In this document: positions 1 through 64,000 of the stretch, piece by piece
Position numbering within the stretch: the first letter of the stretch is position 1
Layout of the letters: each line of letters starts with the position of its first letter
NCBI GenBank assembly: GCA_964013405.1
Contig: CAXGWI010000004.1
Location: 1,673 to 65,672 of the forward strand
Reading direction: 5' to 3'
DNA: 64,000 nt
DNA from: an uncultured Myxococcales bacterium
Lineage (GTDB): Bacteria; Myxococcota; UBA4151
The notes under the pieces: model-generated
What the model was told of the DNA's origin: nothing
Database searches by the model: none
Seen by the model: only the letters and a program-made list of their open reading frames with translations
Made by a program: the position numbers and the translations under genes

Positions 1-711
1 CATCAGACCACCATCGGAGGCCATAATGCGAATCGTGAGGTCAGGCCGGGCGGCCCGTAAGCGACCGAGGTATCGAGCCATCAGGGGCTGGACCAGTGCG
101 TTCGCCACCGTCGCTTGAGCCCGCTCGTATTCCCGCGGAATGCTTGCGATTCGGTGGGAGCAGGAGATGAAGAGTTCGGGCATCTCCTGTTTCAGGGCCT
201 CGGCGATGGCCTCTTCGTGCCGAGCATCGGAACAACTGTGAAGGAGACAGATCGCCACCGCATCGGTTGCGATCAGAGCGGAGCGATGGGTCTCGATCCA
301 GAGGTCCAAGGCTTCCAGGGCTTCCAGTTCCTCACCCGAAGGACCCAGGCGTCCACCGATCCCGAGGACTTGATGTCTCGGCAGGAGCAGCGGTCGGGGG
401 CTGGGCTCCAAAGCGAAGAGTTCATCTCGGTTCTGTCGTCCAAGGAGCAAGAGGTCTTCAAAGCCTTTATTGACGACGAGCAGGGTCGTCGAGGTGGTCC
501 CTTCGAGAAGCGCGTTGGTTGCGACGGTGGTGCCATGGTCCAGCCGGGTGGCGGTTTCACCGGTGAGGGTTTCGAGTTCGGCCAGCCCCGAGAGGATCGC
601 TTGGGCCGGATCCTCGGGGGTGGACGGACGTTTGAGGAATCGGTCTTCACCTTGGCTGGTCCGAGCGACGAAGTCGGTGAAAGTGCCTCCTGTATCGACG
701 GCGACGCGCAT
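1..711 (-). CDS. Hydantoinase/5-oxoprolinase family protein (subunit A-like), N-terminal part; runs off the left edge
   Basis: Manual translation from ATG at 711: MRVAVDTGGTFTDFV...KRPSTPEDPAQAI...HGTTVATNALLEG, hallmark motifs of the family. Absent from the ORF track because there is no stop in the window. Confidence 0.9.
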   Translation of the reverse strand, partial: MRVAVDTGGTFTDFVARTSQGEDRFLKRPSTPEDPAQAILSGLAELETLTGETATRLDHGTTVATNALLEGTTSTTLLVVNKGFEDLLLLGRQNRDELFALEPSPRPLLLPRHQVLGIGGRLGPSGEELEALEALDLWIETHRSALIATDAVAICLLHSCSDARHEEAIAEALKQEMPELFISCSHRIASIPREYERAQATVANALVQPLMARYLGRLRAARPDLTIRIMASDGGLM

Positions 712-807
712 GCCTTCGGCTAGCCTTTTGACCGGTGCGGAACAAGGGGCCCCTCACCCCGTTGTCGGTCCCCCCCCTTAAGCTCGAAGGGCGAAGGAGG
801 AATGCCC

Positions 808-1122
808 ATGGAGGTGGCGAAGGAGAACCGATTGGAGCCGGAAGCTCAGGAGCGATTTCACGTGCGGTTCGCCGTGCGGAATGGTCAGCGGGAGACCGTC
901 GAGGAAGCAGGGCCTTATTGGCTCGATGAAGGCGAGGTGTTTCGCAGGATTCGTCAGATTCAGTTGAGCCTGCCGCCCTCATGGGTGGTCCTGGCAGAAG
1001 GTGTGGGGCCCCGCAGTCGCTGGCGCTGCTGGCGTCGGGCCCGCTCGCTCCCGGTGGGGCAGCCAGCAACACCGGCGGACAGGCCAGAGCTTAGGCCGAT
1101 CGCCCTTTCTATTCTTTGTTGA
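808..1122 (+). CDS. Hypothetical protein (~104 aa)
   Basis: Strong RBS AAGGAGG 7 nt before ATG 808; fills the gap between neighbouring genes; no recognisable motif. Confidence 0.5.
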   Translation: MEVAKENRLEPEAQERFHVRFAVRNGQRETVEEAGPYWLDEGEVFRRIRQIQLSLPPSWVVLAEGVGPRSRWRCWRRARSLPVGQPATPADRPELRPIALSILC

Positions 1123-4100
1123 TAGCCGATAGTTCGGCGAGTTGGGCCTGGATGCGGTTCACTTCCGCAAGACGGTTCAGTGGCTCCCACTGACCTAGGG
1201 CTGCGCGCAGCACGTCCTCGGCTCGCTGGTGTTGATTGGCTCGTTGAACCAAGGCAGCAGTGGCTTCTAGGAGTTCGGCGGTCTCGATGCTTACCAGTCC
1301 TCGGTCAAGACGAAGTCGGTACAACTCGTGTAGAGCACGGTCGAACTCAGTCCAGTCTTGATCTCGACTCGCCAGGCCTAATTTCAAGGCCTCTAGTTGG
1401 CCCATCAGATTCTCATCGCCTAGATGGAAGAGGCTGGCTTCGAGCACGTCGATGAGTTTGCGCAGGTCGTTGAGCCTGGCCTGGGCAAACAACAGAAAAC
1501 CTAACTGGATTTGGACTTGTATCACCTGCTCTGAACCCAGCCGTCCGAAGGCTTCTAAAGCCCGCCGGTACCAGGCTTCCGCTCGTTCGACATTTTGCGC
1601 CCGTCGAGCGACGTCGGCGAGACTCATGACAGACTGTCCGATTCGGCCTTGATGCCCCAACTGTTCTGCGTGGCGCAGACTCACGGCATAGGCCTGAGTC
1701 GCTTCGGCCAATTGCTTACTTCCCTCGGCCATCGCACCCCGCTCAAAATGGTATTCGTGGGCGATCGCTAACTGAGAAGGGGCCGGGCTCTCGATGACCT
1801 TGCTGAGGCGATCGAGTTCGAGGCTCGCGTCGCGCAGGTTGCCGCTGACTCGATGGTGGCGAGCAAGGGCAAGCCGGCAGCGCAGCGCCCCATCTCCGTT
1901 GCCGTGTCGCTCGAAGCTTTCGATGGCTTGCTTGAGCCGATCGGGAACCAGGTCTCGATCCCCCCGGTGCTCCAAAATTTGGGCACTGAGTTCGGCCCAA
2001 CGGGCCATGAGTTCATCCCCATCGGCCAGCTCCTCAAGGGCTTCGATTTGGCTCCAGGCCACCTTCATCTGCCGACGAAGCAGGGCGAGGCGGATCTCGC
2101 CAGCGAGTTGGATGCCGTCGTCCTCGGCCCTTGCCTCGTTCGTCTGCTTCAACAGGCTTCGTCGGCGGTTGAGCATGGCTTCAGCTTGATTCAAGTGACC
2201 GTTGGCCATGGACTCATCGGCTGCCCGCGCCAAGGGGGCCAAGGCCTCTCCCGACCGACCGGTACGCTCTAGATGCCGGACCAAGCGAACATCCCCACGC
2301 CCCCGGGCTGCAGCCTCCTGGAGGACCGCGAGGCTGTGTTCGGCGAGGCGTTCCCGCCGGCCCTGCTCCTCACAGGACTGGATGATGCTTTCGGTGACGA
2401 GGGCATGCTCGAACTGAAAGCCTTCTTCAGTGCCAACGCCGAGCCCCATCGCCAGCAGCGCGTTCATTAAGTCTTGGCTGGTGTCTAGGCCTGCCCGCCG
2501 GCATGCATCTTCCCATTCCTCCCGGTGGACTTGTCGCCCGAGCAGCGCGGCCAGTTCAAAGCATTGGCGAGCGTTGCCATCGGTTCCCGCATCCGCAAGC
2601 AGATTCAAGGCCCGGTCCACTCGAGCTTGCCAGAGTTCGTGTAGGTGTTTTGGTAGCTTGGTCTTGGCCTCGAGGGGCAGGGCGACAAGGTCACCCTCGG
2701 CCACGAGAAGGCGCTGTTCGGCACTTTCCCTAATCAGCTCAAGAGCAAAGGATAGGTCACCTTCACAACGCCATTTCAGCGCCTCCAGCGTGTCGGGCGT
2801 CAAGCGCAGGCCATCCACCAGCAGTTCGGAAAACTCCTCGGGCTTCAAGGACAAGACGGGCAGCGAGTTCACCAAGCCCGTGGTCACGAGGTCACCCAAG
2901 AGCTTGGCTTCCGCAGGACGCTCGGAGAGCCGGGAACTATCCTCGCGGCTCAGGATGCAGAGGGGGAAGCTGTCCATGCGATGAAGACCCATCAGGTGGC
3001 GAATCATAGCCAGGCTCTCCGCACCGAGGTGGGCATCCTCGACGACGATGAGTAGGGGACGGCGTTTGGCGAGACGTCGCAACAAGTTCTCGATGACCTG
3101 AAAGCGCTGGCGAGTGGATTCGAAGACGACCCGAGTGACGTCGTGATCCGGTGCAAGGAGCTGACAAAGGGCCTGCCATTCATAGGGATCTTCAGCCCCA
3201 AGAGACTGGAGTAAGTTCTTGCAGCGCTTGAGAATGTCCGAGGGCCCAAGGTTGTGACAGCGGAGGTATCGGTAAAGCGCACCCGCGATGCCGGTATGGG
3301 GACCACCGTCGTCCCCATGCTTGATCACGATCACTTGGGCTAAGCCGGCCTTGCGAGTTTGTTGGATCAGCCAGTCTGTGAGGACCGATTTGCCGACACC
3401 CCGGGGACCCGTCAGTCTTAGGTACCGTGGCCTCGCATTCTGGATCACCTGTTGGAGGCTCGACCACAGCTGATGTTGTTCTTTTTTTCGGCCGTAAATC
3501 GGGAGCTCCCGTAGGCCATGGAGTCGCAGCCCCATGGTCTGCCAGGATGGGTCTCGCGGGGGTAGGGCTTGGCTCGGTGCCTCCTCGGACATTCGCGGCG
3601 ATGGCATCGCAGAGAGTAAGACGCGGGGGCGTTGATCGAGTTGCTCTAAGGCCGCCAGAGCCTGATATGCGGACCAGGGGCGTTGGCTTGGTTCTGGATG
3701 GAGCAAACTGCGCAACCAGAAGCCGAAACTGCGGGGCAGGGCCATCGCTGCTTCCTGGCGGAATGCTTCGTCAGGGCTAGGCGCCTGGCCATAGACCATC
3801 CAATGGGCCAAGGCACCGACGCCGTAGAGGTCGGTATAGGGCCGAACTCGGCGCCATTGGCCTGCTTTGAGTTCTGGGGCAGCGAACGCTGCGTCCAAAC
3901 CGGGCGGTGGGCCTTGCAGGACCCGCAGGCGATGCTCGGGGCCGATGGCGAAGCCACCCAGTTTCAACTGGGGGTTAGGTCCTTGACCGAGGCGGACCTG
4001 ATCGGGGCGGATGGCACCATGAAGTAGGTTGTGCCCGTGAAGATGCATGAGTCCTTTGAGGACCGAGGCCAAGCTGTTTCGGCATTGGGCCCAGTTCTCA

Positions 4101-4444
4101 GGGGGATGATTGAGGAGGTTGCCCCCCGGCGCGTCCTCTTCCGCAAACCATGAGCAGCCGGCCTGAAGTTGCCCACCGAGGGCAGCCGAATCAGCCTCAG
4201 ACAGGAGGCCATAATCAAAGACGGCGAGTAGATTTGGATGATCTAGAAGGGCGAGGGGGCGCCATGTCGAAACGAGCTTAAAGTACCAATCGACCGGTTT
4301 TCGATCGGGACGGGGTTTGTAGACTCGCAGAATCGCTGGCGTTGCATGCTCGACGTGCTCCACCTGCCAGACCCAGGCCTCGGCACCGTCGACAAGGAGA
4401 TTATTGAGTCGGAAGGGGCCAAGGGGGGGCATACTGGCGAGCAT
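1109..4444 (-). CDS. Degenerate Ser/Thr kinase domain + STAND/AAA ATPase + TPR-like helical repeats
   Basis: 1111 aa. Kinase-fold motifs LDHPNLLAVFDYG, APE, TDLYGVG; Walker A GPRGVGKS; Walker B LLIVVEDAH; FQFEHALV; C-terminal amphipathic helical repeats. Confidence 0.85.
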   Translation of the reverse strand: MLASMPPLGPFRLNNLLVDGAEAWVWQVEHVEHATPAILRVYKPRPDRKPVDWYFKLVSTWRPLALLDHPNLLAVFDYGLLSEADSAALGGQLQAGCSWFAEEDAPGGNLLNHPPENWAQCRNSLASVLKGLMHLHGHNLLHGAIRPDQVRLGQGPNPQLKLGGFAIGPEHRLRVLQGPPPGLDAAFAAPELKAGQWRRVRPYTDLYGVGALAHWMVYGQAPSPDEAFRQEAAMALPRSFGFWLRSLLHPEPSQRPWSAYQALAALEQLDQRPRVLLSAMPSPRMSEEAPSQALPPRDPSWQTMGLRLHGLRELPIYGRKKEQHQLWSSLQQVIQNARPRYLRLTGPRGVGKSVLTDWLIQQTRKAGLAQVIVIKHGDDGGPHTGIAGALYRYLRCHNLGPSDILKRCKNLLQSLGAEDPYEWQALCQLLAPDHDVTRVVFESTRQRFQVIENLLRRLAKRRPLLIVVEDAHLGAESLAMIRHLMGLHRMDSFPLCILSREDSSRLSERPAEAKLLGDLVTTGLVNSLPVLSLKPEEFSELLVDGLRLTPDTLEALKWRCEGDLSFALELIRESAEQRLLVAEGDLVALPLEAKTKLPKHLHELWQARVDRALNLLADAGTDGNARQCFELAALLGRQVHREEWEDACRRAGLDTSQDLMNALLAMGLGVGTEEGFQFEHALVTESIIQSCEEQGRRERLAEHSLAVLQEAAARGRGDVRLVRHLERTGRSGEALAPLARAADESMANGHLNQAEAMLNRRRSLLKQTNEARAEDDGIQLAGEIRLALLRRQMKVAWSQIEALEELADGDELMARWAELSAQILEHRGDRDLVPDRLKQAIESFERHGNGDGALRCRLALARHHRVSGNLRDASLELDRLSKVIESPAPSQLAIAHEYHFERGAMAEGSKQLAEATQAYAVSLRHAEQLGHQGRIGQSVMSLADVARRAQNVERAEAWYRRALEAFGRLGSEQVIQVQIQLGFLLFAQARLNDLRKLIDVLEASLFHLGDENLMGQLEALKLGLASRDQDWTEFDRALHELYRLRLDRGLVSIETAELLEATAALVQRANQHQRAEDVLRAALGQWEPLNRLAEVNRIQAQLAELSAINKE

Positions 4445-4496
4445 CCAGTGGTTCAGCTCGCCGTCTAATGAACAAAGCCTGGGCCGTCTAGTTCGG

Positions 4497-5885
4497 TTAT
4501 TGGTCTGGCATGAGGCAGGGCAGGCCGTTGGTACGGAGGTGGTCCGTGTCCAGTCCGGCCCCTTGCAGCAGGCTGGCCACCACTGTTGAGGGTGTTAGGG
4601 TGACCCCGCCTTCTTCGACCACGGCACCGCTCAGCGGGTCGATGGGTAGGGGGATCATGCCGGTGTCTTTGGAGGCGCCAACGACTTGATTATGGGGCAC
4701 GCCCGCCCCGATGAGCATGCAGGCCGAGGTCAGGGAGTGGTCACGCCCGCCCCGGTTGTTGATGAGTGAGGTCCGGCCGAACTCGGAGAAGACGAGGACC
4801 GTGGTGGTATCGATCAGTTTCTTTCCAGGCGCGACCGGGTCGTCCTCCGTCTTGAGGTCGCTGACCAACTGAGCCAGCGCCCGCCAGCCATCAGCCTGCC
4901 GCTCGGGGTGGTCATCTTCCCAGTCGTCGGCGTGGCTATCGAGACCGCGAGCGATCTGGATGGTGACGCATTGGGAGGTGTTGTACTTCAAGGCCTGGAG
5001 GGCCATGGCAGCCTGGGCTTCTCCCGAGGTGAGATCCCAGGGCACATAGCCGTAGCGCTCCCGCAACTGCGCCATTTCAGGGTCACGGTTGTTGCCCAGG
5101 CGAAAGCGGTCGCCGAGGCCCCCATCCACCAACTCCCGGGCCTTCTTCTGAGAATCCTCAAGGAGGGTCATGAGCCCCCATCGATCGAGCCGGTCCGTAT
5201 CGCAGCGAACCCGTTGGCTGCGGTACAGCTCAAGGTGCCGGCGGACATTGTTCATGGGGGCGAATGGGCCGTCGTTGAGCACGGCCACCAAATCGTCCAC
5301 ATTGGCGATCTTCATGGGGCTGGCGTAGGCCGGATCCCCCTCGTTATAGCCTTCGGCCCGGGAGATCAGATTGGGGATCGGGGCCCGGTCCCCCTGCTGC
5401 GCAGCGACTTGGGTCGACACCGAACTGCCCTTGGCCCGGGTGCCTACTGGCATCATCCCAGTGAGGAAGTATCGACGTCCGACTTCGTGGGTGACCGTAT
5501 CCATGCTCAAACCCCGGACGACGCAACTGACATCGAAGTGGGGTGCGAAGTCGGCCATCGCCGGCCCGAAATCGATCTGAGAGCCTTCCGGGCGGATGAG
5601 GCGGTCAAGGGTGTAGACCCCTGGGTTGGCCGCTTCAATGGCTTGCCAGCCCAGTTCGATTCCATAGAGTCCGAGGGCTTCTTCACTGTCGTCGAAGCGC
5701 CCTGGGTCCCGGGGGTCGACACTTAGTAGCGTATCCCATCCCCCATCAAAGTATGCGAAGATGAAGTTCCGGTGCGGCAGGTCTTTGCCTTGGGCCAGGG
5801 CCCGGTGAAATGGGATGAGGGGGGCGACCAGCAGGCCGGAGCCAGCGAGGCCGAGTCGAGAAAGAAAACTGCGTCGATCGATCAT
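4497..5885 (-). CDS. DUF1501-family protein with twin-arginine signal
   Basis: DRRSFL Tat motif; YFDGGWD..DP; GLDSH; VFSEFGRT..N..GGRDH. Confidence 0.85.
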   Translation of the reverse strand: MIDRRSFLSRLGLAGSGLLVAPLIPFHRALAQGKDLPHRNFIFAYFDGGWDTLLSVDPRDPGRFDDSEEALGLYGIELGWQAIEAANPGVYTLDRLIRPEGSQIDFGPAMADFAPHFDVSCVVRGLSMDTVTHEVGRRYFLTGMMPVGTRAKGSSVSTQVAAQQGDRAPIPNLISRAEGYNEGDPAYASPMKIANVDDLVAVLNDGPFAPMNNVRRHLELYRSQRVRCDTDRLDRWGLMTLLEDSQKKARELVDGGLGDRFRLGNNRDPEMAQLRERYGYVPWDLTSGEAQAAMALQALKYNTSQCVTIQIARGLDSHADDWEDDHPERQADGWRALAQLVSDLKTEDDPVAPGKKLIDTTTVLVFSEFGRTSLINNRGGRDHSLTSACMLIGAGVPHNQVVGASKDTGMIPLPIDPLSGAVVEEGGVTLTPSTVVASLLQGAGLDTDHLRTNGLPCLMPDQ

Positions 5886-5895
5886 GATGCCATCC

Positions 5896-6522
5896 TCAGT
5901 ACGTCATGAACTCGGGGGCCGTGATCATGGCGATGCAGACCGCATTCCAACCATCAAGGGCTCCTGTTTCAGCCTGGACCGATCGATAGAGTTGTCGAAG
6001 TTCAAGCAGGCCCACCGTGCTGTCCTCTGGTACGTGGATTCCGTGAAACTTGAGTCGAAGGAAGCGCAGGTTACGCAGAACGTCATCGGGATAGGGAGCG
6101 AGGATGCGTTGGCTTGGATCCGCTTGTTGACCGTCTCGAGTGACGGCTTTGCCGCAGACTTGACCCGCCATGTCGTCCATGAACTTCGAGAACAAGGGGG
6201 AGGGGGCCGTTTCATCCTCGTAGCGTTCCTCGTAATCGGCTTCCCCAAGGGTCGCGACCATGGTCTTGAAGCGGTCATTGCCCTCGGCATCAGTCCACGT
6301 GATGCCATCAAAAAGCATGGGGATGCTTCGACGGAGTTGGTCGACGCGGAGGCGACGGGGCATCTTGCCAAAGACAACATCATCAGGATGCAAGAGCGCT
6401 GGCCCTTCCGCTTGGCGCTCGCCCCCTGGACTCCAATGGTGATCCATCATCTGGGTGGGCTGAAACGTGGGCGCCTCGTAGCAGCCCGCGACCAATAAGG
6501 CTGGCAGTAGAAAGCTTCTCAT
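5896..6522 (-). CDS. Lipoprotein, partner of DUF1501 clusters (PSD/DUF1553-like termini)
   Basis: Lipobox LVAG-C; PRRLRVDQLRRSI; C-terminal WNAVCIAMITAPEFMTY; ATGA overlap with upstream gene. Confidence 0.7.
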   Translation of the reverse strand: MRSFLLPALLVAGCYEAPTFQPTQMMDHHWSPGGERQAEGPALLHPDDVVFGKMPRRLRVDQLRRSIPMLFDGITWTDAEGNDRFKTMVATLGEADYEERYEDETAPSPLFSKFMDDMAGQVCGKAVTRDGQQADPSQRILAPYPDDVLRNLRFLRLKFHGIHVPEDSTVGLLELRQLYRSVQAETGALDGWNAVCIAMITAPEFMTY

Positions 6523-8123
6523 CGCCGCTCTCCGTGTCCGGCACCACCGCGATAGATCTCCGAACTCACAATCTCCCGAGCGAGCCCTCTTAAGTCATAG
6601 TTTGACTCGATGAAGGCCTGGGTCAGCTCTTGCAGCGCTTCGGCTTCACCAGCTCGCGGCGCCCTCGCCATGAACCGGGTCCAAAGCTTCGAGACGGTAC
6701 ACTGGGCAAAGCTTCCGTTGTCGATGGACTTTTGGGCCAGGGCCCGGGGGCCATCGGTAATATTGCTGGAATAGTCCCCGTCACCCGAGCCCGTCTCTTG
6801 CGCGCCCAGGGCATCGGCGAAGACATAGGCCATGAGATAACCCTTGTAGGGCTCTTCATCCTCGTGCCGCGGGTCGATGAAGTAGTAATTGCGGCAGATA
6901 CCGCTGCGAGACCCATTGCGGCAGTCGTCCCGCACCATGGGGTAGGTCGCTTCGTCCAGATTGATCGTCCCGGCTTCGGACCACCGGCCCCAGTAGGCTG
7001 CGTCTGGCTCGACGCCGACATGGCAGTATTTGCAGCCACAACGCTTCGTGAGGTTGGGTTCGAGATGGCAAGCGTCATCGGAGGCGGGCAGGCCGCCCTT
7101 CGGCGCTTGAAAGCTGTGGCACAAAAAGGCGTTATGGAAGCGGTTCGCCCGCCCACGGTTCGACTGGAACTTCAGCAGATAGCCAAAGAGCGTCATGACA
7201 CCGGAATGAAGTCCCGTTCGTTCAACGGACACCCAGCGGTCTTTGTCGGTGAAGTGCAGATCTTCGGGGATGGGGTAGCCAGGATCAGTCGAGGATCTCA
7301 AAAAGTTTCCACCATGACGGGACTGGTAACGGTGGAAGTGGGCGATGGGGCCATTGACTTCGATATCCGTACCCAAAAGCACATCGGTGTAGGGGCGGTT
7401 TTCGGCGACCACCCGATCCATGAATCGAAGCAGTTGTTCGGCGAATGCGTTGGTGATCGCACGGTGCGTTCCCGCCGTTCGATATTCACAGAATTGTAGG
7501 TTCGGGCCGCAGCCGCATTCCCGACTGTTGATACCTGAACTGCAATCGACTTGGCGATCCGGGTTGTCGAGATTCGCCCCCGTCAGGTTTTCCTGGGCAT
7601 CGAAGGCACAGACCTTGATGCGACTGCTGGGGTCCCAATAGGGCGTGACCCAGCGCCAACCTTCTCGGCAGACCCCATTCTCATCACAGGTGGTCATGAT
7701 CTGCCCATTTTCGTCGTATTGGACCGGTTCATCGAGACAACCGATGACTGCACCCCGCAGTCTCGAAGCCCGCCCGAAGGCCCGCACATAATAGGCTGCG
7801 TCGACATTGCGGCGGGGCTCATTGATGAGAAAGGTGTTCACGGTCAGTCGCTGACTGGTGACGTTGGTCCAGAGGAGCCCCTGATGATGGTCCCGCAACT
7901 GGGCGAGGAAGCCTTCGCTTTCGAGCATGCCTTGCAGCAGCTCACCGGGCACCTCACCACTGGAGATCACCTGCTCGTACTCCGCAGTGCTGGGGGGAAA
8001 GCCCCGTAAGTCCAGACTTAAGCGACGCAGGTATTGGAGGCTCTTGTTCACGTCCGTTTCGAGGCACTGAGCCGCCAAGGCAGGGGGCGTATACAGCAGA
8101 CCGATCAGGAGGAGAAATCTCAT
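6519..8123 (-). CDS. Secreted Cys-rich DUF1549/DUF1585-like protein with one CxxCH
   Basis: Signal peptide from ATG 8123 (ATGA overlap); YLRRLSLDLRG; NRGRANRF..FLC; CKYCH; C-terminal FAQCTVSKLW. Confidence 0.75.
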   Translation of the reverse strand: MRFLLLIGLLYTPPALAAQCLETDVNKSLQYLRRLSLDLRGFPPSTAEYEQVISSGEVPGELLQGMLESEGFLAQLRDHHQGLLWTNVTSQRLTVNTFLINEPRRNVDAAYYVRAFGRASRLRGAVIGCLDEPVQYDENGQIMTTCDENGVCREGWRWVTPYWDPSSRIKVCAFDAQENLTGANLDNPDRQVDCSSGINSRECGCGPNLQFCEYRTAGTHRAITNAFAEQLLRFMDRVVAENRPYTDVLLGTDIEVNGPIAHFHRYQSRHGGNFLRSSTDPGYPIPEDLHFTDKDRWVSVERTGLHSGVMTLFGYLLKFQSNRGRANRFHNAFLCHSFQAPKGGLPASDDACHLEPNLTKRCGCKYCHVGVEPDAAYWGRWSEAGTINLDEATYPMVRDDCRNGSRSGICRNYYFIDPRHEDEEPYKGYLMAYVFADALGAQETGSGDGDYSSNITDGPRALAQKSIDNGSFAQCTVSKLWTRFMARAPRAGEAEALQELTQAFIESNYDLRGLAREIVSSEIYRGGAGHGERR

Positions 8124-9304
8124 TCCAACATGCCTCTTTCTTTCCAAGCGAAGAGCAAGGCAGCACTTCCGCCCACCAAGGGTCTACCATCTTGTGGCAT
8201 CCGTTGCGAGACGACGGCATCGATGATCAAATCGATCTCATCGCGCCATTGGTCGATGCCGCTGAGGTCCCGGGCACCGCCTTCACCATTGTGGCAACGA
8301 TGGCAGTTGGCGTTGTTGAAGGCAGCAACCCGACCACTCCAGGTCACTTCGGCATCTACAGGGCCACCCACCCGGAGCACTTTTCCCGGCTCGGCGCAAA
8401 ACAGCCAAAGGGAACCATAAGCATCCACATCGGCTCGGAGGCTGGGGAGAAAGCTTTCCGGTGTCGTCATCACGGTCGCCTCTGTCCCAGTGAGGTAGAC
8501 GACCTGTTGGGCGGTGACGGCCCAGAGTCCATCGCCCACACCGTCTCGGGCCAAGGCCCAAAGTTCTGCCTCGGCGCCGGCATCTCCCGGGCCGAGTGCA
8601 ACTCGGTGCCAGGCCTTTTCATCACTAAAAGGATCGAGGCTTAGCCACCATCCGTCCCGGTGACGAGCATGCAGGCGTCCCCCTGGGCCTGGCTGGATTC
8701 GATCGCTCGCCCCGGGTAGCGGAATTTCAGCGCTGACCAACTCGGGCTGGCTTCGGTCGATAAGCAGGGGGGCGCCCGATGCCCGATGCACCAGGACTTG
8801 GTGGGGACCGGCCAGATCGACCGCTTCGCCCGGAAGGTCGGAGATTCGCTCCAGTTGTTCTTCCTGCCACCGATAAAGACCGGATTCACCGGTCAGCCAG
8901 AGGGCTTCAGGACCCTGGCGGAACCTTTGGATTCCCGCCCCGGCCAATGCAGCCTCCAATGGGGAGTCGGCCAGGTCATTGTCGTAGACCTTGAACCCTT
9001 GTGGCGTGGCCAAGAGGACACCGCCGTTCGGGAGACTGACCAGATCACTTATAGGGTCCGGACTATGACGTGTTTCATCGCCATCCAGTGCTACCAATCC
9101 ACCGGGGCCTGCGAGGAGTCGCCCGTGATCGGGCGTCCAAGTCGCCCGGGCATCATCGCAAGCCTCTTGGCCAAGGGAGAACCGTTCGATAGTAAAGGTC
9201 CCCGTTTGGACGGGGGCGCTTGTCCAGAGGGGGGGAGGCGGGAGTGGCGGGTCTGCGCAGGCTGTCCACAGAACCGCGAACCCGATGAGAAGGGCGTACC
9301 TCAT
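8120..9304 (-). CDS. Lipoprotein, beta-propeller-like body with C-terminal monoheme cytochrome c domain
   Basis: Lipobox WTA-C; CHRCH followed by RMP (candidate distal Met ligand). Confidence 0.7.
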   Translation of the reverse strand: MRYALLIGFAVLWTACADPPLPPPPLWTSAPVQTGTFTIERFSLGQEACDDARATWTPDHGRLLAGPGGLVALDGDETRHSPDPISDLVSLPNGGVLLATPQGFKVYDNDLADSPLEAALAGAGIQRFRQGPEALWLTGESGLYRWQEEQLERISDLPGEAVDLAGPHQVLVHRASGAPLLIDRSQPELVSAEIPLPGASDRIQPGPGGRLHARHRDGWWLSLDPFSDEKAWHRVALGPGDAGAEAELWALARDGVGDGLWAVTAQQVVYLTGTEATVMTTPESFLPSLRADVDAYGSLWLFCAEPGKVLRVGGPVDAEVTWSGRVAAFNNANCHRCHNGEGGARDLSGIDQWRDEIDLIIDAVVSQRMPQDGRPLVGGSAALLFAWKERGMLE

Positions 9305-9388
9305 GGTGAGCGGATCTATAGTTGGGAAGGCTCACAGATGTCACGCCGGCACCACCGAGCCCAGTACAGAGTGAAGAGGGGGCTGGGG

Positions 9389-9537
9389 AATCAATGACTT
9401 GGGTCTGCCGAGCCGCTCTTTTCTTCGTATGACCGACATTTTCCGCCGGGTTTGTTGATTCCGCGCAGGCAATTGGCCTCTAGAAATCATCAAAAGAATT
9501 TCTTGCCGGCCTAAAGATAAGTTTAATCAACATCTTA
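9389..9537. promoter_or_regulatory. Two IHF-consensus sites in an AT-rich intergenic region
   Basis: AATCAATGACTTG (9389-9401) and AATCAACATCTTA (9525-9537) both match WATCAANNNNTTR exactly. Confidence 0.45.
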
Positions 9538-9698
9538 AGCATGTTACAGGTGAATCCCCTCCAATTGTGGAAAACCTATGGATGGGGCCTGATATTCTAG
9601 GTCATATGAAGGCTCTATGTGGCGGTTTTTGGCCTTTTGCCTACTTTTTGTGCACTGCTATAAGCCCTTGAAAAAGCATGCTCTATCTATGCTCTCAT

Positions 9699-9711
9699 TG
9701 ACCATTGGTCA
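9699..9711. promoter_or_regulatory. Palindrome, candidate operator
   Basis: TGACCA-T-TGGTCA. Confidence 0.3.
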
Positions 9712-9741
9712 GGGGGCGGATGCTGGCCAGTCAGGCCAGCT

Positions 9742-10062
9742 TTAACCTGTGTTCGAATCGAGCCCGCGCAGCCAGTCGAGATAGGTCTGGTTTGCCAGCG
9801 TTTCATCAACGGAGAGGGGCAAAAACTCGGGGACTTCGTAGGGGTGGAGTTCGAGAAATCGGGTTCTCAGCTTGCTGACCATTTCTGTCGGTGTTTTGAT
9901 GGTGAGTAATGACTCGACCTCCCGATGCGTTGCGCCCTGCCATCGATAGATACTGGTCGCGCGCTCCTGAACCTGGATGCAGCCTGCAAGGCCTTCGTTC
10001 ACCAACTGCTCGGCGAAACTGTGTGCGTTTTCCGTCGGATGGGTGGAGAGGATTATTCGCAT
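9742..10062 (-). CDS. cutA: Divalent-cation tolerance protein CutA
   Basis: LAGCIQV, SIYRWQG, E..L.IKT, LHPYEVPE; 106 aa. Confidence 0.92.
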   Translation of the reverse strand: MRIILSTHPTENAHSFAEQLVNEGLAGCIQVQERATSIYRWQGATHREVESLLTIKTPTEMVSKLRTRFLELHPYEVPEFLPLSVDETLANQTYLDWLRGLDSNTG

Positions 10063-10141
10063 AGATGCCCGCCTTCTTGGCTTTTATCTGCTCCCCCACT
10101 AGCCTTTGGCAAGCCGGCCTATCGCTCGGGAAGGATTGAAT

Positions 10142-11698
10142 GTGAACTGGACGATCGTTGCTCTCGTTGTCGGGGGGATCCTGGTTCTGGTGTTGGCCTA
10201 CGACCTCCTACAGCGCAAAAGTGCGATCCTTCATAACTTCCCCCTGATCGGTCACTTCCGTTACCTGTTGATCGAGATCGGCCCGGAGATCCGTCAGTAC
10301 ATCGTTGCTCATAACCGGGAAGAGGCGCCCTTCAATCGCCTCGAGCGCGAGTGGATTTATCACAGTGCAGATCGGAAAAATAACTACTTCGGCTTTGGCA
10401 CCGACGACCAGATTTACGGCATTGGTTACCCGATCATTAAGCACGCAACGCTGCCCCAGGATGCCGCCGATTCCCACCTTGAGCACCATGGGGCCATCGA
10501 GATTCCCAGTGCCAAAATAATTGGTGCCGCCCATCGCCGCACAAAGCCGTACCGGCCGCCCTCGATCATCAATATTTCGGCCATGAGTTTCGGCTCTTTG
10601 GGCAAGAACGCCATCAGCGCTTTAAACCGGGGCGCGACCCTTGCGGGCTGTTTTCACAACACCGGTGAGGGGGGCTGCTCCCCGTACCACCGGCAAGGGG
10701 CCGACGTCTGCTACCAGATCGGTACGGGCTACTTCGGCGTTCGGGACCTTGAGGGCAATTTCTCTTTGGAAAAGGCCCAGGCATTGGTCGAGGAAGTTCC
10801 CCAGATACGTCTCTTTGAGATCAAGCTCTCCCAGGGGGCGAAGCCCGGCAAAGGTGGCGTCCTTCCCAAGGAGAAAATCACGCCGGAGATCGCCGCGATT
10901 CGTGGGATCCCAGAGGACAAGGACTGCTTGAGTCCGGCCAACCACACGGCCTTTTCGGACGTGGATTCGATGATCGACTTTATCGAAATGCTTGCCGATG
11001 CGACGGGGCGCCCCGTGGGCATCAAGGCGGCTGTGGGCCATCTCGACTTCTTCTACGAGTTGGCTGAGCGCATGAAGACTCGCAATGAAGGTCCCGATTT
11101 TATCACCATCGATGGCGGCGAGGGGGGGACGGGAGCTGCGCCTCTGACTTTCGCCGACCACGTCGCGCTGCCCTACAAGTTGGGCTTCATGCGGGTCTAT
11201 AAGATCTTCCTCGAAGCCGAGTTAACCGACGACATCGTCTTTATCGGCAGCGGTAAACTCGGCTTTCCCGACCGGGGTATTGTCGCGATGGCGCTGGGCG
11301 CCGACCTCATCAACGTCGCCCGGGAAGCGATGTTATCGATCGGCTGTATTCAGGCGCAAAAGTGCCACACGGGTGGCTGCCCAGCGGGGGTGGCAACCCA
11401 TCACGCTTGGCTGCAGCGTGGTCTGGATCCGGAGATCAACGCTAAGCGTTTCCAGGCCTACATTGAGACCTTTCGAAAAGAAGTTGCGATGGTGACTCGG
11501 GCCGCCGGTTATCGCCACCCCGGTCAGTTCACGGGCCATGACATCGAGATGTCCAGCGGCCCCGGCCAGTTCTCAACCCTCTATGAACTCTTCGGCTACA
11601 GCACGAAGCAGTACCTGCCCGGTCATGATCCGGTCGTGAAGCCCAATACCCGTGAGCTAGAAGCTCGGCTTGCCGGTCGTCTACCCCGTCGAATCTAG
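10142..11698 (+). CDS. FMN-binding glutamate synthase family protein (stand-alone, N-terminal TM helix)
   Basis: ISAMSFGSL, NTGEGG, EIKLSQGAKPGKGG, DGGEGGTGAAP, CIQAQKCHTGGCP (3Fe-4S). GTG start at 10142. Confidence 0.92.
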   Translation: MNWTIVALVVGGILVLVLAYDLLQRKSAILHNFPLIGHFRYLLIEIGPEIRQYIVAHNREEAPFNRLEREWIYHSADRKNNYFGFGTDDQIYGIGYPIIKHATLPQDAADSHLEHHGAIEIPSAKIIGAAHRRTKPYRPPSIINISAMSFGSLGKNAISALNRGATLAGCFHNTGEGGCSPYHRQGADVCYQIGTGYFGVRDLEGNFSLEKAQALVEEVPQIRLFEIKLSQGAKPGKGGVLPKEKITPEIAAIRGIPEDKDCLSPANHTAFSDVDSMIDFIEMLADATGRPVGIKAAVGHLDFFYELAERMKTRNEGPDFITIDGGEGGTGAAPLTFADHVALPYKLGFMRVYKIFLEAELTDDIVFIGSGKLGFPDRGIVAMALGADLINVAREAMLSIGCIQAQKCHTGGCPAGVATHHAWLQRGLDPEINAKRFQAYIETFRKEVAMVTRAAGYRHPGQFTGHDIEMSSGPGQFSTLYELFGYSTKQYLPGHDPVVKPNTRELEARLAGRLPRRI

Positions 11699-12076
11699 GG
11701 TTGCGATCACGACCATTCCCGTCTCGGGGTCATCGCCAAGTTCTTGAGCCATGGCCTTGGCCAAAGCCATTTGTTCCGGCAGCGACAAGGGCGCACCTGC
11801 ACCATCCATAAGCAAATCACCAAGGGTGCCGTCGGCCTGAAGTCGGGCCTGGGCGACGGGGCGGTCTGCTGGGCCGAGGTGAATCAGGTCGAGCTGTAAC
11901 TTGCCACTCTCATCACGGCGCAGTTGGCAGCGATAAAGCCCACAGTCTGGCATCGCATCGGCCAGCGCCTCGTAGAGGAAGTCCTCGACGGGGCCGGCCA
12001 AATCATGGCCGAAACGGAAGGGGCGCTCTAGCTCACCAGACTCGTGAATCCGGAGGACCAGGGGGTGGAAGCTCAT
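11681..12076 (-). CDS. Small acidic hypothetical protein (131 aa)
   Basis: ATGA-coupled to upstream gene; Asp/Glu-rich; no signal peptide. Confidence 0.65.
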   Translation of the reverse strand: MSFHPLVLRIHESGELERPFRFGHDLAGPVEDFLYEALADAMPDCGLYRCQLRRDESGKLQLDLIHLGPADRPVAQARLQADGTLGDLLMDGAGAPLSLPEQMALAKAMAQELGDDPETGMVVIATLDSTG

Positions 12077-12912
12077 CGTTCTACTTGCCTCACATCAAAG
12101 CCTGACATCCGACCGGCGACGAAATCTCGCACCAGGCCTGCGAAGACTTCCGGGTCCTCCATGCGGTCTGGGAGATTTTTTTTGAAGTGATGGTCCGCTA
12201 ATTTCTTTCCAGAGGCCGTTAAAAAGTCGCTACCATCTTCATTTTTCATCAGGCCATGGATGCGTCGGTCCAGTCCTGCACTGCCAAATTGCACATCGAC
12301 AGAAGCCTGGCCCCAGCGCTCAAGATCTAAGCGCATACTCATCCGGTGCCGGCCCGGCAGGCGTTCGCCATCATCGGCCAACATGCGCAGGCCGATGCGT
12401 GGGTCACCCTCCGTCTCGCGGAAGGTGCGGGTGGTGACCGCAAACCGGTCCCCATCGGAACTCTCCAGTTCCCAGTGCCGTACACCCTCGCCGTGTTGCT
12501 TCGAGGTGATCACCTCCACCCGTCCGGCCTTTAAATCGGCGGTGGCCTCCATCATTTCCCGCATCATTTCCAGTGCGTCTGCCGCTTCTAAGGGAGTGAT
12601 CCGACCCGCATCGAGAGCGGTGAGCACCCGTTCGGTGCTGGTCTCAAGAGCCTTCCGAAAGCCCTCGTGGCTGGCTTCGGGAAACAGGCTTGCCGTCGCT
12701 TCAGACTGAGCCAAAAGGCGCTCTTTGAGTTGGGGGAGGTCCGTCGCATTCCGGTGTCTCGAGCCCAGTAGATCGACCGGCTGGGTTTCCTCGAAGCGGT
12801 CGGGAGCCACCGCTGTCTCGGGCGGAGTTGGTGGGAGGAGGGTATCGGTCTCTGTCGGGACCAGAATGGGTTGGCGGGGCCCGGGGGCGCCGTCGATGGG
12901 ACGGCCGCTCAT
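12073..12912 (-). CDS. Hypothetical protein with Pro-rich DRFE leader (279 aa)
   Basis: GGAG RBS and ATGA overlaps at both ends. Confidence 0.7.
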   Translation of the reverse strand: MSGRPIDGAPGPRQPILVPTETDTLLPPTPPETAVAPDRFEETQPVDLLGSRHRNATDLPQLKERLLAQSEATASLFPEASHEGFRKALETSTERVLTALDAGRITPLEAADALEMMREMMEATADLKAGRVEVITSKQHGEGVRHWELESSDGDRFAVTTRTFRETEGDPRIGLRMLADDGERLPGRHRMSMRLDLERWGQASVDVQFGSAGLDRRIHGLMKNEDGSDFLTASGKKLADHHFKKNLPDRMEDPEVFAGLVRDFVAGRMSGFDVRQVER

Positions 12913-14510
12913 GGCGCCTCCGGGAGGACGGTTGCGTCGTCCTCAGGTCGAGCCAGGAGCCGCCGGTTGCTTTCGAGGACTTGGCCCGAGGCATCTTCAA
13001 TGCGGTATTCGAGGAGACTGCCGAACGGGAGTTGGAGCCCAGGCCCTTGGGAATCGATGGGGAGGCCCGGGGCCCCGTCTGTGGGTTGGAGGGCGGGGTG
13101 GTCACCAACGAGGTAATAGTTGCCCTCTCTGTCACCGACGAGTGATCGAGCGCTGACGTCCACCTTGGGCCAAGACTCGAGGGCTTGTAGCTTCTCGATC
13201 GTCCCTTGGGCCGGGCCATGCTCAGGATCCTGGCCATCATACTTTCGCAACAAGCCCAGCATGTTCGAAAGATAGCGTCGGCCGGTACGTCCGTCATCGA
13301 CTCGCCCGCTCTCGATGAAGAGGAAACTCTCTTCGTTACGAGCCCGTTTCCGTCCGCTCCCCATGCCACTGCGAGTCCAATTGCCGGCCCCCGTGATGAC
13401 CTTCATGTCGTTGAGCCCGAAGACCGCGGCTTTCGAGTGCACTGCGTTGTAAGGGCCTGTTGTGTTGATGAACTCATGGACCGGAATCCCGGCCCGCTCC
13501 AGGTCTTCATCCACCCAACTGTTGGAGGCGAAGTGTCCATACATTTCGATCCGGTTGCCGGCGAGATCCCGTCCGTCACTCTTCTTTCGGTCGGTGATGA
13601 CGAGGACTTCAACGCCACGAGCTTTGGCCTCAATGAGTTTTTCAGTCAGTTTCTTCTTATCCTTTGGACTCTCTAAGTCCTTGAGATCGAAGACGGAGAG
13701 GCCGATGAACTCATCTTCCGCATCAATCCACTCGAACAGCTTCTCCAGCGGACGGGGGCCACTCTTAGCGGGGGTAAACAGGACATTGATACCCCGCTCC
13801 CCATCCCAGACATTTTCCGTTCGCTTATGGCGACGAACGTCCTGAAATTTCTTTTCATAGAGGGAGACAAGGCCCGGATCACGGATCAGGTTGAGGTTCT
13901 CGTCATTTCGACTGGCGCCGTCTCCCGGGTTCATCGAGCCTGAAAGAACGACTTCGACCGGCTGGCCCGTTGTGGGGTCCAGACTGCGAAAGATTCGACT
14001 CTTTAGATGCATCAGATGGTTGGAGTCGATGCCGACCAGATGGGCCCGCTCTCGCTCCTCCTGCGGAATGTCTCGGTCGCTTCGGATGACCTTGAGTCCG
14101 GCTGCCTCGAATTGTTCGTCGACCGTGTTCCACTCCCGCTCTGGACTGATTTGATCGGCTTCGATGAGGACCCGCACTTCGACGCCAGCTTGATGAGCCT
14201 CGATGAGCTTGTTGATGACTTTGGAACTGCGAAGATTGTAGACAGCGTAATGGATCTGATGGGGATTTTCCCCTGCTGCATAAGTTTGCTGATCCGCTCG
14301 AGCCCCGACGATGACGTTCTCGATGAGTCTAAGTTCGGCTTTGGCCGCGGGGTCTTCGGGGGTGAAGTAGGCTTCGAAGCGCGCGCCTGGAGCACGAGCT
14401 TCGAAGCGGTCTCCCTCCGAGTTGGGCGATGGTGACGGTGACGTCACGTCGCCCGGACCATGGGGGGCATCCGTGCGGGGTGTACCACCTGTGCTCGGTA
14501 TCCGAGGCAA
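12909..14510 (-). CDS. Phospholipase D/nuclease superfamily protein with two HxK motifs and a possible CBM20-like C-terminus
   Basis: MHLKSRI...SGSMN...NDEN and VHSKAAV...GAGNWT...NEES. TTG start at 14510 follows GAGGAG and removes the overlap with the divergent gene. Confidence 0.8.
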   Translation of the reverse strand: MPRIPSTGGTPRTDAPHGPGDVTSPSPSPNSEGDRFEARAPGARFEAYFTPEDPAAKAELRLIENVIVGARADQQTYAAGENPHQIHYAVYNLRSSKVINKLIEAHQAGVEVRVLIEADQISPEREWNTVDEQFEAAGLKVIRSDRDIPQEERERAHLVGIDSNHLMHLKSRIFRSLDPTTGQPVEVVLSGSMNPGDGASRNDENLNLIRDPGLVSLYEKKFQDVRRHKRTENVWDGERGINVLFTPAKSGPRPLEKLFEWIDAEDEFIGLSVFDLKDLESPKDKKKLTEKLIEAKARGVEVLVITDRKKSDGRDLAGNRIEMYGHFASNSWVDEDLERAGIPVHEFINTTGPYNAVHSKAAVFGLNDMKVITGAGNWTRSGMGSGRKRARNEESFLFIESGRVDDGRTGRRYLSNMLGLLRKYDGQDPEHGPAQGTIEKLQALESWPKVDVSARSLVGDREGNYYLVGDHPALQPTDGAPGLPIDSQGPGLQLPFGSLLEYRIEDASGQVLESNRRLLARPEDDATVLPEAP

Positions 14511-14631
14511 GCCAACTCTCCTCTTCCTATCGTGCACGTGTTCTCGGTTCAGATGCAAACCGGGTGCTCCGGCGAACGACGTAGGCTTGTCTGGAGGGCC
14601 AAAAATAGGGAGACCGAACCGAGGAGGGCTT

Positions 14632-15327
14632 GTGTCCATCATCCTTGTGGGGGGACTCGAGCCCTCTGGAGAAGCGGGATTGGCCTTTCATCGGGGCCTT
14701 CTAAAGCGGGCCGATGATGCGAAGAATATTCTCCATATTCCCGCAGCACGCCATGATGCGCCGAGCCGTCAGGCAGAATTTCGTTTGGCTTACGAGGGAG
14801 CCTTGGCTTGCCATGTCGAAACCCTGGAACTCCATCGTCGCCGCCCTCCTAGAGTCGAGGTGCTAGCAAGCCTTGAGTGGGCTGATCTGGTCTTCCTTGA
14901 TGGGGGCAACAGCGCTTGGCTCATGGAGGCTCTAGATGCTGCCCACCTCGCTCCCTTGCTGCAAGGTTTTGCCCAGGGGTCTAAATGGCTGCTGGGCTTT
15001 TCAGCGGGTGCCAATTGCCTCCACGAACAAGGCTGGTCTGCGGCCGCGGGGCAACGCCCCGTGCCTGGTCTAGGCATCCTCCCAGGTGGCTTCGCCCCCC
15101 ACGGCAGCAACCCGGGGCGCAGCAAGGCGCTCCAGACCCATTTGGCCCAGCGCTGCGAACGATGGCTCGTGTGTGCTGATGGTTCTGCAGTGGCACTTCA
15201 GGCCGGAAGCTACGAGATTCTTGGCTCAGGGGTCGAAGTCCACGACCACCGTGAGGGATCCCTCCAAATCATCCCCCTGGAGCCGGGCCATCGGGGACCA
15301 ACGGATGAACTCTATCGGACCCGATGA
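14632..15327 (+). CDS. Peptidase S51 family (dipeptidase E/cyanophycinase-like)
   Basis: ADLVFLDGGN, nucleophile elbow GFSAGA, GLGIL..FAPH; GAGGAGG RBS before GTG 14632. Confidence 0.8.
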   Translation: MSIILVGGLEPSGEAGLAFHRGLLKRADDAKNILHIPAARHDAPSRQAEFRLAYEGALACHVETLELHRRRPPRVEVLASLEWADLVFLDGGNSAWLMEALDAAHLAPLLQGFAQGSKWLLGFSAGANCLHEQGWSAAAGQRPVPGLGILPGGFAPHGSNPGRSKALQTHLAQRCERWLVCADGSAVALQAGSYEILGSGVEVHDHREGSLQIIPLEPGHRGPTDELYRTR

Positions 15328-15364
15328 TGCTGGTGTCTAGGCGCAGAGGACTGATTCTGCGATA

Positions 15365-16252
15365 ATGGGGCAGGGGGGTGCTTTGATCTACCGATTGCTG
15401 GTCGTGGTGCTCTTGGGCTTGAGCGCGTGCGTGACGATTCACCGTGTGATGACCGTGCCGCCGGTGCGCAAGCAACTGGCGAAGAGCGCCGGGCAAGCCA
15501 ACAAATTGTTCCGGGGGGTTCAAGAGGGGCGACTGCAACGACAACGCGTGCTGACGCGCCTCTACGCAGAAGGGGCAAACCGCCAAGAAGAGCCCTATCG
15601 AGGCTTACAGGCCCATCTCTCTGAGTTGGCCAAAGTCACGCGGACGGTAAAAGGTTCCCATGACAAGATTCAGCGCCACCGGCAGGACTTCCTAGCGCTT
15701 ACGAAGGGACGGAAGCGACTGCGTAGCGACGGGCACCGATACACGCAGGCCCACGCTTTGATCGACAAGGTAAAAGGGGAATTGAAGACGCTCCAAGGCC
15801 TGAGCAACCAAGCAAGAGCTCAAGCCAAGCAGTTTGATCGTCTGGCGAAGAAAAGTCGCATCAAAGAGGTCGACGCGACGAAGCTCAGTGCCCAACTCAA
15901 AAAGCAGACGCGTAAGACCCGGGCTGAGATGACTCGATTTAATGGCTCGCTCAAAAAAGCCAGAGGCATGATGCGTCAGGCCGGGGGGCGCATGTCGAAA
16001 GACACCCGGGCTAGTCGTCAAAAACTGCTCAGTCAGATGCGGATCAAGCTTGCGAATATCGAGGTGCAAGTGGCCAAGATTGAGGGGCTAGCCGAACGAT
16101 TCGAGATTGAACGGCGTAAGCGGTCAAAGCTGCTTGTGGGCCCAGGGATGGTGGCCTTCGATGTGCTCGATGAAGTCACGGCAGCGGGCCGCCTCCTTCG
16201 TAAAGAAGGAGCCGAGCTACAAAAGCTGTTGCAACGATTCCGAGCTCAGTGA
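15365..16252 (+). CDS. Basic, helical/coiled-coil lipoprotein, hypothetical
   Basis: Hydrophobic N-terminus with LSA-C lipobox; strongly Lys/Arg-rich. Confidence 0.65.
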   Translation: MGQGGALIYRLLVVVLLGLSACVTIHRVMTVPPVRKQLAKSAGQANKLFRGVQEGRLQRQRVLTRLYAEGANRQEEPYRGLQAHLSELAKVTRTVKGSHDKIQRHRQDFLALTKGRKRLRSDGHRYTQAHALIDKVKGELKTLQGLSNQARAQAKQFDRLAKKSRIKEVDATKLSAQLKKQTRKTRAEMTRFNGSLKKARGMMRQAGGRMSKDTRASRQKLLSQMRIKLANIEVQVAKIEGLAERFEIERRKRSKLLVGPGMVAFDVLDEVTAAGRLLRKEGAELQKLLQRFRAQ

Positions 16253-16539
16253 CGGAGGTGCTGCAAGAGCAGCAGGTTGAATTCGTCGAGGGCCTCGTCA
16301 AACCCTTCCGGGCTTGGCTCGTTGAGGACTTCGTGGGTCGGCGAGCTGGATTCCAGCGCTTGGGTGAGCCCGGTCCGTTCGCCAGCTTGCAAGCGGTGCA
16401 TACCCTCGGGGCGGGTCATGCCCTCGAAACGATCCTCGCTTCGTACCGGTTTTTGCTGGGGGGTCTGAACGGTCGGGCCCGCTGGGCTTGGCTTCACCGG
16501 TGGTTTACTGCCCGGATTTCCTGTGCGGTGAATGCTCAT
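16246..16539 (-). CDS. Small hypothetical protein (97 aa) with Pro-rich DRFE leader
   Basis: ATG 16539 overlaps the upstream TGA (ATGA) with GGGAG RBS; MSIHRTGNPGSKPP...DRFE. Confidence 0.6.
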   Translation of the reverse strand: MSIHRTGNPGSKPPVKPSPAGPTVQTPQQKPVRSEDRFEGMTRPEGMHRLQAGERTGLTQALESSSPTHEVLNEPSPEGFDEALDEFNLLLLQHLRH

Positions 16540-16928
16540 GCCCATGCTCCCGTGTCGAGGAACTGCTCCGCTCGAGTCATTTCTGTGAAGGCATCGATGA
16601 TACTGGTCAAGCCCCGGTGACGGTAGCTCTCCTGCAGTTTGCCGGCCATGGCTGGAAACCGAACCACATGGGCCAAGCGCACCATACCTCGGTTCAAGGC
16701 CCATTTCTGCAGCCGCTTGAGCAAAGCGAGCGCTTCCCGGGACGTTTCTCTCAGCTTGCGAGTATCCAAGAGAAGGGAGAATGCCCGTCCAGAAAAGCCC
16801 TGGACGCAGAGTTTGAGTTCAGCGCCTAGGCGATGGACATCAGCGGTTTCAAGACGAGACCCGCAGCGCACTTGGAGGATGGGCGTGCCCCCTCCTGGAA
16901 TGGTGCAATGAATCTCGTAACTAGTCAT
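16536..16928 (-). CDS. STAS/SpoIIAA-like domain protein
   Basis: 130 aa alpha/beta pattern: FSLLLDTR, GMVRLAHVV, F...RAEQFL. Confidence 0.65.
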   Translation of the reverse strand: MTSYEIHCTIPGGGTPILQVRCGSRLETADVHRLGAELKLCVQGFSGRAFSLLLDTRKLRETSREALALLKRLQKWALNRGMVRLAHVVRFPAMAGKLQESYRHRGLTSIIDAFTEMTRAEQFLDTGAWA

Positions 16929-17008
16929 GGCTTTGGGAGCATCCTAAGAAGCGATGGAGGTATCGGTTCGGGGACCGAGCGGTTGTCTCCGCCAATTGTC
17001 CGAGGGGG

Positions 17009-18634
17009 CTAGGGCTGCTGAACAAGGTGGCCATCCCCCCGGGTCCCCAGATAACCGCCCCAGCGAATCACCTCTGGCACAGGGCTGGAGAGGTCCCGTC
17101 GCTCCAAGCGAAAGCCATTGGGGCGGAAGGTACTCAACAGCATTTCCAATCGCCCATCTCCATCCAGATCACCGACCCACGGCGTGCCAAAGCTTGAGCC
17201 TCGAAAACGTTCCAACTCGACGAGGCTCCTGGCGTTGGGGTCAAACATGAGAATCTGCTCATCGAGTTCTGGGTGACCCAATGGGTTGCCATCATCGTGA
17301 TCGAGGATAGGGTTCGTCAAGAGGATCGCTTCATCTTTTCCATCTCCGTTCACATCGACCAAGACGGGCGATGAGATGATGGTGCGTTCGATCGTTTCCT
17401 CGAAGATCCGGGCCCCCGTTGCACCGTCGACCGCGATCAGGATCGTCTCGGTCCATTGGGGATAAGTGCCTCGACTGAACGATGCGAAGACATCGGGAAC
17501 CTCGTCTTCGTTAAAGTGACCTAGGCCGGGCGAAACTTGCGTCTCTGAACCGGTGACGGTGAGCGACCAAAGGGTCTCTCCAGACAAGGGCGACAGGGCG
17601 ATGAGTCGGCCATCGAATGTAGCCACGACCACATCGAGATTTTGGTCGCCGTCGAGATCGGTCATGGCGGGGGGAGCAATAATCCCCTTGTGGGTCGTCG
17701 GCACCGTGAGCGCCTCAGCGGCGTCCAAGTCGCCTCGCAGAAGGGCATCGAGTGGGCTTGTCCAAAGGGCCCCCTGATGGGTTTCGCCGCCACTCCCAAA
17801 GAGGAGCTGCCAGGGGAGATCGGGACTTTGGCGCCAACGGTAGGGGGAGACATAGGTTTCAGCCCGGTCAGGCATGGGCGCTGAGGCGACGATCGTGCCA
17901 TCGGCCCCGGAGAGGACCATCAGGTGCCCAGGGGGGCGCGGGGTGAAGGGCTGCAGCGTGGAGTCGCCACCGTTTGCGACGAGGACCTCTGCTCGGCCAT
18001 CTCCATTTTGGTCTGGCAGGAGTTGGGGAGAGTAGAAGTTGAACCAACCATCTCCCCGGGCCGCCTGGCCGGTGGGTTCGAAGGCCCAGATCAGGCGTCC
18101 ATCATGACCTGAGATCGCTCTAAGTTCCGCATTTCGACCACCGATGATCACATCGTCGATCCCGTCTTCATCGAGGTCGGCCAGGGCTGCGGTGCCAAAG
18201 ACTTCTTCTCCGGCTGAGGCTCGCCAGAGTTCTTCGCCACTCCGACCGTCGATGGCCTGAATCGTTCCCTGATGCATAATTTCCATACCGCAGCCGACGA
18301 CTGCATCGAGAACACCATCACCATTGAAGTCAGCGACTCGGATCGATGAAACCGAGGGTTGGGCCAGGTCTGCGGCCCATTGGAGCGCTACGGTCGGGGG
18401 GTAGGCAAGGGGTGGGCCGCTGTCTGCTGCTGGACCACTATCGACCGGACGGCCCCCGTCCCAAGGGCCCCCATCGGTTTGGGCCGGCCCATCAGATTGG
18501 CCCAGGTCCCGACCCGCCGAAGCATCTGGGGCTTCGAAGCCCCCATCACTTTGATCCACGGCAGCATCGGCAACTGGTGGTGCTTCGCCCAAGGGACAGG
18601 CACAAAGAAGGAATGCCGGTACCAGTTGACGCAT
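17009..18634 (-). CDS. FG-GAP/PQQ-like beta-propeller lipoprotein (paralogue 1)
   Basis: LCA-C lipobox from ATG 18634; repeated DxNGDGxxD and IDGxxG.LW motifs. Confidence 0.8.
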   Translation of the reverse strand: MRQLVPAFLLCACPLGEAPPVADAAVDQSDGGFEAPDASAGRDLGQSDGPAQTDGGPWDGGRPVDSGPAADSGPPLAYPPTVALQWAADLAQPSVSSIRVADFNGDGVLDAVVGCGMEIMHQGTIQAIDGRSGEELWRASAGEEVFGTAALADLDEDGIDDVIIGGRNAELRAISGHDGRLIWAFEPTGQAARGDGWFNFYSPQLLPDQNGDGRAEVLVANGGDSTLQPFTPRPPGHLMVLSGADGTIVASAPMPDRAETYVSPYRWRQSPDLPWQLLFGSGGETHQGALWTSPLDALLRGDLDAAEALTVPTTHKGIIAPPAMTDLDGDQNLDVVVATFDGRLIALSPLSGETLWSLTVTGSETQVSPGLGHFNEDEVPDVFASFSRGTYPQWTETILIAVDGATGARIFEETIERTIISSPVLVDVNGDGKDEAILLTNPILDHDDGNPLGHPELDEQILMFDPNARSLVELERFRGSSFGTPWVGDLDGDGRLEMLLSTFRPNGFRLERRDLSSPVPEVIRWGGYLGTRGDGHLVQQP

Positions 18635-18719
18635 GGCGCAGACTCCAACACGGCGAGACTTTACCGATTGCGAGGGGCGACCAAGTCCCATTATCTCCCC
18701 CTCGCAAGGAGAACGTAGC

Positions 18720-20411
18720 ATGGCCTCACCTCAATTTCCCGAACCACCCGACGCTGTTGAGCCCACGACGGAGGCGGCCATCGACCAGGCCCTAGAGAAG
18801 CTGACTGCGAACAAGGAGCGCTGGGTTGATTTGGAACTCTCCGCACGGCTGCGGCTTCTTGAGCAATTGAAAGACCGAACCCTGGCCCAGGCGCAAACTT
18901 GGGTGGAGCTTACCTGCCGCTCCCAGGGGCAATCTGTTGAAAGTAGTGGGGCGGGGGGCCCCTGGCTTGGGGGCCCGGTGACCACCATGCGGAATATTAG
19001 TCTCCTCATCGACACCCTCAAGGCCGGTGGGCAGCCGAAGCCGCCGAGCGTCGATGATGGTCCCGGGGGGCGAAAGATTGCGCAAGTGTATCCCCAAACC
19101 CTGCTCGACAAGATTTTGATGCCAGGGATCACCGGTGAGGTTTGGATTCAAGCCGGTGCGCCGGCGAGTCAGGGCCGATTTTACCGAGAAGGTGCCCAGG
19201 GCAAGGTTGCCTTGGTGCTCGGTGCGGGAAATGTGAACTCGATCGGCCCCATGGACGTGCTCTATAAGCTTTATGCCGAGGGCGAAGTCTGCATTCTGAA
19301 AATGAATCCGGTGAACGAATACATCGGCCCGGTGATCGAAGAAGCGTTTAAGCCCTTGATCGACGAAGGCTTCCTCGCTGTCGTTTACGGTGGCGCTGAC
19401 GTCGGCCGGTATCTGACATCCCATCCTCTTGTTGAAACCCTCCACATCACTGGGTCCGATCAAACCCACGACGCCATCATCTGGGGGGGCTCAGAGGAGC
19501 GAGATGCGAACAAGGCCGCGGGAAGCCCCCAGTGTGCCAAGCCAATCAGCTCCGAGCTCGGCTGTGTGACACCTGTGATCGTTGTGCCCGGTGATTGGTC
19601 GGCGAAGGAGCTGGACTACCAGGCTCGGCAGATCGCGGGACAAGTGTTCAACAATGGTTCTTTTAACTGCAATGCAGCCAAGGTCTTGGTGACGAGCGCT
19701 GGCTGGTCCCAACGGGAGGCTTTCTTAGATCGACTGCGGGCGATCTTTCGGTCGTCGGCCCCCCACAAAGCCTACTATCCCGGTGCGCAGGACCGTTATG
19801 AGGGCTTCCTAGCCCATTACCCAGAGGCGGAGGTCTTAGGCGCCGATGGCGAAGACATCGTGCCGTGGACCTTCATCACCAATGTGCCAGCGGAAGCCGG
19901 CGAATACGCCCTAACCAACGAAGCATTTTGTGGCGTCCTTTGTGAGACGGCGCTCACCGAGCAAGATGCCGGGGCCTTTTTGCGGCGAGCTGTCACCTTC
20001 TGCAACGACGCGGTCTGGGGCAACCTGAGTTGTTCCATCGTCATCGACCCCCGTCAGGAAGCGAAGCACCGGGAGACCCTCGAGTGGGCGGTTGCTGAAC
20101 TCCGTTATGGCGGTGTCGCCGTCAATGTTTGGCCCGGGATGATTTACGGGCTCGTGACCACTTCCTGGGGCGCATATCCCGGTAACCCCTTGGAGGACAT
20201 TCGTTCTGGGCGGGGTGTGGTCCATAACAGCTATCTCTTCGACCACCCCGAAAAGAGCGTGGTCCGAGGTCCCTTTGTTCAGAGTCCCCCGGCCGTGTGG
20301 GCTGCAGGGCACCGGTCGGCCCATCAGGTAGGGCGGAAGCTCACCGCCTTCGAGCACACAAAGTCGATCTGGAAAATTCCCGGTTTGGCCATCAGCGCGC
20401 TGAAGGGGTGA
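18720..20411 (+). CDS. Aldehyde dehydrogenase family protein
   Basis: GAGN, LKMNPVN, HITGS, catalytic ELGCVTP and FNCNA, EAFCGVL; AAGGAG RBS before ATG 18720. Confidence 0.88.
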   Translation: MASPQFPEPPDAVEPTTEAAIDQALEKLTANKERWVDLELSARLRLLEQLKDRTLAQAQTWVELTCRSQGQSVESSGAGGPWLGGPVTTMRNISLLIDTLKAGGQPKPPSVDDGPGGRKIAQVYPQTLLDKILMPGITGEVWIQAGAPASQGRFYREGAQGKVALVLGAGNVNSIGPMDVLYKLYAEGEVCILKMNPVNEYIGPVIEEAFKPLIDEGFLAVVYGGADVGRYLTSHPLVETLHITGSDQTHDAIIWGGSEERDANKAAGSPQCAKPISSELGCVTPVIVVPGDWSAKELDYQARQIAGQVFNNGSFNCNAAKVLVTSAGWSQREAFLDRLRAIFRSSAPHKAYYPGAQDRYEGFLAHYPEAEVLGADGEDIVPWTFITNVPAEAGEYALTNEAFCGVLCETALTEQDAGAFLRRAVTFCNDAVWGNLSCSIVIDPRQEAKHRETLEWAVAELRYGGVAVNVWPGMIYGLVTTSWGAYPGNPLEDIRSGRGVVHNSYLFDHPEKSVVRGPFVQSPPAVWAAGHRSAHQVGRKLTAFEHTKSIWKIPGLAISALKG

Positions 20412-21945
20412 ATCGGCCCGTACCGTGGGGACCGAGATAGCCGGGCCAGCCTCGGTGTTGGGCAACGGGCGCATCCAAATCCCACAGCACCATCTCTAAG
20501 CCGCGACGGCCCGATCGGGTGAAGACCATTTCATAGTGACCGTCGCCATCGAGATCCTGGACGAGCGGGGTGCCGACGCTGGTCCCGGGGTGCGCAGCGA
20601 GTTCATGGCGCTCGCCTGTTCCCCCAGCCAGCAGGAGGATGCGCTGGTCGACCTGTTGTTGAGGCCCTTCGTCGATCACCGGATTCAGAATCAGGATCGC
20701 TTCATCGAGGCCATCCCGGTTGAGATCGACGAGCAGTGGCGACGGGACCGCCGTGTTTTCGAAGCGATGCTGATAGAGAATACGACCATCGTGACCGCTA
20801 ATCGCTAAGAGCTCCACGCCATTCCAATGGGGGTATGTTCCTCGACAAAACAGGGCGAGAACATCGGGGTGCTCATCTCCATCGAGGTAGCCGATGGCCG
20901 GGCTTGCCTGGGTTTCGGCATCGGCGAGACTGTGACTCCAGAGCTCTTCACCTTGATCCAGTTGAATCGCTGCAATCCGTCCATCAAAGCTCGCGGCGAC
21001 GACCTCGACTTGACCATCGCCATTGAGGTCGACGATGGCCGGCGGGGCGATGAAGCCTTTGTGACTCGCCGGTGCCATCAACTCCACGGCGCGGCTGAGA
21101 TCTTCTTGCATGAGATCCCCCAGGGTCGCCTTCCAGAGACTTCCGGGAAGCGTTTCGCCGCCGCTACCAAAGATGATAACGCTCGCCTCCAATGGCTCTC
21201 TTTGGATCCATAAAGGCGACAGATAGGTCTCTGCCTGATCGGGCATGACTGCTTGCCGAAGCGGGCGCCCGTCGTCGCCGCTGAGGATCATGAGGTGACC
21301 CGGTGGTCTGGGAGCGAAGGGTGCGGCTCGAGCATCACCCCCATTCGCCAGCAAGAGCTCGGGGATTTCATCGCCATCGAGATCGGGCAAGGCTTGGGGT
21401 GTGTAAAAGTTAAAGTAGCCGGCCTCACGCGCGGCGTTGCCCCTCGGCTCAAAGTTCCAAATCAGGCCCCCAGTCGAGGCATCGATGGCCAAGAGTTCCG
21501 CACCTCGCCCACCGATGACCAACTCGTTGGTTCCATCCAGGTTCAGGTCGATTTCGAGGCCTAGGGTAAACAGGCTTTCGCCCGCTTCGGTGCTACGCCA
21601 AAGACTACCACCATTGACCCCGGAGAGTGCCTCGATGGATCCGCGGGCTGCTTCGGTGCCCGTTCCAAGGACCAAGTCGAGGTTACCATCACCATTAAGG
21701 TCGGTGGCCAAGGGGGAAGCCGAACTCTCATCGGCTAAGGGGGTCACCCAGCGCTCTTGAAAGGCCGGCGGCAGAACGGGAGGAGGACCTGTGTCCTCTC
21801 GAGGCCCGATCTCCAATGATCCCAGATCTGATCGTCCGGCGTCCAGCGCTTGAACGAAAGCATCCTGGGGCCATCCCGCGTCGCTCACGACGACCGGCGC
21901 TGGGCAGCCAAGCATGGGGCTCAGGACCAAGATCAGGCGCTTCAT
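20392..21945 (-). CDS. FG-GAP/PQQ-like beta-propeller lipoprotein (paralogue 2)
   Basis: MLG-C lipobox; colinear with the 17009 gene (FNFY.PQ, PRPPGHLM, AETY.SP, FGSGGET). Confidence 0.8.
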   Translation of the reverse strand: MKRLILVLSPMLGCPAPVVVSDAGWPQDAFVQALDAGRSDLGSLEIGPREDTGPPPVLPPAFQERWVTPLADESSASPLATDLNGDGNLDLVLGTGTEAARGSIEALSGVNGGSLWRSTEAGESLFTLGLEIDLNLDGTNELVIGGRGAELLAIDASTGGLIWNFEPRGNAAREAGYFNFYTPQALPDLDGDEIPELLLANGGDARAAPFAPRPPGHLMILSGDDGRPLRQAVMPDQAETYLSPLWIQREPLEASVIIFGSGGETLPGSLWKATLGDLMQEDLSRAVELMAPASHKGFIAPPAIVDLNGDGQVEVVAASFDGRIAAIQLDQGEELWSHSLADAETQASPAIGYLDGDEHPDVLALFCRGTYPHWNGVELLAISGHDGRILYQHRFENTAVPSPLLVDLNRDGLDEAILILNPVIDEGPQQQVDQRILLLAGGTGERHELAAHPGTSVGTPLVQDLDGDGHYEMVFTRSGRRGLEMVLWDLDAPVAQHRGWPGYLGPHGTGRFTPSAR

Positions 21946-21970
21946 GTCCCTGCCATCTCAGTTTCCGACC

Positions 21971-22004
21971 AAAAAAGAAAAGGGGCCCGACATGCGGGCC
22001 CCTT
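21971..22004 (-). terminator. Intrinsic terminator
   Basis: 10-bp stem AAGGGGCCCG/CGGGCCCCTT, 5-nt loop, U-tract on the minus strand just after the 22028 stop. Confidence 0.8.
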
Positions 22005-22027
22005 CTAAAGCACTCATAAAGGCCTGC

Positions 22028-24061
22028 TTAGAGGCTCTTGAGGAAGGCGACCATGGCATCCCGTTCCCGATCACTGAGGTCACCGGTGCAACCCATGGAG
22101 CAGTCCTTGGCCCGATCGAGCACCTCGTAGAGGGTCGCGGCCGAGCCGTCATGGAAGTAAGGGGCCGATGCGGCAATGCCATTGAGCGACCGGGTGCGCA
22201 CGGAACGACCGAAGACCTGATGGATCTGATTATCGGTGTAGATCTCGGGATGATCTTCGTTGCTGTGGCAGGTGGAGCATGCGGTCCGGTCACTGTGGAA
22301 GAGGGCCCGGCCCTCCGCAATCAATGCCGACTCTTGCCCCCGGTTCTCAGTGTCTACCTCGGGCGTACTGTTGACGAAGGCAGCGATCGCATCGACCGTC
22401 CCTTGATCGATTTCGGTGCCACCCATCCGATTTTGGCTCGTCGACAGAATCTCATCAGCAACGGTGGGCACGTTGTCGAACCACGAGATGGGCTCCGTGC
22501 GACTGACGTCACCGGCGAGGGATGGCGTGCTGCGGCCGAGACCATCATCGAACTGCCAGGTCAGGCCATCGTTCCGGCCATCGAAGTGGCAGGCGGAGCA
22601 GCTGACACCTGAGCCCTGGGCACTGACCGTGCTGTCGACGGAACTGAAGAACAGGCGACGGCCCCGATCGTGCTCGTCCGAGAGGGCCCGGGGTGCCATT
22701 CGGATCGTTTGGGGGATGAGCGCCCCATCGGAGATCACGGTGCGGCGTCCGAGGTTCTGGACGACCGCGTCCATGTCGATCTTCGATAGGCCGTGATCGA
22801 AGCGAGTATGCACCATGGCTTCGCCATCGGAGTTAAAGGTCACAGACTGGGGGCCAGAGCCCACCGGAATCGTCAGGAACTGACCGAATTCGCCCATGAA
22901 GACCTCATCCATTTCAAGGCTGACTCGCCCTTGGTCATCCTGGCGGGTCTTGGGCGTACCAAAGACGCAGCGGTTGTTGGGGAAGCGGGCCAGTGGAACC
23001 GCGAGCACTGCGTTCGCACTCTCCATGGAGACGAGAGCCAGTCGCCCATCGGGTGAGGGGGTGACGCCCGTGGGGAAACCTCGAACGACGGTCCTAAATT
23101 CGTGGCGGTCTTCCCCTTGGATGACTTGAGCCTGACCACTGAGTTCGGTCACGACGGCCGACGATGGCTCTGGCCTACCCATGGCACTGACGGGAACCGA
23201 AACGAGGGCTGGCACGAAGCGGGGATTGATGGTGCTCCCATAGTCATCCCCCGTGTCCACATCGCCGCAGCCCTCTTCGCAGTCGATGTCGCCGCTGTGG
23301 GGGTTGGTGGGAACTTCGCGCATGTTGTCCACGTAAAAGGTGGGCACGAGCAGGCGCTCGCCATCCACATCGATGGCGATATCACCGGTGATGCGAACAC
23401 TGCGGCTATCATCATCGAAGCCTCGGATCTGGGGCAGCCCGACCTCTGTGACCCCCCCATCGTCGAGCAGGTCAATGGCGTTCAAACGGCCGTTCATGGC
23501 CGAGGCGACAAAGAGCGTGTTGCCCGAGGGGTGAAGAGCTAACCAGCGAGGCTCGTTGCCGATCTCCCATTGGCGTTGGACTTCTAGACTTGCAACGCTC
23601 CGCTCCTCGACGCGGCCTGACTGGCCTGAGGTCAGGTAAAGGAGGGTTCCAGCCTCGTTTGCCACCAAGCCGGCTGGCTCGGCGCCGGTATCCACAACGT
23701 TGAGAAGCTCCAGAGTTTCGCCAGTCTCCTTAAAGACTGCGAGGCCGCGCTGACCCTTAAGGGTGACGAAGACACGGTCGCCAGCGATGGCGATGCGATT
23801 CGGCGCGCTGCCTGCTTCGATGCGCTGGAAGAGTCCGGATTCTCGGTTGAACCTGGTGATGCTATTGTGGTCCGTATTGACCACGTAAACGATACGCTGA
23901 TCCGCCGAGGTCACCGCGCTTCGGCTGCCCGTTGCGTGGAAAGAATCCGTCAAGCCGCCACCATCGCACTCCTGCTGTGCGGGGCAAGCTGTCAGGAACC
24001 CAGCAGCTGGTAGAAGAAGAAACAGTCCTAGAGTTCGCATCGTTGCACTCCAATTCATCAA
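22028..24061 (-). CDS. YVTN/YncE beta-propeller + diheme cytochrome c lipoprotein
   Basis: LTA-C lipobox; VYVVN and G.EP.GL repeats; CSACH and CSTCH; RSTPSL, APYFHDGSAATL (cytochrome c peroxidase/MauG-like). Start may be ATG 24040. Confidence 0.82.
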   Translation of the reverse strand: MMNWSATMRTLGLFLLLPAAGFLTACPAQQECDGGGLTDSFHATGSRSAVTSADQRIVYVVNTDHNSITRFNRESGLFQRIEAGSAPNRIAIAGDRVFVTLKGQRGLAVFKETGETLELLNVVDTGAEPAGLVANEAGTLLYLTSGQSGRVEERSVASLEVQRQWEIGNEPRWLALHPSGNTLFVASAMNGRLNAIDLLDDGGVTEVGLPQIRGFDDDSRSVRITGDIAIDVDGERLLVPTFYVDNMREVPTNPHSGDIDCEEGCGDVDTGDDYGSTINPRFVPALVSVPVSAMGRPEPSSAVVTELSGQAQVIQGEDRHEFRTVVRGFPTGVTPSPDGRLALVSMESANAVLAVPLARFPNNRCVFGTPKTRQDDQGRVSLEMDEVFMGEFGQFLTIPVGSGPQSVTFNSDGEAMVHTRFDHGLSKIDMDAVVQNLGRRTVISDGALIPQTIRMAPRALSDEHDRGRRLFFSSVDSTVSAQGSGVSCSACHFDGRNDGLTWQFDDGLGRSTPSLAGDVSRTEPISWFDNVPTVADEILSTSQNRMGGTEIDQGTVDAIAAFVNSTPEVDTENRGQESALIAEGRALFHSDRTACSTCHSNEDHPEIYTDNQIHQVFGRSVRTRSLNGIAASAPYFHDGSAATLYEVLDRAKDCSMGCTGDLSDRERDAMVAFLKSL

Positions 24062-24238
24062 CCTTATCCGTAGGTTAACCTAGCAGGCACTGGGTCGTAT
24101 GCAAAGTGAGCGCTGACACAGCAACCCGGGCCGAGTTGACTCGATAAACGATGACTTTCGTTGGGGGAAGGCTCGACTTAGGCAAGAACGGTGGAATGTG
24201 GAGGTCGCCCTTCGAGTTTTTTCACGTTAGGGAGGCCT

Positions 24239-24721
24239 ATGATCGATAGCGTTCTTATCATCATCGGCGCCTGTTTTGTGCTCGCTGGTGTCATCGGCTC
24301 CCTCATCCCGGTGATCCCTGGGCCTCTCCTCACCTACCTGGGCCTGCTCGCCCTCCACAGCACCGAGTTGGTTGAGGTCGATGGCCTGATCCTCTTCGCT
24401 GTCTTGACGGTCGTGGTGGCGGCCATCGAGTACTTTCTGCCCCTCTACGTGGGCCGCAAGCTCGGGGCGACTCGTGCAGGGGTCTACGGCGGTATCCTCG
24501 GTACGCTGATCGGGCTGTTGTTCATGCCCATCGGCATCATCGTTGGCCCGATGATCGGGGCCCTTGCTTTCGAATCCATGACCAAACGCAGTGTCGGTGA
24601 CTCCTTGAAGGCCTCAATCGGTGTCTTTCTGGGTACCGTGATCAACTTTGCCCTGCGGTTCGCTCTGTGTGTCTGGATGGCTTATGTTTTTGTCGTCGAG
24701 GTGATGGCGGTCTGGTCTTAG
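24239..24721 (+). CDS. DUF456 family membrane protein
   Basis: GSLIPVIPG, GIIVGPMIGALAFE; GGAGG RBS before ATG 24239. Confidence 0.82.
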   Translation: MIDSVLIIIGACFVLAGVIGSLIPVIPGPLLTYLGLLALHSTELVEVDGLILFAVLTVVVAAIEYFLPLYVGRKLGATRAGVYGGILGTLIGLLFMPIGIIVGPMIGALAFESMTKRSVGDSLKASIGVFLGTVINFALRFALCVWMAYVFVVEVMAVWS

Positions 24722-26386
24722 GCTTTTGCGGAGCATCTGACGCAAGGACTGCGCTTTGGGGTTCGACTCGAGGGCGAGGCCCGCATCGACGGCTTTCAGT
24801 GCCTCTTCAACTTGGCCACCTCGAGCCAAAGCGCCGGCCCGATTGAAATGGGCCTCCGCAAGAGAAGGGTCGATCGCCACCGCCATCCGCCAACTTCGCA
24901 GAGCCTCTCTATGCTGTTGGCCTTGGGCAAAACGCACGCCCTGATTATTGAGCGACCTGGCCATCTCCGGTGCCTCTGCCCCTAACCATCGACGGACCTC
25001 GGGAAGGGCTTCTGGGGGATGGGCAGTGCCCTTGGGCCAGCGATGCAGCCAGTGGTAAATCGCCTCTCGCGGTGGCGAGAAGTCTGGGTCGAGTACGGCG
25101 GCCTTCAGGTGGGCGTCGAGGGCTTCTTCAGCCTGTCCCGTTGCCTCAAGGCTGCTGCCCCAAAGCGCCTGGGCGAGCGCACTATTGGGCACCAGAGTCA
25201 CCACTTCCTGGTGGCGTTCATGCAGTGGTTTTTGGTTCCTGGTTTCACCGTGAATCAAAACCGCGGCCGGGATCACGAAGAGCAGTAACCATCGCAGACC
25301 ATGGCCATAACGTTGGCCTGTTTGTTGGCCAGGGGAGCGATGCTTGCTTTCGATCCCTAGATCCCGGCGTGTCTCCCCATGATTGAGCTTCCAAATGAAA
25401 CCATCGTAATAAAAGTGGAGCAGTTGGCTCGCGGCCAATAGCCCCGTGGTCAGGCCATAGGCGGTGCTGCCGGCCTCGCCGATGGGGGGCAGGGCGCCGT
25501 AACCCAGACAGAGGAGGACATAGAGCCCTAGACCCAGGGCCCCGCCGGCGAAGAGCCGGCGACTCAGGGGGCCGAGGGTCGCGCCACTCTCGGCTCTGCG
25601 TCGATTGAAGAGCCAGACGATCGTCAAATACTGGATGTCGTGAAAGACCTCGAAGAGCGGCAAGGCCAGAAGGATGTTGCTGACCGCGAGGTTGGCCCAG
25701 GCCCACGTGCCGATGCTTGAAAAAAGAAGCAGGATTTTGGCCGGGCTTGGCCCGCGGCCCTGGGCGTGACTACTGATGGCATTTGCAAGCCACATCACGA
25801 AGACGACGACGCCGGTGGCAATGCCTAGTTGGTGAACCCACATCAAGGTGCTCGCCGTGGGGAGGCCAAAGCCCGCGTGGGACAGCATTTGAAGAACGAA
25901 TTGGAGCCGGCCCGGGGAGAGCAGGACAACCAGGCCGAAGCCGACGAGGACTAAGGCGAGGTCCAGCCGCGCGGTACGCCCGTCGACGCAGCCCCACTTC
26001 GCATCGTAAATTCTCGCGAAGCCATGGCTCTGGAGGGCGGCGTGCCAAATACCCCAGATGAAGGCCATGAAGATCAGGCTTTGGAGTTGGTAGAGTGCAC
26101 AAGCCATGCAGGCAGCGGCCAAAAAGGCTGGCGCCGCGATGAAGCGGAAGCGGAAACGCTTAAAGAGTTGGCGGTCACCATAGGCCCGGACCATCCCGGG
26201 TAAATGATGCCCCTGGGCACCAAAGGTCATGATCCACTCGTTGAGTTGGGCCGCTGTGCTGAGCCCGAGCCCCAGGCAGCCAAAAAGGGCTGGGATGACC
26301 AAAGCCGGTGTGGCGATGACCAACAACAAGTCAGGCCCTTTTCCGACCAGCCAGATGTTTGGAGCGTCAGCGGGCTGCGAGCTCAC
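24614..26386 (-). CDS. Polytopic membrane protein with His motifs and C-terminal TPRs
   Basis: Multiple hydrophobic helices; GHHLPG, WHAALQSHG, FHDIQY, LHFYYDGFIW; TPRs (AEAHFNRAGAL). GTG 26386 overlaps the upstream stop. Confidence 0.75.
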   Translation of the reverse strand: MSSQPADAPNIWLVGKGPDLLLVIATPALVIPALFGCLGLGLSTAAQLNEWIMTFGAQGHHLPGMVRAYGDRQLFKRFRFRFIAAPAFLAAACMACALYQLQSLIFMAFIWGIWHAALQSHGFARIYDAKWGCVDGRTARLDLALVLVGFGLVVLLSPGRLQFVLQMLSHAGFGLPTASTLMWVHQLGIATGVVVFVMWLANAISSHAQGRGPSPAKILLLFSSIGTWAWANLAVSNILLALPLFEVFHDIQYLTIVWLFNRRRAESGATLGPLSRRLFAGGALGLGLYVLLCLGYGALPPIGEAGSTAYGLTTGLLAASQLLHFYYDGFIWKLNHGETRRDLGIESKHRSPGQQTGQRYGHGLRWLLLFVIPAAVLIHGETRNQKPLHERHQEVVTLVPNSALAQALWGSSLEATGQAEEALDAHLKAAVLDPDFSPPREAIYHWLHRWPKGTAHPPEALPEVRRWLGAEAPEMARSLNNQGVRFAQGQQHREALRSWRMAVAIDPSLAEAHFNRAGALARGGQVEEALKAVDAGLALESNPKAQSLRQMLRKSLRPDRHHLDDKNISHPDTQSEPQGKVDHGTQKDTD

Positions 26387-28653
26387 GGTAAGGCGAACCA
26401 GCGATGAATCCACCACTGGCCATCCCGGCGGAGCATAAAGGCTTCGTCAGCGACTTCGAGGGTGGCGCGACAGCCGGTGTCGGTTGCGACGCAATCCACG
26501 GCTCGCACCCCTTCAGGACTGCGGATGGCCAAGTCCCAAGCAGCTTGGGGCCACCAGGGATGATCGAAGGTGAGTTCAAGGCTCAGTCCATCGCGAGTCC
26601 ACTGGATCCAAGCTGGCTCTTCCAGGTCGATGGGGCCCGCTCCACCCTGGCAATCGTAGTCTTGGATCGCGCCACTCGGGTATCGCAACCGCCCTGTGCT
26701 GCTACCACTCATGAGCCATGGGGAGAGCCCGAGGCGTAGTTGCCCTTGAATATCTCGGCGGGCAAATCGGCTGGAGCCCGCTTCCTGGACAGCAAAGCCA
26801 CTGCCGACGGTCGCGACGTATCGACTCTTTGCTCGCAGCGTACAGCGGGGGCTGGCGCCTCGCTGCGGGACCTCCCTATAGAGGGTAGGCCGGCCTTCTT
26901 GGGGCATCATGAGGATCTCTAAATAACCGTCTTGGTCCAGATCGACACGGGTCAGGCCCCGGGTGGCTTGAAGGCCGCCGAGGGGGCTCGCTGCTGTCGG
27001 TCCGTGCTCTTCGATCCCGACCTCCTCGGTGACCGCCCGGAAGTTCCCCTCTTGGTCCTGAAGAAAGAGAATGTCGTCGTGGAGTGGGTGCGGCTCCGGA
27101 CCCACCGAGCCTTGGCCGATCAAGACGTCATCGAAGCCATCTCGGTTAAAATCCTCTACCGAAACACCCCAGGCATAGAGCAGTTGTTGCTCCGAGCTGG
27201 TCAGATCCAAGCCTAACTCGAAGGCTCGATTCACCGGCTCACCATCGACGAATTGAACGACCCGGTTTGGGCCCCAATCCGAGATGTAGAGGTGTTCGCC
27301 GAGGCCTTCTACATGGAGATTTCCGATGCCCATAAAGGAGCCCCAAGCGCTGTCGCCGGTGCCGAGCAAGCGCCGGTCGAAAAGGCAGGGCTCAAGGGGG
27401 CTGCAGCTGAAGTAGACCGCACCGGGTGTCATCTCGGTATGGCCCGGATCAGCGAGGGTCGAAAAGGTGTCGTTGGCGACGACGAGATCGAGCAACCCAT
27501 CCCCGTTCACGTCCAAGCTACTCAGACCCAGGGTGGATCCGTCGTCGGCGAGGAGTTCGTCATAGTCCGCATCGAAAAGGGTGAAGGTGCCATCAACCAG
27601 TTGCTTCAATGCGATGTTGGAACGGATCGCTCGCACGGGTAGAGGGCGCCCATTGACTTGGGTCGCACCCAGTTGACAGCCGACGACCAAATCGACGAGC
27701 CCGTCTCGGTCGAGGTCGATCCATTCCATCGCGCCTGCTTTGCAGAAGGTTCGATAATCCTGATTGCCTAGCAGCGACATCAGGTTTGTGACCTCAGGCT
27801 CCGGATAGAAGCGCTTGAACTGGAGGCCCTGCTCACCAAGCATCAGCAGTTCGTGTTTGCCATCGTGCTCTAGATCGATGGCCCAGCCACTGTTCCAGGT
27901 GGTCGGTTCCCATTGGCAGGCCTCGGCCACCACCTCGAAGCGGAGGGTGCCCGGGGTCGACTGATTACGATAGAGACAGGGGGGCGAGTAGTCAGCGGTG
28001 CGCAAACTGCTGGCACCTAGAAAAAGGTCCAAATCGCCGTCGCCATCGAAGTCGAGTAGGCCGCCCCCAAAGCCATAGCCTTGGTCGAGTGCCTCGCCAT
28101 CAGCACCGGTGTGGAGCGTGATGGGGAAGACTTCGATCTTCTCGAACTGCACCCCCTCCGGGCTTACAGGTCGCTCGATACATTGGTGGGCCACGCAGCG
28201 ACTCTCTTCAGGGCAATCGCCGTGGACGAGGCATTCCCCTTGATAGCAACGGCCAAAGGTTGAACAGCGCCAGTCCGTAGGACAGTCCTCCCCCTGGGTG
28301 CAGGGCACGTCTTGGGGCCGCAAGCAGCGGCCCTCACTGCACACGGATTCTCCGTCACAGTCTTCAGTTTGGAGGCACTCATCTTCTGTACAGCGACCCT
28401 GGAGGCAGCGTTGCCCTGGGCCGCAACTGTCTTCGTCGCAGCGCCGCTGACAACGGGCATCGACGCAGACCGCATCCCCTGGACAGGGGAGATTGTCTCG
28501 GCAGGTGAGCGCTTCGCAAACACCCTGCCGGCACTGCTCGAATTCTTGGCACAATCCGCAGGCGTCACCGGCGTCAATGGCGCCCCCGTCCGGCGCGGGG
28601 TCGCTGCCCGGGCAGGCGATGAGAATGAAGATGAGGACAACGAGTGGTCTCAT
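26383..28653 (-). CDS. Cys-rich + FG-GAP/VCBS (CRTAC1/ASPIC-UnbV-like) lipoprotein, paralogue A
   Basis: LIA-C; Cys-rich repeats; GYGFGGGLLDFDGDGDLDL; AWG..EDFNRDG; LRYPSG; ATGA overlap at 28653. Confidence 0.82.
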   Translation of the reverse strand: MRPLVVLIFILIACPGSDPAPDGGAIDAGDACGLCQEFEQCRQGVCEALTCRDNLPCPGDAVCVDARCQRRCDEDSCGPGQRCLQGRCTEDECLQTEDCDGESVCSEGRCLRPQDVPCTQGEDCPTDWRCSTFGRCYQGECLVHGDCPEESRCVAHQCIERPVSPEGVQFEKIEVFPITLHTGADGEALDQGYGFGGGLLDFDGDGDLDLFLGASSLRTADYSPPCLYRNQSTPGTLRFEVVAEACQWEPTTWNSGWAIDLEHDGKHELLMLGEQGLQFKRFYPEPEVTNLMSLLGNQDYRTFCKAGAMEWIDLDRDGLVDLVVGCQLGATQVNGRPLPVRAIRSNIALKQLVDGTFTLFDADYDELLADDGSTLGLSSLDVNGDGLLDLVVANDTFSTLADPGHTEMTPGAVYFSCSPLEPCLFDRRLLGTGDSAWGSFMGIGNLHVEGLGEHLYISDWGPNRVVQFVDGEPVNRAFELGLDLTSSEQQLLYAWGVSVEDFNRDGFDDVLIGQGSVGPEPHPLHDDILFLQDQEGNFRAVTEEVGIEEHGPTAASPLGGLQATRGLTRVDLDQDGYLEILMMPQEGRPTLYREVPQRGASPRCTLRAKSRYVATVGSGFAVQEAGSSRFARRDIQGQLRLGLSPWLMSGSSTGRLRYPSGAIQDYDCQGGAGPIDLEEPAWIQWTRDGLSLELTFDHPWWPQAAWDLAIRSPEGVRAVDCVATDTGCRATLEVADEAFMLRRDGQWWIHRWFALP

Positions 28654-30755
28654 GGGCGGAACCACCGGGCCAACCAGCGGCCATTGATGTTGATCATGAA
28701 GGCGTCTTGCTCGGCGAAGGGCAGCACCCATTCCGAGCCCTCTGCTGTGAATTGCCCCTCAGAAGGACCGTTCTCCTCGTCTTGATAGGCTGCGATCAAT
28801 ACGGGGTCTGGTCCAAGCCAGGGAGCGTCCAGTTGGACTCGGGCCTCCGTGGCTGAAAACTCCACATGGATCCAATCCGGCTCGATCACTTCGATGGGGC
28901 CTGGGCCGCCCTGGCAGTCATAGTTGACGAAGGCACCGCTGGGAAAACGCAGTTGGCCCCGCCCATAGGGCGTGAAGATCCATGGCGAAGTGTTCATGAA
29001 GAGTTGACCCTGAACATCCCAATTGCGCAGCCGTTCTTCACCCTCGGGCAGCACGCCATAACCGGTGCCAAAGGTCGGGACGACCCGAGGTCTGGGGACG
29101 AGGGTACAGCGCGGAGGATCTTGGCGTTGGATAGGCACCTCCGCATGATGGAGGAACAGGCCTTGGTTCGGAGCGGTGATCAAGTCAGCGTAGCCATCGT
29201 AATCGAGGTCTAGCTTCACGGCAGCGCGGCTGCTGTGAACGATCTCATCGCTCATGGAGTCGACATGACTTGGCAAGGAGATACCGATCTCTTCGCTGTA
29301 GCCCTCGAAGCGAGCATTCTCACCTTGGAGAAGTAACGTATCTTGGTGGTCGGGACCGCCGATGTCTCCGGCCACCGGGACGATACCCTGACTCACAAAG
29401 AGATCCTCCAGTCCGTCTCGGTTCCAATCATCGACGACGACCCCCCAGCTATAGATCCATGTTCCATTCCGCACGCCGATCCCGACCCGTACTTCTTCGG
29501 CTCGATCCACCGGGCTGCGGCCATCGAAGCCGATCAGACGGTTGGGCCCCCACTCGGAGATATAGAGGTGGGCACCGAGGCCCTCCACATAAATGTGGCC
29601 GAGCCCCATGAAGCTACCCCAGGCCGCATCACCCCGAGCAAAGCGCTGGCTCTCAAAAACACAGAGCTCATCCAATGGTGAGCACCGCCAGAAGATGGAG
29701 CCGGGATTGAGATCATAAGCCACTTGAACGGAGAGCGGACTGGTAAAGGTGTCGTTCATCACCGGAATGTCCATCAGCCCATCATCATTGAAGTCCAGAG
29801 CGCCGATGCCGAGGCTCGACCCTTCGTCGTTGAGTAGGTACCAAGCATGGCGCTCTTCCGGCTCCAGGCTGCCCTCTGGGGTTTGCAGGTAGAGCACGTT
29901 TTCTCGCATCTCGGGGTTGCTCTGAGAACGAGACTCCGTCTGACAGCCGATGTAGAGATCGACCAGCCCATCGTAGTTGAAATCATGGGCGAGGGCAGCG
30001 CCAGCAAAACAGTACCCGCGCCGATCATTACGGGGGATCTTAGCCAGTAGGTTGATCCGTTCTTCTTCCGGGTAAAACCGCTGCAGCAGGAGCGTGCCTT
30101 GTCCCATGATGAGGAGTTCGTGGAAGCCGTCGCCCTCTAGGTCGATGGCGCTGGCATTGCTGCGTTCTTCTGCGAAGGTGTCGTGGGGTTGGCAGAATCG
30201 TGCCACGGCAACAAAGTCCGTGCGACCCGGAGTCGACCGGTTCTGGTACAGGCAGGCCGGGCTACCGTCGCCGTCCTTCGGGTTGCTGGCCAGGTAGAGA
30301 TCGAGATCCCCATCCCCATCGTAGTCGAGCAGGGCAAGACCAATACCGTAACCATTGGTCTCGTAGCCATGATGACTTGCGAAGGGCTCGGCCATACGGC
30401 GCTCGAGGAGAACGCCGTGCTCGGCCTCAGGCCGGTCGACGCAACGCTGTTGAAAGCAGCGCTGAGTTGGGGGGCAGTCCGGGTGGTGCCAACAGGTACC
30501 CTCAGCGCAATGTCCTGTTTCGAGACAGGACGCTCCCTCCGGACAGTCGCTTTGGCTTGTGCACGGAGTGGGTTCGCAGGCTTCGCAACTCGGAAAGTAA
30601 TCAGGCCGTGAAACCCCGCCGTCTTGGCCGGTGAGACCAGCGTCCGAAACAGGAGCAATACCCCCGTCTGAGGACGGTGGTGGCCCCCCGTCCGGTGGCG
30701 GAGATGCCCCGGGGCAGGCGCAGACCAGCGCGGCGATTAAGGCAGTTCGAACCAT
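28650..30755 (-). CDS. Same family, paralogue B
   Basis: VCA-C; DYDGDGDLDL, CLYQNRS, SSRAAVKLDLD, LRFPSG, RWLARWF. Confidence 0.82.
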   Translation of the reverse strand: MVRTALIAALVCACPGASPPPDGGPPPSSDGGIAPVSDAGLTGQDGGVSRPDYFPSCEACEPTPCTSQSDCPEGASCLETGHCAEGTCWHHPDCPPTQRCFQQRCVDRPEAEHGVLLERRMAEPFASHHGYETNGYGIGLALLDYDGDGDLDLYLASNPKDGDGSPACLYQNRSTPGRTDFVAVARFCQPHDTFAEERSNASAIDLEGDGFHELLIMGQGTLLLQRFYPEEERINLLAKIPRNDRRGYCFAGAALAHDFNYDGLVDLYIGCQTESRSQSNPEMRENVLYLQTPEGSLEPEERHAWYLLNDEGSSLGIGALDFNDDGLMDIPVMNDTFTSPLSVQVAYDLNPGSIFWRCSPLDELCVFESQRFARGDAAWGSFMGLGHIYVEGLGAHLYISEWGPNRLIGFDGRSPVDRAEEVRVGIGVRNGTWIYSWGVVVDDWNRDGLEDLFVSQGIVPVAGDIGGPDHQDTLLLQGENARFEGYSEEIGISLPSHVDSMSDEIVHSSRAAVKLDLDYDGYADLITAPNQGLFLHHAEVPIQRQDPPRCTLVPRPRVVPTFGTGYGVLPEGEERLRNWDVQGQLFMNTSPWIFTPYGRGQLRFPSGAFVNYDCQGGPGPIEVIEPDWIHVEFSATEARVQLDAPWLGPDPVLIAAYQDEENGPSEGQFTAEGSEWVLPFAEQDAFMININGRWLARWFRP

Positions 30756-32809
30756 CGAGCGATCCAGCGATTGTCCAAGGCGACCATGAGCCCATCGTCG
30801 CCCGGTTGGCTTGCCAGGGCAAGACGGGGGGCGGCGGGCTGCTCTTCGAGGCGAACCCCACCGGGGGAGCGATAGGCAAGCGTGACCCGCTGCACCGGCT
30901 CAGTGGTCCATTGGAGATCCAGGACCAACTGACCATCCTGGAAGCGCAACCACTCCGGTTCCACCAGTTGCAATGGGCCAGCCTCGTCCTGGCAGTCGTA
31001 GTCCATTTCAAAGCCACTGGCGAAGCGGAAGCGCCCTCGTTGCCAGGGAACGACGGGCCAGGGACTGGTGCCGAAGTAAATCTGACCGGCGACATCCCAT
31101 CGTCGCCAGGAGGCGCTTTCCTGATCTCGATAGGCGTGGCCCAAACCGAAGGTCGGTACATAACGGTCCACCGGCTTGATCGTACATCGAGGCGTTTGGG
31201 AAGGTAATGGGACTTCGCTGTGGAAGCGGGGCCGACCCTCAAAGGCCGCACTGATGATCTCCAAATAACCGTCACTATCGAGATCGGCCTTCACCGCACC
31301 TCGACTGGAGTAAAAACGCTGGTCATCGCCACTGTCGAGTCGGTCGTGACGGGAAATCCCCACCTCGTCGGTGTAGGCCTCGAAACGACCCGCTCGCTGT
31401 AAAAAGATGACGTCGTAATGCTCCTCGCCGGTGGATGCCGAGCCCGGCGCTTCTTCTAGGCCCTGAGCGAGAAAGAGGTCGTCCTTGCCATCTCGATCAA
31501 AGTCATCGGCGAGGGCTCCCCAGGCGAAGAGTAATTGCTCGTCCACGTCCCCGGGTAGGTCCACACCCCACTCGATCCGTCGGTCCACGGGTTGCAGGTC
31601 TTCATCCCAACTCACCAAGCGGTTGGGACCAAAATCGCTGAGGAAGAGATGCTCCCCCAGGCCTTCCAGAAAGAGGTTGGCCACGCCCATGTAGGAGCCG
31701 CTTTGCCCATTGCCCTGGCCGAAGAACCGCAAAGGGTAGGGAAGTTCGGCGCCGGGGCCTGATCGCAAGATCACGAGGCCGGGAGCTGAATCCGAGACCA
31801 ACTCCGGCATGGCCAGGGTCGTGAAACTGTCGTTCGCCAGGACCAAGTCAATGATACCATTATGGTCGATGTCGATGGCACCTATGGCCAAGGTGTTGCC
31901 GCCGTTGACGAGGTCATCCCAGGGATAGCCCTGCATCACGGTAAACTGCCCGTCTGGACCTTGGCGCAGCGGAATGTTCTCCATCCAAAGGTGGCCTTGG
32001 GGACCAGAGGCTCGGGGGGTGGTTTGACAGGCGACGTAGAGATCGAGGAGGCCGTCTAGATCCAGATCGACCGGCAGTGCCGTGGCCACATTGCAACCAG
32101 AGCGACGGTCCTCATCGGGTACCATGGCTAAGAGGTCGATTAACTCCACCTCTGGAAAGAAGCGCTGCAGCAAGAGCGTACGATTCCCCGTCATGAGCAA
32201 CTCATGGCGGCCGTCCCCGTCGAGATCCACGCCCTGGCCGCCCTCGCGGAAGCCTGAGCCAGGCTCACAATGCTCGGGAACGGGCGTCAAAATGAGTTCG
32301 CTCGGGGTACTCTCGTTGGCGTAGAGACAGGCCGGTCGATCCCCAGGGCCCAGTGGCAGCGGGTAGTGACTCGCCAAGTAGAGGTCGAGGTCCCCGTCCC
32401 CATCGGCATCCAACAGAGCCCCGCCAAAGCCATCACTGAAGGTCGTGGGTAGGCGGCTGAAGTGGTTGAGGCCCGGTTCGGGGAATCGACGCTCAAAGAT
32501 CACACCGAACTCACTGCTTGGGCGCATCAGGCAGCGGTTCTCAGAGCAACGTTCTTCAGCCCCGCAGTCCGGGTGTCCGTAGCACTCGCCCCGATAGCAC
32601 CGACCCAGCGTCGAACACTGCTCGTCTACAGCACAGTCCCCATCGGCCTCACAGGCCCCTGGGATCGGCGGCGGTCCAGCGTCGGAGGCGGCGCCGCCGT
32701 CAGTGGTTTGGCCTGCATCGATGGGCGGGACGCCGGCATCTTCAAGCTCGACGGGCTCTGGGCAGCCGAGGGCCAGGCCGATAACGAAAAATCTTAGCGT
32801 ACGAACCAT
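30737..32809 (-). CDS. Same family, paralogue C
   Basis: ALG-C; same motif order; RWIARWF end. Start at 32809 or 32821. Confidence 0.82.
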   Translation of the reverse strand: MVRTLRFFVIGLALGCPEPVELEDAGVPPIDAGQTTDGGAASDAGPPPIPGACEADGDCAVDEQCSTLGRCYRGECYGHPDCGAEERCSENRCLMRPSSEFGVIFERRFPEPGLNHFSRLPTTFSDGFGGALLDADGDGDLDLYLASHYPLPLGPGDRPACLYANESTPSELILTPVPEHCEPGSGFREGGQGVDLDGDGRHELLMTGNRTLLLQRFFPEVELIDLLAMVPDEDRRSGCNVATALPVDLDLDGLLDLYVACQTTPRASGPQGHLWMENIPLRQGPDGQFTVMQGYPWDDLVNGGNTLAIGAIDIDHNGIIDLVLANDSFTTLAMPELVSDSAPGLVILRSGPGAELPYPLRFFGQGNGQSGSYMGVANLFLEGLGEHLFLSDFGPNRLVSWDEDLQPVDRRIEWGVDLPGDVDEQLLFAWGALADDFDRDGKDDLFLAQGLEEAPGSASTGEEHYDVIFLQRAGRFEAYTDEVGISRHDRLDSGDDQRFYSSRGAVKADLDSDGYLEIISAAFEGRPRFHSEVPLPSQTPRCTIKPVDRYVPTFGLGHAYRDQESASWRRWDVAGQIYFGTSPWPVVPWQRGRFRFASGFEMDYDCQDEAGPLQLVEPEWLRFQDGQLVLDLQWTTEPVQRVTLAYRSPGGVRLEEQPAAPRLALASQPGDDGLMVALDNRWIARWFELP

Positions 32810-34968
32810 CGGGCCAACCATCGTCCTTCGATCCGTAACAGGAAGGGGACGCCTCTCGGAACATCGTTGTCTGTGAGCCGGAACCGGCCGGGCTCGAAGG
32901 GGTGAACTTGAACTCGATCACCATCCCTCTGCTGAAGATAAACAAAGGCAGGCGGGGCGCCTAGCCAGGGGGGCTCGATCGTGAGCGCATCGCCTTCAAG
33001 TTGAATCCAGTCGGGCTCCTCCACCACGAGAGGACCGGCGCCGCCCTCGCAATCAAAGGGGACTTGGGCCCCCGAAGGGAACCGGAGCCAGCCCCGGTTC
33101 ATAGGCGCCAAAATCCATGGCGAGGTGCTGACTCGGTGTTGCCCTTGGAGATCCCATTGGCGCCAGCGTTGCCGGTTGGGTTCGGCGACGGCGTGACCCA
33201 GTCCAAAGCCAGGGACGACTCGGTCCACGGGAATCAAGTGACAGCGAGGATCTTGGTCGATGACGGGCTGTTCTGAGTGGATGAGAAGATGACCTTCGAG
33301 ACCGGCCACCAAGATCTCGAGCCAGCCATCGCCATCGAGGTCCGTTCTGGCAGCCCCCCGGCTTGAGAAGGGGCGGTTCGGTTCGGTGGAGTCCAGCGTA
33401 CTGGCCTCGTCGAAGCCGAGTTCTGTATCGTAAGGCTCGAATCGCCCATCGCGCTGGAGGAAGATACGGTCTTGGTGCGCCTGCCAACTCGAATTGGGCT
33501 GGCCATTCATCAGACCGGGCAGCGGGCCTTGAGCCAGGAAGACATCATCTTGACCGTCTCGGTCAAAGTCATCGACGACGATGCCCCAGGCAAAGTTGGG
33601 ATTTTCCGGTGCGCCGGGGTCGGCCATGCCCAGTGACCGGGCGTTGTCCTCAGCAGGCTGGCGACCGAAATCAAGGAGCCGGTTCGGCCCCTCATCGCTT
33701 AACAGGATGAGATCCCGTTCATCGACATGGAGCCGGGCGACCCCCATTAAGCTGTCGTTCGCGACGATGAGATCCAGCAGGCCGTCGTCATCGAGATCGG
33801 TGGCGCTGACCCCCAAGGCACTACCATCGTCGCGCAGGAAGCCCAGGTCACCGTGATCGTCCACCAAGCCGAGAGCTCCTTCCTCGTCTTGGCGCCAAAA
33901 CCGGTTCTCCATGGCCACAAAACGAAGGGCGTTGGCCGGTCGCTCCTCAAGAACGCAACGTTCATTGAAGCCGGTGAGGACACGGGAAAGACCCGTGTCA
34001 CAGGCTGGCAGGCCGAGGCCCAGGTCTTCATATGCACAGGGCTCGCCGGGGAGGCAGCGTCGATATGCACCGCCTAGCAAGGGGTGATATTGGAGTTCTG
34101 GCGTCCCCTCGAGCAGGGCCATGGCTTCCTGGATTACATGGGCGCCGAACTGGCAACCGACGACCAGGTCGACACGACCGTCCATGTCGAGATCGAGGGA
34201 AGAAAAGCTCCCCCCAAGGCAACGTCGGGCCGGATGGTCTTCGGGGAGACCGGCGAGGAGATCGATTCGGCGCTGGCGCCGAAAGTCGATCAACTCCGTC
34301 AGCCCCAAGCCGAACCGTACGAGTTCGTGATGGCCATCGCCATCGAGATCCATGGCCGCGGCGCCGACGGATTCACCGTCGGTGGCATCACAATAGGCGG
34401 TGACCGGCTCGAAATGCAGGAAGCCTGGCCGACTGAGGTTTTCGTAGAGGCAATTAGGGGTCCTGTCCTGTCGCTGGTAGGGCGTCGTCACATAGACATC
34501 CAGATCCTGATCCCCATCGAAATCGAGCAGTGCGAAGCCAAATCCGTAGCCCCCTGACTGACGGCCATAACGATCGCCGCTCCGGTGGCTCGTCAGTTCG
34601 CCGGCGAGGCGCCGTTGAAACCTGGGCAAACTTCGCCGTTGCCGTCGCTGTCCGCACAGACCCTCCACACAGTAGGCAGTCTCGCCGCAATCCCCGTGCG
34701 TAAGACACTCGCCATCATGGCAGGCCCCGGTCACCGAGCAGGCACGCCCGTCTTCGCAGGGCCGGTCATCTGAGCACGGAACTGTACCCCCATCGGGCGG
34801 CCTTTGGGATACGTCCCTTTGCGATCCCCCATCTGGGGCCATATTCCAGCCGCTGTCCTGGCGGGCCTGGACAGGCGCACCAACGTCGGCTGGGGGAGCC
34901 TGTTGTTGGGCGCAAGCCATGGACCCAAGGGCCAGAAGGAGGAGGCTGTGCCCTCGGCGTGGCGTCAT
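32794..34968 (-). CDS. Same family, paralogue D (internally rearranged)
   Basis: SMA-C; same motifs with one insertion and one deletion; ATGA overlap at 34968. Confidence 0.8.
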   Translation of the reverse strand: MTPRRGHSLLLLALGSMACAQQQAPPADVGAPVQARQDSGWNMAPDGGSQRDVSQRPPDGGTVPCSDDRPCEDGRACSVTGACHDGECLTHGDCGETAYCVEGLCGQRRQRRSLPRFQRRLAGELTSHRSGDRYGRQSGGYGFGFALLDFDGDQDLDVYVTTPYQRQDRTPNCLYENLSRPGFLHFEPVTAYCDATDGESVGAAAMDLDGDGHHELVRFGLGLTELIDFRRQRRIDLLAGLPEDHPARRCLGGSFSSLDLDMDGRVDLVVGCQFGAHVIQEAMALLEGTPELQYHPLLGGAYRRCLPGEPCAYEDLGLGLPACDTGLSRVLTGFNERCVLEERPANALRFVAMENRFWRQDEEGALGLVDDHGDLGFLRDDGSALGVSATDLDDDGLLDLIVANDSLMGVARLHVDERDLILLSDEGPNRLLDFGRQPAEDNARSLGMADPGAPENPNFAWGIVVDDFDRDGQDDVFLAQGPLPGLMNGQPNSSWQAHQDRIFLQRDGRFEPYDTELGFDEASTLDSTEPNRPFSSRGAARTDLDGDGWLEILVAGLEGHLLIHSEQPVIDQDPRCHLIPVDRVVPGFGLGHAVAEPNRQRWRQWDLQGQHRVSTSPWILAPMNRGWLRFPSGAQVPFDCEGGAGPLVVEEPDWIQLEGDALTIEPPWLGAPPAFVYLQQRDGDRVQVHPFEPGRFRLTDNDVPRGVPFLLRIEGRWLARWFVR

Positions 34969-37379
34969 GGCTCCTGGCGGGTCGGGAACCATCGGGGCAA
35001 CCAGCGTCCGTCGATTTTAAACATCATTTGATCCTCGTCCGGTCGCGGCGTGAGGTCCCAGCCGACCCCATCGTGGAATGTGCCCACTTCGCGAACGCCC
35101 GAGGGGGATTGAAACAAGACACGGAACTGGGGAATCCCCCGTCCCGTCCATTGGGTATTGAGCCGAAGTTTCGTGACATTCTCTTGGTAGAGGATTCGGA
35201 TCCACTCCGGTTCCTCGACGATGACCGGGCCGGGGCCATCCTGGCAATCGAACTCGATGATCGCACCGCTGGGAAACCGGAGTCTCCCCTCGTTTATGGT
35301 GCTGAGGATGTAGGGGCTTGCCCCGAAACGTAGCTGCCCCTGCATATCCCGCCGCCGCCATGCATCCCCGCTGCGACCGGCCACTTCGTAACCAAAGCCG
35401 TATGCAGGTACGTATCGAGGTCGAGGCACCAGGGTGCAGCGAGGCAAGACCTCGGCCCGAGTGGGAACCTCTGACTGGATCCGCAGGTGACCCTCCATGG
35501 GCAGGGTGAGGATTTCGACAAAGCCATCATTATCGAGGTCGGCCTTGACGGCCCCCCGGCTCGAATAAACCCAGTCACTGCCGGGGGCATCGATCTGATC
35601 GTGGATACTGAGCCCAACCTCTTCCGGTCCGAGGGCGAGAAACTGTCCATCAGCCTCTTGGAGAAAGAGCCCATCATAATGGGCCTCGAAGACGCCCACC
35701 CGTGGCGAGGGCACGGAGCCCGTACTGACGTAGATGTCGTCCCGCCCATCCCGATCAAAGTCTTCGACGACAACTCCCCAGGCGAATAAATCGAATTCGC
35801 CATTGTAGCCCATATCGATGTCGAGCAGCCTACCCACATCGATGGGGTTACGATTCTCGTAGCGAGTGCATCGGTTGGGGGCGGCATCGCTCACATAGAT
35901 GTGATCTCCCGAGCCCTCGATATGGACGTTACCAAGGCCCATAAAGCTGCCCCAGGCTTCAGTCCCCGGCCCCAGGCCCCGCCAGGTCCAAGTGCAATCT
36001 TCGGCCGGCGCACAACGAAAATAGACGCCGCCCGGCGGCATCGGCGTGTGCTCGTCCCCGGAGTTGACGTCGGAGAACGTGTCATTCGCCACCACCAGAT
36101 CGAGGAGGCCGTCCCGATCCACATCGATCTGGCCCAGCCCGAGCCCAGAACCATCATCTTCAAGGCCATAGCGATCCCCTTGGCGGTCGATCAAAGCCTC
36201 GTCATCGCTAAGTATGAATTGCCCGGACTCGTCTTGAAGAAAGACCTGATTGAGCAGCACGGGAATGTGCATGATTTGTTCCCGGTCGGGCATGTTGTTC
36301 ATGGATAGGCTCTGCATTTGACAGCCGATGATCAAATCGGATCGGCCATCCAAGTTGAGGTCCATGGTGGAGACCGCACCGGCGTTGCAGCCCTTGCGCT
36401 CATCATCATCGGCCAACTGAGCGTTGAGGTCGACGATTTCCACTTCGGGATGAAAGCGCCAAAGTTGGAGCACGCCCTCGCCGAGCGCTAACAACTCCGA
36501 GTAGCCATCGCCCTCCACATCAAGCCCCCAACCGGAGCTGATTTTACCCAATTCAAAGCCGCAAAAAGTCTCGGTTGCTCGAAAGCGGAGGTCGCCTGGT
36601 ATCGACACGTTCTCGTAGACGCACGCGGCGGTTTCATCTTCTCGCTCAAGTAGCTTTTGTCGATAGCCCAAAAAGACATCCAGATCGTTATCTCCATCGA
36701 AGTCGAGGAGGGCTCCACCCAGCCCATAGCCGCGAAAGGCCCCGAATGGCTCCCGGGCCATGTGGTCGGTAAGTGGGGCTGCAAAACGACGTTCGAACTG
36801 GATCCCGAGGGCCGGGTCGATCCGACCAAGGCACCGTCCCTGGCTGCACCGTTGGGTGGGGCTGCAATCATCGTGAACAAGGCATTCGCCCGTAAAACAC
36901 AGCCCGTGGGACGAGCAGGTCCAATCGAGGCCGCAATCCCCATCGGCCTCGCAGGCGGCTTCGCCGAGAAGGATACACCGTTGTTCTTGGCATGCTTCGC
37001 CGCTCGCGCAGTCTGAGATGCTCGCACATTGACTTGGGCCGCATTGGCCCTCCTCGCAGATTTGTCCCTCTGGGCAACGGTCGTCGCCGGCGCAACCACT
37101 TGCGCAGGCGCCATCCCGACAAAGGGAGCCCAAGTCGCACTGATCGTCCGCTGTGCAGACGAGCTGACAGGTTCCGGAGGGGTCACAGCGTTCGTTCGCC
37201 GCACAGTCGCATTTCACGACGCACACACCGTCATCGCAGCGCTCGGTATCTTGGCAGAGTGAGCAGGGATCTAGAGCGGCATCTTGGACCCCCGTATCCG
37301 GCTGGAGGTCCCCCGGCGCCGGACAGGCCAGTAGCAGTGGCAGGGCAAGCCAGATCCCGTGGATTCGCATGCTCGTCAC
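34965..37379 (-). CDS. Same family, paralogue E
   Basis: LLA-C; long Cys-rich N-terminus; RWLPRWF near the end. Confidence 0.82.
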   Translation of the reverse strand: MTSMRIHGIWLALPLLLACPAPGDLQPDTGVQDAALDPCSLCQDTERCDDGVCVVKCDCAANERCDPSGTCQLVCTADDQCDLGSLCRDGACASGCAGDDRCPEGQICEEGQCGPSQCASISDCASGEACQEQRCILLGEAACEADGDCGLDWTCSSHGLCFTGECLVHDDCSPTQRCSQGRCLGRIDPALGIQFERRFAAPLTDHMAREPFGAFRGYGLGGALLDFDGDNDLDVFLGYRQKLLEREDETAACVYENVSIPGDLRFRATETFCGFELGKISSGWGLDVEGDGYSELLALGEGVLQLWRFHPEVEIVDLNAQLADDDERKGCNAGAVSTMDLNLDGRSDLIIGCQMQSLSMNNMPDREQIMHIPVLLNQVFLQDESGQFILSDDEALIDRQGDRYGLEDDGSGLGLGQIDVDRDGLLDLVVANDTFSDVNSGDEHTPMPPGGVYFRCAPAEDCTWTWRGLGPGTEAWGSFMGLGNVHIEGSGDHIYVSDAAPNRCTRYENRNPIDVGRLLDIDMGYNGEFDLFAWGVVVEDFDRDGRDDIYVSTGSVPSPRVGVFEAHYDGLFLQEADGQFLALGPEEVGLSIHDQIDAPGSDWVYSSRGAVKADLDNDGFVEILTLPMEGHLRIQSEVPTRAEVLPRCTLVPRPRYVPAYGFGYEVAGRSGDAWRRRDMQGQLRFGASPYILSTINEGRLRFPSGAIIEFDCQDGPGPVIVEEPEWIRILYQENVTKLRLNTQWTGRGIPQFRVLFQSPSGVREVGTFHDGVGWDLTPRPDEDQMMFKIDGRWLPRWFPTRQEP
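36864..36954 (-). repeat. 91-bp inverted repeat, copy 1
   Basis: Reverse complement matches 37948-38038 at 89/91 positions. Confidence 0.95.
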
Positions 37380-37507
37380 GTCTCGATTCCTTTTCTTGGC
37401 GGCAGCTTAGCCCGAATCTCGCCACCCGCCTATTTCAGTTCTCAAAAACGGGCTCAAGGCTTCCGAACTTGCTGCTAGCGGTCCCGTCCACTAACAATCC
37501 CATAGCC

Positions 37508-39928
37508 ATGAGAGTTCTCCTCATTACAGTTGTTGCTGCCCTTGCTTTGGCCTGCCCGGAGCCCACCGTCATCCCCGACGGCGGCCCATCGCTGCCCGAT
37601 GACGCAGCGGTGACGATCGATGCGGGCCCTTGTTCGGGGCGCTGCGATCAAGCCCAGGTTTGTCATGAGGCCAATTGTTGGTCGCCCTGCCCTTGCGAGG
37701 AAGGACAGTTTTGTGACGAGACGGCGAGCATTTGCCGAGAAGGCTGCCAGGGGGATGAGGACTGCCCTCTTACCCAGCGCTGCTCCGCTGGGCTGTGCGA
37801 ACCGGGCTGTCGAGAGGATGCCCGTTGTCCTGCACCACAGATCTGTCACGAAGAAGCATGTAGAGCGCCTTTTTGTACACTCCGGACGGATTGTGAAACC
37901 GGCGAAGGCTGCCGGTCAGGACGCTGCGAGCAAGTCGGGCAAGACCGCTGCGAGGCCGATGGGGATTGCGGTCTCGATTGGACCTGCTCGTCCCACGGGC
38001 TGTGTTTTACGGGCGAATGCCTTGTTCACGATGACTGCGAGGCTGCAGAGCGTTGTGTCGAGGGCGCATGTGTTCGGCGCCCACGGACGGAAGAGGGGAT
38101 TCTCTTCGAGCGCCGCTTTCCGGCTTATGCAGCCTCCCATAACAGCAGGCTACCCTTCGGTGAAACCACTGGATACGGCTTCGGAGGAGCCCTGCTCGAT
38201 GTCGATGGCGACGGTGATCTCGACCTCTTTATGGGGAGTCGCATCCGTGCAGGAGGAGACGCTTCACCGGCCTGTATTTACGAAAATGTGTCGGTGCCGA
38301 GCCGACTGGACTTCCGACCATGGCCGGGGGGCTGCCCGATGGAGGATTCATTTCTCCATGCCGGGGTCGCATTGGATCTCGAAGGCGATGGTTTCGACGA
38401 ACTGGTCGTCCTTGGTAACTACCGGGCCAGGCTGCTGCGATTTTTCCCTGAGCCAGCGGTCACGGACTTGATCACCCAACTGGATGAGGATGATCCTCGC
38501 CGCCGCTGTGTGGTGGGGGCCGGCTTGCCCCAGGATCTCAACATGGATGGGCGCATCGATTTGATGCTGGGCTGTCAGATCGGCGCCAACATGGGGGACT
38601 TGGTGCGTATGGTGAACATGACCTTTCTCCAGAACCCAGAGGGGCGCTTGGAGTTGGTGGAGCGCGAAGCGGTGGCGGCCTGGGCCGATCCGGGCTCGAC
38701 CCTCGGCCTGGCTGGAATCGATGTGGACTGGGACGGCATGGAAGACTTGGTCGTCCTCAACGACACCTTCTCGACCCATGGAGTGCCGGGGTCTCGAGAA
38801 GAAGGGCTTCAACCCACCATTCAGCACATGCTCCCGGTACCGCTGCTATACCGCCGCTGTTCCCCCCTTGAAGCCTGCGACTACGAGCCATGGTCCTTCG
38901 GTGAGGGGGACCGCGCCTACGGCAGTTTCATGGGGCTTGGGGCGATTCACATCGAAGGGGAGGGAGAGCACTTCTACATCAGCGATTGGGGCTTCAATCG
39001 CCTGATGCGCTTCGGGCCAGACGGTACCTTCAGTGAAATCATTGGCTCCTTGGGGGGAGGCCTCTCCCATGCCGAAGACGTCCTGCTTTTCGCCTGGGGG
39101 GTTTTGGTCGACGATTTGAACCGGGACGGTCGAGACGACCTCCTCGTGAGTCAAGGGATGGTGCCAGATCCCCATTTAGAGCGTTTTCCTCTCCACTACG
39201 ATGCGGCTCTATTGCAGCATGGAGGGGGCTTTGAGGTGCTGAGTGAGGAAGTGGGGCTTTCGGCCTCCGATCACCTCGACAGTCAAAACGAAGATCGAAG
39301 TTATGCCAGCCGGGCCATGGCCCGCGCGGACTTGGATGGTGATGGTTATCTCGACGTGGTTACCTTTGCCCTGGAAGGTAAGGTTCGTTTTCACGCCGAG
39401 GTGCCTCAGGCAGACGGGCTCACGCCCCGCTGCACGCTGATTCCCCGCCCTCGCTACGTTCCTGCCTATGGCACGGGTTACGCCCTCCAGGCCCAGGGCG
39501 GGACCGTTTGGCGGCGCCGGGACGTGCAGGGCCAGTCTCGCCTGGGCTCAAGTCCCCATATTCTCAACCCGGAGGGGCGGGGTACGCTCCGGTTTCCCAG
39601 TGGGTATCGAGCGGCTTTCGATTGCCAGGGGCGACCTGGCCCCTTTGAAGTGACCGAATCCGAGTGGATCCAATTGGTGACCCTCCAAGACGGGGAAGTC
39701 AGCATCAAGATTGCCGCCGACCAGGTTGCTGGAGAGCGGCTCTTGGTGGTCTTTGCGCCAGAACTTGATCCCGGGGACCGCCGCCAGGCCGATCTGGGGC
39801 TTGGTGCCTGCGATGTGGAGGAGGGCTGGTGCCTTTGGCAGACCCAGTTTGTGGCTGAAGAGCAACGCCTGATGTTGCGCCTGGGCTCCCGCTGGATTCC
39901 CCGCTGGTTTACGGCATCGGCACCCTGA
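37508..39928 (+). CDS. Same family, paralogue F (divergent from E)
   Basis: ATG 37508 gives MRVLLITVVAALALA-C; same motif order; RWIPRWF end. Confidence 0.82.
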   Translation: MRVLLITVVAALALACPEPTVIPDGGPSLPDDAAVTIDAGPCSGRCDQAQVCHEANCWSPCPCEEGQFCDETASICREGCQGDEDCPLTQRCSAGLCEPGCREDARCPAPQICHEEACRAPFCTLRTDCETGEGCRSGRCEQVGQDRCEADGDCGLDWTCSSHGLCFTGECLVHDDCEAAERCVEGACVRRPRTEEGILFERRFPAYAASHNSRLPFGETTGYGFGGALLDVDGDGDLDLFMGSRIRAGGDASPACIYENVSVPSRLDFRPWPGGCPMEDSFLHAGVALDLEGDGFDELVVLGNYRARLLRFFPEPAVTDLITQLDEDDPRRRCVVGAGLPQDLNMDGRIDLMLGCQIGANMGDLVRMVNMTFLQNPEGRLELVEREAVAAWADPGSTLGLAGIDVDWDGMEDLVVLNDTFSTHGVPGSREEGLQPTIQHMLPVPLLYRRCSPLEACDYEPWSFGEGDRAYGSFMGLGAIHIEGEGEHFYISDWGFNRLMRFGPDGTFSEIIGSLGGGLSHAEDVLLFAWGVLVDDLNRDGRDDLLVSQGMVPDPHLERFPLHYDAALLQHGGGFEVLSEEVGLSASDHLDSQNEDRSYASRAMARADLDGDGYLDVVTFALEGKVRFHAEVPQADGLTPRCTLIPRPRYVPAYGTGYALQAQGGTVWRRRDVQGQSRLGSSPHILNPEGRGTLRFPSGYRAAFDCQGRPGPFEVTESEWIQLVTLQDGEVSIKIAADQVAGERLLVVFAPELDPGDRRQADLGLGACDVEEGWCLWQTQFVAEEQRLMLRLGSRWIPRWFTASAP
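37948..38038 (+). repeat. 91-bp inverted repeat, copy 2
   Basis: Mismatches to copy 1 only at 37972 and 38035, both synonymous. Confidence 0.95.
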
Positions 39929-40862
39929 GCGAATAGCGAGGCAACTCACCTTCAAGAACACGGCGAAGGTCGCCCAGACACATCTCGGCCATCTGCCTGC
40001 GGGTTGCTTGGTCCGCGCTGCCTAGATGGGGCAGCAAGACCACGTCGTCTCGATGGATCAATGCGGGGTGGACTTCCGGTTCCCGAGCGTAGACGTCCAA
40101 GCCAGCACCGCCAAGGTGACCTCGTTCGAGGGCCTGGGCCAACGCGGCCTCATCGATGATCGGCCCCCGGGCCGTGTTGATGACGAGGGCCCCCGGGCGC
40201 AGGCGTGCCAGCGCGTCGCCATCGATCAGGCCCCTGGTGACCTCCGTGAGCGGGCAGTGAAGACTGAGTATATCGCTGCGCTCGAGAAGTTCATCTAAGC
40301 CGACAGCCTCATCGGGGGGATCCAGCACCGGTGAGCGGGTGTGGAACAGGACCTTCAGGCCGAAGGCCCGGGCCCGTTGAGCCACTGCTCGGCCGATCCG
40401 ACCATAGCCAATAATCCCCAAAACCCGCCCCTGCAGTTCCCGGCCCACCAGCAAGGTTGGAGACCAACCCTGGAAGCCTCCGCGTCGGACCAACCGGTCC
40501 CCTTCGACGAGGCGTCGACTGAGACCGAGGATGAGCGCCAGCGTCAGATCCGCCGTCGCGTCCGTCAGGACCCCAGGGGTGTGGGTCACGTGAATCGACC
40601 GTTCTCGGCAGGCGGCTAAATCGATGTTGTCGGTCCCCACCGCATGCTGAGCCACGATCTCAAGATCGGGGCAATGGGATAAGAGTTCCTCATCGATCGG
40701 GTCGGTGAGCATGGATAACAGCCCCCGGCATCCCTGCAATTCGTCGATGAGCTCGCGAGGCCGAAGGGGGCGGTCCAGACTGTTGATTCGATAGCTATGC
40801 GGGCCCAACACGCCTTCCGGTTCAATGCTAAGGCGCCGGGAGATAAAAACCTTCGCTGTCAT
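39909..40862 (-). CDS. D-2-hydroxyacid dehydrogenase (glyoxylate/hydroxypyruvate reductase type)
   Basis: VGTDNID, TPGVLTDATAD, GIIGYGRIG, INTARG, GLDVYAREP, PHLGSA. Confidence 0.92.
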   Translation of the reverse strand: MTAKVFISRRLSIEPEGVLGPHSYRINSLDRPLRPRELIDELQGCRGLLSMLTDPIDEELLSHCPDLEIVAQHAVGTDNIDLAACRERSIHVTHTPGVLTDATADLTLALILGLSRRLVEGDRLVRRGGFQGWSPTLLVGRELQGRVLGIIGYGRIGRAVAQRARAFGLKVLFHTRSPVLDPPDEAVGLDELLERSDILSLHCPLTEVTRGLIDGDALARLRPGALVINTARGPIIDEAALAQALERGHLGGAGLDVYAREPEVHPALIHRDDVVLLPHLGSADQATRRQMAEMCLGDLRRVLEGELPRYSLRVPMP

Positions 40863-40871
40863 CGGCTCCGG

Positions 40872-42527
40872 TCAGCCCTGCTGTCCGAGCCAGGTGATCA
40901 GTCGGTCGACAACGGGCTTTCCTTCCCGGTCGGCGTGGGCGTTGCCGAGCAGATCCGCATCACCACTGGCAAAAACCCCTGGCCCGGTGACCAGAATTGG
41001 AATCTCGCCCTGGGGCAAACCTTCCGTCTTGGGGAAAGGCGTTCGCAGTTTGACCACTTGGTTGCCCTGGCCGAAGGCTTTCTTGCCCGGTGTTCCGGTC
41101 GGTGGTGTCGGGTTTAAGCAAACCCACGCACCCGGATAGGTTGAGCCGACGACGGTGAGTTTCTTTTGCTCACTGAGCAGTTGAATGGGGGCCGCCCGAT
41201 AGTACGAGTACGAGTTGTTGGGAATGTTGGCCAAGCCGATCTGGCGATTCCCCCCCTCTGCAGCCACCATGGTCTGTCCAAAGGCGATCCCTCGGTCGAG
41301 TCCGAGATCGTTCAAGGTCGAAGGGTAGTCTTTGGGGTCGTACTTGACCTTTTCGTCCAGGGTCTTGCGAATCTGGGCAACCACCTCTTTGGGCATGACT
41401 TGGAGCATCATATCGAAGTCCTTCATCATGTCCGTCATCGGATCCGAACTACCCTCAGCCAATAAGACGAGACGAGGTACCTTTTTGAGAAGTTCCAGGT
41501 TCTTCGCATTTCTCAATGGTGCGGCGACCACGACGGCTTTGTATCGAGTGGGGTCTCCGCTCAAGACACCCTGTTCCACCCCATAACCCACTTCATTTAG
41601 AACGTCGGCCAAGCGATCGAGACCGCTGAGGCTTCCATCAGCCCGCAGCCCACCGCTGCCTGTTTCGATGAAGACGGTCCCTTGAGCACCCGTCTCGTGA
41701 ATGACGCTCTTTAAAGGGCGCGGTTGACCGGCTTGATCGATCTGGCGCCCCGCGAGCAATCGGAAGAGTTTGAGGACAAAGTCCTTATTGTTTCCCAGGC
41801 TCATGCCCGTTGGACGACTCATGTTCCAAAACATCTCCGCATCGGCCACCACGGCAACCGGGCCTAGGCCTGCGGTCTCGGACAAGGCGGCAACCACATC
41901 AGTCGATGCGCGGAAGGGTTGGTCGACCTTGAGCAGGGGTTGGGCGTCTTTTGAGAGCTTAAGGGGGGCGGCCGTCATTGGGCGGACATTCTGCACCCCC
42001 AAGCGATTGCTGTGAGAGAAAGGCCACTGAATCTCGTCGAGGCGACGACCTTTGCCGTCGGCGGTGGTGGCTCGGATTTTAATGCCCCAGGCCTCGGTCA
42101 GCGCGTTGTGCATATCGGCATGGCGGAAGAAATTATCATGCTCGGCGATCACCAAGACACCACCGCCTGATTTACGAAAGCCGCGGATCGCCTCTAGGTC
42201 CTCTGGCTCGTATTTACGCTCGAGCGCTGGCCCTAAGACGAGGATGTTACCGGGTCCTGACACATTCCGAGTAAGGGATGTGAGGTCGCGGAAGTTGACG
42301 GAGACCAGGGCACCCTCGTCACGTAGTGCATCGGTTAACTGGCTCATACCGGCGAAGTAAGCGTCAAAGGGGCTGTAAATTTGTTCCTTCGATAAATCGA
42401 AGATCACATGAAAGTTTGTGTTTGGCGCTGGGCGCTCACCTTCGTCTTTCGGCTGTGTGTCTGTCGATTTACTTTGAGTGCAAGCGACGAGCATGACGGC
42501 AAGGGTCAGGGCGAGCGTGCGTTTCAT
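40872..42527 (-). CDS. Lipoprotein with two tandem GATase-like/GIFT-like domains
   Basis: LVA-C; GGGVLVIAEH; internally repeated G..L.D.L...G..V and V...DA....N segments. Confidence 0.6.
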   Translation of the reverse strand: MKRTLALTLAVMLVACTQSKSTDTQPKDEGERPAPNTNFHVIFDLSKEQIYSPFDAYFAGMSQLTDALRDEGALVSVNFRDLTSLTRNVSGPGNILVLGPALERKYEPEDLEAIRGFRKSGGGVLVIAEHDNFFRHADMHNALTEAWGIKIRATTADGKGRRLDEIQWPFSHSNRLGVQNVRPMTAAPLKLSKDAQPLLKVDQPFRASTDVVAALSETAGLGPVAVVADAEMFWNMSRPTGMSLGNNKDFVLKLFRLLAGRQIDQAGQPRPLKSVIHETGAQGTVFIETGSGGLRADGSLSGLDRLADVLNEVGYGVEQGVLSGDPTRYKAVVVAAPLRNAKNLELLKKVPRLVLLAEGSSDPMTDMMKDFDMMLQVMPKEVVAQIRKTLDEKVKYDPKDYPSTLNDLGLDRGIAFGQTMVAAEGGNRQIGLANIPNNSYSYYRAAPIQLLSEQKKLTVVGSTYPGAWVCLNPTPPTGTPGKKAFGQGNQVVKLRTPFPKTEGLPQGEIPILVTGPGVFASGDADLLGNAHADREGKPVVDRLITWLGQQG

Positions 42528-42652
42528 CGAGGTCTCCAGGCACCGTTGAACACCGAGACTCTATGCCCATACGGGGCAAAGGCAAACCACCGTGGCGACT
42601 GTCCCTTGGTCAACGGCCCATTTTCGGGCAATGCGCTCACGGGAGCGAAGGG

Positions 42653-43882
42653 ATGTCGGGTAGCTTTCGTGCTGTGCCGCGCACAGGTGTCATCTTTGTG
42701 AGTTCCGAGGCCTCGAAACGAGGCTTCTACCGTGGGGCACCCGATTGGTGCAATCTGGGCCAAGGGCAACCCGAGACCGGCCCGTTGGGTGTTGGCGATG
42801 TCCGGATCGACTCCATCGCCATCGATGAAGCCGATCACGAGTATGCACCGGTTGCCGGCCTGCAGGCCCTGCGTGCCGCTGTGGCAAATCTCTATAACCA
42901 CCGGTATCGGCGGGGGAAGAAGAGCCAGTACGGACCGGAGAACGTCGCGATTTCCGGTGGCGGTCGGGCCGGGCTGACGCGGGCAGCCGCGGCGCTGGGC
43001 CGGATCAATTTGGGTCATTTTCTCCCCGATTACACAGCTTATGAGGAGTTGCTGGAGATCTTCGGTCGATTTAGCTCCATTCCCATCCTCCTCGAAGCGG
43101 AACAGAATTACGATTTTGGTATTCCCGCGCTGCGGCGAGAGATTTTGGGGCGCGGCCTCGGTGGCTTGTTGCTGTCCAACCCCTGTAACCCTACGGGAAA
43201 GATGATCCATGGCGATGAACTCGCGGCTTGGGTGGAGACGGCCCGGACCTTAGACTGCGCTTTGTTGGTCGACGAGTTCTACTCCAACTACACCTGGGCC
43301 TGCGAAGGGCCTGTGAGTGCCGCTGCCTTTGTCGACGATGTGAACGAAGATCCGGTGATCTTGGTGGATGGCTTGACGAAGAACTGGCGATATCCTGGCT
43401 GGCGCATCAGTTGGACCGTGGGGCCCCAGTCGGTGATCGAGGCGATTACCAGTGCCGGGAGTTTCCTCGATGGCGGTGCGAACCGTCCCTTGCAACGGGC
43501 CGCCCTAAGCCTACTGGAGCCGGCCCGGGCTGAGGGGGAGCGGGAACGGATCCGAAGCTGCTTTTTGGGGAAACGACAACGCATGATCGACGGCTTGCGG
43601 CGACTCGGGGTGAAGGTGGGACTCGAGCCGGAGGGGACCTTTTACGTCTGGGGCGATTTGAGCGAGATGCCCGAAGGGCTGCGAGAGGGCATGGCCTTCT
43701 TTCAAGCCTGTCTCGACGAAAAAGTGATCGTGGTTCCGGGGGAGTTCTTTGACGTGAACCCAGGCAAGCGACGGCCTGGGCGGCACTCTCGGTTTCGGAA
43801 TCAGGTTCGTTTCTCTTTTGGACCCGAGCTGTCGGTGATCGATGAAGGACTGCTTCGCATGGAGCGGCTACTGAGTCGCTAG
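42653..43882 (+). CDS. PLP-dependent aminotransferase, class I/II
   Basis: NLGQGQPE, SNPCNPTG, DEFYS, GLTKNWRYPGWR; ATG 42653. Confidence 0.9.
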   Translation: MSGSFRAVPRTGVIFVSSEASKRGFYRGAPDWCNLGQGQPETGPLGVGDVRIDSIAIDEADHEYAPVAGLQALRAAVANLYNHRYRRGKKSQYGPENVAISGGGRAGLTRAAAALGRINLGHFLPDYTAYEELLEIFGRFSSIPILLEAEQNYDFGIPALRREILGRGLGGLLLSNPCNPTGKMIHGDELAAWVETARTLDCALLVDEFYSNYTWACEGPVSAAAFVDDVNEDPVILVDGLTKNWRYPGWRISWTVGPQSVIEAITSAGSFLDGGANRPLQRAALSLLEPARAEGERERIRSCFLGKRQRMIDGLRRLGVKVGLEPEGTFYVWGDLSEMPEGLREGMAFFQACLDEKVIVVPGEFFDVNPGKRRPGRHSRFRNQVRFSFGPELSVIDEGLLRMERLLSR

Positions 43883-44559
43883 GGCCCGGATCCTTCGATG
43901 ATCACGACTTGCCCGCCCTCGGCCCGCCACTCGGCGATGCCGGCCCCCAGGTGTCTGACGTCGAGTCCCTGGTTGATCAAGAGATCCACCGCCTCCAAGG
44001 CGCTGAGGCAGTAGGGGCCACGACAGTAGGCGACCACCTGCCGGTCCCTGGGCAACTCGACGAAACGCTGGTCGAGCTCCCGCAGGGGAATCGAGATGGC
44101 CCCCGGGAGGTGCCCGGCCGAAAATTCATCCCGACTCCGGACATCGAGAAGAACAAATTCACCCCTGACCACGCCGTGAACGAAGCGCTGTCTGTTGCGC
44201 CGCCAGGCCTCGGAGCGCATGTGGGCCATGCGCTCTCGAGCCGGGGTCAGTTCACTGAAGCGCTTCTCAGCGAGTCGATGAAGACTCACCATCAAATGGG
44301 AGACAGCGGCATCGGAGAGGCGGTAATAGACGTAGAGGCCCCGTTTGTCGGATTCGACCAGTCGAGCTTGTCGAAGCACCTGAAGATGGCGGGAGGTGTT
44401 TGCGATGCTGCAGTCGATCAGGCCCGCTAAACCCTCAACCGTTCGCGGCCCTTGGGACAAAACATCGAGGAGTTCCAAACGCTTTGGGCTGGCGAGGCTC
44501 TTCCCGATGCGAGCAAACTGCTCGTAGAGGCCATCCCGAAATGCTCGCTTTTCGCTCAT
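43879..44559 (-). CDS. ArsR/SmtB transcription factor fused to a rhodanese domain
   Basis: KSLASPKRLELL, SRHLQVLRQARLV; LDVR..EF..GHLPGA, YCRGPYC. Confidence 0.9.
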   Translation of the reverse strand: MSEKRAFRDGLYEQFARIGKSLASPKRLELLDVLSQGPRTVEGLAGLIDCSIANTSRHLQVLRQARLVESDKRGLYVYYRLSDAAVSHLMVSLHRLAEKRFSELTPARERMAHMRSEAWRRNRQRFVHGVVRGEFVLLDVRSRDEFSAGHLPGAISIPLRELDQRFVELPRDRQVVAYCRGPYCLSALEAVDLLINQGLDVRHLGAGIAEWRAEGGQVVIIEGSGP

Positions 44560-44572
44560 CGCTCCGAATTCA

Positions 44573-44596
44573 CTAATCAATCATTCGGTTGAATAG
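44573..44596. promoter_or_regulatory. Candidate ArsR-type operator
   Basis: Imperfect inverted repeat CTAATCAA-N8-TTGAATAG (7/8) just upstream of the ArsR start. Confidence 0.45.
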
Positions 44597-44684
44597 GCTG
44601 TCTTGTCCCGCCCGTCAAATGGTCAGCAGCGACCCCCTTGTCAGACCCCCCCATTAGACCGGATGAGGTCAGACGGGGGCGGTT

Positions 44685-47600
44685 GTGATCCACCTGATTT
44701 CCAGTAACCGGATGGATGTTCTGCGGCAGACGCTGGTGGAACTGCTCCGGGAGCCCGTGGGGGGGCCACTGGATCACGAGCTCGTCATCGTGCCGAATCG
44801 TGGTCTTGGGCGTTGGTTGGAGATGGGCCTGGCCGCGGACCAAGGGATCTGTGCCCAGACTCGTCTGGCCTTCCCCCGTCGCTTGATCTGCCAGATCCTC
44901 GACAGTGCGCTGGGGCCAGACCGGGCCCAGGATGCCTATCAGCCGGAGGCGATGGCCTGGGCCCTCTACGGGCTGATTCCCCGCTGGTTGGCCCAGGGGC
45001 GTGGGGATGAGTTGGCCGATTACTGGCAGGCTAACCCTTCCCCGGCGAGTCGCTTCGCCCTGTGTCGGGAGCTGGCTCGCATCTACGATCTAGCCATCAT
45101 CTATCGGCCGCAGAACGTCGTGAAATGGGGACAAGCCCCCCAGGATTGGCCCGAGGATCTCTTTGGCGCCCTGGCCCGGCAACTGGGGCCAGAAGCGCAC
45201 CTCGCTGCCCGCATTCAACACTATCTCAACGGTGGGTATGAGGCCCGCTTGCCCCAGCGTTTATCGTTGTTTGGTCTAGGCTGTCTCCCGCCGGCCTTCA
45301 TCGGCCTCATCCACGAGGCAGCCCGGCGCCAAGGCTGCTTCGTTTACCAATTTCAGTTGAACCCAAGTTCGGGGCTCTTTGTCGATGCGACGACGGCCCG
45401 TCAGCAGCACCATCTGCTCCACGGCGAGGGTTTACTCGAAGCGGAGGCGCACCTCACCACAGTGCATCCCTTGTTGGCCAGTTGGGGCGGACTTGCCCGG
45501 GCCCAGCAGCGCCAACAGATCGCACTGTCCTTCGATGATGAGCGGCCGTTGTATTATCCGGCCGAGGGTGAAGGCACGCTGCCTCGTTTGCAGCGGGACC
45601 TTTGTGATCTCGTCGACCGATTTGAAAGGCCGAGGGGCCAGCCGCCAAGGGCCGGGGACCATAGTCTTCGGATCCACCGTTGTCACGGTGCGCTACGGGA
45701 GGTTGAGGTCCTCAAGGATCAGATCCTCGACCTCCTTGAACGGCAGGCCGACCTTGAGCCTCAGGATATCGCGGTGCTGTCCACGGACCCGAAGACCTAT
45801 GGCCCACTCATCCAGGCGGTTTTTGCCCCAGAACTCTTCGTGTCTACGGCCGATCTCAGCCAGGCCGATGGAGACGATCTGGCCCAGGCCGTGGGCCAGG
45901 CCCTTGAGGTGGCCCAGGGAGGCTTGGAACTCGATTCGGTTGTGGATTTACTGAACCTCGAGGTCTTGCAGCGACATTGGCGCTTGCAGGGTGGGCGTGT
46001 TGGAGATCTCGCCCAATTGCTCCAGCGGGCTGGGATCGAAGGGGCTCGGGACGGACTGCATCGGGCCCAGATGAGTCAGGCTGGTGGCGATGCGAGAACC
46101 TGGAAGGAAGGACTGGAGCGCTTGGCCTTGGGTCTGGCAATGCCCTCGGGCTTTGATCAGGTCGTCCAGGACCGACTCCCCGTCGACCCTGGGGGGCCTG
46201 AAGCTCTGGAGCAGGTGGTCGGCATTCTCGACGCCCTCTTCGAACTGCAGCGATGCCTGCAAACGGAAGGGACGGTGGTCGCAGGGATGGGGGCTCTGGA
46301 AGCGGCCCTGGTCGGACTCCTGGGCCCAAGGGTCGAGCGAGAGTTAGGTTCGAGCTTCGACCAACTCACCCAATCAGCCCAATGGGCCGGTGAAGTGTCT
46401 TTGCCCGTCCATTTATTGGCCCAGGGGCTCCAAGAGCTGCTGGACCAAGAGGCAGAGGGTGGTCAATTTCTTGCCGGCGGGGTGACCGTTAGCGGCCTGC
46501 AGCCTCTTCGGGCCGTGCCGTTTCAAGCCATCTATGTCCTCGGTCTTGGAGCCTCCGAACAACCTTTTCCCCGCCCGGCCCTTGGCGGCGACTTAAAGCA
46601 GCGGATCCTTGGCCCCTCGCGCCCCGGTGACCGAGACCGTCGGCAGGAGGATTTGGACCTCTTCCTGCAACTTCTTCTCAGTGCCCGCCGGGAGCTGGGC
46701 TTGTTTGTGAGTTCGGTTTCCGTCGACGATGGGAGCGAGGCGCCGGTCAGCGTGGTCGTCGATCAACTGCTCGATTTGGTGGTTGCCGACGCTTGCGCGC
46801 CCGATGCGGGCATCGACGTCCAGGCATCGCGGGACGAGTTATGGCGCCATTGGGTGATCGACCACCCGTTACAGCCCTTCGACCCCCGGGCTTTCTCCCG
46901 ACAGGAAACCGGCGGCAGCTTTGCCCAGATCTATCGTCACGAAGCTCGCCAGAAGCCTTTTGGCTGGGCCGGCTGTTCAGCCCCCGAGGAGATCGACCTC
47001 ACCCGATTGGCCTCCTGGTTCTATGATTCTTTGTCCGAGGCCTTAGACACCGACTTGGGTTTACGGTTGCGCCCATGGCTGCGGGCCAATCCAGAGCCAA
47101 CCCAGCAGGCATTGCCGGCCCGGACTCGCCACCAACTCGTGCTTCGTTTGCTCGAGGACCCAGACAAGAACCAAGCCTGGCTCGAAGCCAGCGGCCAACT
47201 GACCCCCGGCCATTTAGGCCTGTTCCAGGCCGGTGAGGTACTCAAGCTGGTCGAAGCTTGTCCCGTGCCACCCATCCGACCCGGCCCACCACTGGTCGTG
47301 GATCTCTCGCTCGCGGGTCGTCAACTGGTTGGAAGACTCCCGGCAGAGGCTATGTGGATTGAGCCCCAGGCGAAGGGCCCAGCCTTTGGGGCCTGGCTGC
47401 AACACTTGGTTCGCCAGGTGATGGTTGGGCCGACCGAAACACGGGTTCTTTTTAACGCCAGCGGCAAAAGTCCCTGGAAGGAGTTAACGCTGCCCGCCGC
47501 CGCGGCCGACGACGCCAGAGATCGCCTGGAGGCCCTTGTGAAGCTCTACTGTGAAGGCATGAAACAGGGTTGGGTCTTTGTCGGTGAGGTGGCCAGCGCG

Positions 47601-47810
47601 TTCGCGGCGGTCCGGGCCCAGGCGACGACGCCCGGCGACACCGAGGCTTGGCATCAAGCGCGCCAGGTATGGTGGAACTACCGGAATCGACCCCATCTGC
47701 GCCGTTGTCTTGGCCCAGACGCAGCTTTTCCTGGCGAGCGCCAGGACTGGTTCGAGCGTTTGGTCACGGAGGCATTTTTGCCCGCTTACTTGGATATGGA
47801 GGGCCCATGA
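44685..47810 (+). CDS. recC: Exodeoxyribonuclease V gamma subunit
   Basis: SNRMDVL, LNPS, HPLLASWG, CHGALREVEVL, LRAVPF, HPLQPF; recC-recB-recD order. Confidence 0.92.
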   Translation: MIHLISSNRMDVLRQTLVELLREPVGGPLDHELVIVPNRGLGRWLEMGLAADQGICAQTRLAFPRRLICQILDSALGPDRAQDAYQPEAMAWALYGLIPRWLAQGRGDELADYWQANPSPASRFALCRELARIYDLAIIYRPQNVVKWGQAPQDWPEDLFGALARQLGPEAHLAARIQHYLNGGYEARLPQRLSLFGLGCLPPAFIGLIHEAARRQGCFVYQFQLNPSSGLFVDATTARQQHHLLHGEGLLEAEAHLTTVHPLLASWGGLARAQQRQQIALSFDDERPLYYPAEGEGTLPRLQRDLCDLVDRFERPRGQPPRAGDHSLRIHRCHGALREVEVLKDQILDLLERQADLEPQDIAVLSTDPKTYGPLIQAVFAPELFVSTADLSQADGDDLAQAVGQALEVAQGGLELDSVVDLLNLEVLQRHWRLQGGRVGDLAQLLQRAGIEGARDGLHRAQMSQAGGDARTWKEGLERLALGLAMPSGFDQVVQDRLPVDPGGPEALEQVVGILDALFELQRCLQTEGTVVAGMGALEAALVGLLGPRVERELGSSFDQLTQSAQWAGEVSLPVHLLAQGLQELLDQEAEGGQFLAGGVTVSGLQPLRAVPFQAIYVLGLGASEQPFPRPALGGDLKQRILGPSRPGDRDRRQEDLDLFLQLLLSARRELGLFVSSVSVDDGSEAPVSVVVDQLLDLVVADACAPDAGIDVQASRDELWRHWVIDHPLQPFDPRAFSRQETGGSFAQIYRHEARQKPFGWAGCSAPEEIDLTRLASWFYDSLSEALDTDLGLRLRPWLRANPEPTQQALPARTRHQLVLRLLEDPDKNQAWLEASGQLTPGHLGLFQAGEVLKLVEACPVPPIRPGPPLVVDLSLAGRQLVGRLPAEAMWIEPQAKGPAFGAWLQHLVRQVMVGPTETRVLFNASGKSPWKELTLPAAAADDARDRLEALVKLYCEGMKQGWVFVGEVASAFAAVRAQATTPGDTEAWHQARQVWWNYRNRPHLRRCLGPDAAFPGERQDWFERLVTEAFLPAYLDMEGP

Positions 47811-50800
47811 GCGATCCATTCCAGATGCCGCTGCGGGGGCTGCACTTGCTCGAAGCCAGTGCGGGGACCGGCAAGACATGGACTTTGATGGTGCTCTATT
47901 TGCGCCAGGTTCTTGAGCGCGCCTTGATGCCGGACAAGATTCTCGCGGTCACCTTCACGAACGCGTCGGCTGCGGAACTTCGGCGACGGATTCGTGCGGT
48001 CCTCAGCGATGCGGAGGCCACGTTCAGGGCTGGGCGACCCATTGCGGTGACCGGTGTGACCGACGAGAGCCTCCTTGAGGCCATGCTGAATCATTACACT
48101 GGCGAGGAACTTCGGCGGGAAAATCGATCGTTGTTGCGGGCGGCTTTATCGGGTTTCGACCGGGCCCGGATTGAAACGATTCATGGTTTTTGTCAGCGCG
48201 TATTGGGCGATCTGGCCTTTGGGACGGCGACGGATTACGCCTCCGTCTTAACCGACGAAAACGATGGGACTCGTCGGCAATGGCTGCGTCACTGGTTTCA
48301 GGCCCGCCTCGACAAGGAGTCCGTGCCCGCGGCTCAACGGCTGCAGGCCCGGTTCGTCAAAGGGGGCAAGGCCACCGACTTTGAACTCAAGTTACTCGAT
48401 GGACTGGCCGCCCTTGCCGACGCTCGGCCCCAGGACCTCCAGGTGCTTCCAGCCCCCGTTGGGCGGCCGGACTTCGAGGGCGCCGAAGCAGCGTATCGCG
48501 AGGCTGGAGCCACCTGGCTTGCCGCGTGGCAGGAGTTCCGCGGGGCGGTTCGGGAACAGGTTCAACTGGATCCGGTTGGTTTCAAAAGCTCCCAGCACCG
48601 TAGCGACTCGGTGGCGAAGGCATTCGCCGCTTGGGATGCTTGGACAGATGATGTGGGGCAACCTAAGTGGCTCGAACGTTTTGTGCCCGAGGTGTTGGCC
48701 ACCGCATGGCAGGGAGATCCCGCATTCCTTGCCCAGCCGTTCTGGGGTGCCTGTGAAGGTTTTTTGGCCAAAATCCACGCTTTCGAGGGGGCCAGAGCCC
48801 AACTGGAGATCCACCTGCAGCAAGAGCTGATTGGGGCGGCTCGGATCCAACTTCGACAGGATCGCTTGGCCCGGGGGGAGTTGAGTTTCGACGACCTGCT
48901 TCAAAACCTCCGGTCAGCCGTTGAAAGTCCCGCCTTCGCAGCGAGCTTAGCGGAACAACTACCGGTCATGCTGATCGATGAGTTTCAGGATACCGATCCG
49001 GTCCAATGGTCGATTTTTTCCACGCTGTTCCGGGCCGGCAAGGGTGAGCAGTCACTGTATCTCGTCGGCGACCCAAAACAGGCCATCTACTCATTTCGCA
49101 ACGCCGATCTACACACCTACCTTACCGCAGCGGAAAGCGAAGGGGTCGAGGGGCACTATCTCGCGACGAATTACCGCTCGGAGCCCGAACTCGTCGACGC
49201 CATCAACAGCCTATACCTTGCCCAGGAGCTTCCCTTTGTGTTGCCCCAGATCGAGTTTCACCCAGTGGCCGCAGGCCGGAAGAAGTCGCTGGGGTTGCCG
49301 GGGGCGCCGTTGACCTTGTGCTTGGTGGATCGCAAGGGTGAGAAAGTCATGACGACGGAGGTGCTTCGGCAGGCTATCGCAGAGGACGTTGCGACCCAGA
49401 TACGCACCCTGATCGCCGGCGGCCTGCCGGCCGACCGAATCGCGGTGCTGGTGCGAAAAGGGGAAGAAGCGCAGGTCGTTATCTCCGTCTTGCGACGCCA
49501 TGGTGTCCCAGCGGTGATCGCAGCCCAAGAGCCGCTGTATCAGAGTCCGATCGCAGGGGAACTCCTGTTGCTGCTGCGTGCCTTGCTCCGCTTGGATGAC
49601 CGCCGGGCGATGGTCTCAGCCATGGGCACCTGTTTGTTGGGTTATACGGCCGAGGAGATTCGTGCAGCCACCGAAGTTGAATCCTGCCTCGCCGATGTGA
49701 GAGAGCGCTTTGCTCGCTGGTATGGCATCTGGCGGCGCTGGGGTGCGTTTCCCATGCTCCAAAGCCTCCTTCAGGAATGCCAAGTCCCCAGTCGATTGCT
49801 CGCAGAGCAAGAGGGCCAACGGGCGTTGACGAATCTCAGACAGCTCATGGAGTTGCTTCACTCGGAGCAGCGCCGCGTCAGTGCGTCGCCCGCTGTACTT
49901 CTCGCTTGGTACGAAGAGCGCATACGGCGAGACGGGCGCGAGGAGCGTCGACTCGCGACCGAAGCTGACGCCGTCGAAGTGGTCACGGTCCATAAAGCGA
50001 AAGGCTTACAGTGGGATGTGGTCTTCTGTTCATTCCTGTGGAGCCAAAGGCGCCAGGAGTCGAAAGATCTGATTCGCTTTCATCGTCCCGGGCATGGGCT
50101 GAGTTTGCAGTTGGTGGCGAAGCCGGTCTCGGAAGCAGAAGTTGCGGCCCAAAAAGCAGCTATAGATCAGCGCAACACAGAGGCCGAAGCAGAGCAGGCC
50201 AGACTGCTTTACGTGGCCTTAACTCGGGCGAGGGAGCGCTGCATCGTTCATCTGGGGGCCCTGCACGAAATGGCCAAGAAAATGGCCTATCGCTTCTTCG
50301 CACCCGGTTATGCGCCAGTCGCACTGAGCAAGATGAGCGACGAACAGTTGGCTGGTGCTTTACTGGCCGTACCCGGCCGTATTGAAGTCATTCGCCGTCC
50401 CCATCCCGAGCGCTTGCGATCTCCCCTCAGTCCGGTGGTCGGTCGGGTGATGACCATGGAGCCGGTACGGCAACGCAACCGGACGGCGATTCGTCAGTGG
50501 CGGCGCTTGAGTTACAGCGGCCTCGCCCGGGATCTGGAGAAGGTCGACCACCAGGAGGTCAGCTTGGAATCGGTACAGGGGTCATCCGTGCCCCTTGCGG
50601 CGTTTCCAAAGGGGGCCCGGATCGGCGACTTTTTTCACATGCTTTTCGAGCACCACCTTCAAGGCTCGTTGGAGGTGGATGAGCTGGAACAGATGCTGCG
50701 TCGGCATGGGCTTGCCGGGGCGATGGCGCTGGACGAACTCGCGGCGATTTTCGATCGCTTGCGAACGACCCCCGTCTCGGGGCCGAACAGCCTGGCGACC

Positions 50801-51313
50801 TTGACGGCAGAGGGACAACTTCCCGAAGCCTCCTTCCTTCTTCCGTTGGTGCCCGGTTTTCGCCCGCACAACTTAGCTGAGGCCATCGAGCATCATGGTG
50901 GTGCCGAATGGTCGGACTATGGCCGGCGGTTGGGGGCCCTCAGCACGGAGCAACTCTCCGGGTTTCTGACGGGATCGATCGATCTGGTGTACCGCCACGA
51001 GGGGCGCTGGGGCCTGGTCGATTACAAGTCCAATCATCTCGGTGATTACCGCCAAAACTACAGTACCGACTCCATGGCTCGAGTGATGGCCGAGCATCAC
51101 TATTCACTGCAGGGGCTGATCTATTCGGTTGCCGTGTTGCGGATGATTCGGCGCAAAGAGCCGGAAGTGGACCCCTTGGAGGTTTTTGATGGGGCTCGAT
51201 TCTTCTTTCTGCGGGGGGCCGATGAGCCCGGGTATGGTGTGTATCAACTCCCCATAAACAAAGAGCTCCTCCTTGCCCTCGATCAATGTTTCGCTCCGGG
51301 GGCCCAGAGATGA
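47807..51313 (+). CDS. recB: Exodeoxyribonuclease V beta subunit
   Basis: EASAGTGKT, IDEFQDTD, VGDPKQAIYSFR, TVHKAKGL, YVALTRA, nuclease GSIDL...VDYKSN; ATGA overlap. Confidence 0.95.
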   Translation: MSDPFQMPLRGLHLLEASAGTGKTWTLMVLYLRQVLERALMPDKILAVTFTNASAAELRRRIRAVLSDAEATFRAGRPIAVTGVTDESLLEAMLNHYTGEELRRENRSLLRAALSGFDRARIETIHGFCQRVLGDLAFGTATDYASVLTDENDGTRRQWLRHWFQARLDKESVPAAQRLQARFVKGGKATDFELKLLDGLAALADARPQDLQVLPAPVGRPDFEGAEAAYREAGATWLAAWQEFRGAVREQVQLDPVGFKSSQHRSDSVAKAFAAWDAWTDDVGQPKWLERFVPEVLATAWQGDPAFLAQPFWGACEGFLAKIHAFEGARAQLEIHLQQELIGAARIQLRQDRLARGELSFDDLLQNLRSAVESPAFAASLAEQLPVMLIDEFQDTDPVQWSIFSTLFRAGKGEQSLYLVGDPKQAIYSFRNADLHTYLTAAESEGVEGHYLATNYRSEPELVDAINSLYLAQELPFVLPQIEFHPVAAGRKKSLGLPGAPLTLCLVDRKGEKVMTTEVLRQAIAEDVATQIRTLIAGGLPADRIAVLVRKGEEAQVVISVLRRHGVPAVIAAQEPLYQSPIAGELLLLLRALLRLDDRRAMVSAMGTCLLGYTAEEIRAATEVESCLADVRERFARWYGIWRRWGAFPMLQSLLQECQVPSRLLAEQEGQRALTNLRQLMELLHSEQRRVSASPAVLLAWYEERIRRDGREERRLATEADAVEVVTVHKAKGLQWDVVFCSFLWSQRRQESKDLIRFHRPGHGLSLQLVAKPVSEAEVAAQKAAIDQRNTEAEAEQARLLYVALTRARERCIVHLGALHEMAKKMAYRFFAPGYAPVALSKMSDEQLAGALLAVPGRIEVIRRPHPERLRSPLSPVVGRVMTMEPVRQRNRTAIRQWRRLSYSGLARDLEKVDHQEVSLESVQGSSVPLAAFPKGARIGDFFHMLFEHHLQGSLEVDELEQMLRRHGLAGAMALDELAAIFDRLRTTPVSGPNSLATLTAEGQLPEASFLLPLVPGFRPHNLAEAIEHHGGAEWSDYGRRLGALSTEQLSGFLTGSIDLVYRHEGRWGLVDYKSNHLGDYRQNYSTDSMARVMAEHHYSLQGLIYSVAVLRMIRRKEPEVDPLEVFDGARFFFLRGADEPGYGVYQLPINKELLLALDQCFAPGAQR

Positions 51314-52776
51314 GACCAAGAGGGGATCATGGCTTTGATCGCCTGCTTCTTGCGGGGATTGAAGGGGGTCATCCGCTGCCCGGGGAATTGGCTGGATCGG
51401 TCCGATCGCTTGCGGGCGCATTGAGGGATGGGGAGGTCAGCATTCCCCTTCCAAGCCTCGAGGGGGTTCCATTGGCCGAGGATCCACGCTTGGCTTGGAA
51501 CCCGCCGATCACTCAAGGCATCGAACGGCCCCTGGTGGTTCATTCCGGTCGTCTCTACCTCGGTCGTTACTTTGAAGACATGCGTCGCTTGGCCTTGGCG
51601 ATCAAAAGACGCCGGGCCACCGAGCCGGAAGCCCAGTGGCAGCCGCCGGATGGGGTTTTCGATGGTCTTTCACCGGGGCAGGCAGAAGCACTGAACTTGG
51701 CCTGTCGCCATGCCATCACTTTTGTGACCGGTGGGCCGGGAACCGGAAAGACCCACGTGATCCAAAGCTTGGTCGACTCGATGGCACCGGGGCACCAGGC
51801 ACTGCTTTTGGCACCCACGGGCAAGGCGGCCGGACGACTCCCGGTTTCGGAGCGGGTTCAAGTTCGCACCATCCATAAAGCATTAGGGCTCTATCCGGGC
51901 GGGCGGCATGGACCGAAGTTTCACCCCGACCGGCCCTTCGATGCCGAACTTGTGGTCGTCGATGAGGTGAGCATGGTCGGCTTAACGCTGCTGCGCCAGC
52001 TAGTCGAAGCCGTTGGGCCGAAGGCTCGTCTGGTGCTCGTGGGGGACAAGGATCAATTGCAGAGTGTGGCTGCGGGTTCAGTCCTCGGCCCCCTACTCCA
52101 ACGGGCCGCTTCGACATCGGCCGATGCCCCGAAGGTGGTGCCGGTGGCCAGGCTCCAGACCTCCTTTCGCTTCGGCGGGGCTCTGGCAGCCCTGGCTGCT
52201 GCCGCTGCCGATGGGGACGAAGCTGCCTTCTTCTCCCTGCTTGAGTCCGGCGAGCCAGGGGTCAAATGGGTCGATTATGCCGATCCAAGCGCCCTGCGTT
52301 CGAGCCTACGCTTGGGACAGGGGCAAGTGCTTTGCGCTCATCGCCACGGCCCCATCGGTAGCGAGCAACTCAATGGCTTGATCGCTGCGCAGGCGGACCA
52401 TGGAGACCGGCCGATCATCATTCGTCGCAATGATGAGGAACTGGGTCTTTTTAACGGTGATATCGGTGTCTTGTCCGGTGAGGAGGCTTCGTTTTCTGGG
52501 CGCACTCTTCCCCGGTCTGTCCTGCCTTTTTACGAGTCGGCCTTCGCCCTCACGATTCATCAAAGCCAAGGCAGCGAGTTCGATTTCATTCGCGTGGTGC
52601 TGCCGTCCGTCGACAGCCCATTACTGAGTCGGGAACTCCTCTATACGGCCATGACTCGGGCTCGGGAGGGGCTGACTCTCTATGGGTCTCGAGAAAGTCT
52701 GAAGACGTGTTTGCACCGGCCGAGTAGTTCGGCTCCCGGCCTGCTCGATTTGCTCGACGAGCTAGACGGTTTTTGA
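51310..52776 (+). CDS. recD: Exodeoxyribonuclease V alpha subunit
   Basis: GGPGTGKT, APTGKAA, VDEVSM, GDKDQL, FNGDIG, TIHQSQGSEF, YTAMTRA; ATGA overlap. Confidence 0.92.
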   Translation: MRPRGDHGFDRLLLAGIEGGHPLPGELAGSVRSLAGALRDGEVSIPLPSLEGVPLAEDPRLAWNPPITQGIERPLVVHSGRLYLGRYFEDMRRLALAIKRRRATEPEAQWQPPDGVFDGLSPGQAEALNLACRHAITFVTGGPGTGKTHVIQSLVDSMAPGHQALLLAPTGKAAGRLPVSERVQVRTIHKALGLYPGGRHGPKFHPDRPFDAELVVVDEVSMVGLTLLRQLVEAVGPKARLVLVGDKDQLQSVAAGSVLGPLLQRAASTSADAPKVVPVARLQTSFRFGGALAALAAAAADGDEAAFFSLLESGEPGVKWVDYADPSALRSSLRLGQGQVLCAHRHGPIGSEQLNGLIAAQADHGDRPIIIRRNDEELGLFNGDIGVLSGEEASFSGRTLPRSVLPFYESAFALTIHQSQGSEFDFIRVVLPSVDSPLLSRELLYTAMTRAREGLTLYGSRESLKTCLHRPSSSAPGLLDLLDELDGF

Positions 52777-52848
52777 AACCCGAGTAGGCAGCGGTGAGTC
52801 AGGAAAGCACTCTATTTATGGGACTTTTTTCGTTGGGTCGGTGTTATT

Positions 52849-52898
52849 GAAAATGAGAATCATAACCATCTAGGTTATTGAAAATACTCATAATTACC
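52849..52898 (+). promoter_or_regulatory. Two tandem Fur-box-like sites upstream of bfr
   Basis: GAAAATGAGAATCATAACC (52849-52867, 15/19 to GATAATGATAATCATTATC) and GAAAATACTCATAATTACC (52880-52898, 13/19), followed by TTGACC. Confidence 0.7.
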
Positions 52899-52949
52899 TT
52901 GACCCGAAAGCTCTGCGGGGCTAGGTGTTCAATAGAGCAGGAGACGACC

Positions 52950-53423
52950 ATGGATCGAGCAAACCCCAAGGTGATCGAGTTGTTGAACGAGGTTCTCACC
53001 GCGGAGTTGACTGCGATTAACCAGTACTTCATTCACGCCAAGATGCTGGACAACTGGGGCTACAAACGTTTGGCCGGCAAAGTCCGCCACGAGTCCATCG
53101 ACGAGATGAAGCATGCGGACGAGCTGATCGAGCGCATCCTGTACTTGGGTGGGATTCCCAATATGCAGCGGCTCTGGAAGATCAATGTGGGTGAGACGGT
53201 GCCTGAGCAGTTTGCCTGCGATAAAGCGCTTGAGGTTGCCGCTATCCCCCGACTGAATGCCGGGATCGAGTGTTGTCGTGAGGTTGGTGACAACGGTACC
53301 AGAGTCCTTCTAGAGTCGATTCTGATTTCGGAAGAAGAGCATCTGGACTGGCTAGAGGCGCAGCTTGAGATGATCGAGGCCTTGGGGCTTGGCAATTACC
53401 TCGCCCAGCAGATGCACGAGTAA
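52950..53423 (+). CDS. bfr: Bacterioferritin
   Basis: [21 protein letters not shown] (heme Met), EEEHLDWLE; AGGAG RBS; 157 aa. Confidence 0.96.
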
Positions 53424-53475
53424 TCCGCGTTTTCACCGACTGGCGCCCCTTTCTTTTGCGCGCTAGATTCTCCCC

Positions 53476-54972
53476 ATGAGAACGACCTCCTTCTTCATCC
53501 TGTTGTTGGGCTTCACCGCGTGTAGCCCAACGGTACCAGCCCCACCGCTGCAGCTCGATGGGGCTGTAGTTTTCGTTGACGATGCTGGGGTACCGGAAGA
53601 TGGTGGATCGGCCGAAACCGATACGGGCTTCGTCGTTCGGGACGCTGGAAGTGTTCCTCGCGACGGGGGGCAGTCCCCGGCCGACACGGGTGGGGAAAGC
53701 GCCCAAGACAGCGGCTCCCCTCAAGACAGCGGTCTCGTGATCGTCCGCCCCGATGGCGGGGCGCCGGTCTTGGATGCTTCGCCTGCATCCCCCGATGGGG
53801 GTGACCAGGTGGCCGATGGGGGACAACCGGAGCCCGAAGACGATCACGGCGACCGTTTAGAGGACGGCACGGAGTTGGGCGACCGGCGGGAAGCCGATGG
53901 GGTGATCGACCGGCGTGGAGATGTGGATTACTTTATCTTCGTCACCGCTGAAGCAGGTCGCTACCAAATCTTTACGACGGGCAATTCGGACACCATGTGC
54001 GCCCTCTTCACCATTGAAGGGCAACTGTTGGATGAGAACGATGACGCTGGCGAGGGCTTTAACTGCCGAATCGAAGCAAATCTCGAGGCCAATCAAAGAT
54101 ATGGGGTTCGGGTGAGCCTTTGGGCTGGGGGAAGAAACCAGCCTCGGCCCTATCGGCTTCACATCGTTGGTCCTCCCCCGCCGCCGGCCGTGTGTGGCGA
54201 TGGCGAGGTTGAAGGGGCAGAGGAATGCGACGACGGCAATGAGGATGCGACGGATGCCTGTCTCGACTGCCGCCGGGCCCGGTGTGGCGACGGCGTCATG
54301 CGCCTCGATCTGCAGCCGGGGCAGCCGGGCCATGAGTTCTGTGATGATGGCAATGATGATGCCGGGGATGCCTGTACATCGGAATGTGCGATTCCCCGTT
54401 GCGGCGATGGTCACGTTTGGCGCGGTGTCGAGGAATGTGATGATGGCAACGAGATCGATGACGACGGCTGTCGACTCACCTGTCGAGTGGCCCGTTGTGG
54501 CGACGGCGTCGTCTTCGCTGGTGTCGAAGAGTGCGATGATGGCAACCAGATTGGCGGTGATGGCTGTGGTGTCCGCTGTGATGCTGAGACGGTGCCGGCC
54601 GATTGCGAAGCGGTGCAGGGGAGAAACCGGGCCACGATCTATTGCCGAACCCCCCGTCGGACCTGGCCCGGCGCAGAAGCATTCTGTGTCGAGTGGGGGG
54701 GGCACTTGATCACCGTCGACAACGACGCGGACCAGCGTCGCTTGGCAGCCTATGTTTGGCGTGGCGATGACGTCTGGATTGGCCTGAACGACCGGGAGGA
54801 AGAGGGTGAGTTCGTCTGGGCTGGTCGCAACAGTGGTTTCCGGAATTGGTCCAACAACGAGCCGAACAATTCGGGGAACCGGGAAGACTGTGCCCATCTT
54901 TGGCGCCAGGCCTGGGGGGCTTGGAATGATGCCAACTGTGAAGCGAGTTTTGCCTTCTTCTGCGAACGTTAG
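53476..54972 (+). CDS. Lipoprotein: PPC-like domain, four Myxococcus Cys-rich (DUF4215-type) repeats, C-type lectin domain
   Basis: FTA-C; DVDYF, ENDD; 4x CGDG...E.CDDGN; WIGLND, EPN, WND. Confidence 0.85.
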   Translation: MRTTSFFILLLGFTACSPTVPAPPLQLDGAVVFVDDAGVPEDGGSAETDTGFVVRDAGSVPRDGGQSPADTGGESAQDSGSPQDSGLVIVRPDGGAPVLDASPASPDGGDQVADGGQPEPEDDHGDRLEDGTELGDRREADGVIDRRGDVDYFIFVTAEAGRYQIFTTGNSDTMCALFTIEGQLLDENDDAGEGFNCRIEANLEANQRYGVRVSLWAGGRNQPRPYRLHIVGPPPPPAVCGDGEVEGAEECDDGNEDATDACLDCRRARCGDGVMRLDLQPGQPGHEFCDDGNDDAGDACTSECAIPRCGDGHVWRGVEECDDGNEIDDDGCRLTCRVARCGDGVVFAGVEECDDGNQIGGDGCGVRCDAETVPADCEAVQGRNRATIYCRTPRRTWPGAEAFCVEWGGHLITVDNDADQRRLAAYVWRGDDVWIGLNDREEEGEFVWAGRNSGFRNWSNNEPNNSGNREDCAHLWRQAWGAWNDANCEASFAFFCER

Positions 54973-54982
54973 CGCAAGGGCC

Positions 54983-55276
54983 CTAGTCCACGGGCTTGAG
55001 TGTCATATCGCTTTGGGCCCGCATCACACAGGCGAGACGTAAACCCTGGCGGTCGGGCCAGACCACATCCAGAGTTTCTCGTTCGCCCTCATCCGGCGAC
55101 TCCAAGGGCCCAGAGCTTTCGAGGACTTCAACGGCACAGGTACCGCACAGGCCACTGCGACAGCCAAAGGCCACTGGGCTCCCTGGGTGATCGAGCACCA
55201 GGTTGAGCCAAGTGCCCAGCTCGGCATCAAGGGGTTCGTAGCCATCGCAGGCAAAGGAGATGGTCACAGTCTTCAT
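54983..55276 (-). CDS. [2Fe-2S] ferredoxin
   Basis: CRSGLCGTC...RLAC. Confidence 0.9.
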   Translation of the reverse strand: MKTVTISFACDGYEPLDAELGTWLNLVLDHPGSPVAFGCRSGLCGTCAVEVLESSGPLESPDEGERETLDVVWPDRQGLRLACVMRAQSDMTLKPVD

Positions 55277-56121
55277 GGAGATCTCCCACCGCTGACACGT
55301 TCCCGCTGCCCCAGGTCTCGGCGGGTGTCGATGTCTTTAAAGCCAGCCTCGTCGAGCAACGCCCGGACCGCCGCACCCTGTTCGTGACCATGCTCCATGA
55401 GAAGCCAGGTTCCGGTGGTGCAGCGAGCTAGACTCTCCTGGGCGATTCGCCGCAGCACGTCGAGCCCTTCTCCAGTGGCAAAGAGGGCCAGCTCGGGCTC
55501 GTACTGGCGCACCTCCGGATCCAATTGGCTGGCTTCGGATTCGGCCACGTACGGAGGGTTGGCAACGATGAGGTCAAAGGGTCCATCGAGTCCGGCGAAC
55601 AGATCGCCTTGCTCAAGGTGCACGCGGGCCATAAAGCCGAGCGCGTCGAGATTCTCTCGGGCCAGTGCGAGCGCGCTTGGCGAGAGTTCAGTGGCTGCCA
55701 ACTGCCAGTTCGGCCGTTCGCTTGCGAGGGCTGCGATGATACAGCCGCTGCCGGTGCAAAGATCAATGACTCGTGCCTCGTCCGGAGTCTCGATCTCGAG
55801 GGCCCACTCCACCAGAGTCTCCGTATCCGCTCTGGGGGTGAGGACTTGGTCGCTGACCTTGAACTCCAGCGTCCAGAAGCCCTTCTTTTCGAGGATCTGG
55901 GCCAGGGGTTGCCGGCGGCCGCGGGCTGCCAGCAAGGGGCGGAATCGGGCCAACTCCGTCTCTTGAAGAGGCCGGTCTGTTTCCAGGTAGAGTTGCAATC
56001 GTTCCATGCCGAGGGCCGCGGCCAGCAGGCTGCCCGCATCGACCCGGGGCTGGTCGACACCGCGCCGGGCGAGCCAGGCCTCGCTGCTTTTGAGCACGCT
56101 GCCTATGGTTTCAGCCGTCAC
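55273..56121 (-). CDS. prmC: Release factor glutamine methyltransferase
   Basis: VLTPRADTE, DLCTGSGCI, NPPY, EHGHEQ; GTG 56121 overlaps the upstream stop. Confidence 0.93.
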   Translation of the reverse strand: MTAETIGSVLKSSEAWLARRGVDQPRVDAGSLLAAALGMERLQLYLETDRPLQETELARFRPLLAARGRRQPLAQILEKKGFWTLEFKVSDQVLTPRADTETLVEWALEIETPDEARVIDLCTGSGCIIAALASERPNWQLAATELSPSALALARENLDALGFMARVHLEQGDLFAGLDGPFDLIVANPPYVAESEASQLDPEVRQYEPELALFATGEGLDVLRRIAQESLARCTTGTWLLMEHGHEQGAAVRALLDEAGFKDIDTRRDLGQRERVSGGRSP

Positions 56122-57479
56122 GAGAGGACCTTGCCCGGATTGAAGAGGTTTTTGGGGTCGAGCGCCTTCTTGATGCGCCATTCCATGGCCATGCGCTCTG
56201 TCCCTAATTCCAAAGGCAGGACGTGGCGCTTCGCCAGGCCAACGCCATGCTCCCCGGTGATGGTGCCACCCATGTCCAAGGCTAACTCAAAGACAGCAAG
56301 GCTCAGTGCATCGACCGTTTCCCGTTGATCCTCGTGGTCCCAAAGGAGGTTCACATGCAGGTTGCCATCGCCGGCGTGACCGTAGGTGGCCGCGGTGATC
56401 CCCCGTTGGTTCGCCAAGCGACGAATGGTGAGGATTGCGTCGGCAATCCGGCCTCGGGGCACCGCGATGTCTTCACTCAATTTGTACTTGGCTTGGGCCC
56501 GCAGCGCCCGGCTCAGCTGTCGCCGGGGCCCCCAGATCCGTTCTCGCTCCGCGGGCGAACTGGCCACCAGCGTGTCGAAGGCGCCGGCGACCGTGGCAAA
56601 GCGTTCAAGAGCGGCCATGGCGAGATCCTCGTCGCCATCGGCCTCAAGGATCAAAGCCGCGCCTGCCGTCGGGGGTAGCGGGCTCGCATCCGAGGCTCGC
56701 AAGCAATCGCATGAGCACTCATCGAGGAGCTCCAGAGTCCGAGGGAGTTCGCCGGTGCCAAAGATCGCCTGGATGCCCTCCGCAGCCGCAGCCGTGGACT
56801 CAAAGAGCAGCAGCGCCGTGGCGACGAAGGGCGGGCGGGGGATCAGGCGCATTCGGACGTCTGTGATGAAGCCGTGCAAGCCTTCGCTGCCAAGCAGCAG
56901 TCCGTGGAGATTGCTGCCGGCCACGCATTTAAGGGGCCGGCCGCCCAGTTCGACGAGTTCGCCCGTGGGTAGAACGCAACTGAGCCCCAGTAGATAGTGA
57001 CCCGTGAGGCCATATTTGACCGCCCGAGGGCCACCGGCATTCGTGGCGACGTTACCCCCAATCGTGCTGTATTCGAGACTGTTGGGATCCGGTGGGTAGA
57101 AGAGGCCAAAGGGTTGGGCTGCTTGGTCGAGTTCACCAGCGACACAGCCAGCCCCCACATCCACAAAGAGATGATCCTGGGCGATCTGGGGGGGGCTGTT
57201 GAGGCCTTCGCTAGAAAGGACGACCTCGCCGGTGCTTGCGATGCAGCCGCCGGCTTTGCCACTGCCCGCCCCACGGGGAACCATCGGAACCCCTTGTTCG
57301 TAGAGAAAGCGAATCGCCGCTGCTGCTCGTTCCCGGTGGTCGGGTCGAATGACCAGCCTGGGCGTGCCTGCCGCAAGGCCGCTCTCATCGCCACCGTGGT
57401 CTTGGCGTTGTGCCATTGCATCGAAAACTGCCGCCTCCCCAAGGAGTCGCTGCAGGTCCTTTGCTAAGGGATCGCTCAT
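56118..57479 (-). CDS. FAD-linked oxidase, GlcD/D-lactate dehydrogenase family
   Basis: PRGAGSG, YPPDP, TIGGNVATNAGG..VKYG, GSEG, GHAGDGNLH, GEHGVG, DPKNLFNPGK. Confidence 0.9.
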   Translation of the reverse strand: MSDPLAKDLQRLLGEAAVFDAMAQRQDHGGDESGLAAGTPRLVIRPDHRERAAAAIRFLYEQGVPMVPRGAGSGKAGGCIASTGEVVLSSEGLNSPPQIAQDHLFVDVGAGCVAGELDQAAQPFGLFYPPDPNSLEYSTIGGNVATNAGGPRAVKYGLTGHYLLGLSCVLPTGELVELGGRPLKCVAGSNLHGLLLGSEGLHGFITDVRMRLIPRPPFVATALLLFESTAAAAEGIQAIFGTGELPRTLELLDECSCDCLRASDASPLPPTAGAALILEADGDEDLAMAALERFATVAGAFDTLVASSPAERERIWGPRRQLSRALRAQAKYKLSEDIAVPRGRIADAILTIRRLANQRGITAATYGHAGDGNLHVNLLWDHEDQRETVDALSLAVFELALDMGGTITGEHGVGLAKRHVLPLELGTERMAMEWRIKKALDPKNLFNPGKVLS

Positions 57480-58105
57480 GGGAGACCAGAGGCGCCGTCT
57501 TTGAGGACGCGGGCTGTAACTTCTGCCCGAATCTGACCCTGATCGATTCGCGGCTCGCCCAAACGAAGGGGGTAAATCCTCCCTGAGCCGCCGCTTTGTT
57601 TCGCCAACTGGCTCAGGCCGGCTTCGAGCAGGGATCGGGCACTAATCAGCGCACCACCTCGCCAGGGCAAGGATGCTGTGACCAAGGCCGCCGCACCACC
57701 GACCTCCTCCCGCTCGGCGGCAGAGACGACCGTTTTGATGCCGTTGAAGCCGAGGCCTGGTTTCGGTTTGGAGGGGGCGATCTCTGCCGCCGGCAATGGC
57801 TTGAGGAGAACACGGCCATCGCCGGTAACGGCGAAGGTATATCCAGCCTTGGTTTGGGCCAGTAGTTCGCGCAACTGCTTCTCGGCTTCGGCTTGTTTGG
57901 GATGCCAGGCGCGAACCACGAGATGTAGGGGTTTCGCAGCGGCCATCGGCTGCGACGTCTGAGGGCCCGAGACCGGGGTCTCTATCGGCGTGACACCTTT
58001 CTTTAAACCTGGCGCCTTTTTTGTATCCCGTTTGACGGTCTTATCGCCTTGGCAGGAGCACCCACCGAGACAGAGTAGGCCGACCAGGGCCAGACCTTTT
58101 GACAT
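57476..58105 (-). CDS. Hypothetical lipoprotein
   Basis: LGG-C lipobox; ATGA-coupled to the downstream oxidase. Confidence 0.65.
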   Translation of the reverse strand: MSKGLALVGLLCLGGCSCQGDKTVKRDTKKAPGLKKGVTPIETPVSGPQTSQPMAAAKPLHLVVRAWHPKQAEAEKQLRELLAQTKAGYTFAVTGDGRVLLKPLPAAEIAPSKPKPGLGFNGIKTVVSAAEREEVGGAAALVTASLPWRGGALISARSLLEAGLSQLAKQSGGSGRIYPLRLGEPRIDQGQIRAEVTARVLKDGASGLP

Positions 58106-58117
58106 GGGTAGAACCCT

Positions 58118-59203
58118 TTACTTGTCGCCCGGAGGCTCGGGTGCTGGTGCCGGTGCCGGTGCCGGTGCGGGCTCAGGCGCTGGTGCCGGTGCGGGCGCTG
58201 GTGCTGGTGCCGGTGCGGGTTCGGGTGCCGGTGCTGGTGCTGGTGCTGGTGCTGGTGCTGGCTTTGCGGCTGGAACCTGCTTGGCCGGTGCCGCCTTGGG
58301 GGCCACTTGCTTGAAGCGCTCAAAGCGACTTGAGCGACTGCTCTTCGCCCGGCTCTTTCGAACGACCGGAAATTGCCACCAGAGACTCGCCTGAGGCAGG
58401 AACTTGTAGAACTGATTGCTGTCACTGCCTGCACAATTGCTGCCGGTCGGTGCATTGTAGCTGAGGTCTACCCAGCAGGGGTTGTAGAGCAAGGCCAGTC
58501 CGATGCGAGTGGTTCGGCCGATCCCGCGCAGGTACTCTAGTTTCCCTGCGTAGATGGCCGTGGAGACCACCTCATTCCCCTCGACGGTACTACCGCCTAT
58601 GGCGGGCTGGATATGGGCGCTGAACGCCAGCGCCGAATATTGGTCGACAACATACAGCCAGTCGATGTCGAAGAAGGGCTGATTGATCCCGAAGGTGCTC
58701 AAGTCCTGGGCTTGGGCCCGAGAGTAATCCTTTAAGCCCTCGAGGACGGTTCGATATCCGGGTGCGATGGTGATGAACCGACCTTTGCCGTAGCGAAGGG
58801 AGACCGGCAGGCTCGCGCCAACGATGGTTTTGTCGCCGGTGGGAAAGCCAAATTCCGAGGTATCCGGGATGATGTAGGTGAACTCCGGGCGGAAACTGAC
58901 GATGACGTTCGAACTCTTCGTGAGCAGCAGTTTGGCCCGAAGGTTGGGTAGAGGCGTGTCACCAATGCCGAAGGCCGGTGCGATGTTGAGCAGGATGGAA
59001 CTCTCAAAGCTGATGCTATCGGTCAGTCCGAAGGCGGTGTTTCGGTGGAGCACCTGCGGGCCATTGCCGAGCACGACGGGAAAGATGATCTCGTCCTTCG
59101 GTAGGGTGTTCGCAGAGTTGTAGAAGAAGGGTTCATCCTCGCTAAAGACAGCGGGCGTGACAGCGAGCGCAAAGCTTGCGGCGAAAAGACTGGCGATAGG
59201 CAT
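58118..59203 (-). CDS. Exported, probable outer-membrane beta-barrel protein with basic and (Ala-Pro)n tail
   Basis: Signal peptide; alternating amphipathic strands ending QASLWWQF; GGGGAG RBS. Confidence 0.6.
   Translation of the reverse strand: MPIASLFAASFALAVTPAVFSEDEPFFYNSANTLPKDEIIFPVVLGNGPQVLHRNTAFGLTDSISFESSILLNIAPAFGIGDTPLPNLRAKLLLTKSSNVIVSFRPEFTYIIPDTSEFGFPTGDKTIVGASLPVSLRYGKGRFITIAPGYRTVLEGLKDYSRAQAQDLSTFGINQPFFDIDWLYVVDQYSALAFSAHIQPAIGGSTVEGNEVVSTAIYAGKLEYLRGIGRTTRIGLALLYNPCWVDLSYNAPTGSNCAGSDSNQFYKFLPQASLWWQFPVVRKSRAKSSRSSRFERFKQVAPKAAPAKQVPAAKPAPAPAPAPAPAPEPAPAPAPAPAPAPAPEPAPAPAPAPAPEPPGDK
58140..58262. repeat. Degenerate hexamer tandem repeat (GGTGCY)n encoding Ala-Pro
   Basis: About 20 units, interrupted by two GGYTCR (Glu-Pro) units. 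Confidence 0.9.
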
Positions 59204-59275
59204 ATGTGGCTCCCCGCTTTCAGCTTTAAGCTAAAAGGGGGCCCGCCGACAAACGGTCTCCGTGCCAAAAACGAA

Positions 59276-59299
59276 GAAAAGAGCCGATCGGCTCTTTTC
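59276..59299 (-). terminator. Intrinsic terminator after rpsI
   Basis: Perfect 24-bp palindrome GAAAAGAGCCGATCGGCTCTTTTC, U-rich beyond it on the minus strand. Confidence 0.75.
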
Positions 59300-59324
59300 G
59301 ACGAAGCGGTTCGCTCTGAACTGC

Positions 59325-59714
59325 TTAGCGCTTGCTGAACTGGTAGCGCTTACGGGCACCGGGCTGGCCGTACTTCTTACGCTCCACCATCCGGCTGTCC
59401 CGAGTGAGCAGGCCAGCGGACTTCAACGAGCTGCGATACGTCTCCGTATCGAGGCTGTTCAGGGCCCGGGCGATGCCATGGCGCAAGGCACCGGCTTGGC
59501 CCGACTTGCCGCCACCATCACAGCGGGCAGCGATGTCGAATTGACCAACGGTTTCAGTCAGTTCAAGAGGCTGCATCGCGATCATGACGCTCACGTCCCG
59601 ATCGAAGTAGCTGTCAATGGCTTGCCCGTTGACGGTGATCTGTCCCTTGCCTTTCGACAGGATGACTCGAGCCGTGGCGTTCTTACGCCGCCCCACAGCG
59701 GTAACTTTACTCAT
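59325..59714 (-). CDS. rpsI: 30S ribosomal protein S9
   Basis: [45 protein letters not shown]. Confidence 0.98.
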
Positions 59715-59716
59715 GA

Positions 59717-60145
59717 TCAAATCTCCAGCGCCTGAGGCTGCTGGGCCTCATGGTTGTGTTCGCTGCCAGCGAAGACATGCAGCTTGCGAAGTTGCGCTCG
59801 CCCGAGACGAGTCTTGGGGAGCATCCCCTTCACGGCGTTCGTGATGAGAAAGGCCGGATCTTCCGCCCGCTTTTCTGCCACCGTGCGGCTGCGCAGGTGA
59901 CCCACGTAGCCCGTATGCCAGTGATAGGTCTTGTCGGTCTCTTTGTTGCCCGTCACAGCGACCTTCTCAGCATTGATCACGATCACGTGATCACCGCAGT
60001 CGACATGGGGGCTGAAACTGGGCTTGTTTTTGCCCCGCAATACGGTGGCAATCTGGGTTGCAGCACGGCCGAGTACCTTGTTTTCAAGGTCGACGACCCA
60101 CCAGTTGGTCTCAACCTGCTCGGCGTTCAAGCTCACGGTCTTCAT
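59717..60145 (-). CDS. rplM: 50S ribosomal protein L13
   Basis: [38 protein letters not shown]. Confidence 0.98.
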
Positions 60146-60250
60146 GGCGCTTCCTCTCCCCCTCTGGGGGGCGTCCTGTTTGCAAAGGGGCGCAGCAGCG
60201 TCAAGGAAAACCGCCCGCTGTCTGCCTTTTGAGCGGCCACCTGGCCGGCC

Positions 60251-61102
60251 TTAATCCCAGGGGCAACCCGGCCAGCGAGCATCGCTCGGTACGCCGCTGA
60301 GGGCCTCCTCGCCAGGAAAATAAACCCGCTGAAGCGTGAGGCCCTGGGCCGGCGCTGTTCGCCCGGCAGCCTGCCGATCTTTGGCTTCGAGGATGCCCGG
60401 AATGCTAGCAGCCTCCCGCTTGCCCAGGCCAACTTCGACCAGGGTACCGACCATGATCCGGACCTGATGCTGGCAAAAGGCGTTTCCCGTCACAGTGAAG
60501 CTCGCCAATGCGCATCGCTCATCGGGGTGAGCCAGAATAGCCGCAGTCTCTTCCGGGCGAAAATCCAGTTGCCAAATACAGCGCCGGGCGTGCCGAGCCT
60601 GGCAGTGAGCGGACCGAAAGCTGTCATAATCTTGCTCGCCCCGGAGGTGAGCCGCCGCCGCTTCGATCGCTGTCTGGGACAGGGCGCCCCGACCTTGAAT
60701 CCACCACACTCGGTCATGAAGCACCGGGGGGAGGTAGGGACCTCGCCAGACCTGGTAACGGTAACTTTTCGCAAAGCTGCCAGACTTGGGATCCCAATCC
60801 GGACCAACCTCCCGGCATTGGAGAACGGCAATCCCCTCGCAGAGGCGCGCGTTGAGGGCCTTGGCCAGGGTGTCAGCGCTGTGTTCACACGGGCCGGCCA
60901 GGAGGACCCGTTGGTCACGGGCATGAACGCCCGCATCGGTCCGCCCCGCGGCCCGACAGCGAAAGGGCCCCTGAAAGAGGGGGGCAGCGGCCTTCCGGAG
61001 GCTCCCCTCGACGGTCGGTTGACCCTCCTGAAACTGCCAGCCTCTGAAGCCGGGCCCATGATAGGCGAGCACCAGAGCGAAATGAACATTGCGCCGATCC
61101 AC
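60251..61102 (-). CDS. truA: tRNA pseudouridine(38-40) synthase
   Basis: FRGWQ, AGRTDAGVHA, VRIMVG, TAPAQGLTL. Confidence 0.95.
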   Translation of the reverse strand: MDRRNVHFALVLAYHGPGFRGWQFQEGQPTVEGSLRKAAAPLFQGPFRCRAAGRTDAGVHARDQRVLLAGPCEHSADTLAKALNARLCEGIAVLQCREVGPDWDPKSGSFAKSYRYQVWRGPYLPPVLHDRVWWIQGRGALSQTAIEAAAAHLRGEQDYDSFRSAHCQARHARRCIWQLDFRPEETAAILAHPDERCALASFTVTGNAFCQHQVRIMVGTLVEVGLGKREAASIPGILEAKDRQAAGRTAPAQGLTLQRVYFPGEEALSGVPSDARWPGCPWD

Positions 61103-61156
61103 GGCTCTCCCTAAGCTGCGGGCACTTCAATAGACCTCACGGGAGGTTCTCGCCAG

Positions 61157-61564
61157 ATGCGATTCCTCGTCTTTAGTGCTCTTTTTTGCGGTTGCGGTGG
61201 CAGCCTTGGCACCGGTGATTACGCGACTCCGATCGCTGATCCGGGCTTTGATCGTGTGGTTCCCGTGGGCGAGGCAACCACCATCGATGGGATCCGATCT
61301 TGCGACCCCGAGGGTGGCAGCCTGACGTTTAAGTGGTCCTTGCTGTCGAAACCGGAGGGCTCCGAGACCACGGTGACCGAAGGGGGCGTTCAGTTGGTGA
61401 TGACACCGGACACGGCGGGAGATTACCTGCTCGAGTTGGTGGTCAGCAACGGTGAACGGTCCAGTCACCCCGCCTACGCTCTGGTGAGCGCGACGACGCA
61501 GAGTAACTCTTGGACCACGGGGGGCGGACCCGGGACAACCGATCGTTGCGGTAACGCTTTTTAG
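61157..61564 (+). CDS. PKD/REJ-like Ig-fold lipoprotein
   Basis: FCG-C; DG..S.DPEG..LTFKWSLLSKPEGS; PD.AGDY.LELVVSNG. Confidence 0.75.
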   Translation: MRFLVFSALFCGCGGSLGTGDYATPIADPGFDRVVPVGEATTIDGIRSCDPEGGSLTFKWSLLSKPEGSETTVTEGGVQLVMTPDTAGDYLLELVVSNGERSSHPAYALVSATTQSNSWTTGGGPGTTDRCGNAF

Positions 61565-61567
61565 CCC

Positions 61568-62623
61568 ATGAACGATGGACTCCGAGTCGCTGTCGTCGGA
61601 GCCACGGGAGCGGTTGGGCGGGAGATGCTGCAGGTCCTTTCGGATCGCAATTTCCCGATTGGCCGTATCGAGGCTTTCGCCAGTCCCGATAGCGTGGGCA
61701 AGATGCTGGACTTTAGGGACCAGACCCTACGTGTTCAGTCCCTGGAGTCCCTAAGCGATCCCGGGCAATTTGATGTGGCCCTTTTTTCCTGCGGGTCGGA
61801 ACGCAGCCTCACTTGGGCGCCTCGCTTCGCCCGGTCCGGCTGCATCGTGATCGACAACTCCAGCGCTTGGCGGGGCCACGAACAGGTCCCCCTTGTGGTT
61901 CCCGAGGTGAACGGTGACGCACTAGAACAAGCGTCTCTTGGGGTTGTTGCCGTGCCGAACTGTTCGACCATCGGCCTGGTCCAGGCACTGGCACCGCTCC
62001 ATGCCCACCGGCCTCTGCGCCGGGTCGTCGTGACCACATTTCAGAGCGTCAGCGGTTCCGGGCGAAAGGGCATCGAGGAGCTCGACCGGCAAACCCGCCA
62101 ACTGTTCAATGCGCAGGGGGTGGAGTCCGACGTCTTTCATAAGCGTATCGCGTTCAATATCTTGCCGCTCATCGGTGAACCCGAAGACGATGGTTTCACT
62201 GCTGAAGAGCGCAAACTGATGACGGAGACCCTCAAGATTCTCGGTGACGATGAGATCCGCGTGGTCGCGACCGCGACGCGAGTCCCCGTGTTTGTTGGAC
62301 ATGGGCTCAGTGTGGTGGTGGAGCCCTCGGAGCCCATCGGTGTCGAGGAGGCCCAGGAGCTGATCGCTGCCCACCCAGGGGTCTTACTGACAGACGTTGA
62401 GGCACCGATGAACGCGCCGACGCCCGAGGATATCGCCGGTGAAGACTTTACCTTGGTGGGCCGCCTGCGGCGGGATCCCAGCACGGCCACGGGACTGGCG
62501 CTCTGGGTTGTCTCCGACAACCTTCGCAAGGGCGCCGCATTGAATGCGGTGCAGATCGCGGAAGCCATGATTCAGCGCGGTCTTCTTGCGCCTCGGCGCG
62601 AGGGCCGGCAAGAATCCCCATGA
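61568..62623 (+). CDS. asd: Aspartate-semialdehyde dehydrogenase
   Basis: VVGATGAVG, IDNSSAWR, PLVVPEVN, PNCST, QSVSGSG, DNLRKGAALNAVQIAE. Confidence 0.96.
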   Translation: MNDGLRVAVVGATGAVGREMLQVLSDRNFPIGRIEAFASPDSVGKMLDFRDQTLRVQSLESLSDPGQFDVALFSCGSERSLTWAPRFARSGCIVIDNSSAWRGHEQVPLVVPEVNGDALEQASLGVVAVPNCSTIGLVQALAPLHAHRPLRRVVVTTFQSVSGSGRKGIEELDRQTRQLFNAQGVESDVFHKRIAFNILPLIGEPEDDGFTAEERKLMTETLKILGDDEIRVVATATRVPVFVGHGLSVVVEPSEPIGVEEAQELIAAHPGVLLTDVEAPMNAPTPEDIAGEDFTLVGRLRRDPSTATGLALWVVSDNLRKGAALNAVQIAEAMIQRGLLAPRREGRQESP

Positions 62624-62961
62624 AGGAGGACGAGGTGACTGCTGAAACGGACGAGTTGCGTAACCATCGCCGGGCAGCGATCCCCCTCCTGATCCAGTAT
62701 CGATTTTCGCCCTTCGAAAACTATCGGACCGACTATTCTGCCGATATTTCCGCTGGCGGCCTCTTCCTAAGTTCAGACGATGCGCCGGCTAATGTGGCGA
62801 CCATTCTGCTGCGCTTCCTGCCCCGGGACGGGAGCCGAGTGATTCATGCTCAAGGAGAGATCGTTCGGCGAAGTGAAGAGGGCTTAGCCGTTCGGTTTAT
62901 CCACATCGACGAGCAAGACCAGTCCTACGTGGACGCTCTCGTTTCCCACGAGTTGGATTAG
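62620..62961 (+). CDS. PilZ domain protein
   Basis: RNHRR (RxxxR) and DISAGG (DxSxxG) c-di-GMP-binding motifs; ATGA overlap with asd. Confidence 0.85.
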   Translation: MKEDEVTAETDELRNHRRAAIPLLIQYRFSPFENYRTDYSADISAGGLFLSSDDAPANVATILLRFLPRDGSRVIHAQGEIVRRSEEGLAVRFIHIDEQDQSYVDALVSHELD

Positions 62962-62963
62962 CC

Positions 62964-64000
62964 ATCCTTCGAGTCCCACGCGGTCACTTCCCCCTTCATT
63001 TTTCGCTCCTGATCTGTCTGTGCGGCTGCCCTGGCGCCGAGCCGGTTGCAGATGCCGGCTCCCCGGATGGCGGCCTCGCTCCTGTGGATGGTGGGGTGCA
63101 GGTGGATGGGGGGGCCGGGCCCTGTTCCATCGACAGCGACTGCGTCGAGGGCATCTGCGAGGCAGCCCGCTGCGTCGAAGCCCAGTGCAGCGATCACGGA
63201 GCTTGTGACGGGGATGAGCGGTGTTTTGAGGGGCGGTGCGTCGATCGGGTGACAGCGATTTGGGGCTTTCGTTTGGAGCGTCGTTATCCCGATGGGCTCG
63301 CAGACCACCGTAGCGAGGCCTTGGGGATGTCCATGGGCTATGGTTTTGGTGGTGCTCTGGTGGATGCGGATGGCGATGGCGACTTAGATGTTTATCTGAC
63401 CAGCCGAATTCCCACGGCAGCCGGGGTCAGCCCACCTTGTCTTTATGAGAACCACAGCAGTCCTGGGAGCCTCTCGTTTCGCCCCCGGGCCGGCGCCTGT
63501 CAGGCCCTCGAACCGGAGGCGAGTATCCCCCTTTCTGCCCTGGCCTTCGATCTGCGTCAGGATGGCAGCCATGAGTTGATGGTGTTGGGCACCGGCTTGA
63601 GTCTCTCCTTGCAGGATGGGGAGCGGGTCCACCGACTCCACGACCTGCTCGCGCCGGACGATCCACGCCGAGCGTGCACTCCCGGTGCCGCATTGGCGAC
63701 AGACCTGGACTTTGATGGCCTCCTCGATCTCGCCGTGGGCTGTCAGGCGAACCTGAGTATCGGTTCCCCGACAAGTCCGGCCATGAAGAACCTGTTCTTT
63801 CGCCAGACGGCCGATGGTTTTGCTTTGATGGGCGACTTTGCTCAGGAGCCGATGGCCGACGGCGGCAGTACATTAGGGCTCGCAGAACGGGATTTGAACG
63901 ATGACGGTTTGCCGGATCTGCTTGTGATTAACGACACCGGGACATTGCATGGCTCCCGAAACCAAAACCTGCCGGGCTACGTCCTCTATCGCTGCGATCC
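62964..64000 (+). CDS. Cys-rich + FG-GAP lipoprotein, paralogue G; runs off the right edge, start codon unclear
   Basis: Manual translation: SLLICLCG-CPG...C..H..C..ERCFEGRC...GYGFGGALVDADGDGDLDVYL...CLYENHS...GCQ...INDT; open to 64000; not in the ORF track. Confidence 0.8.
   Translation, partial: MLRVPRGHFPLHFSLLICLCGCPGAEPVADAGSPDGGLAPVDGGVQVDGGAGPCSIDSDCVEGICEAARCVEAQCSDHGACDGDERCFEGRCVDRVTAIWGFRLERRYPDGLADHRSEALGMSMGYGFGGALVDADGDGDLDVYLTSRIPTAAGVSPPCLYENHSSPGSLSFRPRAGACQALEPEASIPLSALAFDLRQDGSHELMVLGTGLSLSLQDGERVHRLHDLLAPDDPRRACTPGAALATDLDFDGLLDLAVGCQANLSIGSPTSPAMKNLFFRQTADGFALMGDFAQEPMADGGSTLGLAERDLNDDGLPDLLVINDTGTLHGSRNQNLPGYVLYRCD

What the first reader, a model, noticed from the sequence alone, without database searches (positions are those of the whole stretch)
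36864..38038. Candidate invertible cassette: 91-bp intragenic inverted repeats would swap N-terminal modules between two surface lipoproteins
Seen: 36864-36954 and 37948-38038 are inverted copies, 89/91 identical with a 62-bp perfect core, both encoding CEADGDCGLDWTCSSHGLCFTGECLVHDDC in the same codon phase of divergent paralogues E and F. Identity includes synonymous sites and drops abruptly outside, where the proteins are clearly diverged. The 993 bp between hold the divergent promoter region, both signal peptides and about 140-147 codons of Cys-rich repeats from each gene. Known: shufflons and intragenic invertons diversify surface proteins this way. Inference: recombination here yields two in-frame chimeras and exchanges their promoters. 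No site-specific recombinase is in the window, so it would need RecA or a trans-acting invertase. Recent gene conversion is the main alternative.
Basis: partly seen in the sequence, partly recalled or inferred. Interest (0 to 1): 0.85.

Follow-up and report, generated by a model that had tools for sequence, protein, structure and literature searches.

The report
Inverted identity island in paralogous lipoproteins
Two neighbouring, oppositely oriented surface-protein genes of an uncultured marine bacterium share one short stretch that is kept almost identical by repeated copying between the genes; flipping of the DNA between the two copies is possible on paper but has not been seen.

Summary
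Window 36864-36967 and 37935-38038 are inverted copies (104 nt, 93%). The core is 89/91 identical with a 62-nt exact run. Both copies lie in the same reading frame of two divergent CRTAC1-like FG-GAP lipoprotein paralogues, E and F, which are otherwise 53% identical with saturated synonymous sites.

The new result is comparative. A sister species has the same gene pair and its own inverted repeat at the same place. Inside the 30-codon tract, 18 informative sites group E with F within a genome and 0 group orthologues. Outside it the counts are 58 against 417. This is concerted evolution, re-homogenised in both lineages after they split, not a single recent event.

No inversion was seen. All sequences available keep the same N-module/body linkage, and the only public reads are short low-depth contigs with no power. 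Both genomes (93-94% complete) show only an XerC/XerD-type pair, no serine or Piv-type recombinase; RecA is present.

An in-silico flip gives two intact chimeras (809 and 798 aa). It would also exchange the promoter of a tightly packed five-gene array.

Best reading: a homology island sustained by recurrent gene conversion, with inversion as a possible by-product. A selected switch is not excluded (about 0.15).

The parts
36864..36967 (-). Left arm of the inverted repeat, inside gene E. The high-identity core is 36864-36954. It encodes residues 140-169 of the 801-aa form.
37935..38038 (+). Right arm of the inverted repeat, inside gene F. The core is 37948-38038. It encodes the same 30 residues in the same codon phase.
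36968..37934 (.). Segment between the arms that a crossover would invert. It holds both N-terminal Cys-rich modules, both signal peptides and the intergenic spacer.
   Evidence: the in-silico flip keeps both frames open
37371..37507 (.). 137-nt divergent intergenic spacer. It has blocks conserved in the sister species (78 of 137 alignment columns identical). No sigma-70 consensus was found.
34965..37370 (-). Gene E, 801 aa from the ATG (804 from the GTG at 37379). It has a lipoprotein-type signal peptide, a stalk of Cys-rich beta-hairpin repeats (about residues 35-185) and an FG-GAP propeller body like CRTAC1.
37508..39928 (+). Gene F, 806 aa, a paralogue of E (45% aa identity) with the same architecture. 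It is the only array member on the plus strand.
26383..34992 (-). Four further paralogues (D, C, B, A) packed directly behind E with overlapping stops and starts. They are probably co-transcribed from the promoter upstream of E.

Best explanation
The repeat is an island of concerted evolution. One 60-100 nt segment of two divergently transcribed paralogues is repeatedly copied from one gene to the other. The likely mechanism is intrachromosomal gene conversion, either by RecA-type homologous recombination or by replication template switching between close inverted repeats. The segment therefore stays nearly identical inside each genome while it drifts freely between species.

The island lies in the most conserved Cys-rich unit of the family, near the junction of the fast-evolving N-terminal stalk and the FG-GAP body. 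Once two copies are identical over more than the minimal length that recombination needs, the island can sustain itself. Exchange is confined to it because the flanks are too diverged.

A crossover in the island, instead of a conversion, would invert the 1-kb cassette. That would give two in-frame chimeras and swap the promoters, including the one that probably drives the five-gene array E-D-C-B-A.

Shown here: the island, its concerted evolution in two species, its uniqueness in the genome, open frames after an in-silico flip, RecA present, and no invertase found. Inferred: the recombination mechanism, and that inversions occur at all.
For: (1) Site patterns in the four-gene codon alignment (E and F of G000, E and F of sister-species contig L027). 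In the 30-codon tract 18 sites show E0=F0 differing from E1=F1, and 0 show the orthologue pattern. Outside the tract the counts are 58 and 417. Fisher p = 3.7e-16.

(2) Synonymous sites. Among identical residues in the tract, the same codon is used in 28/30 (G000) and 19/23 (sister species) within a genome, but in only 7/23 between species. Outside the tract all comparisons give 0.35-0.49, which is saturation. Both lineages were therefore re-homogenised long after their split.

(3) The 5' edge of the island differs between species, being about 30 nt longer in G000. The 3' edge coincides, just after ...HDDC. This fits separate conversion events.

(4) The island is the only same-contig inverted repeat of at least 60 nt and 90% identity in the 3.9-Mb assembly, 1 of 82 high-identity pairs. 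It is unique among 55 paralogue pairs: longest exact run 62 against 20 for the next pair, once artefacts of overlapping extraction windows are set aside.

(5) The tract holds the family-wide invariant Cys140, 146, 152, 158, 163 and 169. That gives a plausible seed of raised identity.

(6) RecA is present. There is no PF00239, no PF01548, and only an XerD plus an XerC-like gene in G000. The tally is the same in G001.

(7) There is a bacterial precedent in the inversely oriented tufA/tufB genes of Salmonella. The passages read treat them as a model of gene conversion, and the rate falls greatly in recA strains (PMC5485169, passages read).
Against: A neutral island this short should erode at its edges. 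In the sister species the exact run is only about 47 nt. Yet the island has outlasted synonymous saturation between the two species, which could point to selection for keeping it. I made no rate estimate for this lineage.

None of the same-strand neighbours (A to E) has such an island, so conversion is not a general habit of the family.

Conversion itself was not observed. Among three strain-level contigs of the sister species, 4 sites in the arms vary. At 2 of them one allele equals the base in the other arm. That is compatible with conversion but equally with plain mutation.

Only two species have DNA for both genes.
Confidence: 0.7

Rival explanations
1. A selected inversion switch. The island is kept because flipping the 1-kb cassette is useful. 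It recombines two fast-evolving N-terminal stalks with two bodies. It also exchanges the promoter of the five-gene array with that of the single gene F. The flip would be driven by host homologous recombination, by the Xer pair, or by an invertase not assembled in either genome.
For: Both chimeras stay open, at 809 and 798 aa. The arms lie near a module boundary of the model. The island persists at the same place in two species whose synonymous sites are saturated. It is unique in the genome and occurs only in the one inverted pair. Three of the four attributes that Milman et al. found enriched in true gene-altering inversions are met: long repeat, short gene distance, and orientation that brings the repeats close (PMC9881135, section 26 read). 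The same paper notes that some invertible regions lack a nearby recombinase. E heads a packed array, so a promoter swap would have a wide effect.
Against: No alternative orientation was seen in any sequence. This covers G000, three sister-species contigs and a third-lineage E protein. No chimeric protein appeared among 23 and 11 homologues. No joints appeared in contigs of 4 runs, though these have no power. No dedicated invertase was found in two genomes of 93-94% completeness. The attribute with the largest weight in Milman et al., a truncated promoterless partner, is not met, because both genes are complete. A swap leaves both genes expressed, so the phenotypic gain is unclear.
Confidence: 0.17
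2. Two unrelated one-off conversions. Each lineage happened to suffer a single recent conversion at this spot, with no persistent island and no continuing process.
For: One conversion per lineage is the minimum needed to explain the site patterns. The 5' edges differ between the species.
Against: The flanks are about 50% identical with exact runs of 24 nt or less. Initiating conversion twice, independently, at the same 30 codons of 800 without pre-existing identity is therefore unlikely. The 3' edge is shared.
Confidence: 0.08
3. Constraint at the nucleotide level (an RNA or DNA-binding element inside both genes), or an assembly artefact.
For: The identity includes synonymous sites.
Against: Between species the tract is as diverged as its surroundings: 0.66-0.67 nt identity, with the same codon in 7/23 identical residues. 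The sequence itself is therefore not constrained. There was no Rfam match at E up to 1. Separate assemblies and contigs reproduce both arms with their flanks.
Confidence: 0.03

Closest known systems
tufA/tufB gene conversion in Salmonella enterica (PMC5485169; passages read)
   Same: Two paralogues lie in inverse orientation on one chromosome. [quoted passage not shown] The rate falls greatly in recA strains.
   Different: The tuf genes are nearly identical over all 1185 nt and lie 762 kb apart. Here only 60-100 nt of two genes that are otherwise 53% identical are homogenised. The copies are 1 kb apart and flank their own 5' ends.
Saccharomyces 'flip/flop' region flanked by continually homogenised inverted repeats (PMC9731477; abstract and section 10 read)
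   Same: The inverted repeats group by genome rather than by copy across species. The authors read this as continual homogenisation. In yeast this goes with repeated re-inversion of the enclosed region.
   Different: It is a eukaryote, with 4-kb repeats that hold whole genes and a 24-kb interior. Both orientations were actually found there, and none was found here.
Gene-altering programmed inversions and shufflon-like systems (Milman et al., PMC9881135, passages and section 26 read; Chanin et al. preprint, PMC10028968, passages read)
   Same: Inverted repeats lie inside coding sequences on opposite strands and close together. Inversion gives alternative in-frame proteins, often surface or specificity proteins.
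   Different: Those systems are described as catalysed by recombinases, usually encoded nearby. They typically pair a full gene with a truncated, promoterless partner. Here both genes are complete, the flipped part is the 5' end with the promoters, and no invertase was found.
Ureaplasma MBA / UU172 element (PMC3047005; abstract read)
   Same: DNA inversion at inverted repeats within or next to surface-protein paralogues. According to the abstract, chimeric genes can evolve from this.
   Different: The abstract describes site-specific recombination that switches expression between alternative genes, shown experimentally. Here there is no on/off logic and no experiment.
Campylobacter fetus sap locus (recalled from memory; my two searches found no paper on it in the library)
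   Same: As I recall it, a promoter-bearing segment flanked by oppositely oriented S-layer gene homologues inverts by RecA-dependent recombination in their conserved 5' regions.
   Different: As I recall it, there is a single promoter, conserved regions of several hundred bp and on/off expression of cassettes. None of this was checked here.

Membership tests
Concerted evolution of paralogues by gene conversion | Paralogues within a genome are more alike than orthologues between genomes, over a bounded tract | tested here: met
   In the tract there are 18 genome-pattern and 0 orthologue-pattern sites. Outside it there are 58 and 417.
Concerted evolution of paralogues by gene conversion | The homogeneity includes synonymous sites, so it is not protein-level selection | tested here: met
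   The same codon is used in 28/30 and 19/23 identical residues within genomes, against 7/23 between species.
Concerted evolution of paralogues by gene conversion | Recombination machinery is present | tested here: met
   RecA (PF00154) hit at E 1e-136 on contig C1.
Concerted evolution of paralogues by gene conversion | A non-reciprocal transfer event is observed directly | not testable with these tools
   This needs strain series or experiments. The strain polymorphisms are ambiguous.
Gene-altering programmed inversion (attributes of Milman et al., PMC9881135) | Inverted repeats inside two coding sequences on opposite strands, long, with a short distance between the genes and an orientation that brings the repeats close | tested here: met
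   The repeat is 104 nt, the spacer 137 nt, and the arms are 967 nt apart.
Gene-altering programmed inversion (attributes of Milman et al., PMC9881135) | Asymmetry: one partner lacks the part from its start to the first repeat | tested here: not met
   Both genes are full length with their own start and signal peptide.
Gene-altering programmed inversion (attributes of Milman et al., PMC9881135) | [quoted passage not shown] | tested here: not met
   There is none on contig C4. The genome-wide hits are only XerD and an XerC-like gene on C175 and C58. G001 shows the same tally. The genomes are 93-94% complete.
Gene-altering programmed inversion (attributes of Milman et al., PMC9881135) | Both orientations occur within a species or population | tested here: inconclusive
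   Three of 3 sister-species contigs and G000 share one linkage. The contigs of 4 runs are at most 456 nt long at depth 2-5 and show no joints.
Serine or Piv-type invertase systems (Hin/Gin, Piv) | A serine recombinase (PF00239) or DEDD/IS110-type recombinase (PF01548) in the genome | tested here: not met
   0 hits for either family in G000. 0 hits for PF00239 in G001.
CRTAC1 / FG-GAP propeller proteins (the genes that carry the repeat) | FG-GAP repeats and a CRTAC1-like fold | tested here: met
   Pfam FG-GAP_3 and FG-GAP score above cut-off in E, F and D. The model has pLDDT 82.3 and its best PDB match is murine CRTAC1 9etn_A, E 1.1e-16, TM 0.62 by target length.

The most novel reading that the evidence does not exclude
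A recombinase-independent inverton kept by selection since before two species split. Host homologous recombination at a 60-100 nt in-frame island flips a 1-kb cassette that carries two promoters, two signal peptides and two fast-evolving Cys-rich stalks. Each stalk and promoter is thereby re-paired with the other propeller body, and the flip switches which promoter drives a five-gene lipoprotein array in an uncultured marine member of the Myxococcota.
Probability: 0.15. Interest if true: 0.7.

Novelty: new member of a known kind. Interest (0 to 1): 0.4.

Why it matters
The case shows that a very short stretch can escape divergence for a very long time, purely by exchange between two inverted gene copies, inside genes that are otherwise saturated with change. 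Such islands are exactly what sequence-only inverton finders flag. This case shows how a two-species comparison separates 'kept identical by conversion' from 'recent accident'. It also shows that neither result proves flipping.

If the cassette does flip, it would be a way to reshuffle surface-protein modules and promoters without a dedicated enzyme, in a lineage known only from metagenomes.

Tried and rejected
Public reads. The one run search found 17 marine or estuary metagenome runs. All are kept as contigs, and the best holds 0.26 of the sampled words. Laying X1, X4, X5 and X7 gave 21 pieces (19 listed) of at most 456 nt at depth 2-5, with no joints and no loose ends. One X1 contig (36815-36983, no mismatch) crosses the whole left arm in the reference orientation. 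It has only 16 nt beyond the 104-nt arm, or 29 nt beyond the 91-nt core, which is under the tool's own 31-letter rule. These data cannot show or exclude a minority orientation. I could not tell whether the two arms co-vary in the roughly 96%-identical strain of X4, because part of the left arm is uncovered and the difference list is cut.

More lineages. The metagenome scan gave only two more contigs of the sister species and one distant paralogue, L029 at 34%. A third-lineage E protein exists (P0002, 83% identical to E). Its F partner was not found. The search for shorter proteins returned one unrelated fragment, P0031. The divergent paralogue pair of another genus (G003:C58) has no island; its best inverted match is 46 nt at 87%.

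Chimeric proteins in the protein collection. None appeared among the 23 hits for E and the 11 hits for F.

Known RNA families: no match at E up to 1 in 36000-39000. Promoter and terminator consensus in 37250-37650: none.

A sigma-54-type reading of the conserved spacer blocks was considered by eye and dropped, because the spacing does not fit the consensus as I recall it.

Literature. No paper in the library links Myxococcota with such an inversion. The search returned papers that hold at least two of its three terms, and the listed ones that hold Myxococcota are general surveys. Searches were used for comparison systems. Supplementary tables of Milman et al. and of Chanin et al. list predicted loci that might include relatives.

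Full report
WHAT IS THERE. The window is part of contig C4 of a 3.9-Mb, 244-contig, 94%-complete metagenome-assembled genome. A protein of the sister species is named by NCBI 'VCBS repeat-containing protein [Myxococcota bacterium]'. The runs that hold pieces of the stretch are marine or estuary metagenomes, with small shares.

Genes E (34965-37370, minus strand, 801 aa) and F (37508-39928, plus strand, 806 aa) are divergent neighbours. They belong to a family with at least 11 copies in this genome, six of them in one array in the window. Both have FG-GAP_3 and FG-GAP repeats. Each has a signal peptide ending in ...LAC, with a nearly invariant Cys16 in the family alignment. Each has an N-terminal region of Cys-rich repeats.

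An AlphaFold2 model of E (21-sequence alignment, mean pLDDT 82.3, pTM 0.79) shows a chain of small beta-hairpin units from about residue 35 to 185, followed by a propeller body. Its best match among solved structures is murine CRTAC1 (9etn_A, E 1.1e-16).

THE OBSERVATION. The repeat is real. The arms 36864-36967 and 37935-38038 are 104 nt long and 93% complementary. Both arms encode the same 30 residues in the same codon phase, residues 140-169 of E. These hold six of the family's invariant cysteines.

Elsewhere E and F are 53.5% identical in nucleotides and 40% at third positions. In the tract window the values are 94% and 90%. No shuffle of codon columns reached the 62-nt run (0 of 2000, maximum 28).

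In the whole assembly this is the only inverted repeat of at least 60 nt and 90% identity on one contig, among 82 high-identity pairs. Among 55 pairs of family members no other pair shares an exact run above 20 nt, once matches caused by my overlapping extraction windows are set aside.

THE KEY RESULT: CONCERTED EVOLUTION IN TWO SPECIES. The one other genome of the same genus (G001) carries the same divergent pair. It has its own inverted repeat at the same position, 86 nt at 87%. Two metagenome contigs of that species, 98.8% and 99.2% identical to it, show the same repeat.

In a codon alignment of the four genes the tract is nearly identical within each genome, synonymous sites included. Between genomes it is only 66-67% identical. 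I counted informative site patterns with the N-free contig L027 as the second species. In the 30 codons of the tract, 18 sites group E with F of the same genome and none groups orthologues. In the rest of the genes the counts are 58 and 417. Fisher p = 3.7e-16.

Between the species, identical residues use the same codon in only 38-47% of cases outside the tract. That is the same range as between paralogues, so synonymous sites are saturated. Each lineage must therefore have been re-homogenised long after the split.

The 5' edge differs between the species: G000's island reaches about 30 nt further. The 3' edge coincides, just after ...HDDC. Two independent hits on the same 30 of 800 codons, in genes whose flanks share no exact run above 24 nt, are best explained by an island that already existed in the common ancestor and has kept recombining.

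WAS INVERSION SEEN? No. By similarity of the N-terminal modules, E of G000 pairs with E of the sister species and F with F. The third-lineage protein P0002 (83% identical to E) also has an E-type module on an E-type body.

The protein searches returned no chimeric form. After the self hit, E finds proteins at 83%, 75% and then 43% identity; F finds 78% and then 43%. These are few independent observations, and three like orientations are expected by chance one time in four.

Public reads could not settle it, being only contigs of at most 456 nt at depth 2-5, without joints.

WHAT COULD DRIVE IT. No serine recombinase and no IS110/Piv-type enzyme was found in G000. The only two tyrosine recombinases score as XerD (above the equivalog cut-off) and XerC-like. 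G001 gives the same tally for the two families searched there. Both genomes are incomplete at 93-94%, and repeats and mobile DNA are the parts most often missing, so absence is not proven.

RecA is present. The inversely oriented tuf genes of Salmonella are a bacterial model of gene conversion, and the rate falls greatly in recA strains (PMC5485169, passages read). Yeast offers a case where continually homogenised inverted repeats go with repeated re-inversion (PMC9731477, abstract and section 10).

From general knowledge, not from a call: recombination between inverted repeats can resolve with or without crossover, and closely spaced inverted repeats can also exchange by template switching at the replication fork.

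CONSEQUENCE OF A FLIP (INFERENCE). A script that inverts the segment between the arm midpoints yields two uninterrupted ORFs, of 809 aa (F-type start, E-type end) and 798 aa (E-type start, F-type end).

The segment must carry both promoters, since each gene's upstream DNA is the other gene. No sigma-70 consensus is present, but blocks of the spacer are conserved between the species (78 of 137 columns).

E is followed without gaps by four paralogues. Its TGA overlaps the ATG of D in ATGA, with AGGAG 5 nt upstream. The starts of C and B lie inside the last codons of the preceding genes. A flip would thus hand the whole array to F's promoter.

The N-terminal modules evolve faster than the bodies. 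Between species they share 74/135 and 81/147 identical residues, against 506/632 and 509/613 for the bodies. This fits exposed, variable parts.

COMPARISON WITH KNOWN SYSTEMS. Against the attributes that Milman et al. found enriched in verified gene-altering inversions (PMC9881135, section 26), this locus meets repeat length, short gene distance and repeat proximity. It fails the strongest attribute, a truncated promoterless partner, and it has no nearby recombinase. It therefore works on paper like a shufflon-type locus, but I do not file it as one.

It meets every testable criterion of concerted evolution by gene conversion. It differs from textbook cases in how small the island is, how diverged its surroundings are, and in lying in inverted orientation around both gene starts.

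VERDICT. The interpretation as an invertible cassette is unproven, and the alternative is upgraded to recurrent conversion. My confidence is 0.7 for a conversion-sustained island with inversion at most a by-product, and about 0.17 for a selected switch. The remainder goes to coincident one-off events or other causes. Interest is moderate at 0.4. The mechanism is known, but the persistence of so small an island across species, and its position, make it a good test locus once long reads of this lineage exist.

Noticed in passing
window 26383-37370, minus strand (junctions at 34965-34968, 32794-32821, 30737-30755, 28650-28731): Five paralogues (E, D, C, B, A) are packed with overlapping stops and starts. 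E and D overlap in ATGA, with AGGAG 5 nt upstream. The start ATG of C and of B lies inside the conserved C-terminal 'RWF' codons (CGATGGTTC) of the gene before. The array is probably one translationally coupled operon.
   Followed up: partly
window 36955-37370 and 37508-37947 (N-terminal modules of E and F): The Cys-rich N-terminal modules diverge much faster between the two species than the propeller bodies. They share 74/135 and 81/147 identical residues, against 506/632 and 509/613 for the bodies.
   Followed up: partly
L026 (G001:C85) arms 3060-3145 and 4160-4245, compared with L027 and L028: The Ns in this genome record fall on sites where the two metagenome contigs of the same species differ. 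Four sites in the arms vary among the three contigs. At two of them one allele equals the base in the other arm.
   Followed up: partly
window 37371-37507: The divergent spacer keeps several blocks identical in the sister species (for example around 37400-37415 and 37480-37500), although synonymous sites are saturated. These are likely regulatory sites of unknown type. There was no sigma-70 consensus match.
   Followed up: partly
G000:C4:1-55 and G000:C5:74737-74791 (outside the window): There is a 55-nt exact match between the start of contig C4 and a stretch of contig C5. It looks like an assembler k-mer overlap and may mean the contigs adjoin.
   Followed up: no
P0002 (third-lineage E protein), residues matching E 140-169: In this 83%-identical orthologue the 30-residue tract differs from E at 9 of 30 positions by my count. 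The tract is thus less conserved between lineages than the protein as a whole, although it contains the family's invariant cysteines.
   Followed up: no
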